This document shows, in pieces, positions 1 through 64,000 of a stretch of 64,000 nucleotides of DNA. This DNA comes from Bacteroidota bacterium (GTDB lineage Bacteria; Bacteroidota; Bacteroidia; Chitinophagales; Chitinophagaceae). The notes beneath the pieces are model-generated. The model saw only the letters and a program-made list of their open reading frames with translations, did not search any database and was not told where the DNA came from. Numbering within the stretch: position 1 is the first letter of the stretch; the number at the start of each line of letters is the position of its first letter. The stretch covers positions 1,020 through 65,019 of the forward strand of contig JBJOIU010000003.1 in the NCBI GenBank assembly GCA_046046935.1. The letters run 5' to 3'. A program made the position numbers and the translations under genes.

Positions 1-170
1 ATCGTACTATGCAATACAAGGTACCATGTAAAGTGTTATTCGGGAAAAATACCTATTTAAACGGCTGCAGGTTAGGTATAACGATCTGTAAGCAAATAAG
101 TTACATTTTGAAAGCATTCATCCTAATTCGACAACAATAGTCCAATATTTCTGTTATTATTGATATCCCT

Positions 171-1268
171 ATGATCGGACATCGTTTTTTACCATTTAAT
201 CCTAAAGAAGAAGGCAAGAGCAAGTTTGAACAATTTCTTGACTTATTCACGCAATTGCTTACCTATACTAATGGTGATGCAACCGAGGCTTTGGATTGGT
301 TAAACCAATTAGATCGTCAACATAATTTAACAGACAAAGATTATGGCATTGGTGATTTTATTGAAGACCTTAAGCAAAATGGTTATTTAACAGAAAACCA
401 ACAAGACGGAAGTTTTAAAATTACTGCCAAGTCGGAACAGACTATTCGTAAAAAAAGTTTAGAAGAGATTTTTGGTAAACTTAAAAAATCAAAACAAGGT
501 AATCATCAAACCAATAAGCCTGGTCCAAGCAGTGAATTAAATCCGGATACTAGAGCTTTTCAGTTTGGAGACATGTTGGAGCAAATAGATTTTACAGAGA
601 GTATTCGTAATGCTCAAATTAATAGAGGGGTTGATGCATTTAGCATGCAGGAAGAAGATTTGATGATTAGAGAAAGTGATTTCAAAACACAAACTTCTAC
701 TGTACTGATGATTGATATTTCTCACTCGATGATTTTATATGGAGAGGACAGAATTACGCCGGCAAAAAAAGTTGCGATGGCGCTTTCTGAACTAATCACC
801 ACTAAATATCCCAAAGACACTTTAGATATTGTAGTCTTTGGTAATGATGCATGGAGTATTGAAATCAAAGACCTGCCATATTTACAAGTAGGTCCTTATC
901 ATACCAATACTGTTGCTGGTCTGGAATTAGCGATGGATTTATTGAGAAGAAGAAAGAATCCCAATAAGCAAATTTTTATGATTACCGATGGCAAGCCTAC
1001 TTGCTTAAAGATTGGTAAGAAATACTATAAAAATAGTTTTGGATTAGACAGGAAGGTGGTGAATCGTTGTATCAACTTAGCTGGTCAATGTAAGAAATTA
1101 AAAATTCCTATTACTACTTTCATGATTGCATCAGATCCTTATTTACAAAATTTTGTGCAAGAATTTACCGAGATGAATAATGGAAAAGCCTTTTTTGCAT
1201 CATTAGATAAATTAGGTGCCTTTATATTTAATGATTTTGAAAGTGGCAAAAAGAAAACACTATACTAA
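171..1268 (+). CDS. von Willebrand factor type A (vWA) domain protein
   Basis: MIDAS-like D-x-S-x-S motif (MIDISHSM) followed by ITDGKPT, typical of vWA folds. ATG start. Ends 18 bp upstream of the AAA+ gene. Confidence 0.75.
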   Translation: MIGHRFLPFNPKEEGKSKFEQFLDLFTQLLTYTNGDATEALDWLNQLDRQHNLTDKDYGIGDFIEDLKQNGYLTENQQDGSFKITAKSEQTIRKKSLEEIFGKLKKSKQGNHQTNKPGPSSELNPDTRAFQFGDMLEQIDFTESIRNAQINRGVDAFSMQEEDLMIRESDFKTQTSTVLMIDISHSMILYGEDRITPAKKVAMALSELITTKYPKDTLDIVVFGNDAWSIEIKDLPYLQVGPYHTNTVAGLELAMDLLRRRKNPNKQIFMITDGKPTCLKIGKKYYKNSFGLDRKVVNRCINLAGQCKKLKIPITTFMIASDPYLQNFVQEFTEMNNGKAFFASLDKLGAFIFNDFESGKKKTLY

Positions 1269-1286
1269 ACAAGAAATAGCATTATA

Positions 1287-2825
1287 ATGAATATTGAAAA
1301 AATCACTACACTAGGACAACTTAAAAAATCAGGCTATATATCTAAGTCTATTAAAGACGAAGTGAGAGATAATCTTATTAAAAGTATTCAAGAAAAAGAA
1401 AACCCTTTTACGGGTATCATGGGATATGAAGATACCGTTATTCCAGATACAGAAAGAGCTATTTTAAGTAGACATAATATTTTGTTTTTAGGACTACGTG
1501 GTCAAGCAAAAACAAGAATGGCTCGTCAGATGGTGGATTTATTGGACGAGTATATTCCAGTGGTAGCAGGTAGCGAGGTAAATGATGATCCATTAAAGCC
1601 ATTGAGCAAGTTCGCTATAAATATGATTGCAGAACTAGGAGACAAAACACCTATTCAGTGGTTACATCGTAGCGAGAGATATGGAGAGAAGCTTGCAACA
1701 CCTGACGTAAGTGTGGCAGATTTGATCGGAGATATCGATCCTATCAAAGCAGCTAATCTAAAATTAAGTTTCTCGGATGAAAAAGTGATTCACTATGGTA
1801 TTATTCCAAGAAGCAATAGAGGCATTTTTGTGATCAATGAATTACCTGACCTGCAAGCACGTATCCAGGTTTCTTTATTCAATATTTTACAAGAAGGAGA
1901 TATTCAAATCCGTGGATTCAAATTGAGAATGCCATTAGATATTTTATTTGTGTTTACTGCGAATCCAGAAGACTATACCAATAGAGGTAGTATTGTTACC
2001 CCATTGAAAGATCGTATACAAAGTCAAATCTTAACGCATTATCCAAAAAGCATCGAAACCTCTTTATTAATTACAGAACAAGAGGCAAAAATAAATGATG
2101 CGCAAAAGAAATTAGTAAACATTAGCGACTTAGTGAAAAGATTGGTGGAGCAGGTGGCTTTTGAGGCGAGGTCTAATGAATATGTAGATAAGAAAAGTGG
2201 GGTAAGTGCGCGTTTAACGATTGCTGCTTTTGAAAATGCAGTAAGTAGCGCTGAGAGAAGAGCCATTATGCATAATGAAAAAAGTACACAGGTTTGGATT
2301 AGTGATTTAACAGGCATTATACCTTCTATTACAGGTAAAATTGAATTGGTATACGAAGGTGAACAAGAAGGTCCTTACGAGGTTGCATTGAATTTGTTGA
2401 ATAAGTCTATTCGAAATCAGTTTATTCAATATTTCCCTAATCCAGAATTAACTAAGAAAAGAAAAACCAATAAAAAATCTGCAGAAGAACCCGTAGTAGA
2501 AAATCCATATAAGTTAATTACTGCTTGGTTTGACGGGGGTAATCAATTGGATTTATTATTAGATATGAAAGATGCTGATAAAATTGCTTCTTTATATAAG
2601 GTTGATGGATTATACGGAGTGGTTAAGAAACATTACCCTCATGCAAATGAGAATGAATCTGCATTATTAATGGAATTTGTCTTACATGGCCTAGCTGCAT
2701 TTTCAATGATCAATAAAAAGATGATTGATGGTAAAATTGAATTCAAAGATTTAATGGGCAGTATTATGAATTTAGGAAATATGGGTTTTGGAGAAGATGA
2801 TTTTAACGAAAGCGATTACCAATAA
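1287..2825 (+). CDS. AAA+ ATPase, Mg-chelatase ChlI/BchI-like family
   Basis: Walker A-like GLRGQAKT, Walker B-like GIFVINELPDL, and overall ChlI/COG1239-like layout. Paired with the upstream vWA gene. Confidence 0.7.
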   Translation: MNIEKITTLGQLKKSGYISKSIKDEVRDNLIKSIQEKENPFTGIMGYEDTVIPDTERAILSRHNILFLGLRGQAKTRMARQMVDLLDEYIPVVAGSEVNDDPLKPLSKFAINMIAELGDKTPIQWLHRSERYGEKLATPDVSVADLIGDIDPIKAANLKLSFSDEKVIHYGIIPRSNRGIFVINELPDLQARIQVSLFNILQEGDIQIRGFKLRMPLDILFVFTANPEDYTNRGSIVTPLKDRIQSQILTHYPKSIETSLLITEQEAKINDAQKKLVNISDLVKRLVEQVAFEARSNEYVDKKSGVSARLTIAAFENAVSSAERRAIMHNEKSTQVWISDLTGIIPSITGKIELVYEGEQEGPYEVALNLLNKSIRNQFIQYFPNPELTKKRKTNKKSAEEPVVENPYKLITAWFDGGNQLDLLLDMKDADKIASLYKVDGLYGVVKKHYPHANENESALLMEFVLHGLAAFSMINKKMIDGKIEFKDLMGSIMNLGNMGFGEDDFNESDYQ

Positions 2826-2851
2826 GTAATTTGTGGATATACCCAAGCCAA

Positions 2852-3913
2852 TTATTGTAGATACACAAGTCCAATAATACTTAGTATATAAAGTATCAAT
2901 ACAATAATTGAATCAATACCCATACGGAAGTATTGTCTTTTTGAATGATAGTACATGCCAATTAAGTATACAAGTGTTAGCACAATGCCTACATAAATTA
3001 AATAGATATCAGAAAAGCTAAAATATCCTAATAAGCTTTCTCCACTTATTATAGCGGCCATGAATAATAATATGGACAAAAAAGAATTTCCACCAAAAAT
3101 ATCACTCATTGCCATTTCGTAATCTCTAATTTTTGCAGATGCAATACCAGTAGATATTTCTGGCAAAGCGGTACATAATGCTAATATTGTACCACCAAAT
3201 ACAACCCCGCTTAAACCCCATCTTTTACTAAGTATTTCTCCAGAAACCTCTAGGCCCATACCAGCAAAAAGCATTATCAGAGATCCAATAATTATTATCA
3301 AAATAGCAGATTCCACTTTTTCGTTTTTATGTAATTTAATTGGCTTGGCTAATGTAGTAATAATAAGGCTTGGTTTATATGAATGTATATCGGTTTTCTG
3401 TTGTTTTTTTATTTGATGCTTATCATATAAACGTTTTGTAAAGTAGATAGAAGATATCCATAAAAGAACAATAAAGCTTTCAAATACATATTTACCTTGA
3501 AATGTATTAGTGAAAGGGAAATAGTGGCCTAATAATAAAAGCAGGAGTATTACTATTACGGTAGCTCCTTCAATTTGTAGAATACTTGAATGACCTTTAT
3601 TGGTTAATGGGGCTTTTCTACCAACACCAAAAATATCTATAACAACTAATACCACTGTTTGAATTGCAATACCCCCTAATAAATTACTAACTGCAATGGT
3701 GTACTCATGTTTATAAGCTGCAATAGCTGTAATGGCTATCTCTGGTAAATCAGCGATGATTGCTAAAAATAACATGCCTCCAATGGCTTCTCCCCATTTG
3801 AAGTGATTGATAACAATATCTACGGCCTTAGCTAATTTTATTCCAAAAATCCATATTAAAATGGCACATAAAATAAAAATGAAACTAAGCAACCAATTAC
3901 TATAAATAATCAT
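2852..3913 (-). CDS. Ca2+/cation antiporter (CaCA/YrbG-like) membrane protein
   Basis: Polytopic membrane protein with two alpha-repeat-like motifs (IADLPEIAITAIAA and CTALPEISTGIASA). Confidence 0.7.
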   Translation of the reverse strand: MIIYSNWLLSFIFILCAILIWIFGIKLAKAVDIVINHFKWGEAIGGMLFLAIIADLPEIAITAIAAYKHEYTIAVSNLLGGIAIQTVVLVVIDIFGVGRKAPLTNKGHSSILQIEGATVIVILLLLLLGHYFPFTNTFQGKYVFESFIVLLWISSIYFTKRLYDKHQIKKQQKTDIHSYKPSLIITTLAKPIKLHKNEKVESAILIIIIGSLIMLFAGMGLEVSGEILSKRWGLSGVVFGGTILALCTALPEISTGIASAKIRDYEMAMSDIFGGNSFLSILLFMAAIISGESLLGYFSFSDIYLIYVGIVLTLVYLIGMYYHSKRQYFRMGIDSIIVLILYILSIIGLVYLQ

Positions 3914-3914
3914 A

Positions 3915-4874
3915 TTATTTTTTTAGAGAAGCACAAAAATCATAACTCCTCTTTAATGCAATTTCTGGATTAGCTACAATGTCTTGTTCTACAACGCAAT
4001 GCTCTAGACCGTTTTCTTTAGCTACCGCTAAAATATTTTTTAAATCTAAAACACCATCTCCTGCAGTAGTCATTTCTCCCCAAAGTTCTGTCCATTGTTT
4101 TGGGTTACCTCCATCTCCTGAAAAACGAACTTTCTTTTTCATGTCTTTTACATGCATTAATTTGTATCTACCCTTATTGGCTTTCAATAACTCTACAGGA
4201 TCTGCACCACCAGCGGTTGTCCAGAATAAATCCATTTCTAAATACACTAAGCTTGGATCCGTTTGTTGTAATATAATATCTAATGGCAATACACCTTCCA
4301 TTTTAGTTAATCCATATCCATGGTTGTGATAGGTAAAGTGAACACCTTTACTCTTAGCTTCTTCGCCAATTTTGTTAAAACGCTCGGCCATTCTTTTATA
4401 ATCATCGATATTCTTTCTTTCTTCATCAGGAATGGCTGGTAAAACCACATATTTTGCACCAATTTGATTAGCTGCATCGGCTAGCGGTCCCATTAATTCA
4501 GATAAAGTATGTAAGTCAGTATGTAATGACGGCACTTTTAGTCCGGTGTCTTTTAATATTGCTTTTGTTTCTGGCGTAGTTTTACCAAAAAAGCCACTAC
4601 CACTAAATCCAACCATCGGCTCTAATGCTTTCCAGTTTGCTTTTTGCTTTTCAGAGCTAAATGTATATGGTCCGTACATTTCAATTTCTTTATAACCCAT
4701 TGCAGATAACATTTGCAATCCACCTGCAAAATCTTTTTCTAATACTTTAGGTAATGAAAACAAGTTCACACAGATACGATCGAATAATGGGCTTGGAGTA
4801 TACAAGTTTTTAGTTAATAATAGACCAGCTAAAGATGCTTTTGCACTGTTTTCTAAAAAGGCTCTTCTTTTCAT
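3915..4874 (-). CDS. TAT-exported sugar phosphate isomerase/epimerase (xylose isomerase-like TIM barrel)
   Basis: Twin-arginine leader MKRRAFLENSAKASLAGLLL. TIM-barrel family signatures HNHGYG, LEMDLFW and MHVKD. Confidence 0.75.
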   Translation of the reverse strand: MKRRAFLENSAKASLAGLLLTKNLYTPSPLFDRICVNLFSLPKVLEKDFAGGLQMLSAMGYKEIEMYGPYTFSSEKQKANWKALEPMVGFSGSGFFGKTTPETKAILKDTGLKVPSLHTDLHTLSELMGPLADAANQIGAKYVVLPAIPDEERKNIDDYKRMAERFNKIGEEAKSKGVHFTYHNHGYGLTKMEGVLPLDIILQQTDPSLVYLEMDLFWTTAGGADPVELLKANKGRYKLMHVKDMKKKVRFSGDGGNPKQWTELWGEMTTAGDGVLDLKNILAVAKENGLEHCVVEQDIVANPEIALKRSYDFCASLKK

Positions 4875-4965
4875 CAGAAATATATTAGTTTGTAATAAAG
4901 ATTCAGTTTCCTAAGTTAATTTATTATTTTTACATAATCATTATATATCCCTTAATTCAAGCAGA

Positions 4966-5793
4966 ATGAGCACATTGCATTGTTATATTAATAAAGAGTT
5001 TGTACCAATTGAGAAAGCAGGTGTTTCTGTAACTGATTTATTGGTTCAAAGAGGCTATGGAATTTTTGATTATTTAAGAGTAGCGGATAATAAACCCTTG
5101 TTTTTGGAAGATCATTTAGAGCGTTTTTATAATTCGGCTAATACAATGCGTCTTCAAGTGAAAGAATCTAAAGAAGAAGTGCTAGAAAAAGTGTACGAAC
5201 TGATTAAAATGAATAATCTTAGTTATAGTGGAATAAGATTATTGATAGGAGGTGGAGATTCTGCAGATGGTTATACCATTTTTGAGCCAAGTCTAATGAT
5301 TATTCAGCAGCCTATACCTACACCTCCAGATACAATGAATTTACAGGGCATTAGATTGGTAAGCTTTGAATACCAAAGACAGCTCTCAAGAGTTAAGACT
5401 ACGGATTATCTAATGGCTATTCATTTACAACCTTGGATGAAAGAACAAGGAGCAGATGATATTTTATATTATAGTGAAGGTATAGTTAGAGAGTGCCCTA
5501 GATCTAATTTCTTTATTATAAAGAATGGAACAATTATCACAGCAAGCAATAAAATGTTATTGGGTATTACTAGAAAGAATATTTTAAGAATTGCCTCAGA
5601 GAATAATATACCTGTAGAAGAAAGAGATTTTACTATTGCAGAATTAAAAACAGCTGACGAGGCATTTATTTCGAGTTCAACCAAGCGTATTACTGCAGTG
5701 AGACAAATTGATGATTATATTTTGCCTGCAATCCAAGAGCAATCAATAGCTTTCAAACTATTTGCTTTATTAAAAGAAAGAGAACTTAAATAG
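4966..5793 (+). CDS. Class IV (fold type IV) PLP aminotransferase (branched-chain / D-amino-acid / ADC-lyase family)
   Basis: N-terminal RGYGIFDYLR motif and size (275 aa) typical of class IV aminotransferases. The 3' end overlaps the convergent blh by 8 bp. Confidence 0.75.
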   Translation: MSTLHCYINKEFVPIEKAGVSVTDLLVQRGYGIFDYLRVADNKPLFLEDHLERFYNSANTMRLQVKESKEEVLEKVYELIKMNNLSYSGIRLLIGGGDSADGYTIFEPSLMIIQQPIPTPPDTMNLQGIRLVSFEYQRQLSRVKTTDYLMAIHLQPWMKEQGADDILYYSEGIVRECPRSNFFIIKNGTIITASNKMLLGITRKNILRIASENNIPVEERDFTIAELKTADEAFISSSTKRITAVRQIDDYILPAIQEQSIAFKLFALLKERELK

Positions 5794-6739
5794 TTGTCTC
5801 TTTTAATTTAACTTTTGTAAATACTTGTAAATGTGGTAAAGCAAGAACTGCTATACCTATAAATAGTAGTGGCAGAAAATGAGCCATATCTAATGTTTGC
5901 AAAGCAAATTTAATAAACAAACCAATACCTATCCAGGCTAGCACAGAATAAGGTAATGCCATTGATAATAATTTTATCCAACCTTTAACTGTGTTTTCAA
6001 TAGTAAATTCTTGTCTTATTTTATCAAATGACAATATAGAATGCCAAATGCCAAAATAGAATGCGAAACATAACCAGAGAGGCAATGCTAGATTAATAAT
6101 ATTTAAACAGCCAATTTGAATAACTGCGTAAAAGAAGTTGATAGGTTTTGTGAAAAAATATTTCCAACTAAAGAATAAGAATACATGAATAATTATCAAA
6201 CTAGCTTGAGTAATAGGAAATATTATTTTTGCAATTTCGTAAAATTTAGCGGCTTCGATTTTTGATTGACCTAGTAACATAAATATCTCGATAGCTGCAT
6301 GAATATTTTTACTTAGTAAAAATAAAATCCAGCTTAGTCCTAATAAGAAATAGATTAATTGATGCCATTTGTTTTCAGCCTTTCCAATCCAATCTATTTC
6401 TCCGAAATGATAGGCAGTTAAACCAATAAAAATCAAGATAGCTAAAGCGGGTAAGTAATACCATATCAATGAATAGATGGCCATATTTGAAAAATACTTC
6501 CCAAAAAAAACTAAAGAATGTTTTGCACCTTGGGTATTTTGGATTTTTTTGTCAATAAAAAAATCCAAGGCTCCATGAGGAATACCTAATATAAAGAGGA
6601 CTACAAGTAATAAGTTTACTTGATTACTGAAATTAATTGGCTGCAACTGATTTATTCCAATTAAGAGAAAGCCAACCATCAGAAGTATTACTCTTAGACG
6701 TAATTGCATATAGTAAGTATAAAAAAATAGGGCGAACAT
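5786..6739 (-). CDS. blh: Brp/Blh family beta-carotene 15,15'-dioxygenase (retinal synthesis)
   Basis: Polytopic membrane protein with conserved His motifs (GIPHGALDF, AYHFGE, GIWHS). Lies directly downstream of the rhodopsin. Start is uncertain: TTG 6757 (track), ATG 6739 or ATG 6709. Confidence 0.8.
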   Translation of the reverse strand: MFALFFYTYYMQLRLRVILLMVGFLLIGINQLQPINFSNQVNLLLVVLFILGIPHGALDFFIDKKIQNTQGAKHSLVFFGKYFSNMAIYSLIWYYLPALAILIFIGLTAYHFGEIDWIGKAENKWHQLIYFLLGLSWILFLLSKNIHAAIEIFMLLGQSKIEAAKFYEIAKIIFPITQASLIIIHVFLFFSWKYFFTKPINFFYAVIQIGCLNIINLALPLWLCFAFYFGIWHSILSFDKIRQEFTIENTVKGWIKLLSMALPYSVLAWIGIGLFIKFALQTLDMAHFLPLLFIGIAVLALPHLQVFTKVKLKETTI

Positions 6740-6750
6740 TACATTCGCCC
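6719..6750 (-). terminator. Rho-independent terminator-like hairpin between rhodopsin and blh
   Basis: Minus strand reads GGGCGAA-TGTAATG-TTCGCCC (7-bp stem, 7-nt loop) followed by TATTTTTTTAT. Begins 18 nt after the rhodopsin stop codon. Confidence 0.6.
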
Positions 6751-6768
6751 TACTCAAACCAAGAACGA

Positions 6769-7491
6769 TTATGCAGCTTTTCTACTCAATGCATATATAA
6801 CTAAACCAAAACCGATTTTATTTACCGCATCACCGATGTTGTAAACGATATTCATATCTAAACCAATGTTTGCAAAACCTGCATACCATTGTCCAGAAGC
6901 TGTTCCGATTAAATATCCTAATGGATAAATAGCCCAACCAACTAAAATGAACCAACCTAAAGCTTTGTTAGCTGAAGCAACTGCAGAACCTGCACTTGTT
7001 GCTAATTTCTTAACATCACCCATCCATACTTCATACACAATGTAGAAGTAAGCGATAGCACTTACTGTGCCCCAGATAGTAGCATTACCTAATCCAGCTT
7101 CTCCGATATAACCAGTTACCAACATAACTACAGAAGCTAAAATCATCTTCCATAATAAGTTAGCAGTACCGCCAGCTTTTTTAGTGATTAAATAGAATTC
7201 AACGCACATTAAAGGCACTGTCAATAACCAATCTACATATCTGAAGAATGTAGGAGAGTCATGTGTTTCAGCATAATAGCCTCTCATGTAATAGTAGTGA
7301 ACCGCAGCAATGAATGTGATCAACCCCGATACTAATACCGACGTTCTCCATTCTTTACTGGTATTGCCTACTTCGAAAAAGAAAAATACGGCAGCGGCCA
7401 TCATAGCCATAGTGCCTACAAAGAAAGTAAATGAAACATAGTCAGTCTTAGCGATTGACATGGTTGCATCTAAAAGGAATAAATGATCCAT
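6769..7491 (-). CDS. Proteorhodopsin (light-driven H+ pump type, DTE motif)
   Basis: Aligns without gaps over long stretches to green proteorhodopsin as I remember it. Helix C is RYVDWLLTVPLMCVEF (D87/T91/E98), with His65 and Schiff-base Lys in DAVNKIGFG (K225). Met95 occupies the L/Q105 tuning position. Confidence 0.93.
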   Translation of the reverse strand: MDHLFLLDATMSIAKTDYVSFTFFVGTMAMMAAAVFFFFEVGNTSKEWRTSVLVSGLITFIAAVHYYYMRGYYAETHDSPTFFRYVDWLLTVPLMCVEFYLITKKAGGTANLLWKMILASVVMLVTGYIGEAGLGNATIWGTVSAIAYFYIVYEVWMGDVKKLATSAGSAVASANKALGWFILVGWAIYPLGYLIGTASGQWYAGFANIGLDMNIVYNIGDAVNKIGFGLVIYALSRKAA

Positions 7492-7680
7492 ATTGTGGAG
7501 TTTTGGTGAACGTTTTTATGCACCACCTATCACAACAATTTCTGTTACGGGTGCAAGCAATCAAGCTATTAACGTATAAGTTAAAGGAATTGTTTAGTCT
7601 TTTGTTATTTTTTGTGTTAAAATGACAATACGCTCAAATGCAATAATATCAAGCATTTCAGCGTGTTCAAATTGCACTAA

Positions 7681-7730
7681 CTACGAATTTTTTTGTTGAC
7701 TAACTGATTGATTGATAGTTGCTACGAATT
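7681..7730. repeat. 9-bp direct repeat CTACGAATT x2 (7681-7689 and 7722-7730) in the rhodopsin upstream region
   Basis: Exact repeat read directly from the sequence, with starts 41 bp apart. A regulatory role is speculative. Confidence 0.5.
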
Positions 7731-7761
7731 ATTGTATTTTATACACTAAGTAGTTTTATAA

Positions 7762-7797
7762 ATACAAAAGTCTGCTTGTTATAGCAGACTTTTGTAT
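7762..7797. terminator. Long hairpin terminator downstream of the DUF1080 gene
   Basis: ATACAAAAGTCTGC-ttgttata-GCAGACTTTTGTAT, a 14-bp perfect stem flanked by T/A-rich sequence, 52 bp after the stop at 7849. Confidence 0.6.
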
Positions 7798-7848
7798 TTT
7801 CTAATGCACTGACCTTCATGCATTTAAAAATTTAACATTTTTTCAAAA

Positions 7849-9813
7849 TTAAATTCTTTTTATACGCATATTTTTAAATCTTACTACATCTCCGTGTCCT
7901 AAAAATCCAATATGGCCTGTTGTTCTTGTAAGTCCTGGATGTTCTTTATGATCTGCAGTGCCATTCTTTGTTATTTCTTTAAGATCAACTTCATTAATTA
8001 CTGTTCCATTTAATGTCACTTTTATCTTCGATCCCTTCAACATTATTTCTTCTTTGTTCCATTCGCCTGTTGGTAATAGATGTCCTCTTTTTGCAGCGGC
8101 TATGCCATAAACAGATCCGTGGTATTGATATTCTTGTAAACTACTGTAAATAGGCGCTTCATTGTCTAGTACTTGGATTTCCATTCCTACATAGGCAGCA
8201 TCACCTACTGGTGGTGCGTGAACACCAATACCATTGTTAGCGCCTGGAGTTAATTGAAATTCGAATCTATATACAAAATCTGCATATTCTTCTTTAGTAT
8301 ATAAGTTACCTCCACTGCCATTATCTGGCACTACAACTAATGCTCCGTCACTGATTATATAACCTGCAGTATTGCCCATCCATTGATCAATATTGGTGCC
8401 ATCAAATAATTGTACAAATCCTTCTTTCTTTTCTTCTGTACTCAAACCAATAGCATTATTGTCTGGTAATTCTCTGATATATAAATTTCTGTATGCCACA
8501 TAAGTTCCGTGTGCTTGTAATTCAATTTGTTCTTTGATAAAAATAGGTAGGTTTCTATCCCAATAGTTTTCAAGTATTGTGTTATCAGTTACTAAGACTC
8601 CATTTAAATATACAGTCACTTTATCACCTTTCATGATGATGTGAAAATTATTCCAACTTCCTATTGCGTTGTCTGCTACCACCAATGGCTTACTTTGGTT
8701 TTTTTGATTATTGTATAATCCTCCAGAACCCACTTGTGCGCCAACTTCTCTTCTGCTAGTATCCCAAATTTGCACTTGTGGAGTTCCTCTTAAATAAATG
8801 CCAGCATCTCCTTGTGCAGTAATCTTCCAATCTACATACATTTCAAAATCGCCATATTTCTTTTCGGTACAAAGATTGTCTCCGTGCCCTGTAAATACCA
8901 ATAAGCCATCTTTAGCTACCCAGTCATTAACTATTTTTGCATCTGCTTTTTCTTGCAATACTTTTAATGCCGAATCGCTTTGTTTAGCTCTATATACTGG
9001 ATTGCCTACTAGACCTTTCCAGCCTGTTAAGTCTTTACCATTAAACATAGATACGAATCCATAATCATAAGGCAGCTTTCTTAAATGCGCTTTTAACTTA
9101 CCGACTAAAATAGCACTATCTACTCCGCTTATTAAAGGCAATGCTTTTTCTAATGCCTCTCTTACAACTGTTCCCTTAATACTCATATCTGCTAAAGCAA
9201 GTCTTGTAACTGCTAAAGCTGCTTCTTTGTTGATTGCCACATTGTCTAAATATTTGCTTGCAAAAACAAGACTACTAAATCCTGGCACTCTTGCAGCTTC
9301 AGCGATAATTCTTTTTTGTTCAATTGGATTTTTAGCCAATTCCATTTTGTCTTGCAAGTCTAATAATTGTTGCACATTATTTTTGGTAGATACTGCAGCA
9401 ACAGGACTGACAATAATTTTAGGCAAACTATTATTTCTCTCGTTCGTTATAGTTGCTACAGTCAATAAATTTAATTCGTCTTGAATAGCCAATTTTGCAT
9501 ATTCGGTCTTTGCTTTACTTTTTTGTTTTTTTAATTGTTTTGCAAAGCCTGCTCTTTGATCTGTATTCGCAATTTTGTTTACATATGCATGTAATGCATA
9601 TGTTGCTTTAACCTTTGTTGTAGTATCGTCTAATAATTTAAAAAAGCTTTTCCAGTTACTTGACTCCCATGTATTCATGGTTTCTAATGCTGAAGCAGCT
9701 TCGGTAGTTTTTTGAAATGGAAATACTTGTATGGTTGCTTCAACGGTAGACTGTGCTTTAGATTGAACTACAGTAAACAAGTAGATACCGATAATTAAGA
9801 ATATTTTTTTCAT
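7849..9813 (-). CDS. Secreted protein with helical N-terminal region and two DUF1080 (3-keto-disaccharide hydrolase-like) domains
   Basis: Two copies of the DUF1080-type pattern (GFVSMFNGKDLTGW... and GFVQLFDGTNIDQW..., each ending in a HGxVxFRNxxIK-like motif). The track start 9846 is TTG. ATG at 9813 gives a clean signal peptide MKKIFLIIGIYLFTVVQSKA. Confidence 0.75.
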   Translation of the reverse strand: MKKIFLIIGIYLFTVVQSKAQSTVEATIQVFPFQKTTEAASALETMNTWESSNWKSFFKLLDDTTTKVKATYALHAYVNKIANTDQRAGFAKQLKKQKSKAKTEYAKLAIQDELNLLTVATITNERNNSLPKIIVSPVAAVSTKNNVQQLLDLQDKMELAKNPIEQKRIIAEAARVPGFSSLVFASKYLDNVAINKEAALAVTRLALADMSIKGTVVREALEKALPLISGVDSAILVGKLKAHLRKLPYDYGFVSMFNGKDLTGWKGLVGNPVYRAKQSDSALKVLQEKADAKIVNDWVAKDGLLVFTGHGDNLCTEKKYGDFEMYVDWKITAQGDAGIYLRGTPQVQIWDTSRREVGAQVGSGGLYNNQKNQSKPLVVADNAIGSWNNFHIIMKGDKVTVYLNGVLVTDNTILENYWDRNLPIFIKEQIELQAHGTYVAYRNLYIRELPDNNAIGLSTEEKKEGFVQLFDGTNIDQWMGNTAGYIISDGALVVVPDNGSGGNLYTKEEYADFVYRFEFQLTPGANNGIGVHAPPVGDAAYVGMEIQVLDNEAPIYSSLQEYQYHGSVYGIAAAKRGHLLPTGEWNKEEIMLKGSKIKVTLNGTVINEVDLKEITKNGTADHKEHPGLTRTTGHIGFLGHGDVVRFKNMRIKRI

Positions 9814-9833
9814 GTAATTTTTTTTTAAATCTT

Positions 9834-11102
9834 TTAAATAGTCCAAGGTCCACGCATTGGTGGATTGATTAAATAATTGGCTTCTGCATCATCAATGAAT
9901 ACTTGATTCACCGGATCAAATTTTAATGTTCTTCCAAGTTGTAAAGCAATTTTACCCATATTGATTATAGTACAAGACCTGAATCCATTAGATTCATTTA
10001 AAGCAAATGGTGTTCTGTATTTAACTGAGTCTAGGAAGTTAGTTACTTGAGGCTCTGGGTCTGGCATCATCGCTAATTTTTCTTTCAAATTTGGAATATC
10101 TGACTTGAAGCCATTGAATAATTTTCCTTTTGGTCCTTCAATATATGCGGCATTTGGATCTTTGGCTTCACCATCTAAAATAATTTTACATCCATCTTCA
10201 TAAGTGTAAGTGATTTTTCTAAATGTACCACAAGCATCAGGATGTTGTTGTTCTGCATCCACTTCCACCTTAACCGGACTTGTATTGTCTTTCCCCAAAA
10301 AATATTGGATTGGATCTAAATAGTGTTGTCCCATATCACCTAATCCACCTCCATCATAATCCCAATATCCTCTGAAAGTTTGATGAACTCTATGTGCGTT
10401 ATATGGTTTGTACGGCGCTGGTCCTAACCATCTGTCGTAATCTAATTCTGCAGGTATAGCTTGTGGCTCCAAATTGGTTTTACCTACCCAATAGAATTTC
10501 CAATCAAATCCTGTTGTCTTACTAACTGTTACAGTTAATGGCCAACCCAATAAACCAGACTCTACTAATTTTTTTATTGGCTTCACTGTTGTGTTCATTC
10601 CATAAAAATTATCTTCAAAACGGAACCATGTGTTTAATCTAAACATTCGTCCATATTGTTTCACCGCTTCTACTACACGCTTACCTTCTCCAATAGTTCT
10701 AGTCATTGGTTTCTCACACCAAATATCTTTTCCAGCTTTTGCAGCATCTACTGCCATAATTCCATGCCAGTGAGGAGGCGTGGCAATATGTACAATATCT
10801 ACTTCTGGTAATGCAATTAACTCTCTATGATCCTGAAAAGTTTTTACTCCGCCACCAATACTATTCGCTACTTCGGTTAGATGTCTTTGATCTACATCGC
10901 AGATAGCTACTACTCTGGTACCTGCATAGGGTATATGGCCACGACCCATTCCTCCAACTCCAATGATACCTTTGGTTAATTGATCACTTGGAGCTAAAAA
11001 GCCTCTTCCTAATACATGTCTTGGAACAATAGAAAATCCTGCAGCAATGGTTGCAGCATTTCGAAGAAAATTTCTTCTACTGTTGGGTGTTGTTTTTTTC
11101 AT
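9834..11102 (-). CDS. TAT-exported Gfo/Idh/MocA family oxidoreductase
   Basis: Twin-arginine leader SRRNFLRNAATIAAGF and Rossmann motif GIIGVGGMGRGH, with family-typical EKP motif (WCEKPM). Confidence 0.85.
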   Translation of the reverse strand: MKKTTPNSRRNFLRNAATIAAGFSIVPRHVLGRGFLAPSDQLTKGIIGVGGMGRGHIPYAGTRVVAICDVDQRHLTEVANSIGGGVKTFQDHRELIALPEVDIVHIATPPHWHGIMAVDAAKAGKDIWCEKPMTRTIGEGKRVVEAVKQYGRMFRLNTWFRFEDNFYGMNTTVKPIKKLVESGLLGWPLTVTVSKTTGFDWKFYWVGKTNLEPQAIPAELDYDRWLGPAPYKPYNAHRVHQTFRGYWDYDGGGLGDMGQHYLDPIQYFLGKDNTSPVKVEVDAEQQHPDACGTFRKITYTYEDGCKIILDGEAKDPNAAYIEGPKGKLFNGFKSDIPNLKEKLAMMPDPEPQVTNFLDSVKYRTPFALNESNGFRSCTIINMGKIALQLGRTLKFDPVNQVFIDDAEANYLINPPMRGPWTI

Positions 11103-11120
11103 AGTTATTGAGTTCCTTGA

Positions 11121-12692
11121 TTAATTATTTTTATTTCTAATAGCCATACCTTTTCTTGTACCAATATGTGTTCCATTTTCAATGGTTATTGCACCATTCA
11201 CTACTACATATTTAAAACCCTTTGCATATTGATGTGGGTTCTCGTAAGTTGATGCATCACCCACTTCATTCTCATCAAATATTACTATGTCTGCGATATA
11301 ACCTTCTTTTATCAATCCTCTTTCTTGTAAATTAAACTTATTTGCAGGCAAAGAAGTCATTCTTCTAATGGCTTCTTCTAATCCAATTACTTTTTCTTCA
11401 CGTACATATTTCCCTAAAACTCTAGAGTTAGTGCCATAAGCTCTAGGATGTGGTTTGCCTGCACCCATTACCGCAATGCCTGCATCGCTGGCAATCATAT
11501 TGAAAGGATACTTCATAATATTTTTTACATCTTCTTCACTCATTCCATGATAAACCATTTGCGCACCGCCTTGTTCCATCATTTGTACAATAGTTTCTGC
11601 TTCAGCTTTTTGGTTATGCTTGCCGCCTCTCATTAAATTTATTTCTTCGATACTTTTTCCATTATATGTAGAGTCTGCTCTATAGTTGGCTACTACTGCA
11701 TAGCTAAAATGTTTTAAACCTCTTTTTTTGATAATTCCAATACTATGGGCTTTAACTCTTTCTCTAATGATTGGATCTTTTAATCTTGCCATAATGGAAT
11801 CTTGTCCATCAGCTAAAACATCACTAGGCAACATAACACCTAAGTTAGTGCTACTAGCCGTGTAAGGATATTGATCGATGGTTACATCGATACCTTCTTT
11901 TCTTGCATTTTCTACTAATGGCAAGGTTTCTTTACTTCTTCCCCAGTTGTTTTGACCACTCACTTTAAAATGAGATATCTCTACTGGAATATTTGCAGCT
12001 CTTCCAATATGAATTGCCTCATTCACTGCATCTACTACTTTATCTTCTTCATATCTTATATGAGAAGAGTATACACCTCCATTGGCTGCAATCACTTTAG
12101 CCAATCTAACTACTTCTTCTGTTGGAGCATAAGTGCCTGGAATATAAATTAATCCAGTAGACATCCCTACTGCACCATCTTGCATTGCTTTCTGAGCTAA
12201 AAATTCCATTTTAACCAATTCTTCTTCTGTAGCATCTCTATTGGCTGTGCCCATTACTTGTTTGCGAATATTATTATGCCCCATTAAAGAAGCAATATTA
12301 ATAGAGGTGCCAATTGAATCGATAGTATTAAAATAATTTTTTAAATTATCCGCACTGCCGCCGCAGTTACCGGTAATTACAGTGGTTACCCCATCATAAA
12401 TAAAATTTCCTGCTAATGGGTTTCTGGTTTCGCCACCTTCCACATGTCCATGTACATCAATAAATCCAGGGGATACAATTAAACCCTTAGCATCAATTGT
12501 TTTTGCAGCTTTCCAATTCTTTAATTGACCAATAGCAATGATTTTATTTTTACTAATTGCAATGTCTTTGTATTGCCATTGGTTGCCTGTTCCATCCATT
12601 AATTTGCCGTTCTGAATAATCAAGTCTGCATCTTGCGCTTGGATTGCTTTAAATGAGCATATTGCTAAAGCAATTATGAGTATTTTTTTCAT
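11121..12692 (-). CDS. Secreted amidohydrolase, N-acyl-D-amino-acid deacylase (D-aminoacylase)-like
   Basis: Signal peptide, metal-binding GFIDVHGHVE (HxH) motif, and length typical of D-aminoacylases. Confidence 0.7.
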   Translation of the reverse strand: MKKILIIALAICSFKAIQAQDADLIIQNGKLMDGTGNQWQYKDIAISKNKIIAIGQLKNWKAAKTIDAKGLIVSPGFIDVHGHVEGGETRNPLAGNFIYDGVTTVITGNCGGSADNLKNYFNTIDSIGTSINIASLMGHNNIRKQVMGTANRDATEEELVKMEFLAQKAMQDGAVGMSTGLIYIPGTYAPTEEVVRLAKVIAANGGVYSSHIRYEEDKVVDAVNEAIHIGRAANIPVEISHFKVSGQNNWGRSKETLPLVENARKEGIDVTIDQYPYTASSTNLGVMLPSDVLADGQDSIMARLKDPIIRERVKAHSIGIIKKRGLKHFSYAVVANYRADSTYNGKSIEEINLMRGGKHNQKAEAETIVQMMEQGGAQMVYHGMSEEDVKNIMKYPFNMIASDAGIAVMGAGKPHPRAYGTNSRVLGKYVREEKVIGLEEAIRRMTSLPANKFNLQERGLIKEGYIADIVIFDENEVGDASTYENPHQYAKGFKYVVVNGAITIENGTHIGTRKGMAIRNKNN

Positions 12693-12753
12693 GGAATAAA
12701 TTGTCTCTCAATTTACTAAATACTAAGTATAAATTTCTTACATTAGAGATGAA

Positions 12754-13050
12754 ATGTTGAAAGCCTTACTATATATCAGCTTTATTGGCAGTAGCTTCTT
12801 GGTTTTATTAACTGCTTGTACCGGCAAATCTGCCTCAAAAGATTTTGCTCAAAACCTAATTGATTCATCCTCTACTGTTTATCTAACTTATTATTACGAC
12901 GAAGTCTACTATTTAGAAACAAGGTATTACGATCATCAGAAACAGTTAGTCAAAACGGTTAAATACGATGATATTGTACGCTGTGTAATTTATAATGTCA
13001 AGTCAAAAGATGCCATGAAGCTAAAGTCTATTGAATTAGGCGTTAAGTAG
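12754..13050 (+). CDS. Small hypothetical lipoprotein
   Basis: Lipobox-like LLTAC after a hydrophobic leader. No recognisable domain. Confidence 0.45.
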   Translation: MLKALLYISFIGSSFLVLLTACTGKSASKDFAQNLIDSSSTVYLTYYYDEVYYLETRYYDHQKQLVKTVKYDDIVRCVIYNVKSKDAMKLKSIELGVK

Positions 13051-15336
13051 AACTTCATCTAGTGCTCTGGAAAAATCGATGGCATTTTTTTCTGAAAATA
13101 CAATCGGAGGTTTAATCTTCAACACATTATTATAAGGTCCGTCAGTGCTTATGAGGAAACCCTTGTTTTTCAAGGCTTCTACAATATGATTAATCTCTTT
13201 GCCAACTGGCTCTTTGGTGACCCTATCTTTAACTAACTCAACCCCAACAAATAATCCTTCTCCTCTTACATCTCCAATGATGGGATGTTTTTTCATTAAT
13301 GCTGTTAAACTCTTTAATAAAGTGTTGCCAACAACTAAAGCATTTTCTTGAAGCTGTTCATTTTGTATGGTCTTTAATACAGCAGCGCCTGTTGCCATAG
13401 AAACCGGATTGCCTCCATAGGTATTAAAGAATTCAATTCCATTATTAAATTTATGGGCAATAGCTTCTGTCATCAAGACTGCGGCTAGTGGGTGTCCATT
13501 TCCAATGGGTTTCCCCATGACTACCATATCTGGTAATACTTCTTGTAATTCAAATCCCCAAAATTTAGAACCAACTCTTCCAAATCCTACTTGCACTTCG
13601 TCTGCTATACAAATTCCTCCTGCAACTTGCACTTGGGCGTACACCTCTTTTAAATAATTTTTGGGTAGTGGTATTTGTCCGCCAACGCCTAATAAGGTTT
13701 CACAAATAAAAGCTGCAGGTTTTTTGCCTATCTGTTTTAATTTTTCAATTATATCTACTACAGATTCTGCATAAGCCTTTCCAGCTTCACCATTATTATT
13801 TTGATAAGGACCTCTATAAATATCTGGATTCATGGCTTTATGTACCCATGGCATTTGTCCAATTCCACCTGGCTTGTCAAACTTGTATGGACTAATTTGC
13901 ATTGTTGTAGTGGATGTTCCATGATATGCATGATCTAAAACAATCACATCTTCTTGACCAGTGACCATTTTACTTATTCTTATTGCCAAATCATTTGCCT
14001 CAGAACCACTATTGGTAAAGTAACAAACACTTAAATGTTTTGGAAGCGTTGTTAACAAAGCTTCTGCATAATCAATAATCTCATTATTTAAATACCTTGT
14101 ATTAGTATTCAAAGTTGCAATTTGTTTTTGCATAGCTCTAACCACTGTAGGATGACAGTGACCTACATGGCTTACATTGTTTACACAATCTATATAAGTA
14201 TTTCCTTTATCATCATATAAATACTGAAGAGCGCCTTTATCAATTTTTAAATGTTCTTGGTAGCTGATGCTTAAATTTTGACCAATTAATTTTTTCCTTT
14301 TTGATTCATGTTCGGAGTAATCATTACTAGCATTTATTAAAGATTTAAATCCACATACTTTATTAAACGCATCCTGGGCTTTGATTGGGTTTATCTCTAT
14401 CAATTGATATATTAATTTCCAGGCGGGTTTTTCTGTTATAAAATGATGTGCATTTTCTGATACTAAAGAAGCATTATAGGCAGATTGAGTTAAACTAATG
14501 CACAATCTAGCTGCAATTAAATAATATAAAATACTTAATTCATTTTCTTTTAGAGCAAATTTGGAGTGATAGCCTTTTACTACAGATACTGCTACTGATA
14601 AAGGATCTTCGCTATCTAACATGGCATATGTACATGCAACAGCTACATTATTAATAGTAGCCGTATATACCATGTCACCAAAATCTATTAAGCCAATTAC
14701 TTCATTGTCTTTAACTAATATATTATAATCATTAGCGTCATTATGAACATAACTATGTCTCAATGAGCTTAAAATTGGCAATACCTCCGTTTCAAATTGT
14801 AGTAAAAAATAATCTACTATTCTTTTGCCTTCATGCGATTTGATATGCGCAAGCTTATATTGTGCATCCCTTGCTGTACTTATATCCCAGGTATAATGCC
14901 TGTGCATACTTGGGTGTTTGAAATCAACCAATGACGCATCCATCATAGCTAAAAACTGGCCTAAATCTTCATGCAGTATTGGGTTGTTATGAGTTATATC
15001 TACCCAAAAATTTCCCTCTAAATAATTTAATATCCTTAGATAATAAATTTCTCCGCCTTCTTCTAGTATGGTAAGTGTTTCACCTTTTTTATTTTTTATA
15101 AAATATTGAAGCTTATCAGCTATGGGGCTATTTCTTAGATGCGTAATAATTTTTATTTGTGCATCTATAAAATCTTTATCATGCGCTGCATTGGCAATTT
15201 TTAAAATATATTTCTTGCCAAATTTTTCTGTTAAGATAAAATTAAGTTCATCATAGCCGTCCAGGGCTTTTGCTTCAACACTAAGTTCATAATGATTATG
15301 AACAATGTTTTCTATAGCTGCAGTAGTAAATTTCAT
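13036..15336 (-). CDS. Fusion protein: APH-type small-molecule kinase domain + class III aminotransferase / phospho-lyase-like domain
   Basis: N-terminal half has the kinase catalytic loop [11 protein letters not shown] and IDFGD. C-terminal half has [12 protein letters not shown] and [12 protein letters not shown], as in the AGXT2L-type subfamily. Confidence 0.8.
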
Positions 15337-15339
15337 TAT

Positions 15340-16281
15340 TTACTTTATAAATTCATTAATAATTATTGCTGTTTGTTTTGGAGCCTCTTCCATGGGTACA
15401 TGTCCTATATTTTTCATAATAACAGATTTACTTCCCTTAATATCTTTTTCAAAAAGATAAGCGTTATTACTATTGATCAATTGATCATCTTCTCCGAAAA
15501 TTATAAGTGTAGGTTGTTGGATATTTTTTATTCTTTCTGTTTCTTGTTGGAATCCATTTTTAAAAATACTTAAAGCAGCTTTTCTATTCCCTTCTACTAA
15601 CAATAATTCATGATACCTAGTTATACGCTCTTCTGTAACCATTGACTGATCTGTGAAAACTGTCTCTAAACTTTTCTTCACCAAAGACCTAGGTGTTACA
15701 AACAATAAAATATTATTTACAATGGGGATACTTGCTATTTTAAATCCTAAAGAACCCTTCTCATCTTTTTTTGGATAACCAGAAGCGTCTATTAAAATTA
15801 ATTGACTTACTCGATGGGGATAATCTAATGCAAAGTGCCATGCAATCCCTCCGCCTAAAGAGTTTCCTGCAATAATAGAATGTTTTACTTCTAATTGATT
15901 TAAAAATGCATTTAAAAAATCGCTATAGAACTTATAACTATACTTGTTTTCGGGGCTTGGTCCTGTTAATCCAAATGCAGGCATGTCCAATCGAATAATT
16001 CTTTTATTAGAAGGTAAATAGCTAATTAAACTGTCCCATGTATTTAGTGATGAGGATGTTCCATGAATTAATAGAATGGGTGTGCTATCTAATTTATTTC
16101 CTTCATCTCTATAATGCACTTGCATGCCCATTAGTGGCATAAACTGTGATGGATTTTTTGCATATTTACTTTTTAATTGCTCTCTTGGAATATCTTTTTG
16201 AGCAATTGCTATCATTATAGCACTTGATCCGATGAACAATGTGAATAAAAAGTAGCCTAGATACTTAAACAATTTCTTCAT
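15340..16281 (-). CDS. Alpha/beta hydrolase (membrane-anchored or secreted)
   Basis: HGTSSS oxyanion region, nucleophile elbow GNSLGGG and C-terminal GHVPMEE. Its stop lies 3 bp upstream of the fusion gene. Confidence 0.8.
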   Translation of the reverse strand: MKKLFKYLGYFLFTLFIGSSAIMIAIAQKDIPREQLKSKYAKNPSQFMPLMGMQVHYRDEGNKLDSTPILLIHGTSSSLNTWDSLISYLPSNKRIIRLDMPAFGLTGPSPENKYSYKFYSDFLNAFLNQLEVKHSIIAGNSLGGGIAWHFALDYPHRVSQLILIDASGYPKKDEKGSLGFKIASIPIVNNILLFVTPRSLVKKSLETVFTDQSMVTEERITRYHELLLVEGNRKAALSIFKNGFQQETERIKNIQQPTLIIFGEDDQLINSNNAYLFEKDIKGSKSVIMKNIGHVPMEEAPKQTAIIINEFIK

Positions 16282-16364
16282 TCTATTTACCCATTTTTGA
16301 AGATATTAAGTTATGCAATTTTGTCTGCATAAAAACAGTAATTTCGGAGTATCAATTTATATCT

Positions 16365-18269
16365 ATGAAAAAAGCATTTCTTTCCATTTGTTTATTGTCG
16401 ATTAGTTTTTTGATAATGGCACAACCTACTCAAAAGCCACCATTACATGGTAAAAACTGGATGGCCATTACTGGTAAGCCTCTAGCTGCCACTGCGGGTG
16501 CGAAAGTTTTTGATAAAGGTGGAAATGCAGTAGATGCTGCTTGCGCAATGCTGGCCGCTACTTGTACTATGTGGGATGTACTTAGCTGGGGCGGTGAAAC
16601 ACAGGCTTTAATATACAATCCAAATACCAAACAAGTTATCGCTATTAATGCAATGGGTGTTGCACCTACTGGCGCAACTGTTGAATTTTTCAAAGGCAAG
16701 GGGTATCAATTTCCTCCCGAATATGGTCCTTTAGCTGCTACAACTCCTGGTACACCAGGCGGAATCTGTTATATGCTGTCTAATTATGGTACAATGAGTT
16801 TAAAAGAGGTACTTGCTCCAGCAATGGAATTAGCTGCAGGTTATCCAATTGATGCACAAACTGCTAATAGTATCGAGAGAGGTAAAGGTAGAATCAAAGA
16901 ATGGCCTTATAGTAAAAAAGTATTATTACCACATTTGGGTGAAAAGAGAGAAGCGCCAGAAGCAGGTGAAATCTTTGTACAACAAGATTTATTAAATACT
17001 TTACAAAAAATGGTGGATGCCGAACAAGCTGCATTAAAAAAAGGGAAGAACAGAAAAGAAGCTATTCAGGCTGCTTATGATCGTTTTTATAAAGGAGATA
17101 TTGCTGATGAATTTGTAAGAGGTGTTAAAGAACAAGGTGGATTAATTACCAAAGAAGATTTAGCTAATTGGAAGCCAGTAGAAGAAGCTACTACACATAT
17201 TAACTACAAAGGCATTGAAGTATACAAATTACAACCTTGGACACAAGGTCCTGCTTTATTACAAGCCTTGAATATTTTAGAAAATTTTGATTTGAAAGGC
17301 ATGGGCTATAATTCTGCAAAATATATTCATACTGTTTATCAAGCAATGAACTTAAGTTTTGCAGACAGAGATTTTTATTATGGTGATCCAAGATTTGCTA
17401 CTAATCAACCAATGACTGGTTTATTAAGTAAGTCTTATGCGAAGCAAAGAGCTAGTGAAATTAATTGGAAAGCCAATAACCCAAATGTTGGACCTGGAGA
17501 TCCTTATCCGTTTGAAGGGAAAACGAATCCTTATTTAAACCTATTAAAATCAAGAGGCTTTACTCCAAATAGTGATACAACTAGAAAAAACACTTTCTTA
17601 CCTGCACATGATGCCATTGCAAAATCTGATTTAAGTCAAATTCCAGATGCAGCGTATATGGATCGTTTATGGAGAGGTACTACTACAGTTGAGTCTGCAG
17701 ATAAAGAGGGCTGGGTAGTTTCTATAACACCAAGTGGTGGATGGTTGCCTGCTGTAATAGCTGGTAATACTGGTGTAGGTATGAGTCAAAGAATGCAAAG
17801 TTTTGTTTTAGATTCAACTATTAATCCTTTTAATGTAGTGGCTCCTGGTAAAAGACCAAGAGTTACATTAACGCCAAGCATTGCTATAAAAGATGGTAAA
17901 CCAATGATGGCATTTGGTGTGCAAGGGGGAGATACTCAAGATCAAAATTTATTACAATTCTTTTTGAATGTAGTTGAATTTGGTATGACTATGCAAGAAG
18001 CCAGCGAAGCGGCTAATATTAATACCAATCAACTATGGTTGTCTTTAGGTGGATCTAAACTAGATGATAGAAAGCCAAGACCAGGAAATGTATTATTAAA
18101 CAATAATGTACCTGATTGGGTTAGAAAAGAATTAAGAGCAATGGGCTATACCTTAAGTTTTGAAGAAAGAACAAGTGGTCCTATAAACGCTATTTATTTT
18201 GATTGGAAACATAATTCCATGTGGGGAGGAAGTTCCAATCACGGAGAAGATTATGGTATAGGTTGGTAG
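16365..18269 (+). CDS. Gamma-glutamyltransferase family protein (secreted)
   Basis: Signal peptide. GGT-family layout with candidate autoprocessing Thr in WRGTTTVES and C-terminal GGSSNHGEDY-like motif. Confidence 0.8.
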   Translation: MKKAFLSICLLSISFLIMAQPTQKPPLHGKNWMAITGKPLAATAGAKVFDKGGNAVDAACAMLAATCTMWDVLSWGGETQALIYNPNTKQVIAINAMGVAPTGATVEFFKGKGYQFPPEYGPLAATTPGTPGGICYMLSNYGTMSLKEVLAPAMELAAGYPIDAQTANSIERGKGRIKEWPYSKKVLLPHLGEKREAPEAGEIFVQQDLLNTLQKMVDAEQAALKKGKNRKEAIQAAYDRFYKGDIADEFVRGVKEQGGLITKEDLANWKPVEEATTHINYKGIEVYKLQPWTQGPALLQALNILENFDLKGMGYNSAKYIHTVYQAMNLSFADRDFYYGDPRFATNQPMTGLLSKSYAKQRASEINWKANNPNVGPGDPYPFEGKTNPYLNLLKSRGFTPNSDTTRKNTFLPAHDAIAKSDLSQIPDAAYMDRLWRGTTTVESADKEGWVVSITPSGGWLPAVIAGNTGVGMSQRMQSFVLDSTINPFNVVAPGKRPRVTLTPSIAIKDGKPMMAFGVQGGDTQDQNLLQFFLNVVEFGMTMQEASEAANINTNQLWLSLGGSKLDDRKPRPGNVLLNNNVPDWVRKELRAMGYTLSFEERTSGPINAIYFDWKHNSMWGGSSNHGEDYGIGW

Positions 18270-18271
18270 AC

Positions 18272-18307
18272 AAAAAAAATAGCCTCGCATTGCGAGGCTA
18301 TTTTTTT
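18272..18307. terminator. Bidirectional rho-independent terminator
   Basis: A-run, AGCCTCG-cattg-CGAGGCT, then T-run, between convergent genes ending at 18269 and 18306. Confidence 0.75.
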
Positions 18308-18683
18308 ACTTTGGTGTTACAAAATAATCGACTACGAAAACTCTATCCATATGAGGTTTCAATACCTCTTGAAATGCTTTATGTGCAGGATGTAATTGAT
18401 AAGAGGCTAAATCTTTTTCAGAACTAAATGTCAAAACAAAACAATGAGTGAAGCCTTGATCTAAATGCTCTGGACTCATATTTAATCCCCATTCCATATT
18501 CTTTACTTCAGGAACTTTTCCGTATAAGTCATTAAAGGTTCTAGTCACTTTTGCAACATCTTCTTTACTGGAAGTAGCTTTAAAAGTAAATAAAACCACA
18601 TGTCTTAATTGTGTTTTTTCTTTTTGAGCAAAAACAACAAAACTTGTACAAACCAATAAACTTAATAGTAATAATTTTTTCAT
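18306..18683 (-). CDS. Secreted Dabb (stress-responsive A/B barrel) domain protein
   Basis: Signal peptide plus HVVLFTFK...H...F pattern typical of Dabb domains. Confidence 0.65.
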   Translation of the reverse strand: MKKLLLLSLLVCTSFVVFAQKEKTQLRHVVLFTFKATSSKEDVAKVTRTFNDLYGKVPEVKNMEWGLNMSPEHLDQGFTHCFVLTFSSEKDLASYQLHPAHKAFQEVLKPHMDRVFVVDYFVTPK

Positions 18684-18699
18684 GATAGTTTTTTAATCG

Positions 18700-19494
18700 T
18701 TATAAAAAGATGGCAGGATCATCACAGATTCTGAATCCTTCATTAAATGTATTCATAAATTCAACATCTTGTGTAGCTAATGTAAAATTCTGTGCATCAA
18801 AATTTTCTTGAAGCCTTTCTTTTTTAGAAGATTTAGGTATAGTAGAAACGCCTAATTGTAAATTCCAGTTTAAAATTATTTGAGCTGGGGTTTTCTGGTA
18901 TTTTTCAGAAAGCTGCGTTAATCTAGGATCATTGAATTTTTGGCCTCTTGTAATAGGTGAATAAGATTGTAATTGAATATTATTTCGTTTGCAATACTGC
19001 AATACATCTTCTTGATATAGCCATGGTGTAAATTCAATCTGATTAACCGCTGGTGCAATATTGGCATAGCTTTCTAACTCTTTTAAGAAAGGCATTGTAT
19101 AATTAGCGACACCAATTGCTTTCGCTCGACCGCTTTCATAAATTTTTTCCAAGGCTTTCCAAGAATCTTTTCTTCCTTCTTTGATAGGCCAATGAATTAA
19201 ATACAAGTCTACATAGTCTTGTTGTAACTTTTCTAAACTAGTATCAAATGCGCGCAAAGCTTCATCATAACCATGGTCTGTATTATTTAACTTGGTTGTT
19301 AAAAAAATATCGGCTCTTGGAATAGTTGTTTGCTTGAGTGCATTGCCAATTTCTACTTCGTTTTCATACATACTAGCAGTATCAATTAGCCTATAGCCAA
19401 TCGCTAAAGCCATTGATACTGCTTGTTCTGCTTCTTGTTGGTACATATCATATACCCCTAGACCCAATAAGGGCATTGCATTACCATTTTTCAA
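18700..19494 (-). CDS. Aldo/keto reductase
   Basis: MPLLGLGVY, DTASMYENE and LIHWP motifs. TTG start overlaps the upstream gene by 14 bp. Confidence 0.85.
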   Translation of the reverse strand: MKNGNAMPLLGLGVYDMYQQEAEQAVSMALAIGYRLIDTASMYENEVEIGNALKQTTIPRADIFLTTKLNNTDHGYDEALRAFDTSLEKLQQDYVDLYLIHWPIKEGRKDSWKALEKIYESGRAKAIGVANYTMPFLKELESYANIAPAVNQIEFTPWLYQEDVLQYCKRNNIQLQSYSPITRGQKFNDPRLTQLSEKYQKTPAQIILNWNLQLGVSTIPKSSKKERLQENFDAQNFTLATQDVEFMNTFNEGFRICDDPAIFL

Positions 19495-20479
19495 GACCTA
19501 ATAATTTTTTTCCTAAATCTGATAATACAGCTGTATCATATTTAGTTTGTTCCCAATTTCTTGGATCACCAGGGAAAGCATAGCCTTCTGGTGCAATTCT
19601 GTCTTTCCAAGAATTTACTCTCCATTCTCTTAATGCTTGATTGTCTTCTTCTGCTGGCATCATAGAAATGTATTGCGCAATTCTTACTTTGTCTTCACTA
19701 TTATTTGCTCTAATGCCATGTGGCTCCAAGCTATTAAAGATTAATAAATCACCCGCTTCTAGTTTTACCTTAGTGGGTGTAAATCCTGTTGTGTCTGGCT
19801 TATAGCGATCACGATCTTCTGGCTGCGTTAATTTCCAAGTATCATAGGTTCTGAATAATTCAGGTATACATTGGAATCCACCCATGTTTTCGTCTGTTTG
19901 ATCTGCTAAGGCTAATACACCTTGTACATTGACTGGTTTAGTTTCTGGATCATAATCCCAATGTATAAAAGCTTTATACTCATGTCCTGGACGAATAGGG
20001 AAATTTAAATTTGCTCTATCAATGGTTACCCATAATTTTTCTGTACCCCATATGTCTACAAAAGCGTCATATACTCTTTGCATTTGTCTATTATTCCATT
20101 GGTGTTGGTTATTGTAACATTCCACCATGCCTGTACCTGCTAACTCTTTCATTTTCATTTCAGCTCTTGGTGCAGTATACCATGTCTCTTTATTATTAGG
20201 ATCCTTTTCTTCAAATTCCCATAAGAATTTTGCAGTTGCCAATGCTTGTTCTCTTGGCACAGCATTTTTAATAACGATATAACCATTGTGTATCCAAAAA
20301 TTCCAATCTTCCTCACTCAATACTCTTAATGGTTTTCCATTAGAGCGGTCGTTTAATTTTGTCGCACTGCTTTTTGCAGTAGAAGGATTTCCTGGAATGT
20401 CTTTGTGTGCGGCACTATTGGGAGTAGCCATTGTTGGAACCATTGTAGGTACCATCCCTTGTTGTTCTTTGTTTTCCAT
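19481..20479 (-). CDS. Phytanoyl-CoA dioxygenase (PhyH) family Fe(II)/2-oxoglutarate oxygenase
   Basis: PhyH-like layout with an HxD-type motif (IHWDYD) and a distal His (EPHGIRAN). The track start 20488 is TTG, and ATG at 20479 (MENKEQQ...) is more likely. Low-complexity N-terminal extension. Confidence 0.65.
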   Translation of the reverse strand: MENKEQQGMVPTMVPTMATPNSAAHKDIPGNPSTAKSSATKLNDRSNGKPLRVLSEEDWNFWIHNGYIVIKNAVPREQALATAKFLWEFEEKDPNNKETWYTAPRAEMKMKELAGTGMVECYNNQHQWNNRQMQRVYDAFVDIWGTEKLWVTIDRANLNFPIRPGHEYKAFIHWDYDPETKPVNVQGVLALADQTDENMGGFQCIPELFRTYDTWKLTQPEDRDRYKPDTTGFTPTKVKLEAGDLLIFNSLEPHGIRANNSEDKVRIAQYISMMPAEEDNQALREWRVNSWKDRIAPEGYAFPGDPRNWEQTKYDTAVLSDLGKKLLGLEKW

Positions 20480-20616
20480 AGCAAGCAATTATTGGTTTTT
20501 GATACTATAAATGTACAGACAAACCCGGCCTGTGAATTTTACTTAAAATAGCCAATATTTGCTCTATATTGACATATTATTCATAATTTGGATAAAAGTC
20601 AGCTATTTTAGTATCA

Positions 20617-21465
20617 ATGAAGCTTAGTTTAGAAAATATCAAACCAGATGAAGGAAGCTCCTTCAGAATTTTGTTGACACCCAAGTTAAATGAAATTTTC
20701 TATTGGCATTTTCATCCAGAAATAGAGTTGGTTTATGTTGAAGCCGAAAAAGGAGTAAGACATATTGGAGATCATATAAGCACCTATGAAGAAAGTGATT
20801 TAGCATTGATTGGATCTTATATACCACATTTAAATTTTGATTACGGTGTAAAATCTGTAGTAGAAACAGTAGTGGTTCAGTTTAGACAAAATTTTTATCA
20901 AGATCCATTTTATAGTCAACCAGAAATGCAACCCATTTTTGATCTATTTGAAAAAGCAAAAACAGGTATTGCATTTTTTGGGTCTACGAAAAAAGAAGCT
21001 GGCGAAATGCTGAAAGTATTAACCACTTTAAAACCCTTCGAACAATTATTGCATTTGATTAAAGTATTTCATTTATTAGCAAAAAGCAAGGAGTACACTT
21101 TATTAAATACAAGACCCATTGCGAATCATGCAGTTTTGAAAGAGCAAGAGCGCATGCATTTAATTTATCAATATGTAGAAAATAATTTTCAGCAACCCAT
21201 AGTGTTAGATGCTATTGCAAAGCATGTGAATTTATCTGTAGCTGCATTTTGTAGATATTTTAAAAAGAGTACCAAGCTCACTTATACTGAATTCGTGAAT
21301 CAGTATAGAATTAATCATGCCAAGAAATTATTAATGCAGGATGCTAATATAACAGAAGCTTGTTATGATGTTGGCTTTGAAAGCCTTTCTTATTTCAATA
21401 AAATATTCAAAAAAATTACGGGAGAAAATCCCTCAGCTTTTAGAAAAAGAAAAGGATTAGACTAA
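20617..21465 (+). CDS. AraC family transcriptional regulator (cupin N-terminus)
   Basis: C-terminal double HTH (AAFCRYFKK..., GFESLSYFNKIFKKITG) and a cupin-like N-terminal sensor. Confidence 0.85.
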   Translation: MKLSLENIKPDEGSSFRILLTPKLNEIFYWHFHPEIELVYVEAEKGVRHIGDHISTYEESDLALIGSYIPHLNFDYGVKSVVETVVVQFRQNFYQDPFYSQPEMQPIFDLFEKAKTGIAFFGSTKKEAGEMLKVLTTLKPFEQLLHLIKVFHLLAKSKEYTLLNTRPIANHAVLKEQERMHLIYQYVENNFQQPIVLDAIAKHVNLSVAAFCRYFKKSTKLTYTEFVNQYRINHAKKLLMQDANITEACYDVGFESLSYFNKIFKKITGENPSAFRKRKGLD

Positions 21466-22139
21466 GAGATAATTTTACCGTCTTCCATTTTAATAATCCT
21501 GTCTGTTCTATCGGCAAAACTTGGATCGTGTGTAACAATCAATAAGGTTTGGTTGTACTCGTGGGCTAATTGCTTAAATATATCAAATACGAGATCGCTA
21601 TTTTTTTTATCTAAGTTGCCTGTAGGTTCATCACCCATGATAATATGTGGGTCATTAATAAGTGCTCTAGCAATGGCTACTCTTTGCTTTTCTCCACCAG
21701 ATAGTTGGTTCGCTTTTTTCAATGCCAAATTTTCAATACCCAATACTTTTAATTTTTCATAAGCCCTATATTCTACCTCGGCCTTGCTATATTTATTTTG
21801 TTTTAATCCAGGCAGCATTACATTATTTAAAACATCAAATTCATTCAGTAAATAATGGAATTGAAATACGAATCCTATTTTTTCATTTCTAACCTTAGCC
21901 AAATAACCTTCATCGTTTTTAGGCATTTCAACCTGGTCAATGTATAGGCTACCTTCATAATCTGTGTCCATTGTAGATAAAACATATAACAGTGTAGATT
22001 TTCCACAACCAGACTTTCCCGTTAAGGAAACAAATTCACCTTTATTTATACTAAAACTTACTTCATTGAGCACTTTGACTTTGACAGGATCTTCAAAGTA
22101 TTTGACAATATTTTTTGCTTCTAATATTTTCTGACTCAT
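21462..22139 (-). CDS. ABC transporter ATP-binding protein (MacB/LolD type)
   Basis: Walker A GKSGCGKST, signature LSGGEKQR and Walker B IIMGDEPT. Confidence 0.9.
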   Translation of the reverse strand: MSQKILEAKNIVKYFEDPVKVKVLNEVSFSINKGEFVSLTGKSGCGKSTLLYVLSTMDTDYEGSLYIDQVEMPKNDEGYLAKVRNEKIGFVFQFHYLLNEFDVLNNVMLPGLKQNKYSKAEVEYRAYEKLKVLGIENLALKKANQLSGGEKQRVAIARALINDPHIIMGDEPTGNLDKKNSDLVFDIFKQLAHEYNQTLLIVTHDPSFADRTDRIIKMEDGKIIS

Positions 22140-22141
22140 GA

Positions 22142-23401
22142 TTATTTTCCTCTTATAATGACAACAGGGTCAATTTTACTTGCTTTACGTGCAGGAAACC
22201 AGCCAGCAAAATAAGTGGTGATTAATGAGAAGCTTATACCAATAACATAAAAAACGATACTATAATTAATGGGATAGGTTTTTACAGTTGGGAGCGCTGC
22301 TGTTACAAATGGAATTTGATCAATAATGCTGGATAAAATATATCCAAATAGTAAACCAGCCAATCCTCCAAAAAATCCAATACTCAAGGCGATGTACATG
22401 AAGATATTTTTAACATCTTTTCCTGAAAACCCTGTTGCTTTTAAAATGGCAATCGAATCCATTTTTTCAAAAATCATCATATTGAGGATATTATAAATGC
22501 CAAAACCTGCCACAATTAATAACGTGATTCCAACTGCATAAGAAATAATGCTTCTAACAGTGCTTCCTGTTTCAAATTGTGCATTGGCTGTTTGAATATC
22601 TTCCGCATCTGTTTGATATAATTTTGCATATTCTTTACCAGTAGGTATAGAAAGGTTGATATCGTTTAATTTTATATCTATTTCGGTAATAAAACTATTC
22701 GGTTTATTCATGATTTTTTGAACCGTATGAATAGAGGCATAGCTTTGAACGTCATCTAAATCTTTCAAACCAGATTGAAAATAGCCAACAACTTTTAATT
22801 GAAAACGATCTCCTTTGGCAGTGGATAATTGAATCACATCACCCAGGTTGACCAATAATTTACTTGCTAAGCCTTTTCCTAGAATAATGGTATTTGTTTC
22901 TCTGTCTAAATCCAATGCATTTCCCGCAACCACATAATCATTAAAATGAAAAAGTTTTTTTTCTTCGGTTGCATTAACGCCGTTTAAAACTCCAGTTATA
23001 TCTGTGGTTCCATTGATAAAAAAAACCTGAGCAGTTAATTTTTGAGTATATCCAACAACTCTTGGGTCTTTACTTAGTGAATTCATTATTGCCAAACTAT
23101 TGTAGATAGCTTGTTTATTAGCGTCTGACTTGATAGATTGAATAAAATGGTGCTTCCCTTTATACTCAGTAGCATTTTTTATGGGCTGACTTGGATTTGG
23201 CTTAATATCATTGTATAGCTTAATATGCGGAGTTCTATTTAGTATAAGTCCATCTAATAAATCATTCAAGCCATTCATAAAACCCAATAAGGTAATAAAC
23301 ATAGTAATACTAAATGTAACACCAATAGCAGCCACTAATGTTTGTCTCCACCTTGCTAGTAGTAGTGCTTTGGCAATATTGATTAAGATGCTTTTTTTCA
23401 T
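22142..23401 (-). CDS. ABC transporter permease, FtsX/MacB-like
   Basis: N-terminal TM, large periplasmic domain and C-terminal FtsX-type TM bundle. Start overlaps the upstream gene by 1 bp. Confidence 0.85.
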   Translation of the reverse strand: MKKSILINIAKALLLARWRQTLVAAIGVTFSITMFITLLGFMNGLNDLLDGLILNRTPHIKLYNDIKPNPSQPIKNATEYKGKHHFIQSIKSDANKQAIYNSLAIMNSLSKDPRVVGYTQKLTAQVFFINGTTDITGVLNGVNATEEKKLFHFNDYVVAGNALDLDRETNTIILGKGLASKLLVNLGDVIQLSTAKGDRFQLKVVGYFQSGLKDLDDVQSYASIHTVQKIMNKPNSFITEIDIKLNDINLSIPTGKEYAKLYQTDAEDIQTANAQFETGSTVRSIISYAVGITLLIVAGFGIYNILNMMIFEKMDSIAILKATGFSGKDVKNIFMYIALSIGFFGGLAGLLFGYILSSIIDQIPFVTAALPTVKTYPINYSIVFYVIGISFSLITTYFAGWFPARKASKIDPVVIIRGK

Positions 23402-24480
23402 TATTCAGGCTTCGCTAATTCATCTTTTTCAGAAATCCCACTTAAGACCTCTACCTTATCATAGTCTTTTAAGCCAACAGCTATTTTTCTTCTTTCTTTA
23501 TTAGCCAATAAAACATAAGTATCATCAATTAAATAAGACCTTGGTATAGTCAACACACTATTTTTAATTTGAATGACAATATTTGCTTCGGCACTTAAAT
23601 TAGGATAGATATTATCAGGTTTTTTTACAAAAACTGCATCTGCTTTAAAAGTCCTTGTTCTCTCATTCATAATAGGATATAACTTTTCTAATACAGCTTC
23701 GTATGTTTCTCCTTTATGACTATCCATGCTTACTAATACTTTCTGCCCCTTTACAATACTATTAATGTCAAATTCATCAATTTGGAGCTCTATATAAAAA
23801 TTATTAGCATCCCCTACAATCGCAATAGCTGATTGCGTATTAGCTAATTCGCCTAATTGTTTGTTAATTGAATATACTTTTCCATCAACTTGACTTTTAA
23901 TAATATAGTCATTCATATTTGCTGCACTTATTGCAGCTGTTCTATTGGTTTGACTATTTTGAAAATTGATCTGCTTTTCTAAATCGTTTAATTTTAATTT
24001 TGAAGCCTTATATATAGTGCTTGCGTTTTTATAGTTTAATAATCTTTGATCTAATTCGTTTTTTGTGCCAATTCCTTGTTCCCAAAGTTTTTCTTGTCTT
24101 GCTAGCAATGAGGCATCGTTTTCCATTTTAGACTTAGCTAATTCTAATTCTGTCTTGGCTTGTTCTATTTTTTCTCCATTAGTTTGGGAACTGTTGAATT
24201 GAGCATTCTGTTTCGCATTTTCATAAGTCAAACTTTGAGCAGTATTGGATAACCTAATAATAGCCTGTCCTTTTCTAATAAGATCGCCCTCTTTGATTAA
24301 AATGGCTTCAATAATTCCTGGCACTTTCGCGTACACCTCATATTGTCCCTTACTTTTAATAGTGCCAGATGCATAAACTGACTGAGTAATTCCTTCTCTT
24401 TTAGGGTATTGTTTCTCCAACTTTTCTCCACAACCCATTAGGATACAGATCAAAAAGCTGCCTGTCAAAAACTTATACAT
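23401..24480 (-). CDS. Efflux periplasmic adaptor (HlyD/MFP family) lipoprotein
   Basis: Lipobox (LMGC), lipoyl-like and coiled-coil hairpin regions. First gene of the three-gene efflux operon. Confidence 0.8.
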   Translation of the reverse strand: MYKFLTGSFLICILMGCGEKLEKQYPKREGITQSVYASGTIKSKGQYEVYAKVPGIIEAILIKEGDLIRKGQAIIRLSNTAQSLTYENAKQNAQFNSSQTNGEKIEQAKTELELAKSKMENDASLLARQEKLWEQGIGTKNELDQRLLNYKNASTIYKASKLKLNDLEKQINFQNSQTNRTAAISAANMNDYIIKSQVDGKVYSINKQLGELANTQSAIAIVGDANNFYIELQIDEFDINSIVKGQKVLVSMDSHKGETYEAVLEKLYPIMNERTRTFKADAVFVKKPDNIYPNLSAEANIVIQIKNSVLTIPRSYLIDDTYVLLANKERRKIAVGLKDYDKVEVLSGISEKDELAKPE

Positions 24481-24552
24481 AAAACTATATTTGAAAATGA
24501 TAAATAAAGCTACACATATTTTGTAATTTTCTTGTGCCTAAATGAATGATAT

Positions 24553-26697
24553 ATGAAAGTAGTAAAGCTGATTTTAATCAAGTTTATTTTGATAATGCCT
24601 ATTTTTTTGTTCGCACAAGAGGATTGGTTGATAAAGCCAATAAGTAAAAGAGCGGAAATCAAAAAAACCAATCAATATATTATATTGGATAATGGATTAA
24701 GCAGAAGAACCTTTTTTATTGGCCCAAATCTAGCATGTATAGACTATACAAATCTTACTACTAACCAACAGTTATTAAGAAGTATAGAGCCAGAGGCTAG
24801 AATAACTATTGATGGACTAGTGTATAATATTGGTGGCTTGATCGGAATGACAGAAAAAGCTTATTTAATCAAAGGAGCTGAACAGAAATTAATTTCAGAT
24901 CCATCGGCATTTCAATTTAAAAATTACCATATTGACAGTATTGCTAATTTTATTCAATGGAAATCCACTACATGGCTTTCCAATAAAGAACAACCAAAGG
25001 GAAAGTCTATTCGATTCGATTTTGTCTCCTCAAAGCCTTCTTTAAAAAATATTATTGTTTCTGTTTATTATAATTTATATGATGGCATTCCTTTAATTAC
25101 TAAATGGATTGAGATAAATAACAATAGCGCAACAACTATAAAAATTAATAGAGTAGTAAACGAAGTATTAGGTTTGGTAGAAGAAGAAAGTGCAGTGGTG
25201 GGTAAGCCCGAGGTAATGAAAAAACAACATGGAATTTATGTAGAAACAAATTATGCATTCAATAATGCAATGCGTTATGATATAAGTGACCAAACTACTC
25301 ATTGGAAAACAGACAGCTCTTATACTTCACAAGTGAACTATAATTTTGAAACACCTTGTTTATTAGAAATATATCCCGAAAAGGCACCTGGCATTGATTT
25401 ACAGACTAATGATCATTTCAAATCTGTTAGAACAAACGAACTCTTGATGGATAGTTATGATAGACAAAGACGTGGTTTAATGTTGCGTAAAATGTATAGA
25501 ACCATCGCGCCATGGACAACACAGAATCCTATTTTTATGCACTTGGTTAGCAAGAACGATGAAGAAGTAAAAGCGGCTATAGATCAATGTGTGCAAACAG
25601 GATACGAAGCGGTTATTTTAAGTTTTGGAAGTCATTTAAATATGGAAGATAGTAGTCAAAAAAATATTGATAAATGGAAGAAACTAGCACAGTATGCACA
25701 TCAAAAAAATATTTTATTAGGAGGTTATTCTTTATTTAGTAGCAGAAGAATTAGTGATGAAGATGATGTTATTGATATAAGAACAGGCAAACCTGGTGGT
25801 GCATTTTTTGGAAACGCTCCATGTTTTGGTAGCAAATGGGGATTGGCCTATAGAGATAAAATAAAATATTTTTTTAAAGAGACAGGTTTTGATATTTGGG
25901 AGAATGACGGACCTTATCCAGGTGATGTATGTGCAAGTAAAGTGCATCCAGGCCATAAAGATTATGATGATTCTCAATGGAGACAGATGGATATTCAAAA
26001 AGAACTATATAGATGGCTAAATGAAAAAGGCGTATATATTAATGCACCAGATTGGTATTTTTTAGATGGCACACATAAGATTGCAGTTGGTTATAGAGAA
26101 GTAAATTTCTCTTTGTCTAGATCCCAACAAAAAATAATCAATCGGCAGAATATTCACGATGGCACTATCGAAAAAACACCTTCCATGGGATGGGGTTTTG
26201 TCCCATTGACTAAATATCAAGGCGGTGGGGAAGATGCCGTTTTGGAGCCATTGGAGCAACATTTAGATGATTATGAGCAATTAATGATGCAATATTATGG
26301 TGCTGGGGTACAAGCATGTTATAGAGGTCCAAGATTATATGATACTGATAAGACAAAGGCTAAAGTGCAATCTGTGATTAGTTGGTATAAAAAATACAGA
26401 TCCATTTTGAATGCCGATATCATTCAATTAAGAAGAGCCGATGGACGTGATTGGGATGGCTGGTTACACGTTGACCCAGCACTTCCTCAAAAAGGGTTGA
26501 TGATGTTATTTAATCCAACTAATGAGACAATTACAAGAACAATTCAATTGCCATTGTATTATACTGGTTTAGACAAAACTGCAAAAATTGGAATTAAAGG
26601 CAATGCGCTTAAGTTCTATAGTTTGAATAGAGCTTATGAAACTTCCTTTAGTTTTACTTTAGCACCAGGCGCTTATGAATGGTTTACAGTTGAATAA
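24553..26697 (+). CDS. Secreted hypothetical protein (possible glycoside-hydrolase-like TIM barrel)
   Basis: Signal peptide and a long intact ORF. The central region (WENDGPYPGD...) loosely resembles GH catalytic barrels, but I could not assign a family. Confidence 0.35.
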   Translation: MKVVKLILIKFILIMPIFLFAQEDWLIKPISKRAEIKKTNQYIILDNGLSRRTFFIGPNLACIDYTNLTTNQQLLRSIEPEARITIDGLVYNIGGLIGMTEKAYLIKGAEQKLISDPSAFQFKNYHIDSIANFIQWKSTTWLSNKEQPKGKSIRFDFVSSKPSLKNIIVSVYYNLYDGIPLITKWIEINNNSATTIKINRVVNEVLGLVEEESAVVGKPEVMKKQHGIYVETNYAFNNAMRYDISDQTTHWKTDSSYTSQVNYNFETPCLLEIYPEKAPGIDLQTNDHFKSVRTNELLMDSYDRQRRGLMLRKMYRTIAPWTTQNPIFMHLVSKNDEEVKAAIDQCVQTGYEAVILSFGSHLNMEDSSQKNIDKWKKLAQYAHQKNILLGGYSLFSSRRISDEDDVIDIRTGKPGGAFFGNAPCFGSKWGLAYRDKIKYFFKETGFDIWENDGPYPGDVCASKVHPGHKDYDDSQWRQMDIQKELYRWLNEKGVYINAPDWYFLDGTHKIAVGYREVNFSLSRSQQKIINRQNIHDGTIEKTPSMGWGFVPLTKYQGGGEDAVLEPLEQHLDDYEQLMMQYYGAGVQACYRGPRLYDTDKTKAKVQSVISWYKKYRSILNADIIQLRRADGRDWDGWLHVDPALPQKGLMMLFNPTNETITRTIQLPLYYTGLDKTAKIGIKGNALKFYSLNRAYETSFSFTLAPGAYEWFTVE

Positions 26698-26698
26698 T

Positions 26699-28855
26699 TT
26701 AATTCAGAAATATTTCATCAATGAATATCCAAGCTGGTGTACCTTTTCCAGGATGCCAATTAGGTAATTTCTTTAAATTGGTTGCAGTAAACTTATAGTA
26801 TTTATAAGCCGTTGGTTTGGCGATGGCACAACTAAATCCTTGAGTTTCATTTAAGGTTTTAGGAGTTGCATTCGTAACTGCAGGATAATTATTTTTGGAT
26901 ATTATTGTATAATTTTTTCCATCCATACTTCCCATAACATCTATAGAAACAATTGGAAATATATAAGAACCCAAATTTACTAAGGCATTAAAATATATTT
27001 CTTTAATTGCGGTGGCCTTGTTGAAACCAATTATTAATTCCATATTAGCATCCTTATATCCTAGCCATTTTGCATTACCAAAATTCTTATCTCCTAATTC
27101 ATAATCAAATAAGGTCTTTGCCCCATTCGCTCTGTATTTTGCATCTGGTAATTGAACTAATAAAACGGAATCAGGATGAATGGTTGACTTGTAAAAATTT
27201 CTTTGCACAATATCACTGCTTATCCAGCCTGGTTTAAAAGCCTTAGTCTTTACCACGGTATTATTAAATAAGCGAATTGGCTTTTTATAGACTGGACTCG
27301 TAAGACTATCTGGATCTGTTCCATCTAATGTGTATCTTACGATGGTTCCTTTAACCACATGTTTAATTGGTATATCTAAATGAGCAGGAATGATAGAAGA
27401 GTCTTGTTCTATACTAGGGTTGATAATTTTAATAATTTCGTTTTCTAAATTATCTCCAATAGTAACAAGCAGTCCTTGCTTATTATTTTGAATTTGCTTT
27501 ATCTGATCTTTTTTGATGGTATTGTTCCAAATCTTTAATTCTTGTATAGTTGTTCCTTTAACTAAATTATTGATGGCACTCAGATTGCCCTCAATCCCTG
27601 CAATAGACAATACCTTAAGCTTTGGTAATTTTTTTATTAATTTTAAAGCATCAATTGTAAGTCCGGTATAATTTAAGTTCAATTTTTCTATTGCTTTAAA
27701 TTCAGCAATTACAGCCAAATCATCTTCTTTCAATGGCATGCCTTGCATATTTAAATACACAACTTGATCTTTAATTTTTTCGATATTTTTTAATTGCGCA
27801 CTGCTGTAGAAGCTTCCCTGATAAAAATTGACTTCAATTTGAGTAGAGCCAGGATATAAATAATGAACATTACAATAATTGGTATTGTATTCGCTTAGAT
27901 CGGGTCCAGTTGTTTGTTTACTTTTTTCTTTTACTGGTTGGTAGCTACTAGCTAAAATGTATAAACTATCAGCCTTGTTTAATTCCAGCATTTTTTTATT
28001 GAAATCTCCTCCTGCGCTTATCCAGTCATTTATTATTTTTAATTCTGCAGGCGATAACTGTGGTTTGCCATCTGGAGGCATATGTTTTTCTTCTGCTAAA
28101 GGCAGGTGAATTCTTTCTATGATACTTGCTTCACCTGATAATGCAAGAACAGATCCATGTTTTCCTCCTTTTGTTATATGGTCTTTGGTGTCTAATTGTA
28201 AATTGCCTTTTATCTTTTTTGGCCCATGACAGCTAACGCATTTATCTAATAAAATTGGCTCCACTGCTTTTTCATAAATACTCGCTGTGCTATCAAGTGT
28301 TTTCTTCTGAACAGTATCTTCTGTGATTATTTTATTCTCTGGAATACTCAATGCATCTATGCCATGTGTTAATTGCGCCCCCTTATGGGTAAATACAATG
28401 ATCAAGAGCAACATAAAAACACCCACTTCAACTCTTAATATTCTATTAGATTGAAATTTTGTATAATAATTATTAATGAAAACTAATGCCCAACTACATA
28501 GTGCTATGGCAATGCCACCCCATTGGTGTTGGGTAATTATATCACCTTCATAAGTATTGGAAGTAGAAAGTAAAAGACCAGTAATCGCTACTAATACCGA
28601 CAATAGCGCATTGATTAATAAAACTGGCTGCTCTATTGTACTTGCAATTTTGCCAGCTGGCACAAACACTAAATACAATCCAATAAGTATACCAAAGACT
28701 AATGGAAAATGCAATAGTAGCGGATGAAATTTACCCAACCATACCATGCCTATGCTGGTATCAATGGCATCTTTAAAAATTGCAATAAAAACTAGAAAAG
28801 GATTTAATATCCATAGTGCACTACCTATATAAGCAAATACCTTATTTGGTTTCAT
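26699..28855 (-). CDS. Polytopic membrane protein with periplasmic cytochrome-c (PSCyt1-like), LRR, chitobiase/Hex C-terminal-like and discoidin-like domains
   Basis: About 5 N-terminal TM helices, heme motif CVSCHGPKK with downstream HMPPDG, LRR-like LNLNYTGL/LKVLSIAG repeats, and VRYTLDGTDP, a motif typical of the chitobiase C-terminal domain. Confidence 0.6.
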   Translation of the reverse strand: MKPNKVFAYIGSALWILNPFLVFIAIFKDAIDTSIGMVWLGKFHPLLLHFPLVFGILIGLYLVFVPAGKIASTIEQPVLLINALLSVLVAITGLLLSTSNTYEGDIITQHQWGGIAIALCSWALVFINNYYTKFQSNRILRVEVGVFMLLLIIVFTHKGAQLTHGIDALSIPENKIITEDTVQKKTLDSTASIYEKAVEPILLDKCVSCHGPKKIKGNLQLDTKDHITKGGKHGSVLALSGEASIIERIHLPLAEEKHMPPDGKPQLSPAELKIINDWISAGGDFNKKMLELNKADSLYILASSYQPVKEKSKQTTGPDLSEYNTNYCNVHYLYPGSTQIEVNFYQGSFYSSAQLKNIEKIKDQVVYLNMQGMPLKEDDLAVIAEFKAIEKLNLNYTGLTIDALKLIKKLPKLKVLSIAGIEGNLSAINNLVKGTTIQELKIWNNTIKKDQIKQIQNNKQGLLVTIGDNLENEIIKIINPSIEQDSSIIPAHLDIPIKHVVKGTIVRYTLDGTDPDSLTSPVYKKPIRLFNNTVVKTKAFKPGWISSDIVQRNFYKSTIHPDSVLLVQLPDAKYRANGAKTLFDYELGDKNFGNAKWLGYKDANMELIIGFNKATAIKEIYFNALVNLGSYIFPIVSIDVMGSMDGKNYTIISKNNYPAVTNATPKTLNETQGFSCAIAKPTAYKYYKFTATNLKKLPNWHPGKGTPAWIFIDEIFLN

Positions 28856-28857
28856 TC

Positions 28858-30303
28858 TTAGCTAATTAATTCATTGATAACATTTCCAGCAACATCTGTT
28901 AATCTGTATCTTCTACCTAAATGTTTGAAAGTAAAATCTTCGTGATTAACACCCATTAAATGCATTACGGTTGCATGAAAATCGTGCACATGTACAGGAA
29001 GGGTATTAATATTATAACCAAACTCATCTGTTTCTCCATGTACTCCTGGTTTTACTCCACCACCTGCCATCCAAATGGTAAAACATCTAGGATGATGATC
29101 TCTTCCATAATTGTCTTTTGCTAATGCACCTTGACAATAATTGGTTCTTCCAAATTCACCACCCCAGATAACTAAGGTCTCATCTAATAATCCTCTTTGT
29201 TTCAAATCTTTTACTAATGCTGCAGATGCTTGATCTACATCTTTGCATTGTCCTTCTAATTGAGAAGGTAAATTATCGTGTGCATCCCAGCCTTGATGAT
29301 ATAGTTGTACAAAGCGAACGCCATTTTCGGATAATTTTCTTGCTAATAAACAATTGGCTGCATAGGTTCCTGGCACCAAACAATCCGGTCCATACATTTT
29401 TACAATCGATTCTGGTTCGTTTTGTAAAGAAGTGATTTCTGGCACAGCCATTTGCATTCTATAAGACAATTCGTACTGTTGAATCTTTGCCACAATCTCT
29501 GGATCGCCAATTTCTTTATAAGAAGCTTCGTTTAATGAAGCAATCTCGTCTAGCATGGCTCTCTTATCATCTCTCTGAATAAAAGAAGGGTCAGTTAAAT
29601 ATTTAACTGGTTCTTCTCCACTGGTAAATTGAACACCCTGATGTATTGAATCTAAAAATCCGTTATTCCATAATTTTGAATAGACGCCCTGTCCATTTCC
29701 CTTGCCCTTACTTAATAAAACACAGAAAGCAGGCAGGTTTTTATTTTCACTACCTAGACCATAACTAATCCAAGATCCCATACTTGGTCTATTACCTACT
29801 TGAGCACCTGTTTGAAAGAAGGTTAAAGCAGGATCATGATTAATAGCTTCTGTGTACATACTTTTGACAATACATAAATCATCTGCTATGCTAGCTATAT
29901 GAGGAATGGTTTCACTAAACCATGCACCATGTTGACCATGTTGAGAGAAATTAAATTTTGTTCCAGCTAGTGGAAACTTCGCTTGATTAGCCGTCATGCC
30001 CGTTAAACGTTGCCCCATTCTAATGCTTGCGGGCAGATCTTCTCCATGCATACTTTGCAACTTAGGTTTATAATCAAATAAATCTAATTGTGATGGAGCT
30101 CCGTTTTGAAACAAATAAATTACTCTTTTTGCTTTAGGAGCGAAATGTGGTAATACGCTTGCAAATAATTCGTCTTCTGTTTTTGCTTGAAATAAACCTG
30201 GTGCTACAAGAGACCCTAATGCTAATCCACCAATACCCAAACTAAGTTTAGATAAGAATTTTCTTCTATTTTGGTTTAAGCCATGTTCTAAAAATTCATT
30301 CAT
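28858..30303 (-). CDS. TAT-exported DUF1501 protein (alkaline-phosphatase/sulfatase superfamily)
   Basis: Leader NRRKFLSKLSLGIGGLALG, then DUF1501-type NGAPSQLDLFDYKP near the N-terminus and WGGEFGRT / GRDHH near the C-terminus. Confidence 0.8.
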   Translation of the reverse strand: MNEFLEHGLNQNRRKFLSKLSLGIGGLALGSLVAPGLFQAKTEDELFASVLPHFAPKAKRVIYLFQNGAPSQLDLFDYKPKLQSMHGEDLPASIRMGQRLTGMTANQAKFPLAGTKFNFSQHGQHGAWFSETIPHIASIADDLCIVKSMYTEAINHDPALTFFQTGAQVGNRPSMGSWISYGLGSENKNLPAFCVLLSKGKGNGQGVYSKLWNNGFLDSIHQGVQFTSGEEPVKYLTDPSFIQRDDKRAMLDEIASLNEASYKEIGDPEIVAKIQQYELSYRMQMAVPEITSLQNEPESIVKMYGPDCLVPGTYAANCLLARKLSENGVRFVQLYHQGWDAHDNLPSQLEGQCKDVDQASAALVKDLKQRGLLDETLVIWGGEFGRTNYCQGALAKDNYGRDHHPRCFTIWMAGGGVKPGVHGETDEFGYNINTLPVHVHDFHATVMHLMGVNHEDFTFKHLGRRYRLTDVAGNVINELIS

Positions 30304-30312
30304 ACTAATGAT

Positions 30313-32655
30313 TTAAGATTTGGTGATCGCTTCTTCAAGATTATACATAATTAATATAGTCTTCATTAAAGCAGCAGCCTCAGCTTGGTTATATTTTTTA
30401 GTTGGTTGTGCAAACTCTCCAATAGCTAATGTTTCTACTGCCAATGCAGGCTTTTGATTATAGACTTCCATTTGGCTTTGGCAATATTTACTCAATTTGT
30501 TTTTTTCAAATCTTGTAGCAGGTCTAATTAAAATGGTTTCGAATGCTTTTTGAATTTTCTCATCCATACTTCCTTTGCCAATACTTAATTTCTGTGCCAT
30601 TACTCTAGATGCTTCTAGTATGGTAGGATCGTTCAACATATTTAAAGCTTGTAATGGAGTATTGGTACTACTTCTTTTTGCTTCACACTGGTCTCGATTA
30701 CTTGCATCAAATATCATCATGCTTGGAGGTGGCGCAGTCAATTTAATAAAAGTATACATGCCTCTTCTGTACAAGTCATTATTATGATCTTGTTTATAGC
30801 TTGCTAATACACCCCTACCGCTAGTAGTACTTTCCCAAACACCTTTTGGTTGATAAGGCTTTACACTTGGTCCTCCGATTGTATAATTCAACAAACCACT
30901 AGATGCTAAAATAAAATCTCTAATTGTTTCTGCTTTGTATCTAATTCTTGGGGATCTTGAATAATACATGTTATCCGGATCTTTCTCTAATTGTTTATCA
31001 TGTATATCTGCAGATTGTTTGTAAGTACTACTATTAACAATCTTTTCTATCAAATATTTAATGTTCCAATTATGTTCCATAAAATCTACTGCCAACCAGT
31101 CTAATAATTCCGGGTGTGTTGGTAATTCACCTTGTAATCCATAATCACCTGATGTTTTTACGATTCCTTTTCCAAAAATTTCTTGCCAAATAAAATTCAC
31201 AAATACTCTAGCGGTCAATGGATTTTTTTTATTCACTGTCCATCCTGCTAATCCTAATCTATTTCTTTGATACTTGGTTGTATCAAAAGGCATGATAGAT
31301 TCTAATGCAGTTGGCTGAACTTGAACAGTTGAAGGAGCATCATAGCTGCCTCTGTTTAATATATAAGTTGGACGTGGTTTATTTGAATCTCCCATTACCG
31401 CTACTTCTAGAGTAGTCGTATCTTTTGAATTAATATATTTTAATAAACTATTTCTATCTGTTGCTGTGATAAATAGTTTAGGTGTTTTTGCAGGAGTTGA
31501 AATACTTACATCACCTTCGTATCCTTTTTCTTTGCTAATATTAAAAAAGCCATACAATTGATAATAGTCTTTAGCTGAGAATGGATCGTATTTGTGATCA
31601 TGGCATTGCGCACATTCTATAGTTACTCCTAAAACCGCTTTGCCATAAGTTTTAGTTTTATCAATATTATAAGATACTCTGTATTCTTCTTCAATTACAC
31701 CACCTTCTTCTGTGTATTTGTGATTTCTAAAAAAGGCAGTTGCTAAAATACTTTCTTTATTAGCATTGGGTAAAAGATCTCCAGCAATTTGTTGTGTTAA
31801 GAATTGATCATAAGACATATTCTTATTGAAAGCATTAATCACCCAATCTCTCCAAGGCCATTGTGTTCTAATATTATCATCTTGAAATCCGTAAGAGTCT
31901 GCATATCTAGCTAAGTCTAACCAAAGTACGCCCATTTTTTCTCCGTAAGCTGGTTTAGATAATAGCTGCTTAACCATTAATGTATACCAATCAGCTTGAT
32001 TGTTATTGCTCCATTGAAGAAATTCTTCATGTGTTGGAGGTAAACCTGTAATATCTATAAATACTCTTTTAATTAGTGAAGGTTTAGTAGCTGCATCGTT
32101 TGGACTAAATCCTTTTTTCTCCATGCTTGCCAAAATAAAATGATCTATTTCGTTACTTGGCCACTTGGAATTTTCAACCTCAGGTAATTTTGCTTTTACA
32201 GGTGTAACAAATGCCCAATGCTTTTCATATTTAGCACCCTGCTTGATCCATTTTTTGAATAATGCAATTTGTTCTGGACTTAATGGAGTAAGATGACTCT
32301 CTGGTAAAGGCATCATCGTTTTTGGATCGGTAGATTCTATTCTTACAATTAATTCACTTAATTCTGGATGACCAGGCACAATAGCAAATTTTCCTTTTGA
32401 TTTTTTTAATGGAGCAAATGCGAAAGCTGCTTGATCTAATCTTAATTCAGCTTTTACTTTTTTAACATCAGGTCCATGGCAAGTAAAACATTTATCAGAT
32501 AAAATGGGGCGTATATCTCTATTATAAGATACTATTTCGTCCTCTGAATTTTTTTGATTGAATGCAAAATATCTAATTGCACCAATCACAATATAGGCAA
32601 TGACTAATATAGCAATGACGATAGTTAATTTCTTATTTATCCAATTTTTTTTCAT
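30313..32655 (-). CDS. Membrane-anchored PSCyt1 / DUF1549 (PSCyt2) / DUF1553 (PSD1) protein
   Basis: N-terminal TM anchor, CFTCHGPD heme motif, second CAQCHDHKYDP motif typical of DUF1549, and a long DUF1553-like C-terminus. Confidence 0.8.
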   Translation of the reverse strand: MKKNWINKKLTIVIAILVIAYIVIGAIRYFAFNQKNSEDEIVSYNRDIRPILSDKCFTCHGPDVKKVKAELRLDQAAFAFAPLKKSKGKFAIVPGHPELSELIVRIESTDPKTMMPLPESHLTPLSPEQIALFKKWIKQGAKYEKHWAFVTPVKAKLPEVENSKWPSNEIDHFILASMEKKGFSPNDAATKPSLIKRVFIDITGLPPTHEEFLQWSNNNQADWYTLMVKQLLSKPAYGEKMGVLWLDLARYADSYGFQDDNIRTQWPWRDWVINAFNKNMSYDQFLTQQIAGDLLPNANKESILATAFFRNHKYTEEGGVIEEEYRVSYNIDKTKTYGKAVLGVTIECAQCHDHKYDPFSAKDYYQLYGFFNISKEKGYEGDVSISTPAKTPKLFITATDRNSLLKYINSKDTTTLEVAVMGDSNKPRPTYILNRGSYDAPSTVQVQPTALESIMPFDTTKYQRNRLGLAGWTVNKKNPLTARVFVNFIWQEIFGKGIVKTSGDYGLQGELPTHPELLDWLAVDFMEHNWNIKYLIEKIVNSSTYKQSADIHDKQLEKDPDNMYYSRSPRIRYKAETIRDFILASSGLLNYTIGGPSVKPYQPKGVWESTTSGRGVLASYKQDHNNDLYRRGMYTFIKLTAPPPSMMIFDASNRDQCEAKRSSTNTPLQALNMLNDPTILEASRVMAQKLSIGKGSMDEKIQKAFETILIRPATRFEKNKLSKYCQSQMEVYNQKPALAVETLAIGEFAQPTKKYNQAEAAALMKTILIMYNLEEAITKS

Positions 32656-32664
32656 GAACCAAGA

Positions 32665-33690
32665 TTAAACTCTAGAAAATTTATAAGGATATACTTTACC
32701 AGAAGCCCATTGTGCAACATAGACGCTGCCTTCATTGTCTACACAAACATCATGCGGGTGCACTAATATTTTTTCTACCTGAGACATGGGTTGTAAAATC
32801 CCATTTACATATGTTGGTTCTGAGCCACCTAAATTAGACACGACTTTATTGTCCTTATCCAATATAGTAATAAAACCAGACTTCTCGTTGTCTAAACTTG
32901 GAGATCTTAAAACAGCTGCATATAAATAATCTCCTTTAATAACTGGTCTGCATACACATGCGCCAGGCAAATGTATTGTCTCGATTAATTTACCTTCTAA
33001 AGAAAATCTTTTAAATGCGTTTCTTGTTCTATCAGTAATTAATAGAGTAGTAGTACCATTTCTTTTGTCAACACATATGCCATGTGCATTATCAAAATGT
33101 GCTTCACCTTCTCCTCTTCCTCCAAATACATTTTTTAAATTTCCTTTTTCATCATAGTGCATAATATGCTGCGCACCATATCCATCTGCTATATAAAACT
33201 CTCCATTTTCCAACACTGTTGTTTCTGTTGGAACAAATGCTTCAGCTTTTGCGTAAGCAGGAACATCCTTTGGAGCATTGATGGTTAATAAAATTTTTCC
33301 ATCCATCGTGGTTTTAAATACTTGGTGTGTATTAGTATCGGTAATAAATAAAAAATCTTCTTTACCATTATGCTGAATAGTTAACCCGTGTGCGCCAGGA
33401 AACTGATGTCCCCAACTTTCGATCAACTTGCCAGAAGTATTATATACAATTACATTATTTTTTGTTTCATTGGTTAACAAAACAATTCTACCCTTACTGT
33501 CCTGCACCATTTCGTGACAATCATTTACAGGTGTTTGACTTGGATTTAAGTTACCCCATTCGGTGTTAAGGGTATAGGTCATTTTATTGTGACCATACAC
33601 TGGATTATTTTTCACTGGATTGTTTTTTTTGGTAAGGAGTATACCCACAGAAGCAATAGATACATTTTTCACAAATGTTCTTCTTTTCAT
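32665..33690 (-). CDS. TAT-exported six-bladed beta-propeller (NHL-repeat / PAL-like) protein
   Basis: Leader MKRRTFVKNVSIASVGILL. Repeated blade motifs with H/D-rich strands (HGLTI, ADGYG, HGICVD, PHDVCVD). Confidence 0.6.
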   Translation of the reverse strand: MKRRTFVKNVSIASVGILLTKKNNPVKNNPVYGHNKMTYTLNTEWGNLNPSQTPVNDCHEMVQDSKGRIVLLTNETKNNVIVYNTSGKLIESWGHQFPGAHGLTIQHNGKEDFLFITDTNTHQVFKTTMDGKILLTINAPKDVPAYAKAEAFVPTETTVLENGEFYIADGYGAQHIMHYDEKGNLKNVFGGRGEGEAHFDNAHGICVDKRNGTTTLLITDRTRNAFKRFSLEGKLIETIHLPGACVCRPVIKGDYLYAAVLRSPSLDNEKSGFITILDKDNKVVSNLGGSEPTYVNGILQPMSQVEKILVHPHDVCVDNEGSVYVAQWASGKVYPYKFSRV

Positions 33691-33748
33691 AAGACAATAT
33701 TTAAGTAAGCAATCGTTAATAGATACCTTCTTAAAGATAACTTATTGT

Positions 33749-35005
33749 CTATTTATTTGAAGCAGTAAATTCAATTTTTTGAGTAGCATCAATCTTCAAC
33801 CAAACAAAAGCTCCAAGCAATACCATGATTCCTATAAAAAGTACAGGAAGGTAGTAGCCAAAATTAGAGGCAAGGTATCCAAACAAAATAGTGCTAAAAT
33901 AAGCACCGGTTAAACCTGCGCTATTCATTGATCCTGAGACAGTTCCACTCTTATCCCCCCCTAAATCCATCGCAACCGCCCAAGCTACAGGAGCAGTCAC
34001 ATCCATAAATGCCATTCCAATAGCTAATGCTATGATTGCCAACATATTATCTTCTACTAAAGATGCCCCAATGATACAAATTCCAGCAACAAATAGGCCT
34101 ACCATCGGTACAATTCTTCTGCCCCATTTTTTACCCCATTTTAAGCAGGCTTTATCGCTTAGCCATCCACCTGTAAAGCAACCCAATGCCGCCAATAAAT
34201 AGGGAACTGATGAAGCCCACATTAAAGCATCGGCTGAAATATTTCTCCCCTTTTGTAAATATGTATGAAACCAACTTTGAAAAAAATAAGCACCAATTGC
34301 ATAACATACATACATGCCCAATAGATACCACAAATTTTTATTCTTGAAGCCTGACCAGAAAGAAGTTTTTTTAGAGTCTGTGTTGTCTCCAATATCTCTA
34401 TGCGTATGAATAAAATTCAATTCCTCTTTACTAATAGATTTACTTTGAGCAGGTTCTTCTTTATGCCAAAAAATCCAAAATAAAGTCCAAAGAATTCCAA
34501 CAAATCCTAAAACATAAAAACTTGTATGCCAATTATATTTTTGTTGAATTGGTAAAACAATAAAAGGAGTTAGTGCAGCACCCAATCTCGAAGCGCCCCA
34601 AATGACTGCTTGTGCGCGTCCTCTTTCAAATGCTGGAAACCATTTTGCTAAAACTATAGAAGTGTTTGGATATGCGCCCGCTTCGCCCATCCCAAATAAA
34701 AATCGTACTAATAGTAGCATTAAAAAACCATTGGCAAAACCTGTTAGTATTGTGAACAAAGACCACCATAGTACCACGCGAATTAAAATTTTCTTTCCGC
34801 CGAATTTATCTCCTAGCCAACCCGTAGGAATTTCAAATGCAGCGTATGCAATAGTAAACATGCCTAGTATCCATCCCCATTGATTAATACTAATATCTAA
34901 GTCGTCCATGATATTGGTACTTGCAGAAGATAAAGCAATTCTATCTAAGAAAGTAATCATAGATAGAATTGCTAATACTAATAAAACCTGGTATCTTTTT
35001 TTCAC
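33749..35005 (-). CDS. MFS transporter (anion:cation symporter-like)
   Basis: 12-TM layout with the MFS signature region GWLGDKFGGKK. GTG start in the track. Confidence 0.85.
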   Translation of the reverse strand: MKKRYQVLLVLAILSMITFLDRIALSSASTNIMDDLDISINQWGWILGMFTIAYAAFEIPTGWLGDKFGGKKILIRVVLWWSLFTILTGFANGFLMLLLVRFLFGMGEAGAYPNTSIVLAKWFPAFERGRAQAVIWGASRLGAALTPFIVLPIQQKYNWHTSFYVLGFVGILWTLFWIFWHKEEPAQSKSISKEELNFIHTHRDIGDNTDSKKTSFWSGFKNKNLWYLLGMYVCYAIGAYFFQSWFHTYLQKGRNISADALMWASSVPYLLAALGCFTGGWLSDKACLKWGKKWGRRIVPMVGLFVAGICIIGASLVEDNMLAIIALAIGMAFMDVTAPVAWAVAMDLGGDKSGTVSGSMNSAGLTGAYFSTILFGYLASNFGYYLPVLFIGIMVLLGAFVWLKIDATQKIEFTASNK

Positions 35006-35019
35006 TAAACTAGTTTCTA

Positions 35020-36348
35020 CTAATATTTGGTAATGCCGGGAATCGCAATAGGGTAGCGGCCTTCAGCATCTGGCGTTACAGGAGGTGTTGCATCCCAAGC
35101 ATATACTTTTGGATGAATATCTAATCCTGAATTAATCGCTTTGTCCCAATACATCATTTGACCACTATAAGTAGCCATTCTACCTAGTATAGAAGTCATG
35201 GTACTTTTTGCGCCATTTTCTGCATCAGCAAATTTATATTCTCCTTTTGCAATGGCCGCAAACAATTCATCGTGTTCTGTTTGGTATGGATTGTTTTCTT
35301 TTTTGGTATCGTATTGATAAATTAATTTACCACTATGGTCTTTAATATTTGCAGCGCCACAAGCAATCCTTCCTTTTGTGCCAATTAATAATTCATCCAC
35401 TCTACTCATGGTGCCAGGCATATGTCTACACTGACTATTTAAAATAGATCCATCTGCGTATTCGAATTCAACATAATGGTGATCAAAAATTTCTCCGTGC
35501 TCTTTACTTGTTCTTACTTGTCTTCCACCAAAACCTTGTGCTTTTACAGGATAGCCACCTTTGAACCAGTTGATCACGTCTAAATTGTGAATATGTTGCT
35601 CTGTGATATGATCACCACAAAGCCAATTAAAATAATACCAATTACGCATTTGGTATTCCATTTCTGTTTGACCAGCTTTTCTTGGTCTTGTCCATACACC
35701 ATCATTATCCCACCATGCTTGCATGCTAGTAATATCTCCAATCAAATCTTTTCTTTTGAACAATTCTCTATAAGAATTTTGATAATGTCTTTGTAAACCA
35801 ACCACTACGTTTAATTTTTTTTGCTTTGCAATAGCTGCCGTTGCCAATACTTTTTGAACTCCTGCAGGATCTGTTGCCACAGGCTTTTCCATAAATACAT
35901 GCTTGCCTTGTGCAATGGCTTCTTCAAAATGAATTGGTCTAAAACCTGGAGGTGTTGCAAGAATTACAACATCTGCTAAGGCAATGGCTTTTTTATAACC
36001 ATCAAATCCTGTGAATTTTCTTTCTTCTGGAACGTCCAATCTTTTTGCCAGTTCACCAATACTATTATTAATTTCTTCTGTTAATTCTTTATGACAATTA
36101 TCTACATTGTCTTTAAAGGCATCACATAATGCAACAATTTTTACATTTTGTTTACTAGATAATGCTTGCATTGCAGCACCTGTGCCTCTTCCGCCACATC
36201 CTACTACTGCTACTTTGATGGTATCTTCTGCTCCAGAAAAATAATTGGCTTTGGATAAAAATGGAGTTGCCATTAATCCGCCGGCAACAAGGCCACTATT
36301 AATCACAAAGTCTCTTCTTGATGCATTGTTTGGTTCTTGGTTTTTCAT
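35020..36348 (-). CDS. TAT-exported Gfo/Idh/MocA family oxidoreductase
   Basis: Leader SRRDFVINSGLVAGGLMA, Rossmann motif VAVVGCGGRGTG and an EKP motif (FMEKPV). Confidence 0.85.
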   Translation of the reverse strand: MKNQEPNNASRRDFVINSGLVAGGLMATPFLSKANYFSGAEDTIKVAVVGCGGRGTGAAMQALSSKQNVKIVALCDAFKDNVDNCHKELTEEINNSIGELAKRLDVPEERKFTGFDGYKKAIALADVVILATPPGFRPIHFEEAIAQGKHVFMEKPVATDPAGVQKVLATAAIAKQKKLNVVVGLQRHYQNSYRELFKRKDLIGDITSMQAWWDNDGVWTRPRKAGQTEMEYQMRNWYYFNWLCGDHITEQHIHNLDVINWFKGGYPVKAQGFGGRQVRTSKEHGEIFDHHYVEFEYADGSILNSQCRHMPGTMSRVDELLIGTKGRIACGAANIKDHSGKLIYQYDTKKENNPYQTEHDELFAAIAKGEYKFADAENGAKSTMTSILGRMATYSGQMMYWDKAINSGLDIHPKVYAWDATPPVTPDAEGRYPIAIPGITKY

Positions 36349-36358
36349 AGAAAGGTTT

Positions 36359-37267
36359 TTATAAATGAATATAGTTGTTGAAAAATTGATTTACTTCTTC
36401 TTCGCTTGGTTGTTTGATTGGCCTAACTAATCTAAATCCCACTTCTTTAGCTTCGGTTAACCACCATTTACTTTTTGGAATTTGTGGATCCCTTTTATTC
36501 CAGACTGGATCTGAATGAAATCTTTCATTATTATTTAAATGTAAAGCATCTTCTAAAAAACTTCCGCCTCTTAATACCTTTGGGTATTTTGCTGCATTAG
36601 CCGGTACTACTGGATTTTTAGATTGAATATTTTCAAAACTATTTGGATAATAATGATCTAAGGTCCACTCTAACATATTGCCTAGTATATCATACAAGCC
36701 CCAGGGATTAGGTAATTTCTGTCCTACCTTATGATACACCCCTTTGCTATTTTTTTTATACCAGGCATATTTATCTAATAACGAAGAATTGTTGCCAAAA
36801 AAATAAGTACTTGTCGTATTTGCTTTTGATGCATATTCCCATTCAGCTTCTGTAGGTAGTCTATAAAAAACTTTTGTCTTTTTATATAACCACTTACAAT
36901 ACATAATTGCAGCTAATTGAGACATACTATTCGCAGGATAACCTCCTTCTTTCCCCATGCCCCAAGTAAGATCTACATATTGCGCGCTGGGCCTTGTGAT
37001 GGCATCTGTTTTTGAATTCTGACTTGTTCCTTCGTCTTTTAAAAAAATATCAAACTCATCTCTAGTTACTTCAAATGCACCCATCCAAAAAGCACTTAGC
37101 TCAATTTTTTTATTGCTATTGCCAATATTAAATGTTCCAGCTGGAATTGGAACCATTTTAAAATACAAGCTAGAGCCAGGAATTAATTGTTTGTATGCAA
37201 TAAAATCTTGTCCGAAAATATTATTAAGGAAAAAGCACAAAAGTAGCGTAATGAAATTTCTTTTCAA
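36359..37267 (-). CDS. Secreted formylglycine-generating-enzyme (FGE/SUMF1) fold protein
   Basis: FGE-domain motifs YRLPTEAEWEYA, GNMLEWTLD and LRGGSF. TTG start with a signal peptide. Confidence 0.8.
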   Translation of the reverse strand: MKRNFITLLLCFFLNNIFGQDFIAYKQLIPGSSLYFKMVPIPAGTFNIGNSNKKIELSAFWMGAFEVTRDEFDIFLKDEGTSQNSKTDAITRPSAQYVDLTWGMGKEGGYPANSMSQLAAIMYCKWLYKKTKVFYRLPTEAEWEYASKANTTSTYFFGNNSSLLDKYAWYKKNSKGVYHKVGQKLPNPWGLYDILGNMLEWTLDHYYPNSFENIQSKNPVVPANAAKYPKVLRGGSFLEDALHLNNNERFHSDPVWNKRDPQIPKSKWWLTEAKEVGFRLVRPIKQPSEEEVNQFFNNYIHL

Positions 37268-37302
37268 GTCAATCGTTTTGATTCTTTAAGTTAACTAAAA
37301 AT

Positions 37303-38355
37303 CTAATTCAAAAAAGCATCAAAGCCCTTTGATTTATAATAATGAATGGTTTTATCTTTTTGAATAGCAATCAATATATGGGCTTTGTTTATTTCCACTA
37401 ATTGCAAAGCTTCTTTAACACTCAAAACACTGCATGCGGTAGATAGCCAATCTGCTGTAACACCATCTTTGGCAATTACAGTCACATTTTTGGGAATTTC
37501 AATCCCATAGCCGCTTTTGGGATTAATAATATGAGAGTATCTATGCCCCTCATGTATATAAAACTGATAAACATCTCCACTGGTTGCAATTGCTTCATTA
37601 TGAAGCCTTAGTGTGCTTTTTATGGTTTTGTTTTTGTCTCTGATTTCATTGATTCCAATGGACCAAGATGCATTTACGGGAGCAAGACATACAATTTTGC
37701 CTCCTGCATCAATCATGGCATATTCGAGACCCTTTGATCGAAGATGATTCAATGCTTTTTGTGCAACAAAGCCCTTACCTAGACTTCCTAGATCCAATCG
37801 CATAGCTCTATTGGGCAAGTAAATTCGATGAAAAACACTATCGATTATAATATGATCAAAAGCAATTTGATTTTGTGCAATTTGAATCTGCTTTTTTGTT
37901 GGAAAGTTTTTTGATTTTCTTGCATTTCTCCATAAAACACTCAAAGGGCCAATAGCTATATTATAAGCTCCTTTTGTTTGTTGATAAGCTTTTTGAGCGA
38001 CTAGTAAAATCTCCTCCAGTATTGGGCTGATGGGCATTGAGCGAATACCCGCATTTTGATTAATAATGCTAATCTCACTTGTACTGTCATAATCACTTAA
38101 AATATGATTCAATGAATCTATTAATTGAAGTGCTTCTTTTGCTATTTGTGTGGATTGTACACTATCTATATGTCCATCCTTGGTTCCAATGGTAATAGTT
38201 AATGGCGATCCCATCTTATCTGCAAAGTAACTATACTTCTTATATTGCCCATTTGCAGGAGCTAAATGGATCAAGCCAATAAGAATCAGTAAAAGAGATT
38301 TATTCAAGTTGTTCTTGTAATTAGTTATACTTAAATTTAAGGAATTAAATAACAA
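37303..38355 (-). CDS. apbE: FAD:protein FMN transferase (ApbE family)
   Basis: ApbE-like motifs MGSPLTITI, DLGSLGKGF and ATSGDVYQF. The track start is TTG at 38355, only 3 bp from the divergent ATG at 38359. An internal TTG at 38307 (MNKSLLLILIGL...) is plausible. Confidence 0.8.
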   Translation of the reverse strand: MLFNSLNLSITNYKNNLNKSLLLILIGLIHLAPANGQYKKYSYFADKMGSPLTITIGTKDGHIDSVQSTQIAKEALQLIDSLNHILSDYDSTSEISIINQNAGIRSMPISPILEEILLVAQKAYQQTKGAYNIAIGPLSVLWRNARKSKNFPTKKQIQIAQNQIAFDHIIIDSVFHRIYLPNRAMRLDLGSLGKGFVAQKALNHLRSKGLEYAMIDAGGKIVCLAPVNASWSIGINEIRDKNKTIKSTLRLHNEAIATSGDVYQFYIHEGHRYSHIINPKSGYGIEIPKNVTVIAKDGVTADWLSTACSVLSVKEALQLVEINKAHILIAIQKDKTIHYYKSKGFDAFLN

Positions 38356-38358
38356 ATC

Positions 38359-39270
38359 ATGGAACGACGTAATTTCTTAAAACAAAATTTACTAGCTAGT
38401 GGAACAATCCTAAGCACTGGCGCATTTGCCAATGCGTCAATGTCTTTTAATGCCGAATCAACTTTTAAATTGAATTATGGATTTCATGATGGCATGTTTA
38501 GGTCACATGCGGGAGAAGATTTTATTGATCAAATAAAATTCGCTCATAGTATGGGTTTTCGATCTATTGAAGACAATGGAATGATGGACAGAACGCCAGC
38601 TATGCAACAAAAAATTGGCGATACATTGGCTTCTTTAGGAATGACCATGGGTGTTTTTGTAATTAGTTTTGATCACTGGCCTTTAAGTGTTTCAATGACA
38701 AGTGGCAGTAAAGAATGGAGAAAGAAATTTGTTGATTATTGTGCCGAAGCAGTCATTGTTGCAAAAAGATGCAATGCCAAGCATATGACGGTAGTTCCGG
38801 GAAATTATGATCGCAGCAAATCTATGGATATGCAATTGGCCAATGTATTAGAAGCTTTAAGACCTGGAGTAGAAATTTTAGAAAAAAATAATTTAGTAAT
38901 GGTATTAGAACCATTAAGCGATACACCTGAATTATTTTTAAGACATTCTGATCAAACTTATGCTATTTGTAAAGCAATGAATAGTAGTGCATGTAAAATT
39001 TTATTTGACATGTATCATATGCAAAGAAACGAGGGTAATATCATTGCCAATATGGATAAGTGTTGGGACGAAATTGGCTATTTCCAAATTGGCGATAACC
39101 CTGGACGTAAAGAACCAGGTACAGGTGAAATGAATTACAATAATATTTTTAAACATATTCATCAAAAAGGATATAGAGGCGTAATGGGAATGGAGCACGG
39201 AAATGCAGGCCCTGGCAAAGAAGGCGAACTGGCTTTGATCAAGGCTTATAGAGTAGCAGACAATTTTTAA
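38359..39270 (+). CDS. TAT-exported hydroxypyruvate isomerase-like TIM-barrel protein
   Basis: Leader MERRNFLKQNLLASG. Hyi-family motifs VLEPL and LFDMYHMQRNEGN. Confidence 0.75.
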   Translation: MERRNFLKQNLLASGTILSTGAFANASMSFNAESTFKLNYGFHDGMFRSHAGEDFIDQIKFAHSMGFRSIEDNGMMDRTPAMQQKIGDTLASLGMTMGVFVISFDHWPLSVSMTSGSKEWRKKFVDYCAEAVIVAKRCNAKHMTVVPGNYDRSKSMDMQLANVLEALRPGVEILEKNNLVMVLEPLSDTPELFLRHSDQTYAICKAMNSSACKILFDMYHMQRNEGNIIANMDKCWDEIGYFQIGDNPGRKEPGTGEMNYNNIFKHIHQKGYRGVMGMEHGNAGPGKEGELALIKAYRVADNF

Positions 39271-39293
39271 TGTAAAATTTAATCTTTCAAAAT

Positions 39294-40757
39294 ATGAAAA
39301 AAGGATTGATAGCTTTTGTATGTTTAGTATTGCTTATTCAAGCAAATGCACAAAAAAAATTCGAACCAAATTGGGAATCTTTAAACACCAGAAAAATACC
39401 TGCTTGGTTTAATCAAGACAAGTTTGGCATATTCATCCATTGGGGTGTATACTCTGTTCCTGCTTTTGCACCTGCTTGGTCCAATGATGGTTATAGTTAT
39501 GCTGAGTGGTATAGATATAGATTATTTGAAAAGAAAAAAGAGTTTATCGATTTTCATAATAAAAATTATGGCAGCGGATTTGCTTACGAACAATTTGAGC
39601 CAATGTTTAAAGCAGAGATGTTTGAGCCAACTCAATGGGCAGAACTTTTCAAAAAATCTGGTGCAAAATATGTTGTGTTAACGTCTAAGCATCATGATGG
39701 TTATACTCTATGGAATAGTGCAGAAGCTGATAGAGATTGGAATAGACCATGGAATGCGGTAACAGGAACACCGAAAAGAGATTTATTAGGAGATCTTTCT
39801 ACGGCGGTTAGAAACAGTGGTTTGAAGATGGGCTATTATTATTCATTGTATGAATGGTTTAACCCAATGTGGATGCATGATAGAAAAAAATATGTTGATA
39901 AGCATATGACTCCACAGTTCAAAGATTTGGTAACAAAATACAAGCCTGAAGTGATTTTTTCTGATGGCGAATGGGATATTTCTGATACAGCATGGAAGAG
40001 TCCAGAATTACTGGCTTGGTTATTTAATGAATCTCCTGTGAAAGATAATGTGGTAGTGAATGATAGATGGGGAAATAATACAAGAGAGAAAAATCACGGT
40101 GCCATGTATACAACATCTGAGTATGGAAGTGGTATGGACGCTAGCATAGTTTGGGAAGAAAGTCAAGGTATTGGAAGTTCTTATGGTTATAATAGAAACG
40201 AACAATTAAAAGATTATAAATCAAGTAGAGAGTTGATTTTAATGTTGAATGATATTGTTTCTAGAGGGGGAAATTTCTTATTAGACATTGGTCCAGATGC
40301 TGATGGCAATATCCCAGTAATCTTACAACAAAGATTATCAGATATTGGTGATTGGTTGGAAGTAAATGGAGAAGCGATTTATGAAACAACCGCTAGTAAA
40401 AAACCGGCACAATGGACATTAGGAAAAATGCCAGCAAAAAAAGCTGCAAGTTTTATGGCAGATTATAAAGTGTCAAAACTAGTGGTACCTAAAGCTGACA
40501 GTGCTTATATAGAAAGCTTCTTCACTAAAAAAGGTGAAGACTTGTATTGTATACTTCCGAATTATCAAAATAGTATCACTATTAGAGATGTCAAAGCAAA
40601 TGCAGGTACTAATGTAAGTATTTTAGGTTCCAAGCATCAGCCAACATGGAAAAACAAAGGCAATAAAATTACCGTGGATTTATCATCTTTAAAACCAGGA
40701 GATATTAGTAGCGCTGGAATTTTTGTAATAAAAATTACGAATGCAAAACAAGAATAA
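39294..40757 (+). CDS. Alpha-L-fucosidase (GH29)
   Basis: Signal peptide plus GH29 motifs KFGIFIHWGVYSVPA and KHHDGYTLWNS. Confidence 0.9.
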   Translation: MKKGLIAFVCLVLLIQANAQKKFEPNWESLNTRKIPAWFNQDKFGIFIHWGVYSVPAFAPAWSNDGYSYAEWYRYRLFEKKKEFIDFHNKNYGSGFAYEQFEPMFKAEMFEPTQWAELFKKSGAKYVVLTSKHHDGYTLWNSAEADRDWNRPWNAVTGTPKRDLLGDLSTAVRNSGLKMGYYYSLYEWFNPMWMHDRKKYVDKHMTPQFKDLVTKYKPEVIFSDGEWDISDTAWKSPELLAWLFNESPVKDNVVVNDRWGNNTREKNHGAMYTTSEYGSGMDASIVWEESQGIGSSYGYNRNEQLKDYKSSRELILMLNDIVSRGGNFLLDIGPDADGNIPVILQQRLSDIGDWLEVNGEAIYETTASKKPAQWTLGKMPAKKAASFMADYKVSKLVVPKADSAYIESFFTKKGEDLYCILPNYQNSITIRDVKANAGTNVSILGSKHQPTWKNKGNKITVDLSSLKPGDISSAGIFVIKITNAKQE

Positions 40758-41813
40758 CTATACTTGTATCCCTTGTTTTTTAATTTGAGCGTGCATTACT
40801 TTAAACCAAAGAGGAGGTACTAAAGAAAGTAATATCATTCCAGGATAGCCGGTAGGCATTTGTGGCGCTTTGTCCATATGCCTAAGCACTTGGTATTTTC
40901 TAGAAGCTAAGTAATGGTGATCACTATGTCTGCTTAATTCGAAAAGCATTAATCTGCCAATGACATGATTGCTATTCCAGCTATGATGAGGTTGTACTCT
41001 TTCGTAATGATCTTCTGATGTTTTATTTCTACTCAATCCATAGTGTTCAATATAATTTACTGTTTCTAATAGTATGCCTCCAATTAGTGCAGCTACTACA
41101 AATAATAAAGTAATGCTTGTTCCCCAAAACCAAAATAGTCCAAAAACAAAAGCGGCTTGTATAATTTGGAATTGCAACATCTCATTTTGTAATGAGAAAA
41201 TCGATTTCCCTTTTTTCTTTAAAGCCTTGCCTGCAATATGCCATGCACTTAAATAAGTACCAATTAATGTTTGTGGCCAAAATGCGTATACCGATTGATT
41301 TAATCTTGCAGAGCTTGGATCTCCAGGTGTTGCTACATGTTTATGATGCCCTTGATTATGATCAATATAAAAATGCATATACAAGCTAGTTAATAATAAA
41401 AGTTTTGCAAGTGTTTGCTCAAATTTATTTACTCTATGACCCAACTCGTGTGCTACATTAATTCCAAAAGTTCCGCAAAGAAGGCCCATTGTTAAAACTC
41501 TGCCTGCAATATCTATATTATTTAAACCTACAGTTTCTAAAGAGTGTAAAAAAGTATATAAAGAAAAATATTGCATAACGACTGCGGCATATAAAATAAA
41601 ATCATATCCTTTATTGGTTTTTGCAAGTGCTTCTTCAACTTCATCTAAATTTTTTGCATCAGGTTTTAATAATAACTCTACGCCGGGTACTACAAAAAAT
41701 GTATACAAAAGTGGAAGCCAACAAAGTATACCATTGCCGCCAAAAGAGATCATTGCCAATACGTACAATACAAATGGAGTAAGGTATTTAAAAGATTTTA
41801 TGCTTCTTATCAT
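40758..41813 (-). CDS. alkB: Alkane 1-monooxygenase / AlkB-type membrane di-iron hydroxylase
   Basis: His boxes HELGHR, HNQGHHKH and LSRHSDHH, plus the NYIEHYGL motif. Confidence 0.85.
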   Translation of the reverse strand: MIRSIKSFKYLTPFVLYVLAMISFGGNGILCWLPLLYTFFVVPGVELLLKPDAKNLDEVEEALAKTNKGYDFILYAAVVMQYFSLYTFLHSLETVGLNNIDIAGRVLTMGLLCGTFGINVAHELGHRVNKFEQTLAKLLLLTSLYMHFYIDHNQGHHKHVATPGDPSSARLNQSVYAFWPQTLIGTYLSAWHIAGKALKKKGKSIFSLQNEMLQFQIIQAAFVFGLFWFWGTSITLLFVVAALIGGILLETVNYIEHYGLSRNKTSEDHYERVQPHHSWNSNHVIGRLMLFELSRHSDHHYLASRKYQVLRHMDKAPQMPTGYPGMILLSLVPPLWFKVMHAQIKKQGIQV

Positions 41814-41858
41814 GCTATTAAGTTAGACAAATTCTGTAAATTCCATAAAATTTTATTT

Positions 41859-43142
41859 ATGAAACAATACGCAGTAATAATAGCTACCATGTTTTGTTTA
41901 ACAGCAGAAGCGCAGGTACTACCTAAAAATTTTAACGATTTAACTAAACAAGTAGAGCCTAGTTTGATCCAATGGCGTAGACATTTTCATGAATTTCCAG
42001 AACTATCCAATAGAGAATTTAACACGGGTAAATATATCGCAGACTATTTAAGATCAATTGGTTTGGAAGTTAAATACCCGGTTGCCAAAACTGGGGTAGT
42101 CGCTATTTTAAAAGGAGCAAAGCCTGGACCCAATATTGGGCTAAGAGCAGATATTGATGCATTGCCCGTTTCGGAGAGAGCCCCAATATCTTTTGCTTCA
42201 AAAGTGAAAGCAGAATACAATGGTCAACAAGTGAGTGTGATGCATGCCTGTGGACATGATGCACATACAGCCATTTTAATGGCGACAGCAAAAACCTTGA
42301 AAGACATGCAAAAAGATTTGGCTGGAACGGTGGTGTTTTTATTTCAACCTGCAGAAGAGGGTTCGCCTAATAATGAAGAAGGAGGTGCGCCATTATTAAT
42401 TAAAGAAGGAGCAATGGATAATCCAAAATTAGATGTGGTGTTTGGATTGCATATGGCAGCTTCTTTACCAGCAGGAATGTTAGCATATAAATCTGGCGCC
42501 GCTCAAGCTTCTTCAGATTTATTCAAAATAGTAGTTCATGGAAAAGGCAGCCATGGTGCAATGCCATGGGGTAGCGTAGATCCAATTGTTGTCTCTGCAC
42601 AAATTATAGAAGGATTACAGCATATTGTAAGTAGGCAGTCTGACTTAACCAAAGCACCCTTGGTGATTTCAGTTGGATCTTTGCATGCAGGAGTAAGAGC
42701 GAATATTATTCCAGAGACTGCTCAAATGGATGGCACGATTAGGTCTTTGGACGCTACTATGCGAACAGAAACACATCAAAAAATAAAACAAACTGTACAT
42801 GCTATTGCAGCAGCCAATGGAGCAACTGCAGACGTAGAAATTAAAACACAAACCCTGGTCAATTACAATGACCCTGCATTAGCAAAAAAAGCGGCAATCT
42901 CTTTGACAAAAGTTGCTGGTACTGAAAATGTTTTTGAATCTAATTGGACCACAGCGGCAGAAGACTTTTCTTTTTATGGAGAAAAAGCACCTACTTTCTT
43001 TTTTAGCTTAGGTGGAATGGAGAAAAATAAAAAATCGAGCGAGGTGGGAGGCCACCATACGCCCGATTTTTATTTAGATGAGTCCGGATTTATTAACGGA
43101 GTAAAAGCTTTTTGTAATCTAGTGTTTGATTTTAAAAAATAA
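41859..43142 (+). CDS. M20D family amidohydrolase (N-acyl-L-amino-acid amidohydrolase / hippurate hydrolase-like), secreted
   Basis: MHACGHDAHTA motif and FQPAEEG. Signal peptide present. Confidence 0.85.
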   Translation: MKQYAVIIATMFCLTAEAQVLPKNFNDLTKQVEPSLIQWRRHFHEFPELSNREFNTGKYIADYLRSIGLEVKYPVAKTGVVAILKGAKPGPNIGLRADIDALPVSERAPISFASKVKAEYNGQQVSVMHACGHDAHTAILMATAKTLKDMQKDLAGTVVFLFQPAEEGSPNNEEGGAPLLIKEGAMDNPKLDVVFGLHMAASLPAGMLAYKSGAAQASSDLFKIVVHGKGSHGAMPWGSVDPIVVSAQIIEGLQHIVSRQSDLTKAPLVISVGSLHAGVRANIIPETAQMDGTIRSLDATMRTETHQKIKQTVHAIAAANGATADVEIKTQTLVNYNDPALAKKAAISLTKVAGTENVFESNWTTAAEDFSFYGEKAPTFFFSLGGMEKNKKSSEVGGHHTPDFYLDESGFINGVKAFCNLVFDFKK

Positions 43143-43182
43143 AAAATTAGGGGCTGATAAAATATAGCCCCTAATTTTTTTT
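43141..43182. terminator. Bidirectional rho-independent terminator
   Basis: A-run, TTAGGGGCT-gataaaatat-AGCCCCTAA, then an 8-T run, between convergent genes. Confidence 0.75.
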
Positions 43183-46060
43183 ATTGCTTTTTATTTTTTT
43201 CAAATTCTAATAATGTATTTTTTACAGCGGCTTCTACTGTTTTAGTAGGAGCCATATCTGTACCATCAATAATTTCAAAAAGAGCGCTTAGCTTTCTATC
43301 AATTTGAGGATACTTATTGATAGTCGACTTTCTGGCATCATAACAAGCTTTAGACAAACTATGTTGTCTTTGTAAATCTGTCATTGATGTTTTCACTCTA
43401 GGGTCCATTTTTATTTCTAATGCTTGTTCTATTATCTTATTCCCAATGGTCAATCTAACTGTATAAGTGCCAGGTAAAACCCAAGGCGCATTAGCATCGG
43501 GTGCTGTATTGTTTTTAACAGCAGTCATTGGGTAAGATACTGGAATATTTAATGGAGCATATTTCATATCCCAAAGCAATCTATGCATTCCAGATGTATT
43601 AGATAAAATACTTTGTGGTCTAATCCAGTATAAAGGAATATTTACTTCTGGTATAGCATATAAAGTATCATTGCTTTTAAATGTTCTTACAATTTCTTTT
43701 TGTTGATTTAGAATATCAATTTGTACAATATCAGCACTGTTTGATGGTAAATAATATTCAATCATTGCTCCGTCTGGAGGATTTTCTCCTGCTGGCTCTT
43801 CTGGAGGCAATGGAGTGTCTGTATTCATATTCCATCTAACTCTAGTAGCTACTGCCGGTTTGAATAGAGCTACTTGATTTTTTGTGGCAGCATTTAATTG
43901 ACGCAATGAACTAATATTATCTAAGATCCAAAAACTTCTACCATGTGTTCCAATAACTAAATCGTCGTCCTTTACTACTAGGTCTCTAATACTTGTAGAT
44001 GGCATATTCAATTGTAATGATTGCCAATGCTCACCTGCATCGAAAGAAACGTATACTGCATTTTCAGACCCTGCAAATAATAATCCTTTTCTTACAGCGT
44101 CTTCTCTTACTGCATTAATTGGTTCATTAGGTAAACCTGCAACAATTTTTTTCCATGTCGCACCTCCATCTGTTGTTTTATAAATATAAGGCGCTTGGTC
44201 GTCGCATCTTATTCTATTTACTGCAACATATGCAGTGTTGTCATCGTATCTACTTGCATCTATTAAAGATATTTTACTCCAAGAACCAATTTCAGAAGGT
44301 GTAATATTTTTCCATGTCTTACCACCGTCTTTTGTAATATGAATTAAACCATCATCTGTTCCTGCCCATAAAGTATTGATATTTTTATAAGATGGTGCAA
44401 GAGTATACACTACACCTCTTCTTTTCATAGTCAACATATCTTTACTTGTATAAATACCTACACTTGCAGGAATATCCCATGCTTCTCTAGATAAATCTGG
44501 GCTTATCGTTTCCCAACTATCTCCACCATTGGTAGTTTTGAAAATTATATTACCAGAGAAGTATAAAGTTTTATTATCCACTGGTGAAAAAATAACAGGA
44601 GCAGTTCTGATGAATCTAACATTCCCAGATCTTACTGGTTCTGGAGAAATATTTTGTACCTGTCCTGTTCTCTTGTCAAATTTGGTAATCTTTCCACCAT
44701 ATATAATATTAGGATCTAAAGGATCTGCTGCTACGTATCCGTATTCTTCCACACCTACTGGATGCCATTCTCTGAAAGTGATATTGCCATCATTCGATCT
44801 TGAAGCAATTCCTACTGAACCACTTTCTTGTTGACCTCCATAAACATTATAAGGAAATGCGTTGTCCGTGCTTACATGATAAAATTGTGCAGTGGCTTGA
44901 TTATACCAACTAGAAAAAGTTTCACCACCATTTACGGTTACAGTACCTCCTTGATCTAATCCAATTGCGATAATTTTTGGATTAGAGGGATTGATCCATA
45001 TTCTATGATAGTCGTCTCCACCTGGAGCGCCTTTTAATCCTGTCCATTTTTTACCACCATCAAGAGACTTCCACATAACTACATTCGCAGAGTATACAAT
45101 ATCTTCATTGGTTGGATCTGTTTTAACTTCTGCAAAATCGCTCCCTCTTCCCCAAAATCTTGGATCTTCAGTTAAGATATACCAAGATTCACCTGCATCA
45201 TCACTTCTATAAATTCCCCCCTTTTTTTCTGCATCTACCGTTGCATACATTCTTGAAGAATTACTTTGTGCAATCGTGAAACCAATTCTACCTAAACCAT
45301 CTTCTTTAGTTGTAGGAAAACCTTTTGTTATTTTTTTCCATGTGCTTCCACCATCCGTTGATTTATATAATCCGCTTGCTTCTCCATTCCATGCGCCGTT
45401 TTCCCATGGACCTTGTCTTGCAGCCCAAAGGGTTGCAAATACTATATTAGGATGATTGGGATCAATCTGCACTTGAACAGCTCCAGTGTTTTCGTCTATA
45501 TATAAAACCTGTTCTAATGTTTTTCCTCCATCCATACTTCTGTATACTCCTCTTTCTTTATTAGGTCCATAGGGATGTCCCAATGCAGCAACAAAAATTC
45601 TGTTTTCGTTATTAGGATCTACACTTAATCCTCCAATTTGTTGAGCATCGTTTAAACCAAGACGCATCCATGTATTCCCTGCATCGATAGATTTATACAA
45701 GCCATCTCCAATAGATAAGTCGGGCCTTTGAATACCTTCGCCACTTCCTACATAAATTACATTAGGATTAGATGGGGCTACAATCACATCACCTACTGAT
45801 CCAGTCTTTTGTGTATCAAAAATTGGTTTCCAAGTATGGCCATAGTCGGTTGTTTTCCATACACCACCATTATTTACACCAATATAAAATACATTGGGTT
45901 GTGATGCTACACCTGAAATACCCACTGTTCTCCCTGCTCTATGCGGACCGATATTTCTATATCGTAATCCCGCAAACAAGGAATTATCCATTGTTTGTGC
46001 AAATAAAGAAACACTAGATACTAATGTTGCTAATAAAAAAAAGGCTTTCTTGCTATTCAT
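43181..46060 (-). CDS. Secreted BNR/Asp-box (sortilin/VPS10-like) double beta-propeller protein
   Basis: Many S-x-D-x-G-x-T-W Asp-box repeats (SIDAGNTW, SMDGGKTL, STDGGSTW, SLDGGKKW, TKDGGKTW, TTDGGATW). Confidence 0.7.
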   Translation of the reverse strand: MNSKKAFFLLATLVSSVSLFAQTMDNSLFAGLRYRNIGPHRAGRTVGISGVASQPNVFYIGVNNGGVWKTTDYGHTWKPIFDTQKTGSVGDVIVAPSNPNVIYVGSGEGIQRPDLSIGDGLYKSIDAGNTWMRLGLNDAQQIGGLSVDPNNENRIFVAALGHPYGPNKERGVYRSMDGGKTLEQVLYIDENTGAVQVQIDPNHPNIVFATLWAARQGPWENGAWNGEASGLYKSTDGGSTWKKITKGFPTTKEDGLGRIGFTIAQSNSSRMYATVDAEKKGGIYRSDDAGESWYILTEDPRFWGRGSDFAEVKTDPTNEDIVYSANVVMWKSLDGGKKWTGLKGAPGGDDYHRIWINPSNPKIIAIGLDQGGTVTVNGGETFSSWYNQATAQFYHVSTDNAFPYNVYGGQQESGSVGIASRSNDGNITFREWHPVGVEEYGYVAADPLDPNIIYGGKITKFDKRTGQVQNISPEPVRSGNVRFIRTAPVIFSPVDNKTLYFSGNIIFKTTNGGDSWETISPDLSREAWDIPASVGIYTSKDMLTMKRRGVVYTLAPSYKNINTLWAGTDDGLIHITKDGGKTWKNITPSEIGSWSKISLIDASRYDDNTAYVAVNRIRCDDQAPYIYKTTDGGATWKKIVAGLPNEPINAVREDAVRKGLLFAGSENAVYVSFDAGEHWQSLQLNMPSTSIRDLVVKDDDLVIGTHGRSFWILDNISSLRQLNAATKNQVALFKPAVATRVRWNMNTDTPLPPEEPAGENPPDGAMIEYYLPSNSADIVQIDILNQQKEIVRTFKSNDTLYAIPEVNIPLYWIRPQSILSNTSGMHRLLWDMKYAPLNIPVSYPMTAVKNNTAPDANAPWVLPGTYTVRLTIGNKIIEQALEIKMDPRVKTSMTDLQRQHSLSKACYDARKSTINKYPQIDRKLSALFEIIDGTDMAPTKTVEAAVKNTLLEFEKNKKQ

Positions 46061-46103
46061 ATGATTGTTTTATAGTTACTAAATATACTAAATTACAAGA
46101 GGT

Positions 46104-46140
46104 AATAAAAATAGGGGGTAGCTTTTGTACCCCCTATTTT
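46104..46140 (-). terminator. Rho-independent terminator after the DUF5916-like gene
   Basis: ATAGGGGGTA-gcttttg-TACCCCCTAT hairpin. On the minus strand it is followed by TTTTATTA. Overlaps the stop codon at 46140. Confidence 0.65.
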
Positions 46141-48347
46141 TATTTATTCCACCAATAAGTAAATTTCAATACTACTGCTCTGTTTTTTACAAAAACAGGA
46201 CCTATATAATAATTGTCTGTATACACAATGAATAAATCAGAGGCAGGCTTATATCTCCATTGAAATCTAGTATTAAAGTTGATATTGGTTGTCTGCTCAT
46301 TGTATTGGAAGAAGGTAGTAAAGAATAATTTATTAGTCATAGTGATATCTACTTTAGGTCCCACTAGTAAAAAATTATTTTTACCCCAAGGCATTGGTAA
46401 ATCAATATGGTTATAGGTACTTGAAATATCAATGTTTACATAAGGCTGAATTCTATAACCCACATTTGCAGTAAGACTAAATAATTTTCCATCTGCGTAG
46501 TAGCCACCTGTTCTAGAAGATAATGTATAAGTGAATCTATGTTGTGGCGCAGAAATAAAATCAAAACCAACAGTATTCCATTGGTGTTTGGTATGTGCTT
46601 CTAATGGTTGTTTGCCAATTCTTGTTGGGTCAAATGGTGCTAGTAATTCTACATAATCATTTTGAATGACACCAGACAATGTGCTCTTATCTCTGTAAGT
46701 AATTAAATAAGTAAATACTTTAGTGTGATCAGTTTGTTCTAATGCAGTATTAAAATAATAGCTTGTTAAAAACTGAGGCCCATGAGACAATACATTTCCT
46801 TTATCAGGGAAAAATAATCTTGTAACACTAGGGTTAATTTTCACGTAATTATTTCTAGGAATATAGCCTACTTCTGCATTAAAATTATTACCCACAATTT
46901 CATGTTGCCATGATAGTATCCATTTTTTGTTGCTGTATTGTAGGTTTCCTGCATTCATTAAGTCATCACCAGTTTTATTGGGAGTAATAGATTTTATTAA
47001 AATTGTTTTACCAGACCAAGTGTTGTTTTTAGGCGCTAACATAAATTCAAACCCAATATTTTTATTATAAGCGTTTCCATAGCTGGTACTATTGGAGCTA
47101 TATATAGACGCATTGGTAAAATCTATTTGCGTTTTATCTATATAAAATAACTCCAAACTAGATTTCTTAAATAATTTTCTTTGTAACGCAACTACTGCAA
47201 AATTTTGAGCAAATATATTCTTTGACTCGTCTGCACTTGTTTTCATATCCATTAATCCAATACGCCAATTTTTATCTAGTCTGCCACTCATTCTTGCACC
47301 AAAATCGATATTACTATTTAGCCCAATTCTTCTTGAGAAAAATGGTCGAACATTTTCATAACCTAAATTGGAAAATAAATCGGCATTCTCTAAAAAGAAC
47401 TGTCTTCTTTCTGGAAAAAATAATTCAAATCTACTAAGATTAGTTACCTGTCTATCTACTTCAACTTGAGAAAAATCAGGATGTATAGTTAAATCTAAAT
47501 TAAGTGAAGAGCTTAAACTAATTTTTGCATCCAAGCCCATGTCGGATCTATTCAAAGTCGGAGCGTTTAATTTGGCGCCAGCATTATTAGCAAATTCTTT
47601 TGCACTACTAGATTTAAAATAGGGGATTAAAGAAAAATTATTTTGATGCTCAGGCAATGGGGCATCCCAGATTAATGAACCAGTATAATTTAAAGATGCT
47701 GTTGGGAATTGTCTTGGAACAGGTGCCCAGCTTGATTTCTCTGTTGTAATTAAATCGTTTCTGCCAAAATTAATTCCCCATTCTTTGATACCAGCTTTAT
47801 ATCTAATAGATTTAAATGGGATGGACGCTTCCCAAATATATCTATTCGCGTCATTGGTAATATTGGAAGTCCATTTATTATCCCAATTTAAATCTACACT
47901 ACCTCCCTCATACATTGTACCATCCCATTGTGCACCTGCGGCATTTGCACCAAATGCAAATCCATTGGTTAAATCACCATAAGTATCCATGAAGACAATA
48001 AAATTATCATTCTTACCAAAATTCCAATCTCTTTTTAATGACTCCACCATATCTTTTCCAGCAACAGATTTATAACAGGTAGCGATAATATATAAGTTGT
48101 CATTATCATAAGTTAGTCTAACTTCTGTTGGCACTTTGGCAATACTAGTATCCATTGGCAATACCATTGCAAAATTCGTTGCTACTTCTGCGTTTTTCCA
48201 AACGGCCTCTTGCATTATACCATCGACGGTAATTTTTTCAGAAGTTTTATGAATATGGTATTGAAATTTACTATTGATTTTTTGAGCCTTTGTAATTTGA
48301 AACGTCAAAAAGAAGACAATCAGAAAGAAAAAAGATTTTAGTTGCAA
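46140..48347 (-). CDS. Secreted CBM9-like / DUF5916-type protein (probable outer-membrane beta-barrel)
   Basis: Signal peptide (TTG start), N-terminal CBM9-like ITVDGIMQEAVW...NLYI pattern and a long beta-strand-rich C-terminus. Family assigned from memory. Confidence 0.55.
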   Translation of the reverse strand: MQLKSFFFLIVFFLTFQITKAQKINSKFQYHIHKTSEKITVDGIMQEAVWKNAEVATNFAMVLPMDTSIAKVPTEVRLTYDNDNLYIIATCYKSVAGKDMVESLKRDWNFGKNDNFIVFMDTYGDLTNGFAFGANAAGAQWDGTMYEGGSVDLNWDNKWTSNITNDANRYIWEASIPFKSIRYKAGIKEWGINFGRNDLITTEKSSWAPVPRQFPTASLNYTGSLIWDAPLPEHQNNFSLIPYFKSSSAKEFANNAGAKLNAPTLNRSDMGLDAKISLSSSLNLDLTIHPDFSQVEVDRQVTNLSRFELFFPERRQFFLENADLFSNLGYENVRPFFSRRIGLNSNIDFGARMSGRLDKNWRIGLMDMKTSADESKNIFAQNFAVVALQRKLFKKSSLELFYIDKTQIDFTNASIYSSNSTSYGNAYNKNIGFEFMLAPKNNTWSGKTILIKSITPNKTGDDLMNAGNLQYSNKKWILSWQHEIVGNNFNAEVGYIPRNNYVKINPSVTRLFFPDKGNVLSHGPQFLTSYYFNTALEQTDHTKVFTYLITYRDKSTLSGVIQNDYVELLAPFDPTRIGKQPLEAHTKHQWNTVGFDFISAPQHRFTYTLSSRTGGYYADGKLFSLTANVGYRIQPYVNIDISSTYNHIDLPMPWGKNNFLLVGPKVDITMTNKLFFTTFFQYNEQTTNINFNTRFQWRYKPASDLFIVYTDNYYIGPVFVKNRAVVLKFTYWWNK

Positions 48348-48451
48348 TGCTTGAATAATTTAGTTGGTATGATTAGATGCTTTAAATTTAAAGTTTTTTA
48401 GGCTATTATTTTTATTTATACCTTTATATTACACCAACGAAAACCAATACT

Positions 48452-49744
48452 ATGGCACAAAACAGAAGATCTTTTTTAAGCATGGCTGCATTATCTGCAG
48501 GTGCAGTTACTTTAAGCAGTCAATTATATGGCAAAAGTGTACAAAAGACACATTCATCGTTTGATATGCCAACTATTATTGAAAGTTTACAGCCCATGAC
48601 TGATGGAATTGTGCCTATTACTGAAGCAGAGCGTAAACAAAGAATTGCAAAAGCGCAACAATTAATGGAGCAAAATAAAATGGATGCAATCTTTTTAGAG
48701 GGAACAGTGTCTTGCTATTATTTTACAGGAATGCGTTGGGGTCAGAGTGAAAGAACTTTTGGTATAGTCATTCCTGCAAAAGGAAGTATAAGTTATATCT
48801 GTCCAAAATTTGAAGAAGATAGAGCAATGGAATTAATCAATCCTGCTTTTGGAACAGAAGTACGTTGTTGGGAAGAGCACGAGAGTCCATATGTTGTTAT
48901 CGTTGGGGTAATAAAAGATAAAGGTGTTAAGCATCATCGTATTGGAATGGAAGAGCGTGTTAGGTTCTTTATTGCTGACGGTGTGAAAAAATTAGCAACC
49001 GGATTTGAGATAGTAGATGCAACACCTGTTACAGCAGGATGTAGAATGTATAAAACAAAAGCGGAAATAGCTTTAATGCAAAGAGCTAGCGATGTTACCA
49101 TTGAAGCCTATAAAGCTGCGTTTGCAACTATACGACCAGGCATGTCACAAACGGAATTAAGTGGCAATATTAGTGCTGCTTTTAGAAAATTGGGTTTTAG
49201 TGGTGGTGCTTCTGTACAAGTTGGAAAATATTCGGCTTTACCACATGGAAGTATTGTGCCTCAAACTATTTTAGAAGGCGATGTTGTAATGGTAGATGGT
49301 GGAACGAGCTGTGAAGGATATGCCTCTGATATCACTAGAACCATCGTGGTGGGTAAGCCAACACAAAGACAAATTGATGTTTGGAATTTAGAGCAGGAAG
49401 CACAGAATGCTGCATTTGCTGCCATTAAAATTGGGGCACCATGTGAAGTAGTAGATGCTGCTGCAAGAGCAGTGATTGAAAATCACGGATTCAATAAAAA
49501 TTATAAATTACCTGGCTTACCTCATAGAACCGGCCATGGTATTGGTTTAGAAGGACACGAGTGGACCAATTTTGTAAAAGGGAATAAAACGCCAATGGCT
49601 GTCGGCATGTGTTTTAGTGATGAGCCAACCATTTCTATTCCTGGAGAATTTGGTATTAGACTAGAAGACTGTTTATATATTGCAGAAGATGGTCCTCATT
49701 TCTTTTCCAAACTAAGTCCTTCTATTGAACAACCTTTTGGGTAA
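48452..49744 (+). CDS. TAT-exported M24 metallopeptidase (Xaa-Pro dipeptidase-like)
   Basis: Leader NRRSFLSMAALSAGAV. Pita-bread motifs DGGTSCEGYASDITRT, HRTGHGIGLEGHE and RLED. Confidence 0.85.
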   Translation: MAQNRRSFLSMAALSAGAVTLSSQLYGKSVQKTHSSFDMPTIIESLQPMTDGIVPITEAERKQRIAKAQQLMEQNKMDAIFLEGTVSCYYFTGMRWGQSERTFGIVIPAKGSISYICPKFEEDRAMELINPAFGTEVRCWEEHESPYVVIVGVIKDKGVKHHRIGMEERVRFFIADGVKKLATGFEIVDATPVTAGCRMYKTKAEIALMQRASDVTIEAYKAAFATIRPGMSQTELSGNISAAFRKLGFSGGASVQVGKYSALPHGSIVPQTILEGDVVMVDGGTSCEGYASDITRTIVVGKPTQRQIDVWNLEQEAQNAAFAAIKIGAPCEVVDAAARAVIENHGFNKNYKLPGLPHRTGHGIGLEGHEWTNFVKGNKTPMAVGMCFSDEPTISIPGEFGIRLEDCLYIAEDGPHFFSKLSPSIEQPFG

Positions 49745-49777
49745 GTAAATTGGGGCTTCAAAACGTCAAATTTAATT

Positions 49778-51319
49778 ATGAAAAAAATAATTGCAAGCTT
49801 AATTGCATTCATTGTATTGATAGCATCAGTCAATATTTCTTTTGCTCAAACACCGCAAGAAAAAATCAATAAAGCCATTGATCAAAATCAACACCAATTA
49901 GTAAAAGAGTTTACTACTTTATTAAGTATTCCAAATGTTGCAGCTAATCCTGCTGGCCTAAAAGAAAATGCCCATTGGTTGATGCAGTATATGCAAGAAA
50001 AAGGAATTGAGCATATAAGTTTGTTGAATACAGATAATGATAATGCCCCTCCAGTAGTATATGGCGAAGTAAAAGTGCCCGGCGCAAAAGAAACCATTAT
50101 TTTTTACGCCCATTATGATGGCCAACCAGTAGATACTACAAAATGGTTTAAAGGAGTACATCCTTTCAAGCCAAGTTTATATAGCGCTTCTATAGATAAG
50201 GGTGGAACTTTATTGTCATGGCCAACAGCAGATAATAATTATGATCCTAGTTCAAGAATATATGCAAGAGGAGCATCAGACGACAAAGCAGGGGTAATGG
50301 CCATTATTAATGCCTATGCTACATTAAAACAATTAGGCATAAATCCATCTACCAATATTAAATTTTTCTTCGAAGGAGAAGAAGAAGCAGGCTCGCCTAA
50401 TCTGGAAGCCATATTAAATAAACATAAAAATTTATTAGGTGCTAATCTTTGGATTATCTGCGACGGACCTGTGCATCAATCTTCTAAAAAACAATTAGTA
50501 ATGGGCGTTCGCGGAGATACACATTTAGAATTAACCGTATTTGGTCCAAAACGTCCCTTGCATTCAGGGCATTATGGCAATTGGGTATTGAACCCTGCAA
50601 TGGAAATGGCAAGATTATTAGCTAGCATGAAAAACGGCCAAGGAGAAATTACTATTAAAGGTTTTTATGAAGATGTTACGCCTTTGATTCCTGCTGAGAA
50701 AGAGGCTTTATCAAAAATTCCTGCTGTAGAAGAACAACTTAAAAACGAATTAGGTATTCAAGCAACTGAAAGAACTGGTGCATTAAACGATGCATTACAA
50801 TTGCCTTCATTGAATGTAAATGGTATACAAAGTGCAGGTGTAGGAAAGTATTCTGCAAATGTGATTCCTACAAAAGCAATTGCTTCTATTGACTTAAGAT
50901 TAGTTAAAGGAAATGATTGGAAACGTCAACAAAACAAAGTTATAGATCATATTAAAGCCCAGGGTTTTTATGTAACAGATAAAGAACCTACTGACGAAGA
51001 AAGAAAACAATATGAAAAAATTTGTATGGTAGTTGCTTCTGACGGGTATAATGCACAGAAAACATCTATGGATAATGTATATGTTAAAAGTATTGCTAAT
51101 GCTATACAAAAAGCAACTAATGAATCACCTGTACTATTACCAACTCTAGGAGGTAGTCTTCCATTATATGTTTTTGAAAAAACTTTAAATGCATCACCTA
51201 TCACTGTGCCTATTGCCAATCACGATAATAATCAGCACGCAGAGAACGAGAATATTAAATTGAAAAACTTTTTTGATGGCGTGAAAATGTTTGCATCTAT
51301 TATGACAATGTCGAAATAA
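49778..51319 (+). CDS. Secreted M20 family dipeptidase
   Basis: YAHYDGQP, GASDDKAG and FEGEEEAGS motifs. Confidence 0.8.
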   Translation: MKKIIASLIAFIVLIASVNISFAQTPQEKINKAIDQNQHQLVKEFTTLLSIPNVAANPAGLKENAHWLMQYMQEKGIEHISLLNTDNDNAPPVVYGEVKVPGAKETIIFYAHYDGQPVDTTKWFKGVHPFKPSLYSASIDKGGTLLSWPTADNNYDPSSRIYARGASDDKAGVMAIINAYATLKQLGINPSTNIKFFFEGEEEAGSPNLEAILNKHKNLLGANLWIICDGPVHQSSKKQLVMGVRGDTHLELTVFGPKRPLHSGHYGNWVLNPAMEMARLLASMKNGQGEITIKGFYEDVTPLIPAEKEALSKIPAVEEQLKNELGIQATERTGALNDALQLPSLNVNGIQSAGVGKYSANVIPTKAIASIDLRLVKGNDWKRQQNKVIDHIKAQGFYVTDKEPTDEERKQYEKICMVVASDGYNAQKTSMDNVYVKSIANAIQKATNESPVLLPTLGGSLPLYVFEKTLNASPITVPIANHDNNQHAENENIKLKNFFDGVKMFASIMTMSK

Positions 51320-51320
51320 T

Positions 51321-51353
51321 AAAAGGGGCTACATTTTGTAGCCCCTTTTATTT
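51321..51353. terminator. Bidirectional rho-independent terminator
   Basis: AAAAGGGGCTACA-ttt-TGTAGCCCCTTTT between convergent genes. Confidence 0.75.
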
Positions 51354-54036
51354 ATTTGTACAGTTGGTTAAATAACATTTTATATGCACTATGTGTTTGT
51401 GCTCTGAAAGTAATTTCAGGACCAAATACATATAATTTACCATTACCCATATTCGCTTTAAATGCTGCAACACCATCTTGCAAATATGCTTGACCAAAAG
51501 CCCATCCACTTCTTAATGTAGAAGCAGAGGCATACCATCCCAATGGAGTGATTTGACCACTAGCAATTGCATCTGCTTGTAATTTAAATACAGGGCTCAT
51601 GTTAAAATACACATCTGTCTTTTCTTTCATACCCCAATTGGCTTCATTGTTTGTTGCTACTGTCATTTGCATGATGCTTCCAGGAATATAAAATTTCTCT
51701 CCTGGCAATACTTTTTCTTTGCCAGCAACCATTTCGGTCAATGCATTTTTAACGGGTAATTTTAGTTGATATGCAAGGTTAGCACTAGATCCAATAGTTA
51801 TTACTGATCCACCTTTTTCAATAAAGCTTTTGATAGCTGGAATTGACTTTTCTGCAGTAATCTTGCCTACCATATGATGGAATTCGGTAGGTATATCTGT
51901 TAAACTAGGTTCTTTTTCTTCATACGGATTTGGTGCTTCTGCTGTTACAGAAGGTATAGCACCTTCTACAAAAACGATTGCGTCGTATTTGTTATTTAAA
52001 TTACCCTCGTTAATTTCTTTTGCATAGATCAATTGAAAATCGAAATGGTGTTTTTCTAAAATCCATCTTAACCAACCCGAAGACATAGATCCACCATATC
52101 TGTCCCACAATCCTACTCTTAAAGAAGTTATTTTCTTTGCATTTGTCGAAACAGCATTAATTTCTTCCACTTTAACTCCTTCTTCTTTAATTGCTTTTTG
52201 GATAATTGCAGTGCTTTTTTCATTCACAGGAATAAAAAAGGAGAATTGATCTTTCATTACACTCGCCCCAGCTTTTAATAAATCATTTACTACAATAAAT
52301 GCATCATTTTCTTTTACATTGATTGTATAAGCTCTTTTATCTGCAACAGTATTTAATTTTCCTACTGGCTTTTGAATATCACCATATGCAATAGCTTCAA
52401 ATGGTCCACTGAAATCATCTAATATTCTATCAAACTCAATACCCATCGTATATGCAGGAGTCCAACCTGCCGCGTCGTATGGTCTTACTGGAGGTCCGCC
52501 TGGATACAAGAAATCGTTAGGGTGATCTTGTGGTTCAAACATATCTAATACATGCGGCCTAAATGCCTGATTAGTTTTAACAATATAAGAACCTGCTGGG
52601 TAATTTTTCCCTGCAACTGCAAAGGCAGCTGTTGCTTTATGTACTTTAATGCCACTATTGATTAAGATATTGATAAAGTCCACCGCGGTATTGGTTTGAT
52701 CTGCAGTAACGATATAACCTCTTGGATCTCTTAAATTATTGTTCTTATACACTTGATCATAAGGACTGATAATTGAAGAATCTTTTCCGTATATTTTTTT
52801 ATCAGATTTCATTAATTCAACTAATGCATCAGATTTTTTTGGATTCAGGGTCCAAGTATCTTTATTACCTGCTTTAATTGAATTACTACCCATAGTATAA
52901 ATATTCATCAAAACTTCTTCTTTATATCTTGATGCATAATTTAATACTGCGTAGTTTAAAGAGATAGAATAATCGATAGAATTTTTGAAATACCATTTTT
53001 GAGGTAAAATAGGAAAAGGTGTTCCACTATTAGGGATTAATCTACTCGGTACTAGTGGAATATTCATCGGAGTTGGGTTGCCAATTATTTCTGTTAATAA
53101 ACCAATGATATTATGATAATATGCGGTGGTTCTTAATCCTCCATTCCACCATGTTGAGTATACCGATCCACTCTTCATGGTATAGCCTGGCTTATTCTCT
53201 GCATTCAATCTACTACTCATTACAGCTCCCATGGCATCAATACCTGTCATTAACAAAGGATCATATACATAATTGAAAGGGTCTCTATAGGGAGGGCCGG
53301 CAACAACAGTTCCTGGAGGGCCCGTCTGATGATGATTATATAAAATCTGTGGCATCCATTCGATATATTGTTGACGACTCATGTTTCTTGTTTCTGACAT
53401 ATTCATCATGAAGAAGTCTCTATTATTATCGTGTCCAATATATTTTTGATATAATCTTGGCAATTGGTTAGTGCTTCTTTTTAAAGTATCAGCATTGCGC
53501 ATATACCAATTAGAAACCAATTCTTGTCCATCAGGATTAGCATGTACAAAAAGAATGATTGTAGATTTTAAAATTCTATTCGTCTCCTCGTCATTTCTTG
53601 TAATCAATTGATACATTGTTTCAATCCATTGATGAATACCTACAACTTCTGTTGCATGCAATCCGCCATCAATCCAAACTACCGCTTTACCTTCTTTTGC
53701 TAATTGAGCAGCTTCTTCTTTATTGATACCTTCGGCTCTCGCTAATTTTTGAGAAATAGCTTTGTATTGTGCTAATTTTTTTAAATTACTTGGATCAGAG
53801 ACAATCATCATATAATGATTTCTACCTTCTTCTGTTTTTCCAATAGTTTGTAATTTAACCTTATTAGACGTTGCGGCTATTTTTTTCAAATATGCCTCTG
53901 TTTGAGTAAAAGTGGCTAAATGATAATTATCTCCAATAGAAAATCCAAAATGTTCTTTAGGACTAGTAATGCCCTGAGCACTAAGATTTAATTGGCTGCA
54001 AATAATGATCGCCAAACTTAATAGCAGTCTTCTCAT
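51352..54036 (-). CDS. Secreted M14 family zinc carboxypeptidase with large C-terminal extension
   Basis: HxxE zinc motif (GGLHATEV), HANPDG, and about 500 aa of extra C-terminal sequence. Confidence 0.8.
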   Translation of the reverse strand: MRRLLLSLAIIICSQLNLSAQGITSPKEHFGFSIGDNYHLATFTQTEAYLKKIAATSNKVKLQTIGKTEEGRNHYMMIVSDPSNLKKLAQYKAISQKLARAEGINKEEAAQLAKEGKAVVWIDGGLHATEVVGIHQWIETMYQLITRNDEETNRILKSTIILFVHANPDGQELVSNWYMRNADTLKRSTNQLPRLYQKYIGHDNNRDFFMMNMSETRNMSRQQYIEWMPQILYNHHQTGPPGTVVAGPPYRDPFNYVYDPLLMTGIDAMGAVMSSRLNAENKPGYTMKSGSVYSTWWNGGLRTTAYYHNIIGLLTEIIGNPTPMNIPLVPSRLIPNSGTPFPILPQKWYFKNSIDYSISLNYAVLNYASRYKEEVLMNIYTMGSNSIKAGNKDTWTLNPKKSDALVELMKSDKKIYGKDSSIISPYDQVYKNNNLRDPRGYIVTADQTNTAVDFINILINSGIKVHKATAAFAVAGKNYPAGSYIVKTNQAFRPHVLDMFEPQDHPNDFLYPGGPPVRPYDAAGWTPAYTMGIEFDRILDDFSGPFEAIAYGDIQKPVGKLNTVADKRAYTINVKENDAFIVVNDLLKAGASVMKDQFSFFIPVNEKSTAIIQKAIKEEGVKVEEINAVSTNAKKITSLRVGLWDRYGGSMSSGWLRWILEKHHFDFQLIYAKEINEGNLNNKYDAIVFVEGAIPSVTAEAPNPYEEKEPSLTDIPTEFHHMVGKITAEKSIPAIKSFIEKGGSVITIGSSANLAYQLKLPVKNALTEMVAGKEKVLPGEKFYIPGSIMQMTVATNNEANWGMKEKTDVYFNMSPVFKLQADAIASGQITPLGWYASASTLRSGWAFGQAYLQDGVAAFKANMGNGKLYVFGPEITFRAQTHSAYKMLFNQLYK

Positions 54037-54106
54037 GTTGATTGTTTTAATATACTTAAAGATAAATCTTAAGCACTATTCAAAGAACAAAATAGGACAA
54101 CTGGTA

Positions 54107-55264
54107 TCAATTGATTTTCTCGATAAGCAAATAAGCTGCTGGCGTAGATGGCCTAGAGGGACTTGTCAAGGGTTGGCTGCTGGTTAAGTATGTATTGGTA
54201 TTTTTTACACTATAGTAAAGCTCTATATAATCTCGCTCGCCTAGGTCTATATAATAATTCCCGCTAATACTATTTTTAATTGCTCCGCCAATGATTGTGT
54301 GAGATTGATGGGTATTGGGATAAGCTGCGCTATTTTTTCTTATCCAAATACTTATTTCGTCATTACCAGGATCGGATTTGACAAATTGTATTTTGAAAAA
54401 GACTTTATACACCCCGGCAGATACAATAGTAACTCTTGATGGTAATCCAGTGGTATTAGAACTAATTGTAGCGGTATTGCTATTTGCAGCAAAAGTCCAA
54501 TTTACATAGGTAGCAGTATTAGCGATGGTAGTTTGTTTGGTTGTATCATAAAACATGCCCCATTCTTTTGGACTTGGAATGGCTTGAGCCAACTGTTGAA
54601 TTCTATTACTTAAATATATAGTATCTAATTTGTTCAACTTTAGATTAATTCTATTGCTTAATGAAAGGGTGTCTTTACTATTTAGTTTCTCATTCATCAA
54701 ATTCAGATTAGTTTTAGTAAGAGGCTTTAAACTATCTGGTGTATTATTTATTTTATCAATATTTAATAAAGTCTTTAATTCTTTTATAGAACTAACCCCC
54801 GTGCCGCCCTGCGCTACAGATAGTATACCATTGATATTGACAGCGTTTACTGAATAGGCATGTAGTGCATAGGGGCTTGCATTAATAGGATGAAAGCCAA
54901 GAGAGAAAAATGCTAAATCATTTTCAGGGTCTATTTCCACTTTAATAAAAGAAATATTTTTATCCCATTTTATTTTATCCCAGCTTATCTTGGTAATTAT
55001 TTTTCCTTCCTCTTCTTTTCCGATATTTATAAAAAACAAACCCAGTACATTTGTTTTCACCGATTTTATCTCTTCATATACTAGCGCATCTTCTATGCTA
55101 TCAGTGTACAATCCAATTTTTATATTCATTTGCTTGTTTGCAATAATTAAACCATTATTATTTCTTGCAATTGCCTGGAATTGAATACCTGGATTGATTT
55201 GCGCAAAAACTATATGGCTATTAAATAATTTAATTAGAAGAAGTAGTATAAAATATTTTTTCAT
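54107..55264 (-). CDS. Secreted hypothetical protein with tail-fibre-like linker and C1q/TNF-like C-terminal jelly roll
   Basis: Signal peptide. AQGGTGVSS motif followed by short repeats (LSLSNRINLKLNKLDTIYLSNRI). The C-terminal pattern GVYKVFF...ISIWIRKN...YIDLGERDYIELYY resembles C1q-like domains. Confidence 0.45.
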   Translation of the reverse strand: MKKYFILLLLIKLFNSHIVFAQINPGIQFQAIARNNNGLIIANKQMNIKIGLYTDSIEDALVYEEIKSVKTNVLGLFFINIGKEEEGKIITKISWDKIKWDKNISFIKVEIDPENDLAFFSLGFHPINASPYALHAYSVNAVNINGILSVAQGGTGVSSIKELKTLLNIDKINNTPDSLKPLTKTNLNLMNEKLNSKDTLSLSNRINLKLNKLDTIYLSNRIQQLAQAIPSPKEWGMFYDTTKQTTIANTATYVNWTFAANSNTATISSNTTGLPSRVTIVSAGVYKVFFKIQFVKSDPGNDEISIWIRKNSAAYPNTHQSHTIIGGAIKNSISGNYYIDLGERDYIELYYSVKNTNTYLTSSQPLTSPSRPSTPAAYLLIEKIN

Positions 55265-55755
55265 GTTTTATAAATTTGGAATGTTCTTGAAACTGGATAA
55301 ATTCCGTCCACTAAAAAATAGACTTTTAAAAAGTATAAGCCCTTCAGATAAGTATTAAATGGAATAGTGTAATGAATGGCAATGCCAGAAAGCAAAGGTT
55401 TTGCTCTGTATAATAAAATACCTTTTATGTCATAAATTTCCAAAGCCTCCCATATAACTCCTGACTGGTTCATTTTAATTTGTAAAAAATCTTCTACAGG
55501 ATTGGGCCCCAATTTAAGAGGCAACAAAAAACTATCTAATGTTTTGAACAAACATCGATCACAATTTTTGCTTTGAATAAAGCCCGCACTTAAATCAATT
55601 GGGTATCCTTTGTTGATGGTTTGTATAACCATGGACTGACCTATGCTCCAATCCGCAATTAAACTAACTGCTTCAGTATGAATAGTTTTCGATCCTCCCT
55701 GTGTTGCTAAGCAGAATGGGTCAATCAATAAGCAATAAAGCCAGATGTTTTTCAT
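55261..55755 (-). CDS. Small secreted protein with T9SS type-A C-terminal sorting domain
   Basis: C-terminal about 80 aa has GPNPVEDFLQI...LEIYDIKG...GLYFLKV, typical of Por secretion tails. 4-bp overlap (ATGA) with the downstream gene. Confidence 0.55.
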   Translation of the reverse strand: MKNIWLYCLLIDPFCLATQGGSKTIHTEAVSLIADWSIGQSMVIQTINKGYPIDLSAGFIQSKNCDRCLFKTLDSFLLPLKLGPNPVEDFLQIKMNQSGVIWEALEIYDIKGILLYRAKPLLSGIAIHYTIPFNTYLKGLYFLKVYFLVDGIYPVSRTFQIYKT

Positions 55756-55839
55756 CTTGCTAACTTCTTCATTTTAGACTTTCGACAACTAAGTATTATT
55801 ACGCTATTTTTTGTAACTTAAACTTCTAATACATATACT

Positions 55840-57444
55840 ATGAGATATCTACTATCTTTTGTTTTATTGTTTTTTGTTGCTAATAGTTTTGCACAAAAAA
55901 AATATTCAGAAAAAGAATTAGCTGCCATGAAGCAGCAATTAATGACTGCTGTTGCTTCGCACGCTAAAGATGTACAAGTAATGGTGGATCAAATTTTTAG
56001 TTATTCAGAATTGGGTTTCCAAGAAAAAGAAACTTTTACCTATTTAACTAATACCCTTTCTAAAAATGGTTTTACAGTAGAGAAAGGCATTTCGAATGTG
56101 CCAACTGCTTGGATGGCCAAATGGGGTAGCGGTTCTCCTGTGATTGCTTTAGGTAGTGATATTGATTGTATCCCTAAAGCTTCTCAAAAACCAGGAGTTG
56201 CTTATAGAGACCCGATTGTAGAGGGTGCGCCAGGACATGGCGAAGGGCATAATTCTGGACAAGCTGTAATTATTTATGCAGCTATTGCTATGAAAGAAAT
56301 GATGGAGAAGGAACATTTGCCTGGAACTATTGTGATATGGCCTGGAGTAGCAGAAGAATTGGTAGGAACCAAGGCTTGGTATATCAGAGATGGTTATTTT
56401 AAAAATGTAGATGCATGTATTTTCACTCATGTCAGTGGAGATTTTAGTTGCGACTACGGAGATAATGGTGGTAATGGATTAGTAAGTGTGCGCTTTGATT
56501 TTACTGGTGATGCTGCGCATGCAGCTGGACAACCATGGAGAGCAAAGAGTGCATTAGATGCTGTTGAATTAATGGATGTGGGTTGGAATTTCAAGAGAGA
56601 ACATTTAAAACCAACGAATAGATCACATTATGTGGTTGTGGATGGTGGCGACCAGCCGAATGTGGTGCCAAGTAAAGCAAGTGTATGGTATTATTTCAGA
56701 GAGCGTACTTATGAAGATATCAAAGCTAATTATGAAGCAGGAATAAAAATTTCTGAAGGTGCTGCAATGATGACGGGCACAACAGTTAAACACCAAATTT
56801 TAGGAACTGCATGGCCTGGACATTTTAATAAACCATTAGCTGAAGCGATGTATGCTAATATTAAAAAAGTGGGTATGCCTATTTGGGATGATAAGGATAT
56901 TGCATTAGCTAAAGGGGTTCAAACATTAGTAGAAGCCCCAAAGAAAGATAATAGCGGAAGACCTATTGATGGATTAAGAAAAGTAGTTGATACTATTAAA
57001 GGTTCTGTTCCTTTTTCTTGGGGTGGAGGATCAGATGATATTGCTGATATCTCTTGGAACCTACCTACTATTGTATTGAGATATCCTGCCAATATTCCTG
57101 GCACAAAAGGACATCATTGGGCAGATGCTATTGCAATGGCTACGCCTATTGCACACAAAGGTTCTTTAGCTGGAGCGGAAGCAACTGCAATGACTTTATT
57201 AGATTTATTTACTAAACCTGCATTATTAGCTGAGGCAAAATCTTATTTTACCAATGTACAGACTAAAGATGTAAAATACATCCCATTCATAACAGAGAAA
57301 GATCCTCCAGCAATTCACTTAAACAAGGAGATTCAAAATACTTATCGTCCTTTATTAGAGAAGTATTATTATGATCCAACTAAGTATGGTACTTATTTAG
57401 AGCAATTAGGAATTACTTATCCAACATTGCCTACAAAGAATTAA
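55840..57444 (+). CDS. Secreted M20 family amidohydrolase (AbgB-like)
   Basis: Signal peptide, GHGEGHNSGQA metal-binding region and AEE motif (VAEELVG). Confidence 0.8.
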   Translation: MRYLLSFVLLFFVANSFAQKKYSEKELAAMKQQLMTAVASHAKDVQVMVDQIFSYSELGFQEKETFTYLTNTLSKNGFTVEKGISNVPTAWMAKWGSGSPVIALGSDIDCIPKASQKPGVAYRDPIVEGAPGHGEGHNSGQAVIIYAAIAMKEMMEKEHLPGTIVIWPGVAEELVGTKAWYIRDGYFKNVDACIFTHVSGDFSCDYGDNGGNGLVSVRFDFTGDAAHAAGQPWRAKSALDAVELMDVGWNFKREHLKPTNRSHYVVVDGGDQPNVVPSKASVWYYFRERTYEDIKANYEAGIKISEGAAMMTGTTVKHQILGTAWPGHFNKPLAEAMYANIKKVGMPIWDDKDIALAKGVQTLVEAPKKDNSGRPIDGLRKVVDTIKGSVPFSWGGGSDDIADISWNLPTIVLRYPANIPGTKGHHWADAIAMATPIAHKGSLAGAEATAMTLLDLFTKPALLAEAKSYFTNVQTKDVKYIPFITEKDPPAIHLNKEIQNTYRPLLEKYYYDPTKYGTYLEQLGITYPTLPTKN

Positions 57445-57450
57445 GTTATA

Positions 57451-57484
57451 AAAAACCCCTTATAAAAAATTAAGGGGTTTTTTC
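57451..57484. terminator. Bidirectional rho-independent terminator
   Basis: AAAAACCCCTTA-taaaaaat-TAAGGGGTTTTT between convergent genes. Confidence 0.75.
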
Positions 57485-57485
57485 T

Positions 57486-58781
57486 TTACTTTTTTTTAGC
57501 GGCGATTTTTTCAAGTGCAAAGACTAATTTATCCAAATCTTGAATGCGCGTATAGACATGTGGTGTAATACGAACACAACTGATATTTTCCCAAACAATG
57601 CCCACTGTGTGAATCTTGTATTGATTAAACAAAGCACTATCTAGTTCTCCTGGTGTCATACCGTCAATACTTACACCGCAAATGGCACAACTATATTCGT
57701 CTTTTAAGGATGTATTAATTTTTACTTTAGGAATCTGTTGTGCTCTAGTCGCCCAATAATTTTTTAAATAACGAATACGCTCTTCTTTTCTTTTTGATCC
57801 AATAGCATTATGAAAATTTAAAGCTTCTCCAATACCTTGTTCGATAGGGAAACTTCTGGTACCAATGGTTTCAAATTTTCTGATATCTCCACTATTTGGT
57901 TGATCATTGCATATCAAAGGCCAAATTTTTTCGATTTTCTCTTTTCTAATCCATAACATACCTGATCCAATAGGGGCAGATAAAAATTTATGCAAAGAAG
58001 TGCCAAAATAATCACAGCCTAATTCGGGTACACTAAAATCCATTAATCCAAAACTATGCGCACCATCTACAATGGTTTCAATACCGTGTTTTTTTGCCAA
58101 AGCACATAATTTTTTTACAGGCATAATCTGTCCAACCCAGTTGACCATATGTGTAATATGGAAAATTTTTGTTTTAGGTGTTATGGCTTTTTCAAAAGCG
58201 TTTACAATTTCTTCATCATTCTCTATAGGATATTTGAAATTTAATTGCGTGTACACTATACCTTCTCTGCTTGCTCTTTGTTTCCAAGCATTAATCATAT
58301 TAGGATAGTCTTGCTTTGTGCCAATGACTTCATCTCCTGCTTTTAAATTCAAACCAAATATCACCGTATTTAATGCTTCTGTCGAATTTCTATTAATGGC
58401 AATTTCATCGGGATCGGCGCCAGCCAATTGTGCTAATTTATATCTTAGTGGTTCGCGCCCTTGATCCAATATGCGCCACATATAATAAGAAGGTCCTTCA
58501 TTGGTCATCTTATTAAAACGCTCCACTGCTTCTTGTACAATTCTGGGACTTGGACTTACACCTCCATTGTTAAAATTTATGATGGCTGGACTTACCGTGT
58601 AGCCTTGTTGAATCACACTCCAATAATCTTCATCACTTGCAATTGCAGATGGGCTTAGGTTTTTCTTTACTAAATTAATATGTTCAAATTCTGCAGCATG
58701 TGCTTGATTGAATAAACTATTAGCAGAAAAAGCGCCTGCCATTAGTCCTACTTGCTGTAAAAAATTTCTACGATTCGCCAT
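57486..58781 (-). CDS. TAT-exported class V PLP-dependent enzyme (cysteine desulfurase / isopenicillin-N epimerase-like fold)
   Basis: Leader NRRNFLQQVGLMAGAF. Class V layout with DGAHS and the PLP-lysine context SLHKFLSAP. Confidence 0.8.
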   Translation of the reverse strand: MANRRNFLQQVGLMAGAFSANSLFNQAHAAEFEHINLVKKNLSPSAIASDEDYWSVIQQGYTVSPAIINFNNGGVSPSPRIVQEAVERFNKMTNEGPSYYMWRILDQGREPLRYKLAQLAGADPDEIAINRNSTEALNTVIFGLNLKAGDEVIGTKQDYPNMINAWKQRASREGIVYTQLNFKYPIENDEEIVNAFEKAITPKTKIFHITHMVNWVGQIMPVKKLCALAKKHGIETIVDGAHSFGLMDFSVPELGCDYFGTSLHKFLSAPIGSGMLWIRKEKIEKIWPLICNDQPNSGDIRKFETIGTRSFPIEQGIGEALNFHNAIGSKRKEERIRYLKNYWATRAQQIPKVKINTSLKDEYSCAICGVSIDGMTPGELDSALFNQYKIHTVGIVWENISCVRITPHVYTRIQDLDKLVFALEKIAAKKK

Positions 58782-58790
58782 AATGATAAT

Positions 58791-60101
58791 TTATAAATTT
58801 GGAAGAGTGTATCCATTATGATACTCCTTGGTGTAATAATTTTTATTGATATTAGCGTCGGTAAATAATTGAGTCTTTGGATCCCAATTTACCTTTTGTC
58901 CAGATCTGTAAGCAATATTACCCATTTGTGCAATGGTTGCAATATGCGCTCCTTCTTCTATTGAACAATGCAAACTATTTGGTTGATTATTTCTAATAGC
59001 GCCAATAAAGTTTTCCCAATGAAGCTCTACGCCACTATCTTCTGATTTGTGTAATGGTACAGCAATTTTATTTTTTGATTGATGCTCTTCAATTACTTCC
59101 CAACCACCACGGTCTAAAACTAAAGTTCCATTGTTGCCAACAAATGCAATACCATGATCTCTTCCATAAGAACCATTGTCTATGCCCATTGCAGAGTCCC
59201 AAACCAAATTAAAATTATCAAATTCATATAAAGCCGTTAAGGTATCAGGTGTTTCTTCTGCTAATTCAGGATAGGCAAATTTTCCACCGAGTGCACTCAC
59301 GCTTTTTGGGTTACCTGCTTTCATTCCTTGAATTGCATAATCTAATAAATGTACACCCCAGTCAGTCATCAAGCCACCTGCATAATCCCAGAACCATCTA
59401 AAATGAAAATGAAATCTACTGGAATTAAAATCACGCATTTGCGCTGGCCCAATCCATCTTGCATAATCTATACCAGCAGGCACTGCTGTATTAGGAACAA
59501 TTGGTTGTGGTCGCATCCATCCTTGGTAACACCAAACTTTGGTTGTTCTAATATTTCCTAATTGTCCAGAATGCACCATATCTAATGCATCTTTAAAATG
59601 TTTTTGACTTCTTTGCCATTGACCCACTTGAACAATGCTATTGTATCTATTCTTTGCAGCAATCATCGTATTGCATTCTCCAATAGAATTACCACATGGT
59701 TTTTCAACATACACATGCTTGCCAGCACTACATGCATCAATCATTTGTAAAGCATGCCAATGATCAGGCGTTCCCACAATCACCACATCAATATCTTTTC
59801 TATCTAAAATACTTCTGTAGTCATTATAAGAATCTACTTTTTTTACGTTGGGTTGTAATGCAAGTAATTCATTTTTTCTAGTAGCTAATACATTGGCATC
59901 AATATCACATAATGCAACTACTTCTACATTTTTTACTTTCAACGCTGCTTTGGTATTAGACCATCCCATACCATTCACTCCAATAGTAGCTACACGAATG
60001 GTATCAGTTCCAAAAATAGAAGCATTACCAAAAAGCGGTTGAGTCAATAAAGCACCAGAAGCTAGTGCAGATTGTTTTAAGAATAAACGTCTGTTTTTCA
60101 T
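58791..60101 (-). CDS. TAT-exported Gfo/Idh/MocA family oxidoreductase
   Basis: Leader NRRLFLKQSALASGALL, Rossmann motif VATIGVNGMG and EKP motif. The track start 60107 is TTG. ATG at 60101 gives MKNRRLFL. Confidence 0.85.
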   Translation of the reverse strand: MKNRRLFLKQSALASGALLTQPLFGNASIFGTDTIRVATIGVNGMGWSNTKAALKVKNVEVVALCDIDANVLATRKNELLALQPNVKKVDSYNDYRSILDRKDIDVVIVGTPDHWHALQMIDACSAGKHVYVEKPCGNSIGECNTMIAAKNRYNSIVQVGQWQRSQKHFKDALDMVHSGQLGNIRTTKVWCYQGWMRPQPIVPNTAVPAGIDYARWIGPAQMRDFNSSRFHFHFRWFWDYAGGLMTDWGVHLLDYAIQGMKAGNPKSVSALGGKFAYPELAEETPDTLTALYEFDNFNLVWDSAMGIDNGSYGRDHGIAFVGNNGTLVLDRGGWEVIEEHQSKNKIAVPLHKSEDSGVELHWENFIGAIRNNQPNSLHCSIEEGAHIATIAQMGNIAYRSGQKVNWDPKTQLFTDANINKNYYTKEYHNGYTLPNL

Positions 60102-60296
60102 AAGCAAGTTTGTACTTAAATATAATCAATTCCCAAGCTAGAAAAGCCTTGATAGTCAGCTTTATTTTTATGCCTATAGGTTATTACGACCATTTATATA
60201 CTGATAATCAAATACTTATGTATTTTTAAAATAATATTTATTATAAGTCTACAAAATTAGTAGACAATATAAATTTTATCCCTATCTTTATGCCTC

Positions 60297-60367
60297 AGTC
60301 ATGTGGCCGAACGGATAGGCAAGGGTCAGCAAAACCCTTAACGATGGTTCAACTCCATCCATGACAG
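60297..60367 (+). tRNA. tRNA-like gene, anticodon GCA (Cys) with non-canonical features
   Basis: Hand-folded cloverleaf. Acceptor 298-303/360-365, D arm GCC/GGC with a GG loop, anticodon stem AGGGT/ACCCT with loop CAGCAAA, and T arm GATGG-TTCAACT-CCATC. Odd features are A at position 33, an A:A pair at 1:72 and G at position 73. Confidence 0.55.
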
Positions 60368-60407
60368 CAACATTTTTTAATGTACATAAGCAAGCAATCG
60401 TTGATTC

Positions 60408-60437
60408 GGGCGGTATTTCTATACTGCCCTTTTTTTA
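60408..60437 (+). terminator. Rho-independent terminator downstream of the tRNA-like gene
   Basis: GGGCGGTAT-ttct-ATACTGCCC (one G:U pair) followed by TTTTTTT. Confidence 0.55.
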
Positions 60438-60461
60438 TTAACTTGTTTGTGAATTGAATCG

Positions 60462-61442
60462 ATGGAAAAAATAAACTGGGGAATTATTGGATGTGGAAAT
60501 GTGACCGAAGTAAAAAGTGGTCCTGCATTTAACAAAGTTGAAAACTCATCTTTGGTTGGTGTTTCTCGTAGAGATAAAGAAAAATTAGCAGATTATGTTA
60601 AGAGACATCAAGTTCTTTTGGGCTTTACCAATTCTTTGGACTTAATTCAATCTGATAAAATCAATGCGATTTATATTGCTACGCCTCCAGATGTAAGAGA
60701 GGCTTATGCAATGAAGGCCATGCAATTGGGTAAGCCTGTTTATTTAGAGAAGCCAATGGCTTTGGATCTAGCCGCTTGCAAAAGATTACAAAAAGCATCA
60801 GAAGAGCTTGGTGTAAAACTATCTGTTGCACATTACAGAAGACATCTCCCTTTATTTCAAGAAGTTAAAAAAATATTAGATCAGGGTATTATTGGTGAAG
60901 TGAAAGAGTTGGGTATAAACATGCTAAAGAAAACCAATCTTGCCGCGAATGATCCTAATAACTGGAGGATTGATCCAAGTATTGCAGGAGGTGGTTATTT
61001 TTATGACTTAGCACCTCATCAAATTGATTTGATATTTTATTTCTTAGGGAATGGTTTGAAATCATATACTGGTAGTTCTAAGAATAAAGCAGGAATATAT
61101 GCCGCAGAAGATTTTGTTGAAGGGGTTATTGAAATGGAGAACGGAATTATTTGTAAGGGTCTATGGGATTTTAGTATAATGGATCAAGAAGAAAAAGACG
61201 AGTTCTTAATAATTGGTACTAAGGGGACAATTCGTTTTCCGGTTTTTGGATTAAGTATAGAACTAGAAGTAAATGGTGTCAAGAATACAATCCAATTTGA
61301 AGCACCTAAACATAATCAACAAAATCATATTCAACAAGTGGTTAACTATTTTTTAGACAAAGGAGAGAACCCATGTTCAGCTGCAGATGCAATTCTATCT
61401 ATGCAGGTAATGGAAGCATTTGTGTATGGCAATAAAATTTAG
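60462..61442 (+). CDS. Cytoplasmic Gfo/Idh/MocA family oxidoreductase
   Basis: N-terminal Rossmann motif WGIIGCGNV with no signal peptide, and EKPM motif. Confidence 0.85.
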   Translation: MEKINWGIIGCGNVTEVKSGPAFNKVENSSLVGVSRRDKEKLADYVKRHQVLLGFTNSLDLIQSDKINAIYIATPPDVREAYAMKAMQLGKPVYLEKPMALDLAACKRLQKASEELGVKLSVAHYRRHLPLFQEVKKILDQGIIGEVKELGINMLKKTNLAANDPNNWRIDPSIAGGGYFYDLAPHQIDLIFYFLGNGLKSYTGSSKNKAGIYAAEDFVEGVIEMENGIICKGLWDFSIMDQEEKDEFLIIGTKGTIRFPVFGLSIELEVNGVKNTIQFEAPKHNQQNHIQQVVNYFLDKGENPCSAADAILSMQVMEAFVYGNKI

Positions 61443-61470
61443 CCTACATTTAATCTATTAATTAATCTTT

Positions 61471-61800
61471 ATGAAAAGATATTGTTTGGCTTTGGATTTA
61501 AAAGATGATCCAGGATTGATTGACTTATATGAAGAGTATCATAAATCTGTTTGGCCAGAAATTATTGATTCTATTAAAGATGCGGGCATTCAACATTTAG
61601 AAATTTATAGAGTATCTAATAGACTATTTATGATCATTGAAGCTACTGATGATTTTAGCTTCGAAGAAAAAGCGAAGATGGATGCAAAAAATGAAATGGT
61701 GCAACAGTGGGAAAAATTAATGTGGGAATACCAGCAATCTTTACCCTGCGCAAAACCTGGAGAAAAATGGGTATTGATGCAAAAAATCTGTAGTATATAA
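61471..61800 (+). CDS. rhaM: L-rhamnose mutarotase family protein
   Basis: About 109 aa. MKRYCLALDLKDDP...YEEYHKSVWPEI... matches the RhaM/DUF718 pattern. Confidence 0.75.
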   Translation: MKRYCLALDLKDDPGLIDLYEEYHKSVWPEIIDSIKDAGIQHLEIYRVSNRLFMIIEATDDFSFEEKAKMDAKNEMVQQWEKLMWEYQQSLPCAKPGEKWVLMQKICSI

Positions 61801-61809
61801 ATATTCTTT

Positions 61810-62574
61810 ATGAAAATAGTAATCAATTGGTTGTTGTTTGTTATTGTCATTGCTACCAACGCATTGGCTAATATATTACCCATCAATGGCTATAACACAG
61901 GACAGATATCTGCTTTCTATCCAAATTATTTTGTACCAGCTGGTTTTACTTTTTCAATTTGGGGAATTATCTATTTATTATTATTGAACTACTCAATTTC
62001 ATTTACCTATTTCACAGTAAGAAAAAATACATTTCCTGAAATTCAAAAATACCTAGATGCAATCACTCCCTATTATTGGGTAACCTGTGTCTTAAATGCT
62101 TCCTGGATTTTAGCTTGGCATTATTTACAAGTATGTGCTAGTGTATTAATAATGTTAGCTTTTTTGTATTGTTTGATTAGAGTGTTTTTAATTATGCAAA
62201 AACAAGCTACAGCAATTAAGCCCTTATATCTTTTTTTATTGAAAACGCCTTTTTCAGTGTATCTCGGTTGGATCAGTGTTGCAACTATTGCGAATATCAC
62301 TGCATTGTTGGTTTCCTTAAAATGGAATGGCTTTGGAGTTGATCCTATTTATTGGACTTTAACAATGATATCTATTGCAATTGTACTTAGTGTATATTTT
62401 GTTACACAGTTTAAAAACATTACTTCACCCTTAGTGGTGGTTTGGGCTTTATGGGGAATTAAAGCTGCACAAGGACCGAAGAGTGAATTGATCAACCAAT
62501 TAACGGTAATTGGAATACTTTTAATAGCTGCACTTATTTCAAGCACAGCTATTAGAAAAGTATTAAGAAAATAA
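61810..62574 (+). CDS. Polytopic membrane protein (TspO/MBR-related, tentative)
   Basis: About 7 TM segments. N-terminal NALANILPINGYNTGQIS...FTFSIWGIIY resembles proteins I recall annotated as tryptophan-rich sensory protein-like. Confidence 0.4.
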   Translation: MKIVINWLLFVIVIATNALANILPINGYNTGQISAFYPNYFVPAGFTFSIWGIIYLLLLNYSISFTYFTVRKNTFPEIQKYLDAITPYYWVTCVLNASWILAWHYLQVCASVLIMLAFLYCLIRVFLIMQKQATAIKPLYLFLLKTPFSVYLGWISVATIANITALLVSLKWNGFGVDPIYWTLTMISIAIVLSVYFVTQFKNITSPLVVVWALWGIKAAQGPKSELINQLTVIGILLIAALISSTAIRKVLRK

Positions 62575-62576
62575 AA

Positions 62577-63062
62577 TTAGTGAGGTAATTTTTCTTTAAA
62601 ATAACCATAAGTCCAAGTGCCAGCAATGGCACTAGCTATTACAACTATGATGGCATAGAATCCTGCACCAATATGTGCATACAAGGGTCCAGGACAAGCA
62701 CCAGTGATAGCCCATCCAAATCCAAATAATAAGCCGCCATATATCTGTCCTTTATTGAATTCTTTTTTTGCAATAACAATCTCTTCGCCGTGAATAGTTT
62801 TAATATTGAATTTCTTAATTAAGAATACTGAAATTGCTCCTACTGCAACAGCAGTGCCAATTACTCCATACATGTGGAAACTTAATAGTCTAAACATTTC
62901 TTGAATTCTAAACCAAGAAATGATTTCTGCTTTCACAAATACAATTCCAAAAACAATACCAACAATAATATATTTAATATTGTACCAAGCTGGGTGTTGT
63001 TGTTCAGATGCATTTACGCATGCAGTATTATTATCGACTTGTTGTACTTTTTCTGTGTTCAT
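62577..63062 (-). CDS. YeeE/YedE family (sulfur-compound transport) half-size protein
   Basis: 4-TM protein with the conserved GACPG motif. Adjacent to its partner half. Confidence 0.8.
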   Translation of the reverse strand: MNTEKVQQVDNNTACVNASEQQHPAWYNIKYIIVGIVFGIVFVKAEIISWFRIQEMFRLLSFHMYGVIGTAVAVGAISVFLIKKFNIKTIHGEEIVIAKKEFNKGQIYGGLLFGFGWAITGACPGPLYAHIGAGFYAIIVVIASAIAGTWTYGYFKEKLPH

Positions 63063-63071
63063 ATAGTTGAA

Positions 63072-63635
63072 TTATAAAGATAAAATTAGAGGTAAGATAA
63101 AATTGGCCATTAAAAAGCCGCCAATCATAAAGCAAATAGTAGCAACTAAAGAAGGCCATTGTAAACTACTTAATCCCATGATTGAATGACCAGAGGTGCA
63201 CCCGCCGGCATATCTTGTACCAAAGCCTACTAAGAAACCACCGCCAATTAACATGATAGCGCCTCTTAAAGTAAATAAAGCTTCAAAGCTAAAAATTTCA
63301 ATAGGCAATAGATTATCATAATTGTTTATGCCATATGTTGACAATGTTTTTCTTAATGTTTCATTGACAATTAAAGGATTTGGGTCTTTTAAATAATGCA
63401 TAGCAATAAATGCACCAATAACAATTCCAATAATAAAAAAGAAGTTCCATGCTTCTTTTTTCCAATCGTATTTAAAGAATTTAATATCTCCAGGGAAACA
63501 TGCTGCGCATACATGTCGCATACTAGAAGAGATGCCAAAACTTTTATTACCTAAAATTAATAAGGCTGGAACGATTAGCCCAATCATTGCACCGGCAATA
63601 TACCATGGCCAAGGTGCTTGCATTTGTTCGATCAT
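63072..63635 (-). CDS. YeeE/YedE family (sulfur-compound transport) half-size protein
   Basis: TM protein with conserved GGCTSGH and an earlier CAACFPG motif. Confidence 0.8.
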   Translation of the reverse strand: MIEQMQAPWPWYIAGAMIGLIVPALLILGNKSFGISSSMRHVCAACFPGDIKFFKYDWKKEAWNFFFIIGIVIGAFIAMHYLKDPNPLIVNETLRKTLSTYGINNYDNLLPIEIFSFEALFTLRGAIMLIGGGFLVGFGTRYAGGCTSGHSIMGLSSLQWPSLVATICFMIGGFLMANFILPLILSL

Positions 63636-63644
63636 ATGTGTGTT

Positions 63645-64000
63645 TTATTTGTTATAAAATTTTTTAATAGGTTTAAATGGACCATATTTATGTTGCTCTG
63701 CTGGGAAATTATCTGCATAAGGGCCAAAAGCAAAATCAATTGGCTTCTTTTCTATTTTAGGCCAATCAGTAGATTGATCTTTATGTGGTCTTGGTTGACT
63801 ATTTACAAAAGCGGCAATATCCCAACATTCTTCGTTGGTTAATTTAGGATTTTGATGAGAGGTTAATTGATAAGGCATATTATTTTTAACATAACCAGCG
63901 AAGTTGCTGATTCTATATAGTCCTGCGCCATCATTATAACTATGTGGACCCCATAATGGAGGATATGCATATTCTTTTTCATCCGGCGCCATCATTCCTT
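63645..64000 (-). CDS. c-type cytochrome, TsdA-like (thiosulfate dehydrogenase family), C-terminal fragment; N-terminus lies beyond the window edge
   Basis: The frame is open to position 64000. PPLWGPHSYNDGAGLYR and NNMPY match the second heme domain of TsdA-type dihaem cytochromes as I recall it. No CxxCH lies inside the window. Confidence 0.5.
   Translation of the reverse strand, partial: GMMAPDEKEYAYPPLWGPHSYNDGAGLYRISNFAGYVKNNMPYQLTSHQNPKLTNEECWDIAAFVNSQPRPHKDQSTDWPKIEKKPIDFAFGPYADNFPAEQHKYGPFKPIKKFYNK

Follow-up and report, generated by a model that had tools for sequence, protein, structure and literature searches.

A Bacteroidota version of the DUF1501/PSCyt module, possibly encoding a periplasmic redox-plus-lytic complex

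Introduction

The PSCyt and DUF domains of a gene module from Planctomycetes, Verrucomicrobia and Lentisphaerae (PVC bacteria) reportedly go back to work by Studholme in 2004. The module itself, which pairs DUF1501 with PSCyt1, PSCyt2 and PSD1 domains, was described in 2012 as conserved in PVC bacteria and of unknown function, together with a four-gene version containing a PSCyt1/beta-propeller partner (Kamneva et al., PMC3542564). It was described again in 2017 (He et al., PMC5615132), when PSCyt genes were found to adjoin sulfatases and to be enriched in oxic-layer Verrucomicrobia (PMC5615132).

Here we analyse four genes from a Bacteroidota bacterium, located in a 64,000-nucleotide stretch of DNA (the window) and originally predicted to form an undescribed system. 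In light of the 2012 and 2017 reports that label was too strong: the cassette is a novel version of the PVC DUF1501/PSCyt module. The accompanying claim that the pair has no established function agrees with the searchable literature and source annotations, in which we found no published function for either the pair or the cassette. Our tentative reading, possible but short of probable, is that the four products form a single periplasmic enzyme complex anchored in the inner membrane, a version of the module elaborated in Bacteroidota, with an inferred redox-plus-lytic mechanism.

Results

The four minus-strand ORFs lie exactly at the predicted coordinates (Table 1), separated by gaps of 9, 9 and 2 bp. 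Profile searches recovered the domains claimed for them; LRR and discoidin regions scored below threshold by sequence and were backed by structural modelling and Foldseek.

Table 1 Features of the cassette and its surroundings in the window.
Feature	Position	Strand	Description
NHL subunit, 341 aa	33690-32665	minus	ORF; Tat-signal six-bladed NHL beta-propeller, PAL-like putative metal site
PSCyt subunit, 780 aa	32655-30313	minus	ORF; PSCyt1 + PSCyt2/DUF1549 + PSD1/DUF1553
DUF1501 subunit, 481 aa	30303-28858	minus	ORF; Tat-signal, alkaline-phosphatase/sulfatase-fold, very divergent
TM-cytochrome subunit, 718 aa	28855-26699	minus	ORF; DUF2231-type TM domain (marginal), PSCyt1, LRR-like, CHB_HEX_C, CBM32
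TATCTTTA box	33732..33739	minus	~50 nt 5' of NHL start codon; candidate promoter or operator
ApbE	38355-37303	minus	Lineage-specific upstream context
FGE-sulfatase-like protein, Sec-signal	37267-36359	minus	Lineage-specific upstream context
Gfo/Idh/MocA dehydrogenase, Tat-signal	36348-35020	minus	Lineage-specific upstream context
ACS-type MFS transporter	35005-33749	minus	Lineage-specific upstream context
714-aa secreted protein	24553..26697	plus	Convergent, downstream; no Pfam domain
Xylose-isomerase-like TIM-barrel protein, Tat-signal	38359-39270	plus	Divergent context
GH29 alpha-L-fucosidase	39294-40757	plus	Divergent context

Co-occurrence was scored over 80 species-representative Bacteroidota loci anchored on the 718-aa gene, with denominators of 60, 67 and 73 giving the loci with sufficient upstream DNA. 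DUF1501 adjoins the anchor in 73/73 loci, the PSCyt1/PSCyt2/PSD1 gene is adjacent in 67/67 and the NHL gene in 59/60, far beyond chance. Chitinophagaceae, Prolixibacteraceae and Cytophagales share the fixed order NHL>PSCyt>DUF1501>TM-cytochrome on one strand, although the flanks are unlike between these lineages. Where genes are well called, neighbours lie -4 to 44 bp apart. This near-perfect co-occurrence and fixed order, spanning three Bacteroidota orders, indicate that the two further partners originally proposed for the pair, NHL and TM-cytochrome, are truly dedicated to it. Of the four proteins DUF1501 varies least (76-98% identity to the window copy), and identity of the TM-cytochrome falls to 42-50% in more distant loci. 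In a sister clade found in cultured strains, PSCyt>DUF1501>TM-cytochrome is retained and NHL has been relocated or lost; NHL is missing from the Rhabdobacter and Flavilitoribacter copies and is therefore not obligatory. Most cassette carriers are freshwater MAGs.

The proposed four-gene operon stands as the conserved unit, but the co-directional run in the window comprises eight genes (38355-26699), a context missing from the original prediction. The additional ApbE/FGE-like/Gfo/MFS block (33749..38355) is adjacent only in the closest Chitinophagaceae (loci L003, L005-L010) and lies outside the conserved core; across the 80 loci, MFS is a neighbour in 17 and Gfo in 8. The TATCTTTA box upstream of NHL resembles the Bacteroidota -7 promoter consensus TAnnTTTG. 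Its pattern TATCTT[TA][AG] was seen between -57 and -32 in 24/62 loci, compared with an expectation of 0.38, and 15 loci have a hairpin and T-run terminator just 5' of it. Conserved 5' of NHL and often preceded by a terminator, this promoter-like box marks the cassette as a predicted transcription unit of its own within the eight-gene run.

The 780-aa protein matches PSCyt1 (E 9e-14), PSCyt2/DUF1549 (4e-78) and PSD1/DUF1553 (7e-94), and sequence search returned no solved-structure relative of it. The expected anchor is evident as a hydrophobic N-terminal stretch, and 70 orthologs all keep both expected haem motifs, CFTCH (residue 56) and CAQCH (residue 348), unchanged. Its PSCyt1 domain also carries M115, and an invariant ECAQCHDHKYD (residues 347-357) lies within PSCyt2/DUF1549. 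Its sequence predicts a dihaem protein of the periplasm that is tethered to the membrane.

All parts ascribed to the 718-aa protein hold, the LRR and discoidin regions by way of the model and Foldseek. The AF2 model has five TM helices, and the N-terminal part is marginally assigned as a five-TM DUF2231-type domain (E 0.03 in the window), a family without known function. H44, H49, H110, H157 and H164 are invariant in this domain, on its predicted periplasmic face. The original prediction included neither the DUF2231 identity nor the His cluster. A transmembrane dihaem wire was considered for the TM domain and is unlikely, because the five conserved His residues all lie on one side of the membrane. 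The cytochrome c has CVSCH at residue 206 (PSCyt1 E 2.5e-8; residues C206, C209, H210 and M259) and falls in a poorly predicted region of the model. There follow an LRR-like region (~320-466) of alternating strand/helix repeats in the model, a Pfam CHB_HEX_C/Fn3_assoc match (CHB_HEX_C_1, 501-553) and a C-terminal CBM32/discoidin fold (~600-718) with Foldseek CBM32 matches at probability 1.0. By sequence, LRR_4 reached 19.5 bits (cutoff 27) and F5_F8_type_C 15.8 bits (cutoff 28.2). The C-terminal domains match the fold of BT0459 (Foldseek), one of the Bacteroides GH20 beta-hexosaminidases (BT0459, PDB 6Q63; 3F2Z, 3GGL, 2KD7) that bear a CHB_HEX_C plus F5/8-type-C appendage at the C terminus. 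The two share this non-catalytic domain pair in the same order (Pfam CHB_HEX_C_1, Fn3_assoc; Foldseek), carried here on a membrane cytochrome and in GH20 on a glycoside hydrolase catalytic domain.

As predicted, the 341-aa protein has a twin-arginine leader (KRRTFVK, with RRTFV at residue 3) and NHL/six-bladed propeller matches. Invariant H59, H101, E156, H203, R248 and H313-D314 occupy the equivalent position in each of the six NHL blades, and Y171 is likewise invariant. The sole enzyme among its PDB matches is peptidyl-α-hydroxyglycine lyase (PAL; profile E 1.6e-10). H101 aligns with the His of 'LPHGL' in PAL 3fvz, Y171 with the Tyr of 'SDGY', and in a gap-free pairing of residues 299-336 with PAL 281-318, H313-D314 falls on the 'HD' of 'HDIVA'; the matched set is His, Tyr and His-Asp, short of the third Zn ligand and the catalytic Arg of PAL. 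The invariant His and Tyr residues thereby align with Zn ligands and the catalytic Tyr of PAL, outlining a putative metal site. The original prediction did not include this PAL-like signature. PAL is a Zn lyase whose step follows a redox hydroxylation (PMC6529398). Like the NHL subunit it is a six-bladed NHL propeller, its Zn-binding blade His residues and catalytic Tyr matching invariant residues of the 341-aa protein, and it works downstream of a redox enzyme fed electrons across a membrane, paralleling a lyase set among haem proteins. Unlike PAL, the NHL subunit is bacterial and Tat-exported, carries a Glu, an Arg and a fourth invariant His in the corresponding positions of the other blades, and has c-type cytochromes rather than a copper monooxygenase as redox partners.

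The 481-aa protein combines the anticipated twin-arginine leader (NRRKFLS, with RRKFL at residue 13) with a DUF1501 core (profile E 9e-150). Its predicted sulfatase/alkaline-phosphatase-like fold is borne out by the AF2 model (pLDDT 83, pTM 0.84), which Foldseek matches to S1 sulfatases and LtaS at probability 1.0, with TM-scores of 0.3-0.4 and ~11% identity. Across 60 members at <=57% identity, the invariant polar residues are K79, H156, D340, H342, E383, R386, R401 and H403, with S71 (58/60), D74, D77 and D402 near-invariant; S71 and S130 are both candidate nucleophiles. DUF1501 and these enzymes share the core fold, a conserved strand-loop bearing the second metal-binding motif, a periplasmic location (predicted for DUF1501) and glycan-rich gene neighbourhoods. 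In the profile alignment the sulfatase 'GDHGR', with its 'GDHG' metal motif, is replaced by 'GGEFGR'. In contrast to these enzymes, DUF1501 has no PF00884 match, is Tat-exported and has an obligatory haem-protein partner, and the formylglycine motif C/S-x-P-x-R was not found in the 481-aa sequence. On the strength of the model, DUF1501 can confidently be regarded as a very distant sulfatase-fold protein lacking the formylglycine motif.

This fold raises the prospect of an esterase complex without redox chemistry, in which DUF1501 would be a periplasmic sulfatase- or phosphatase-like hydrolase, PSCyt/PSD1 and the 718-aa protein would bind substrate and provide the membrane tether, and the haems would be structural or sensory and carry no metabolic electrons. 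The conserved Lys, Arg, His and Asp residues, typical of oxyanion-ester hydrolases, fit such a scheme, as do partners with CBM-type domains (PMC3542564, PMC5615132) and the sulfatase-rich neighbourhoods of Rhabdobacter and Marinoscillum. We nevertheless consider it unlikely: the three CxxCH sites, with matching Met or extended motifs, have stayed invariant through deep divergence, as would be expected of functional haems, a mere tether would hardly call for a dedicated polytopic His-rich membrane domain fused to cytochrome c, and a PAL-like lyase implies an earlier oxidation.

Far less credible is that PSCyt/PSD1 serves as a dedicated periplasmic maturase that oxidizes a Ser in the active site of the DUF1501 paired with it, yielding a formylglycine-like residue. 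This would account for the strict pairing of one PSCyt2/PSD1 gene per DUF1501 gene (PMC3542564), and both the near-invariant Ser71 (58/60) in a sulfatase-like fold and the FGE-like gene in the eight-gene run of the window are in keeping with it. However, DUF1501 lacks the C/S-x-P-x-R recognition motif, Tat export implies that it is folded and probably cofactor-loaded before export, and maturation would have no use for CBM, LRR and PSD1 domains or a membrane cytochrome. Moreover, known Ser-type maturation is cytoplasmic and depends on radical SAM chemistry.

A link to glycans, also part of the original prediction, is plausible because the cassette carries CBM32/CHB_HEX_C domains and because GH29, alpha-galactosidase-like, S1 sulfatase, heparinase-like and HTCS genes neighbour it in various lineages; against this, most of the 80 MAG loci have no sulfatase or classical PUL gene within 10 kb. 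The convergent 714-aa neighbour is present in 36/80 loci (median gap 28 bp), and its co-conservation with the cassette is confined to Chitinophagia. Weak GH36N and GH97 signals, and the name 'alpha-galactosidase' given by NCBI to 84%-identical members, suggest that it is probably a distant alpha-galactosidase-like glycosidase. Besides its place beside the window cassette, GH29 occurs in the flanks of L009 and L086. Sister cassettes in cultured strains neighbour fucosidase, sulfatase, lyase and PUL-regulator genes: that of Marinoscillum furvescens adjoins GH29, an HTCS regulator and an S1 sulfatase, and the Rhabdobacter copy is surrounded by sulfatases, heparinase-like lyases, SASA and BNR. The Prolixibacteraceae context consists of housekeeping genes.

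The same surroundings suggest two further roles. The cassette could act mainly as a cytochrome c relay that re-oxidizes Tat-exported periplasmic Gfo/Idh/MocA dehydrogenases with tightly bound NAD(P) and hands the electrons on to the respiratory chain, leaving DUF1501 and NHL as accessory or substrate-conditioning enzymes. A Tat-signal Gfo/Idh/MocA gene belongs to the co-directional run both in the window and in its closest relatives; in Flavilitoribacter such a gene stands directly 5' of PSCyt, several Sediminibacterium loci have one no more than 5 kb away, and the window has four Gfo/Idh/MocA genes as well as 3-keto-disaccharide hydrolase genes. Periplasmic Gfo dehydrogenases lack a known acceptor, and the known 3-ketoglycoside dehydrogenases are cytochrome c-dependent (PMC8121099). 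We doubt this role, since Prolixibacteraceae and Cytophagales cassettes have no nearby Gfo gene, classical PVC pairs are generally not Gfo-linked (PMC3542564), and an accessory part ill suits DUF1501, which varies least among the four proteins (76-98%).

Alternatively, DUF1501 might be a phosphoesterase that frees phosphate from organophosphate esters in phosphorus-limited fresh water, with the ACS/OPA-like MFS protein importing the organic anion. A beta-propeller-plus-PF04185 phosphoesterase gene lies directly 5' of NHL in 18 Sediminibacterium-type loci, the MFS neighbour matches phosphoglycerate, glycerol-3-phosphate and also galactonate transporter models, carriers come mostly from fresh water, and Tat export is common in phosphatases such as PhoD and PhoX. 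Yet the phosphoesterase gene is cut off from the cassette by a terminator, the window and other lineages lack that gene, no pst, pho or Pho-box evidence came to light, and phosphate release requires neither haems nor a PAL-like lyase. This makes phosphorus scavenging a quite unlikely role.

Discussion

Two products with Tat signals, a third with a signal anchor and a fourth with five TM helices, together with three invariant CxxCH sites, are consistent with the single periplasmic complex that we tentatively favour. In such a complex, PSD1 and the membrane subunit's CBM32/LRR arm would capture an anionic glycan-derived substrate (such as a sulfated or phosphorylated sugar or oligosaccharide) in the periplasm. 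Two metal-dependent catalytic subunits would then act on it, DUF1501 attacking an oxyanion ester and the PAL-like propeller cleaving a hydroxylated (hemiaminal- or hemiacetal-type) intermediate. The redox step that the lyase presupposes might be performed or serviced by the two PSCyt haems, and the cytochrome c and His-rich DUF2231 domains of the membrane subunit could carry electrons to or from the respiratory chain. Against this reading, enzymes of the alkaline-phosphatase superfamily normally do no redox chemistry, which leaves the need for haem without an explanation.

Small and available in culture, the cassette gives access to a bacterial protein family that ranks among the largest still unexplained. 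Its proposed logic resembles that of Sox, in which a periplasmic cytochrome c (SoxAX) oxidizes and a separate metallohydrolase (SoxB) frees the oxyanion, sulfate. This is an analogy of logic only, with no homology, no carrier protein and different folds throughout. The closest relative is the PVC module, which likewise places a Tat-signal DUF1501 beside a PSCyt1-PSCyt2-PSD1 protein and has partners with carbohydrate-binding-type domains. Its four-gene version fuses the second PSCyt1 protein to a beta-propeller (WD40), whereas the Bacteroidota counterpart is polytopic (DUF2231-type) with LRR, CHB_HEX_C and CBM32 domains, and a Tat-exported NHL protein of its own, bearing a PAL-like site, supplies the propeller. 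The Bacteroidota cassette also lacks the PPC-domain protein of the PVC module, and apparently constitutes one orthologous unit where the PVC module comprises dozens of paralogous pairs.

A four-gene cassette conserved across Bacteroidota

Four closely spaced minus-strand genes had been proposed to form an operon, and our open reading frame search re-found them at exactly the expected positions, with gaps of 9, 9 and 2 bp. Pfam profile searches recovered the four domain families proposed for checking (PF07394, PF07635, PF07583 and PF07587). The short motifs were also present: twin-arginine leaders in the 341-aa NHL protein (RRTFV) and the 481-aa DUF1501 protein (RRKFL, at residue 13), and CxxCH motifs in the 780-aa PSCyt protein (CFTCH 56, CAQCH 348) and the 718-aa TM-cytochrome (CVSCH 206). 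The number of genes needed revision, as the co-directional run counts eight rather than four; ahead of NHL it includes genes for ApbE, an FGE-sulfatase-like protein, a Tat-signal Gfo/Idh/MocA dehydrogenase and an ACS-type MFS transporter. We nevertheless did not take all eight genes as the unit, since conservation is confined to the four and NHL is preceded by a promoter-like box, which a terminator accompanies in some loci.

Coordinates of the cassette and other features of the window
Feature	Position	Strand	Annotation
NHL gene, 341 aa	33690-32665	-	ORF; NHL/six-bladed propeller by Pfam
PSCyt gene, 780 aa	32655-30313	-	ORF; PSCyt1, PSCyt2/DUF1549, PSD1/DUF1553 by Pfam
DUF1501 gene, 481 aa	30303-28858	-	ORF; DUF1501 by Pfam
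TM-cytochrome gene, 718 aa	28855-26699	-	ORF; PSCyt1 and Fn3_assoc/CHB_HEX_C_1 by Pfam
Secreted protein gene, 714 aa	24553-26697	+	Convergent; conserved beside the cassette in 36 loci
MFS-NHL intergenic region	33691-33748		58 bp
Promoter-like box	33732-33739	-	~50 nt upstream of the NHL start codon
Gfo/Idh/MocA dehydrogenase gene	35020-36348	-	Tat signal; adjoins FGE-like gene
FGE-sulfatase-like gene	36359-37267	-	Sec signal
ApbE flavin-transferase gene	37303-38355	-	First gene of eight-gene run
Second glycoside-oxidation toolkit	3915-4874, 7849-11102, 58791-61442
Beta-carotene 15,15'-dioxygenase (Blh) gene	5786-6757	-	Adjoins bacteriorhodopsin-like gene
Bacteriorhodopsin-like gene	6769-7491	-
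Peptidase-rich region	41859-57444

We surveyed cassette carriers at one genome per species, which returned 80 loci, all from MAGs. They belong to Chitinophagaceae/Sediminibacterium, Prolixibacteraceae and Cyclobacteriaceae/Flammeovirgaceae, and all are Bacteroidota save one contig (CALPWK020000093.1, 7.9 kb) that carries a Bacteroidota-type TM-cytochrome gene though binned as 'Comamonas sp.', probably a binning error. Among loci with enough upstream DNA for each gene, the 718-aa gene was preceded by DUF1501 in 73/73, by PSCyt in 67/67 and by NHL in 59/60, with order and strand invariably NHL>PSCyt>DUF1501>TM-cytochrome. The predicted co-occurrence beyond chance is borne out by this fixed order. 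Well-called neighbouring genes inside the cassette are spaced -4 to 44 bp apart, the window has one copy, and the flanks are entirely unlike between lineages. There are hundreds of full-length relatives of the 718-aa architecture. Against the window proteins, DUF1501 shows 76-98% identity, and TM-cytochrome identity falls to 42-50% in remoter loci. Between different classes of Bacteroidota, DUF1501 is 84-90% identical whereas the adjoining TM-cytochrome is only 44-50% identical, a pattern that points to extreme constraint or, alternatively, to part of the cassette having been transferred recently.

Cross-locus comparison, through which alone this variant surfaced, revealed a TATCTT[TA][AG] box in 24 of 62 loci, the window included, against 0.38 expected; it lies 32-57 nt ahead of the NHL start. 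The box resembles the Bacteroidota -7 consensus and reads TATCTTTA in the window; in 15 loci a hairpin and T-run terminator stands immediately before it. Because a conserved unit is thus combined with a box and with terminators ahead of that box, the cassette looks like its own transcription unit, in keeping with the single operon originally proposed. Exact TAnnTTTG was absent from the intergenic gaps and under-represented overall, and a sigma-70 promoter and terminator scan, uninformative for Bacteroidota, stayed at or below shuffle expectation. Scanning window positions 24000-41000 against Rfam at E<=1 gave zero matches and therefore no riboswitch clue. An 8-bp inverted repeat, AGACAATA ... 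TATTGTCT, flanks the entire MFS-NHL intergenic region, enclosing the promoter-like box, and is retained in the closest relatives (loci L007, L008, L010 and L014).

Predicted folds and conserved residues of the subunits

The DUF1501 protein covers the full-length PF07394 profile (E 9.3e-150). Its family comprises 25,553 clusters at 50% identity (match E<=1e-3), and a PDB sequence search found no solved structure for it. Across 60 diverse members, G68, S71 (58/60), K79, P80, H156, W178, D340, H342, E383, G385, R386, R401, H403 and T445 are invariant or nearly so, with D74, D77 and D402 mostly conserved. A model built from a purposely diverse alignment was confident (pLDDT 83, pTM 0.84), and its nearest solved folds were S1 sulfatases and LtaS (Foldseek probability 1.0, ~11% identity). 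Matches included choline sulfatase, ARSA, carrageenan sulfatases and GAG sulfatases at E ~1e-6, with TM-scores of only 0.3-0.4. The family profile pairs 'GGEFGR' of DUF1501 with the sulfatase metal motif 'GDHGR', and against PDB sulfatases it reaches only E 0.01-0.1. A regex search of DUF1501 for the C/S-x-P-x-R formylglycine motif was negative, and the PF00884 Sulfatase HMM gave no match, PF07394 alone appearing at E<0.01. Because of the fold matches, the GGEFGR/GDHGR alignment, the conserved residues and the missing formylglycine motif, DUF1501 is, on its predicted structure, a remote alkaline-phosphatase-superfamily member with conserved residues of metal/oxyanion type. It does not belong to the S1 sulfatases: the superfamily fold is common to both, but the formylglycine motif and the PF00884 match are absent from DUF1501. 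We rejected the FGE-like gene as a maturase of DUF1501, given the absence of a CxPxR motif and the gene's absence from most loci. A maturase dedicated to DUF1501 strikes us as highly improbable.

In the 780-aa protein, PF07635, PF07583 and PF07587 each score above cutoff, and both haem motifs and an invariant ECAQCHDHKYD are retained; a PDB sequence search with this protein found no relative. Putative haem ligands are invariant in both cytochromes (C56/C59/H60/M115 and C348/C351/H352 in the 780-aa protein; C206/C209/H210/M259 in the 718-aa protein). The LRR and discoidin domains originally ascribed to the 718-aa protein were sub-threshold in Pfam for the window copy (LRR_4, 19.5 vs 27 bits; F5_F8_type_C, 15.8 vs 28.2 bits), but they gained support from one homolog that exceeds the LRR_4 threshold, from an AF2 model in which strands and helices alternate in repeats at 320-466 and residues 600-718 form a beta-sandwich, and from Foldseek matches to CBM32 modules and to domains at the C-terminus of Bacteroides GH20 'chitobiases' (BT0459, E 8.6e-11). 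The same model has five TM helices. The TM domain holds five invariant histidines (H44, H49, H110, H157 and H164), all of which would face the periplasm, given the positive-inside rule and the periplasmic location that the cytochrome c domain must have. DUF2231 (PF09990) is marginal in the window copy (14.8 bits vs a gathering cutoff of 26.4, E 0.032); it reaches 37 bits and E 4e-9 in sister-clade copies and is a precomputed match on many orthologs.

The NHL subunit matches Pfam NHL and DUF5128, with profile matches to NHL propellers of up to E 2.6e-15. Among its PDB relatives, PAL, the peptidyl-alpha-hydroxyglycine lyase domain of PAM (profile E 1.6e-10), is the sole enzyme; it too is a six-bladed NHL beta-propeller. 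Each blade has one invariant residue at the matching position (H59, H101, E156, H203, R248 and H313), and R221 and R228 are likewise invariant. H101 pairs with the His of PAL 'LPHGL' (chain index 94) and Y171 with the Tyr of 'SDGY' (chain index 163); residues 299-336 align ungapped with PAL 281-318, placing H313-D314 on the 'HD' of 'HDIVA' (H313 at index 295). A constant offset of 491 converts these chain indices to rat H585, Y654 and H786/D787. We take H585 and H786 to be two of the three PAL Zn ligands (the third being H690), Y654 and Arg706 to be catalytic, and D787 to be a Ca ligand, roles reportedly established by Chufan et al. in 2009. The alignment suggests that the NHL subunit carries PAL-like residues and a putative lyase site. 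PAL itself is a six-bladed propeller with a single active-site Zn that splits a hydroxylated intermediate supplied by a redox enzyme (PMC6529398), and an active-site Arg is essential to it (PMC10303134).

Genomic neighbourhood

A sister clade whose DUF1501 is 69-75% identical is represented among cultured strains. The order in Chitinophaga sp. XS-30 is PSCyt>DUF1501>NHL>TM-cytochrome, with a SusD gene 8 kb off. In Rhabdobacter roseus, PSCyt>DUF1501>TM-cytochrome sits amid three S1 sulfatases, two heparinase II/III-like genes, SASA and a BNR protein, and the order in Flavilitoribacter nigricans reads Gfo/Idh/MocA>PSCyt>DUF1501>TM-cytochrome. The full set in Marinoscillum furvescens runs from a hybrid two-component (HTCS) regulator through NHL>PSCyt>DUF1501>TM-cytochrome to a GH29 fucosidase, with a sulfatase close by. 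The annotated genes around the window cassette include no SusC/SusD pair; a GH29 fucosidase lies directly past the divergent TIM-barrel gene. The convergent 714-aa protein belongs to a family with 5032 matches at E<=1e-3, some of whose members NCBI names 'alpha-galactosidase'. Sequence searches gave it no Pfam domain and no PDB relative, and its GH36N and GH97 signals are faint; a distant alpha-galactosidase is its probable identity, and it may represent an unclassified glycoside hydrolase family.

Genes for ApbE, the FGE-like protein, Gfo/Idh/MocA and XylTIM stand beside the cassette only in its closest relatives, where the FGE-like and Gfo/Idh/MocA pair is kept with ApbE (L003, L005-L010) and may form a periplasmic sugar-oxidation set. 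We left ApbE out of the system because the flavinylation motif [ST]GA[ST] is absent from every cluster protein. The TTG start listed for it lies 3 bp away from the divergent gene and is probably too far upstream, since homologs are shorter (303-334 aa vs 350 aa). That the cassette is an electron sink for Tat-exported Gfo/Idh/MocA dehydrogenases (background in PMC8121099) seems improbable. In a Prolixibacteraceae MAG (L001 and L002, 16-22 kb), alternative-complex-III-like genes (Fer4/molybdopterin-like, NrfD, ActD and cytochrome c) lie ~4 kb from the cassette on the opposite strand, possibly by coincidence.

In 18 Sediminibacterium-type loci (L018, L028, L029, L031, L035 and 13 more), a gene directly upstream of NHL encodes an 810-aa protein in which a lactonase/YncE-like beta-propeller is fused to a PF04185 phosphoesterase (PLC/AcpA family). 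A strong intrinsic terminator separates this propeller-phosphoesterase gene from the cassette, and we therefore rejected it as a fifth member. Phosphorus scavenging is quite unlikely as the role of the cassette.

Elsewhere in the window, the adjoining bacteriorhodopsin-like and Blh genes constitute a retinal-based light-energy module of a freshwater Chitinophagaceae-type genome. The second glycoside-oxidation toolkit, comprising a tandem two-domain 3-keto-disaccharide hydrolase (DUF1080) protein, three further Gfo/Idh/MocA proteins and another xylose-isomerase-like TIM barrel, suggests heavy dependence on a 3-keto-glycoside route. The peptidase-rich region is dense in secreted peptidase genes (three M20, M24 and M14) interspersed with Sortilin/BNR and CBM9/DUF5916 proteins, which suggests a peptide-scavenging region unrelated to the cassette; a gamma-glutamyltranspeptidase gene lies outside it.

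Proposed function and comparison with known systems

The cassette products are predicted to be periplasmic or membrane-located; between them they carry three invariant haem motifs, and the membrane subunit has CBM-type domains. A non-redox esterase complex is unlikely. Our preferred reading, which we hold to be possible rather than probable, is a complex anchored in the membrane, where an anionic substrate derived from glycans would meet two metal enzymes with a redox step between them. The CBM32/LRR arm and PSD1 would capture the substrate, DUF1501 and the PAL-like lyase would be the metal enzymes, and the PSCyt haems would serve the redox step, joined to the respiratory chain via the membrane cytochrome. 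If true, this would mean respiration-linked breakdown of decorated glycans or esters, instead of the use of glycoside hydrolases.

A more specific 'oxidise-then-cleave' machine, of a kind new to bacterial carbon or ester catabolism, is a distinctly doubtful proposition. The dihaem PSCyt protein would oxidise or hydroxylate the carbon beside an O- or N-linked substituent on an anionic substrate that derives from a glycan, the PAL-like Zn propeller would break the resulting hemiacetal or hemiaminal, and the sulfatase-fold DUF1501 would take off or transfer an oxyanion group. Electrons would be exchanged with the respiratory chain via a new membrane module, the fusion of His-rich DUF2231 and cytochrome c. 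Were it true, it would provide the first chemistry for the DUF1501/PSCyt superfamily (>25,000 clusters at 50% identity) and a parallel to the eukaryotic PHM/PAL/cytochrome b561 arrangement.

Together with its PSCyt/PSD1 partners, DUF1501 ranks among the largest protein families of unknown function. Their genes dominate the genomes of Planctomycetes and Verrucomicrobia, groups important to aquatic carbon cycling, in which genetics is hard because of the massive paralogy of these genes. The cassette is a compact version, conserved over three Bacteroidota orders, whose two extra dedicated subunits offer mechanistic clues: a PAL-like metal lyase, and a membrane cytochrome with a glycan-binding arm. 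Cultured strains with sister copies (Chitinophaga sp. XS-30, Marinoscillum furvescens DSM 4134, Rhabdobacter roseus and Flavilitoribacter nigricans) make a 20-year-old question directly testable.

Literature searches on DUF1501, the PSCyt/PSD1 domains and DUF2231 returned genome-survey mentions only and zero biochemistry, with 'PSD1' obscured by yeast Psd1; public database names of the cassette proteins are generic. The original view of the cassette as a candidate undescribed system holds only in part, as the core pair has already been described in PVC (Planctomycetes-Verrucomicrobia-Lentisphaerae) bacteria (PMC3542564, PMC5615132), but the Bacteroidota subunits and their strict conservation are new. 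DUF1501 and PSCyt are a conserved function-unknown module of PVC bacteria, which also has a four-gene form including a PSCyt1/WD40 protein, and DUF1501 was noted in 'a few Bacteroidetes' (Kamneva et al. 2012, PMC3542564); the module was taken up again for freshwater Verrucomicrobia (PMC5615132). For comparison we used a Gemmataceae locus with the classical DUF1501/PSCyt pair. Like the Kamneva module, the window cassette has a DUF1501 protein with a Tat signal and an adjacent PSCyt1-PSCyt2-PSD1 protein. The Kamneva module favours PVC phyla and many paralogous copies, whereas the cassette is found in Bacteroidota and is single-copy in the window. By Pfam, the cassette contains none of the PSCyt1/WD40 protein, the PPC-like secreted protein or the Big_2 insert in PSCyt that mark the four-gene form. 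What is new in the Bacteroidota cassette is instead its DUF2231-cytochrome c (PSCyt1)-LRR-CHB_HEX_C-CBM32 subunit, its separate PAL-like NHL propeller and its strict conservation.
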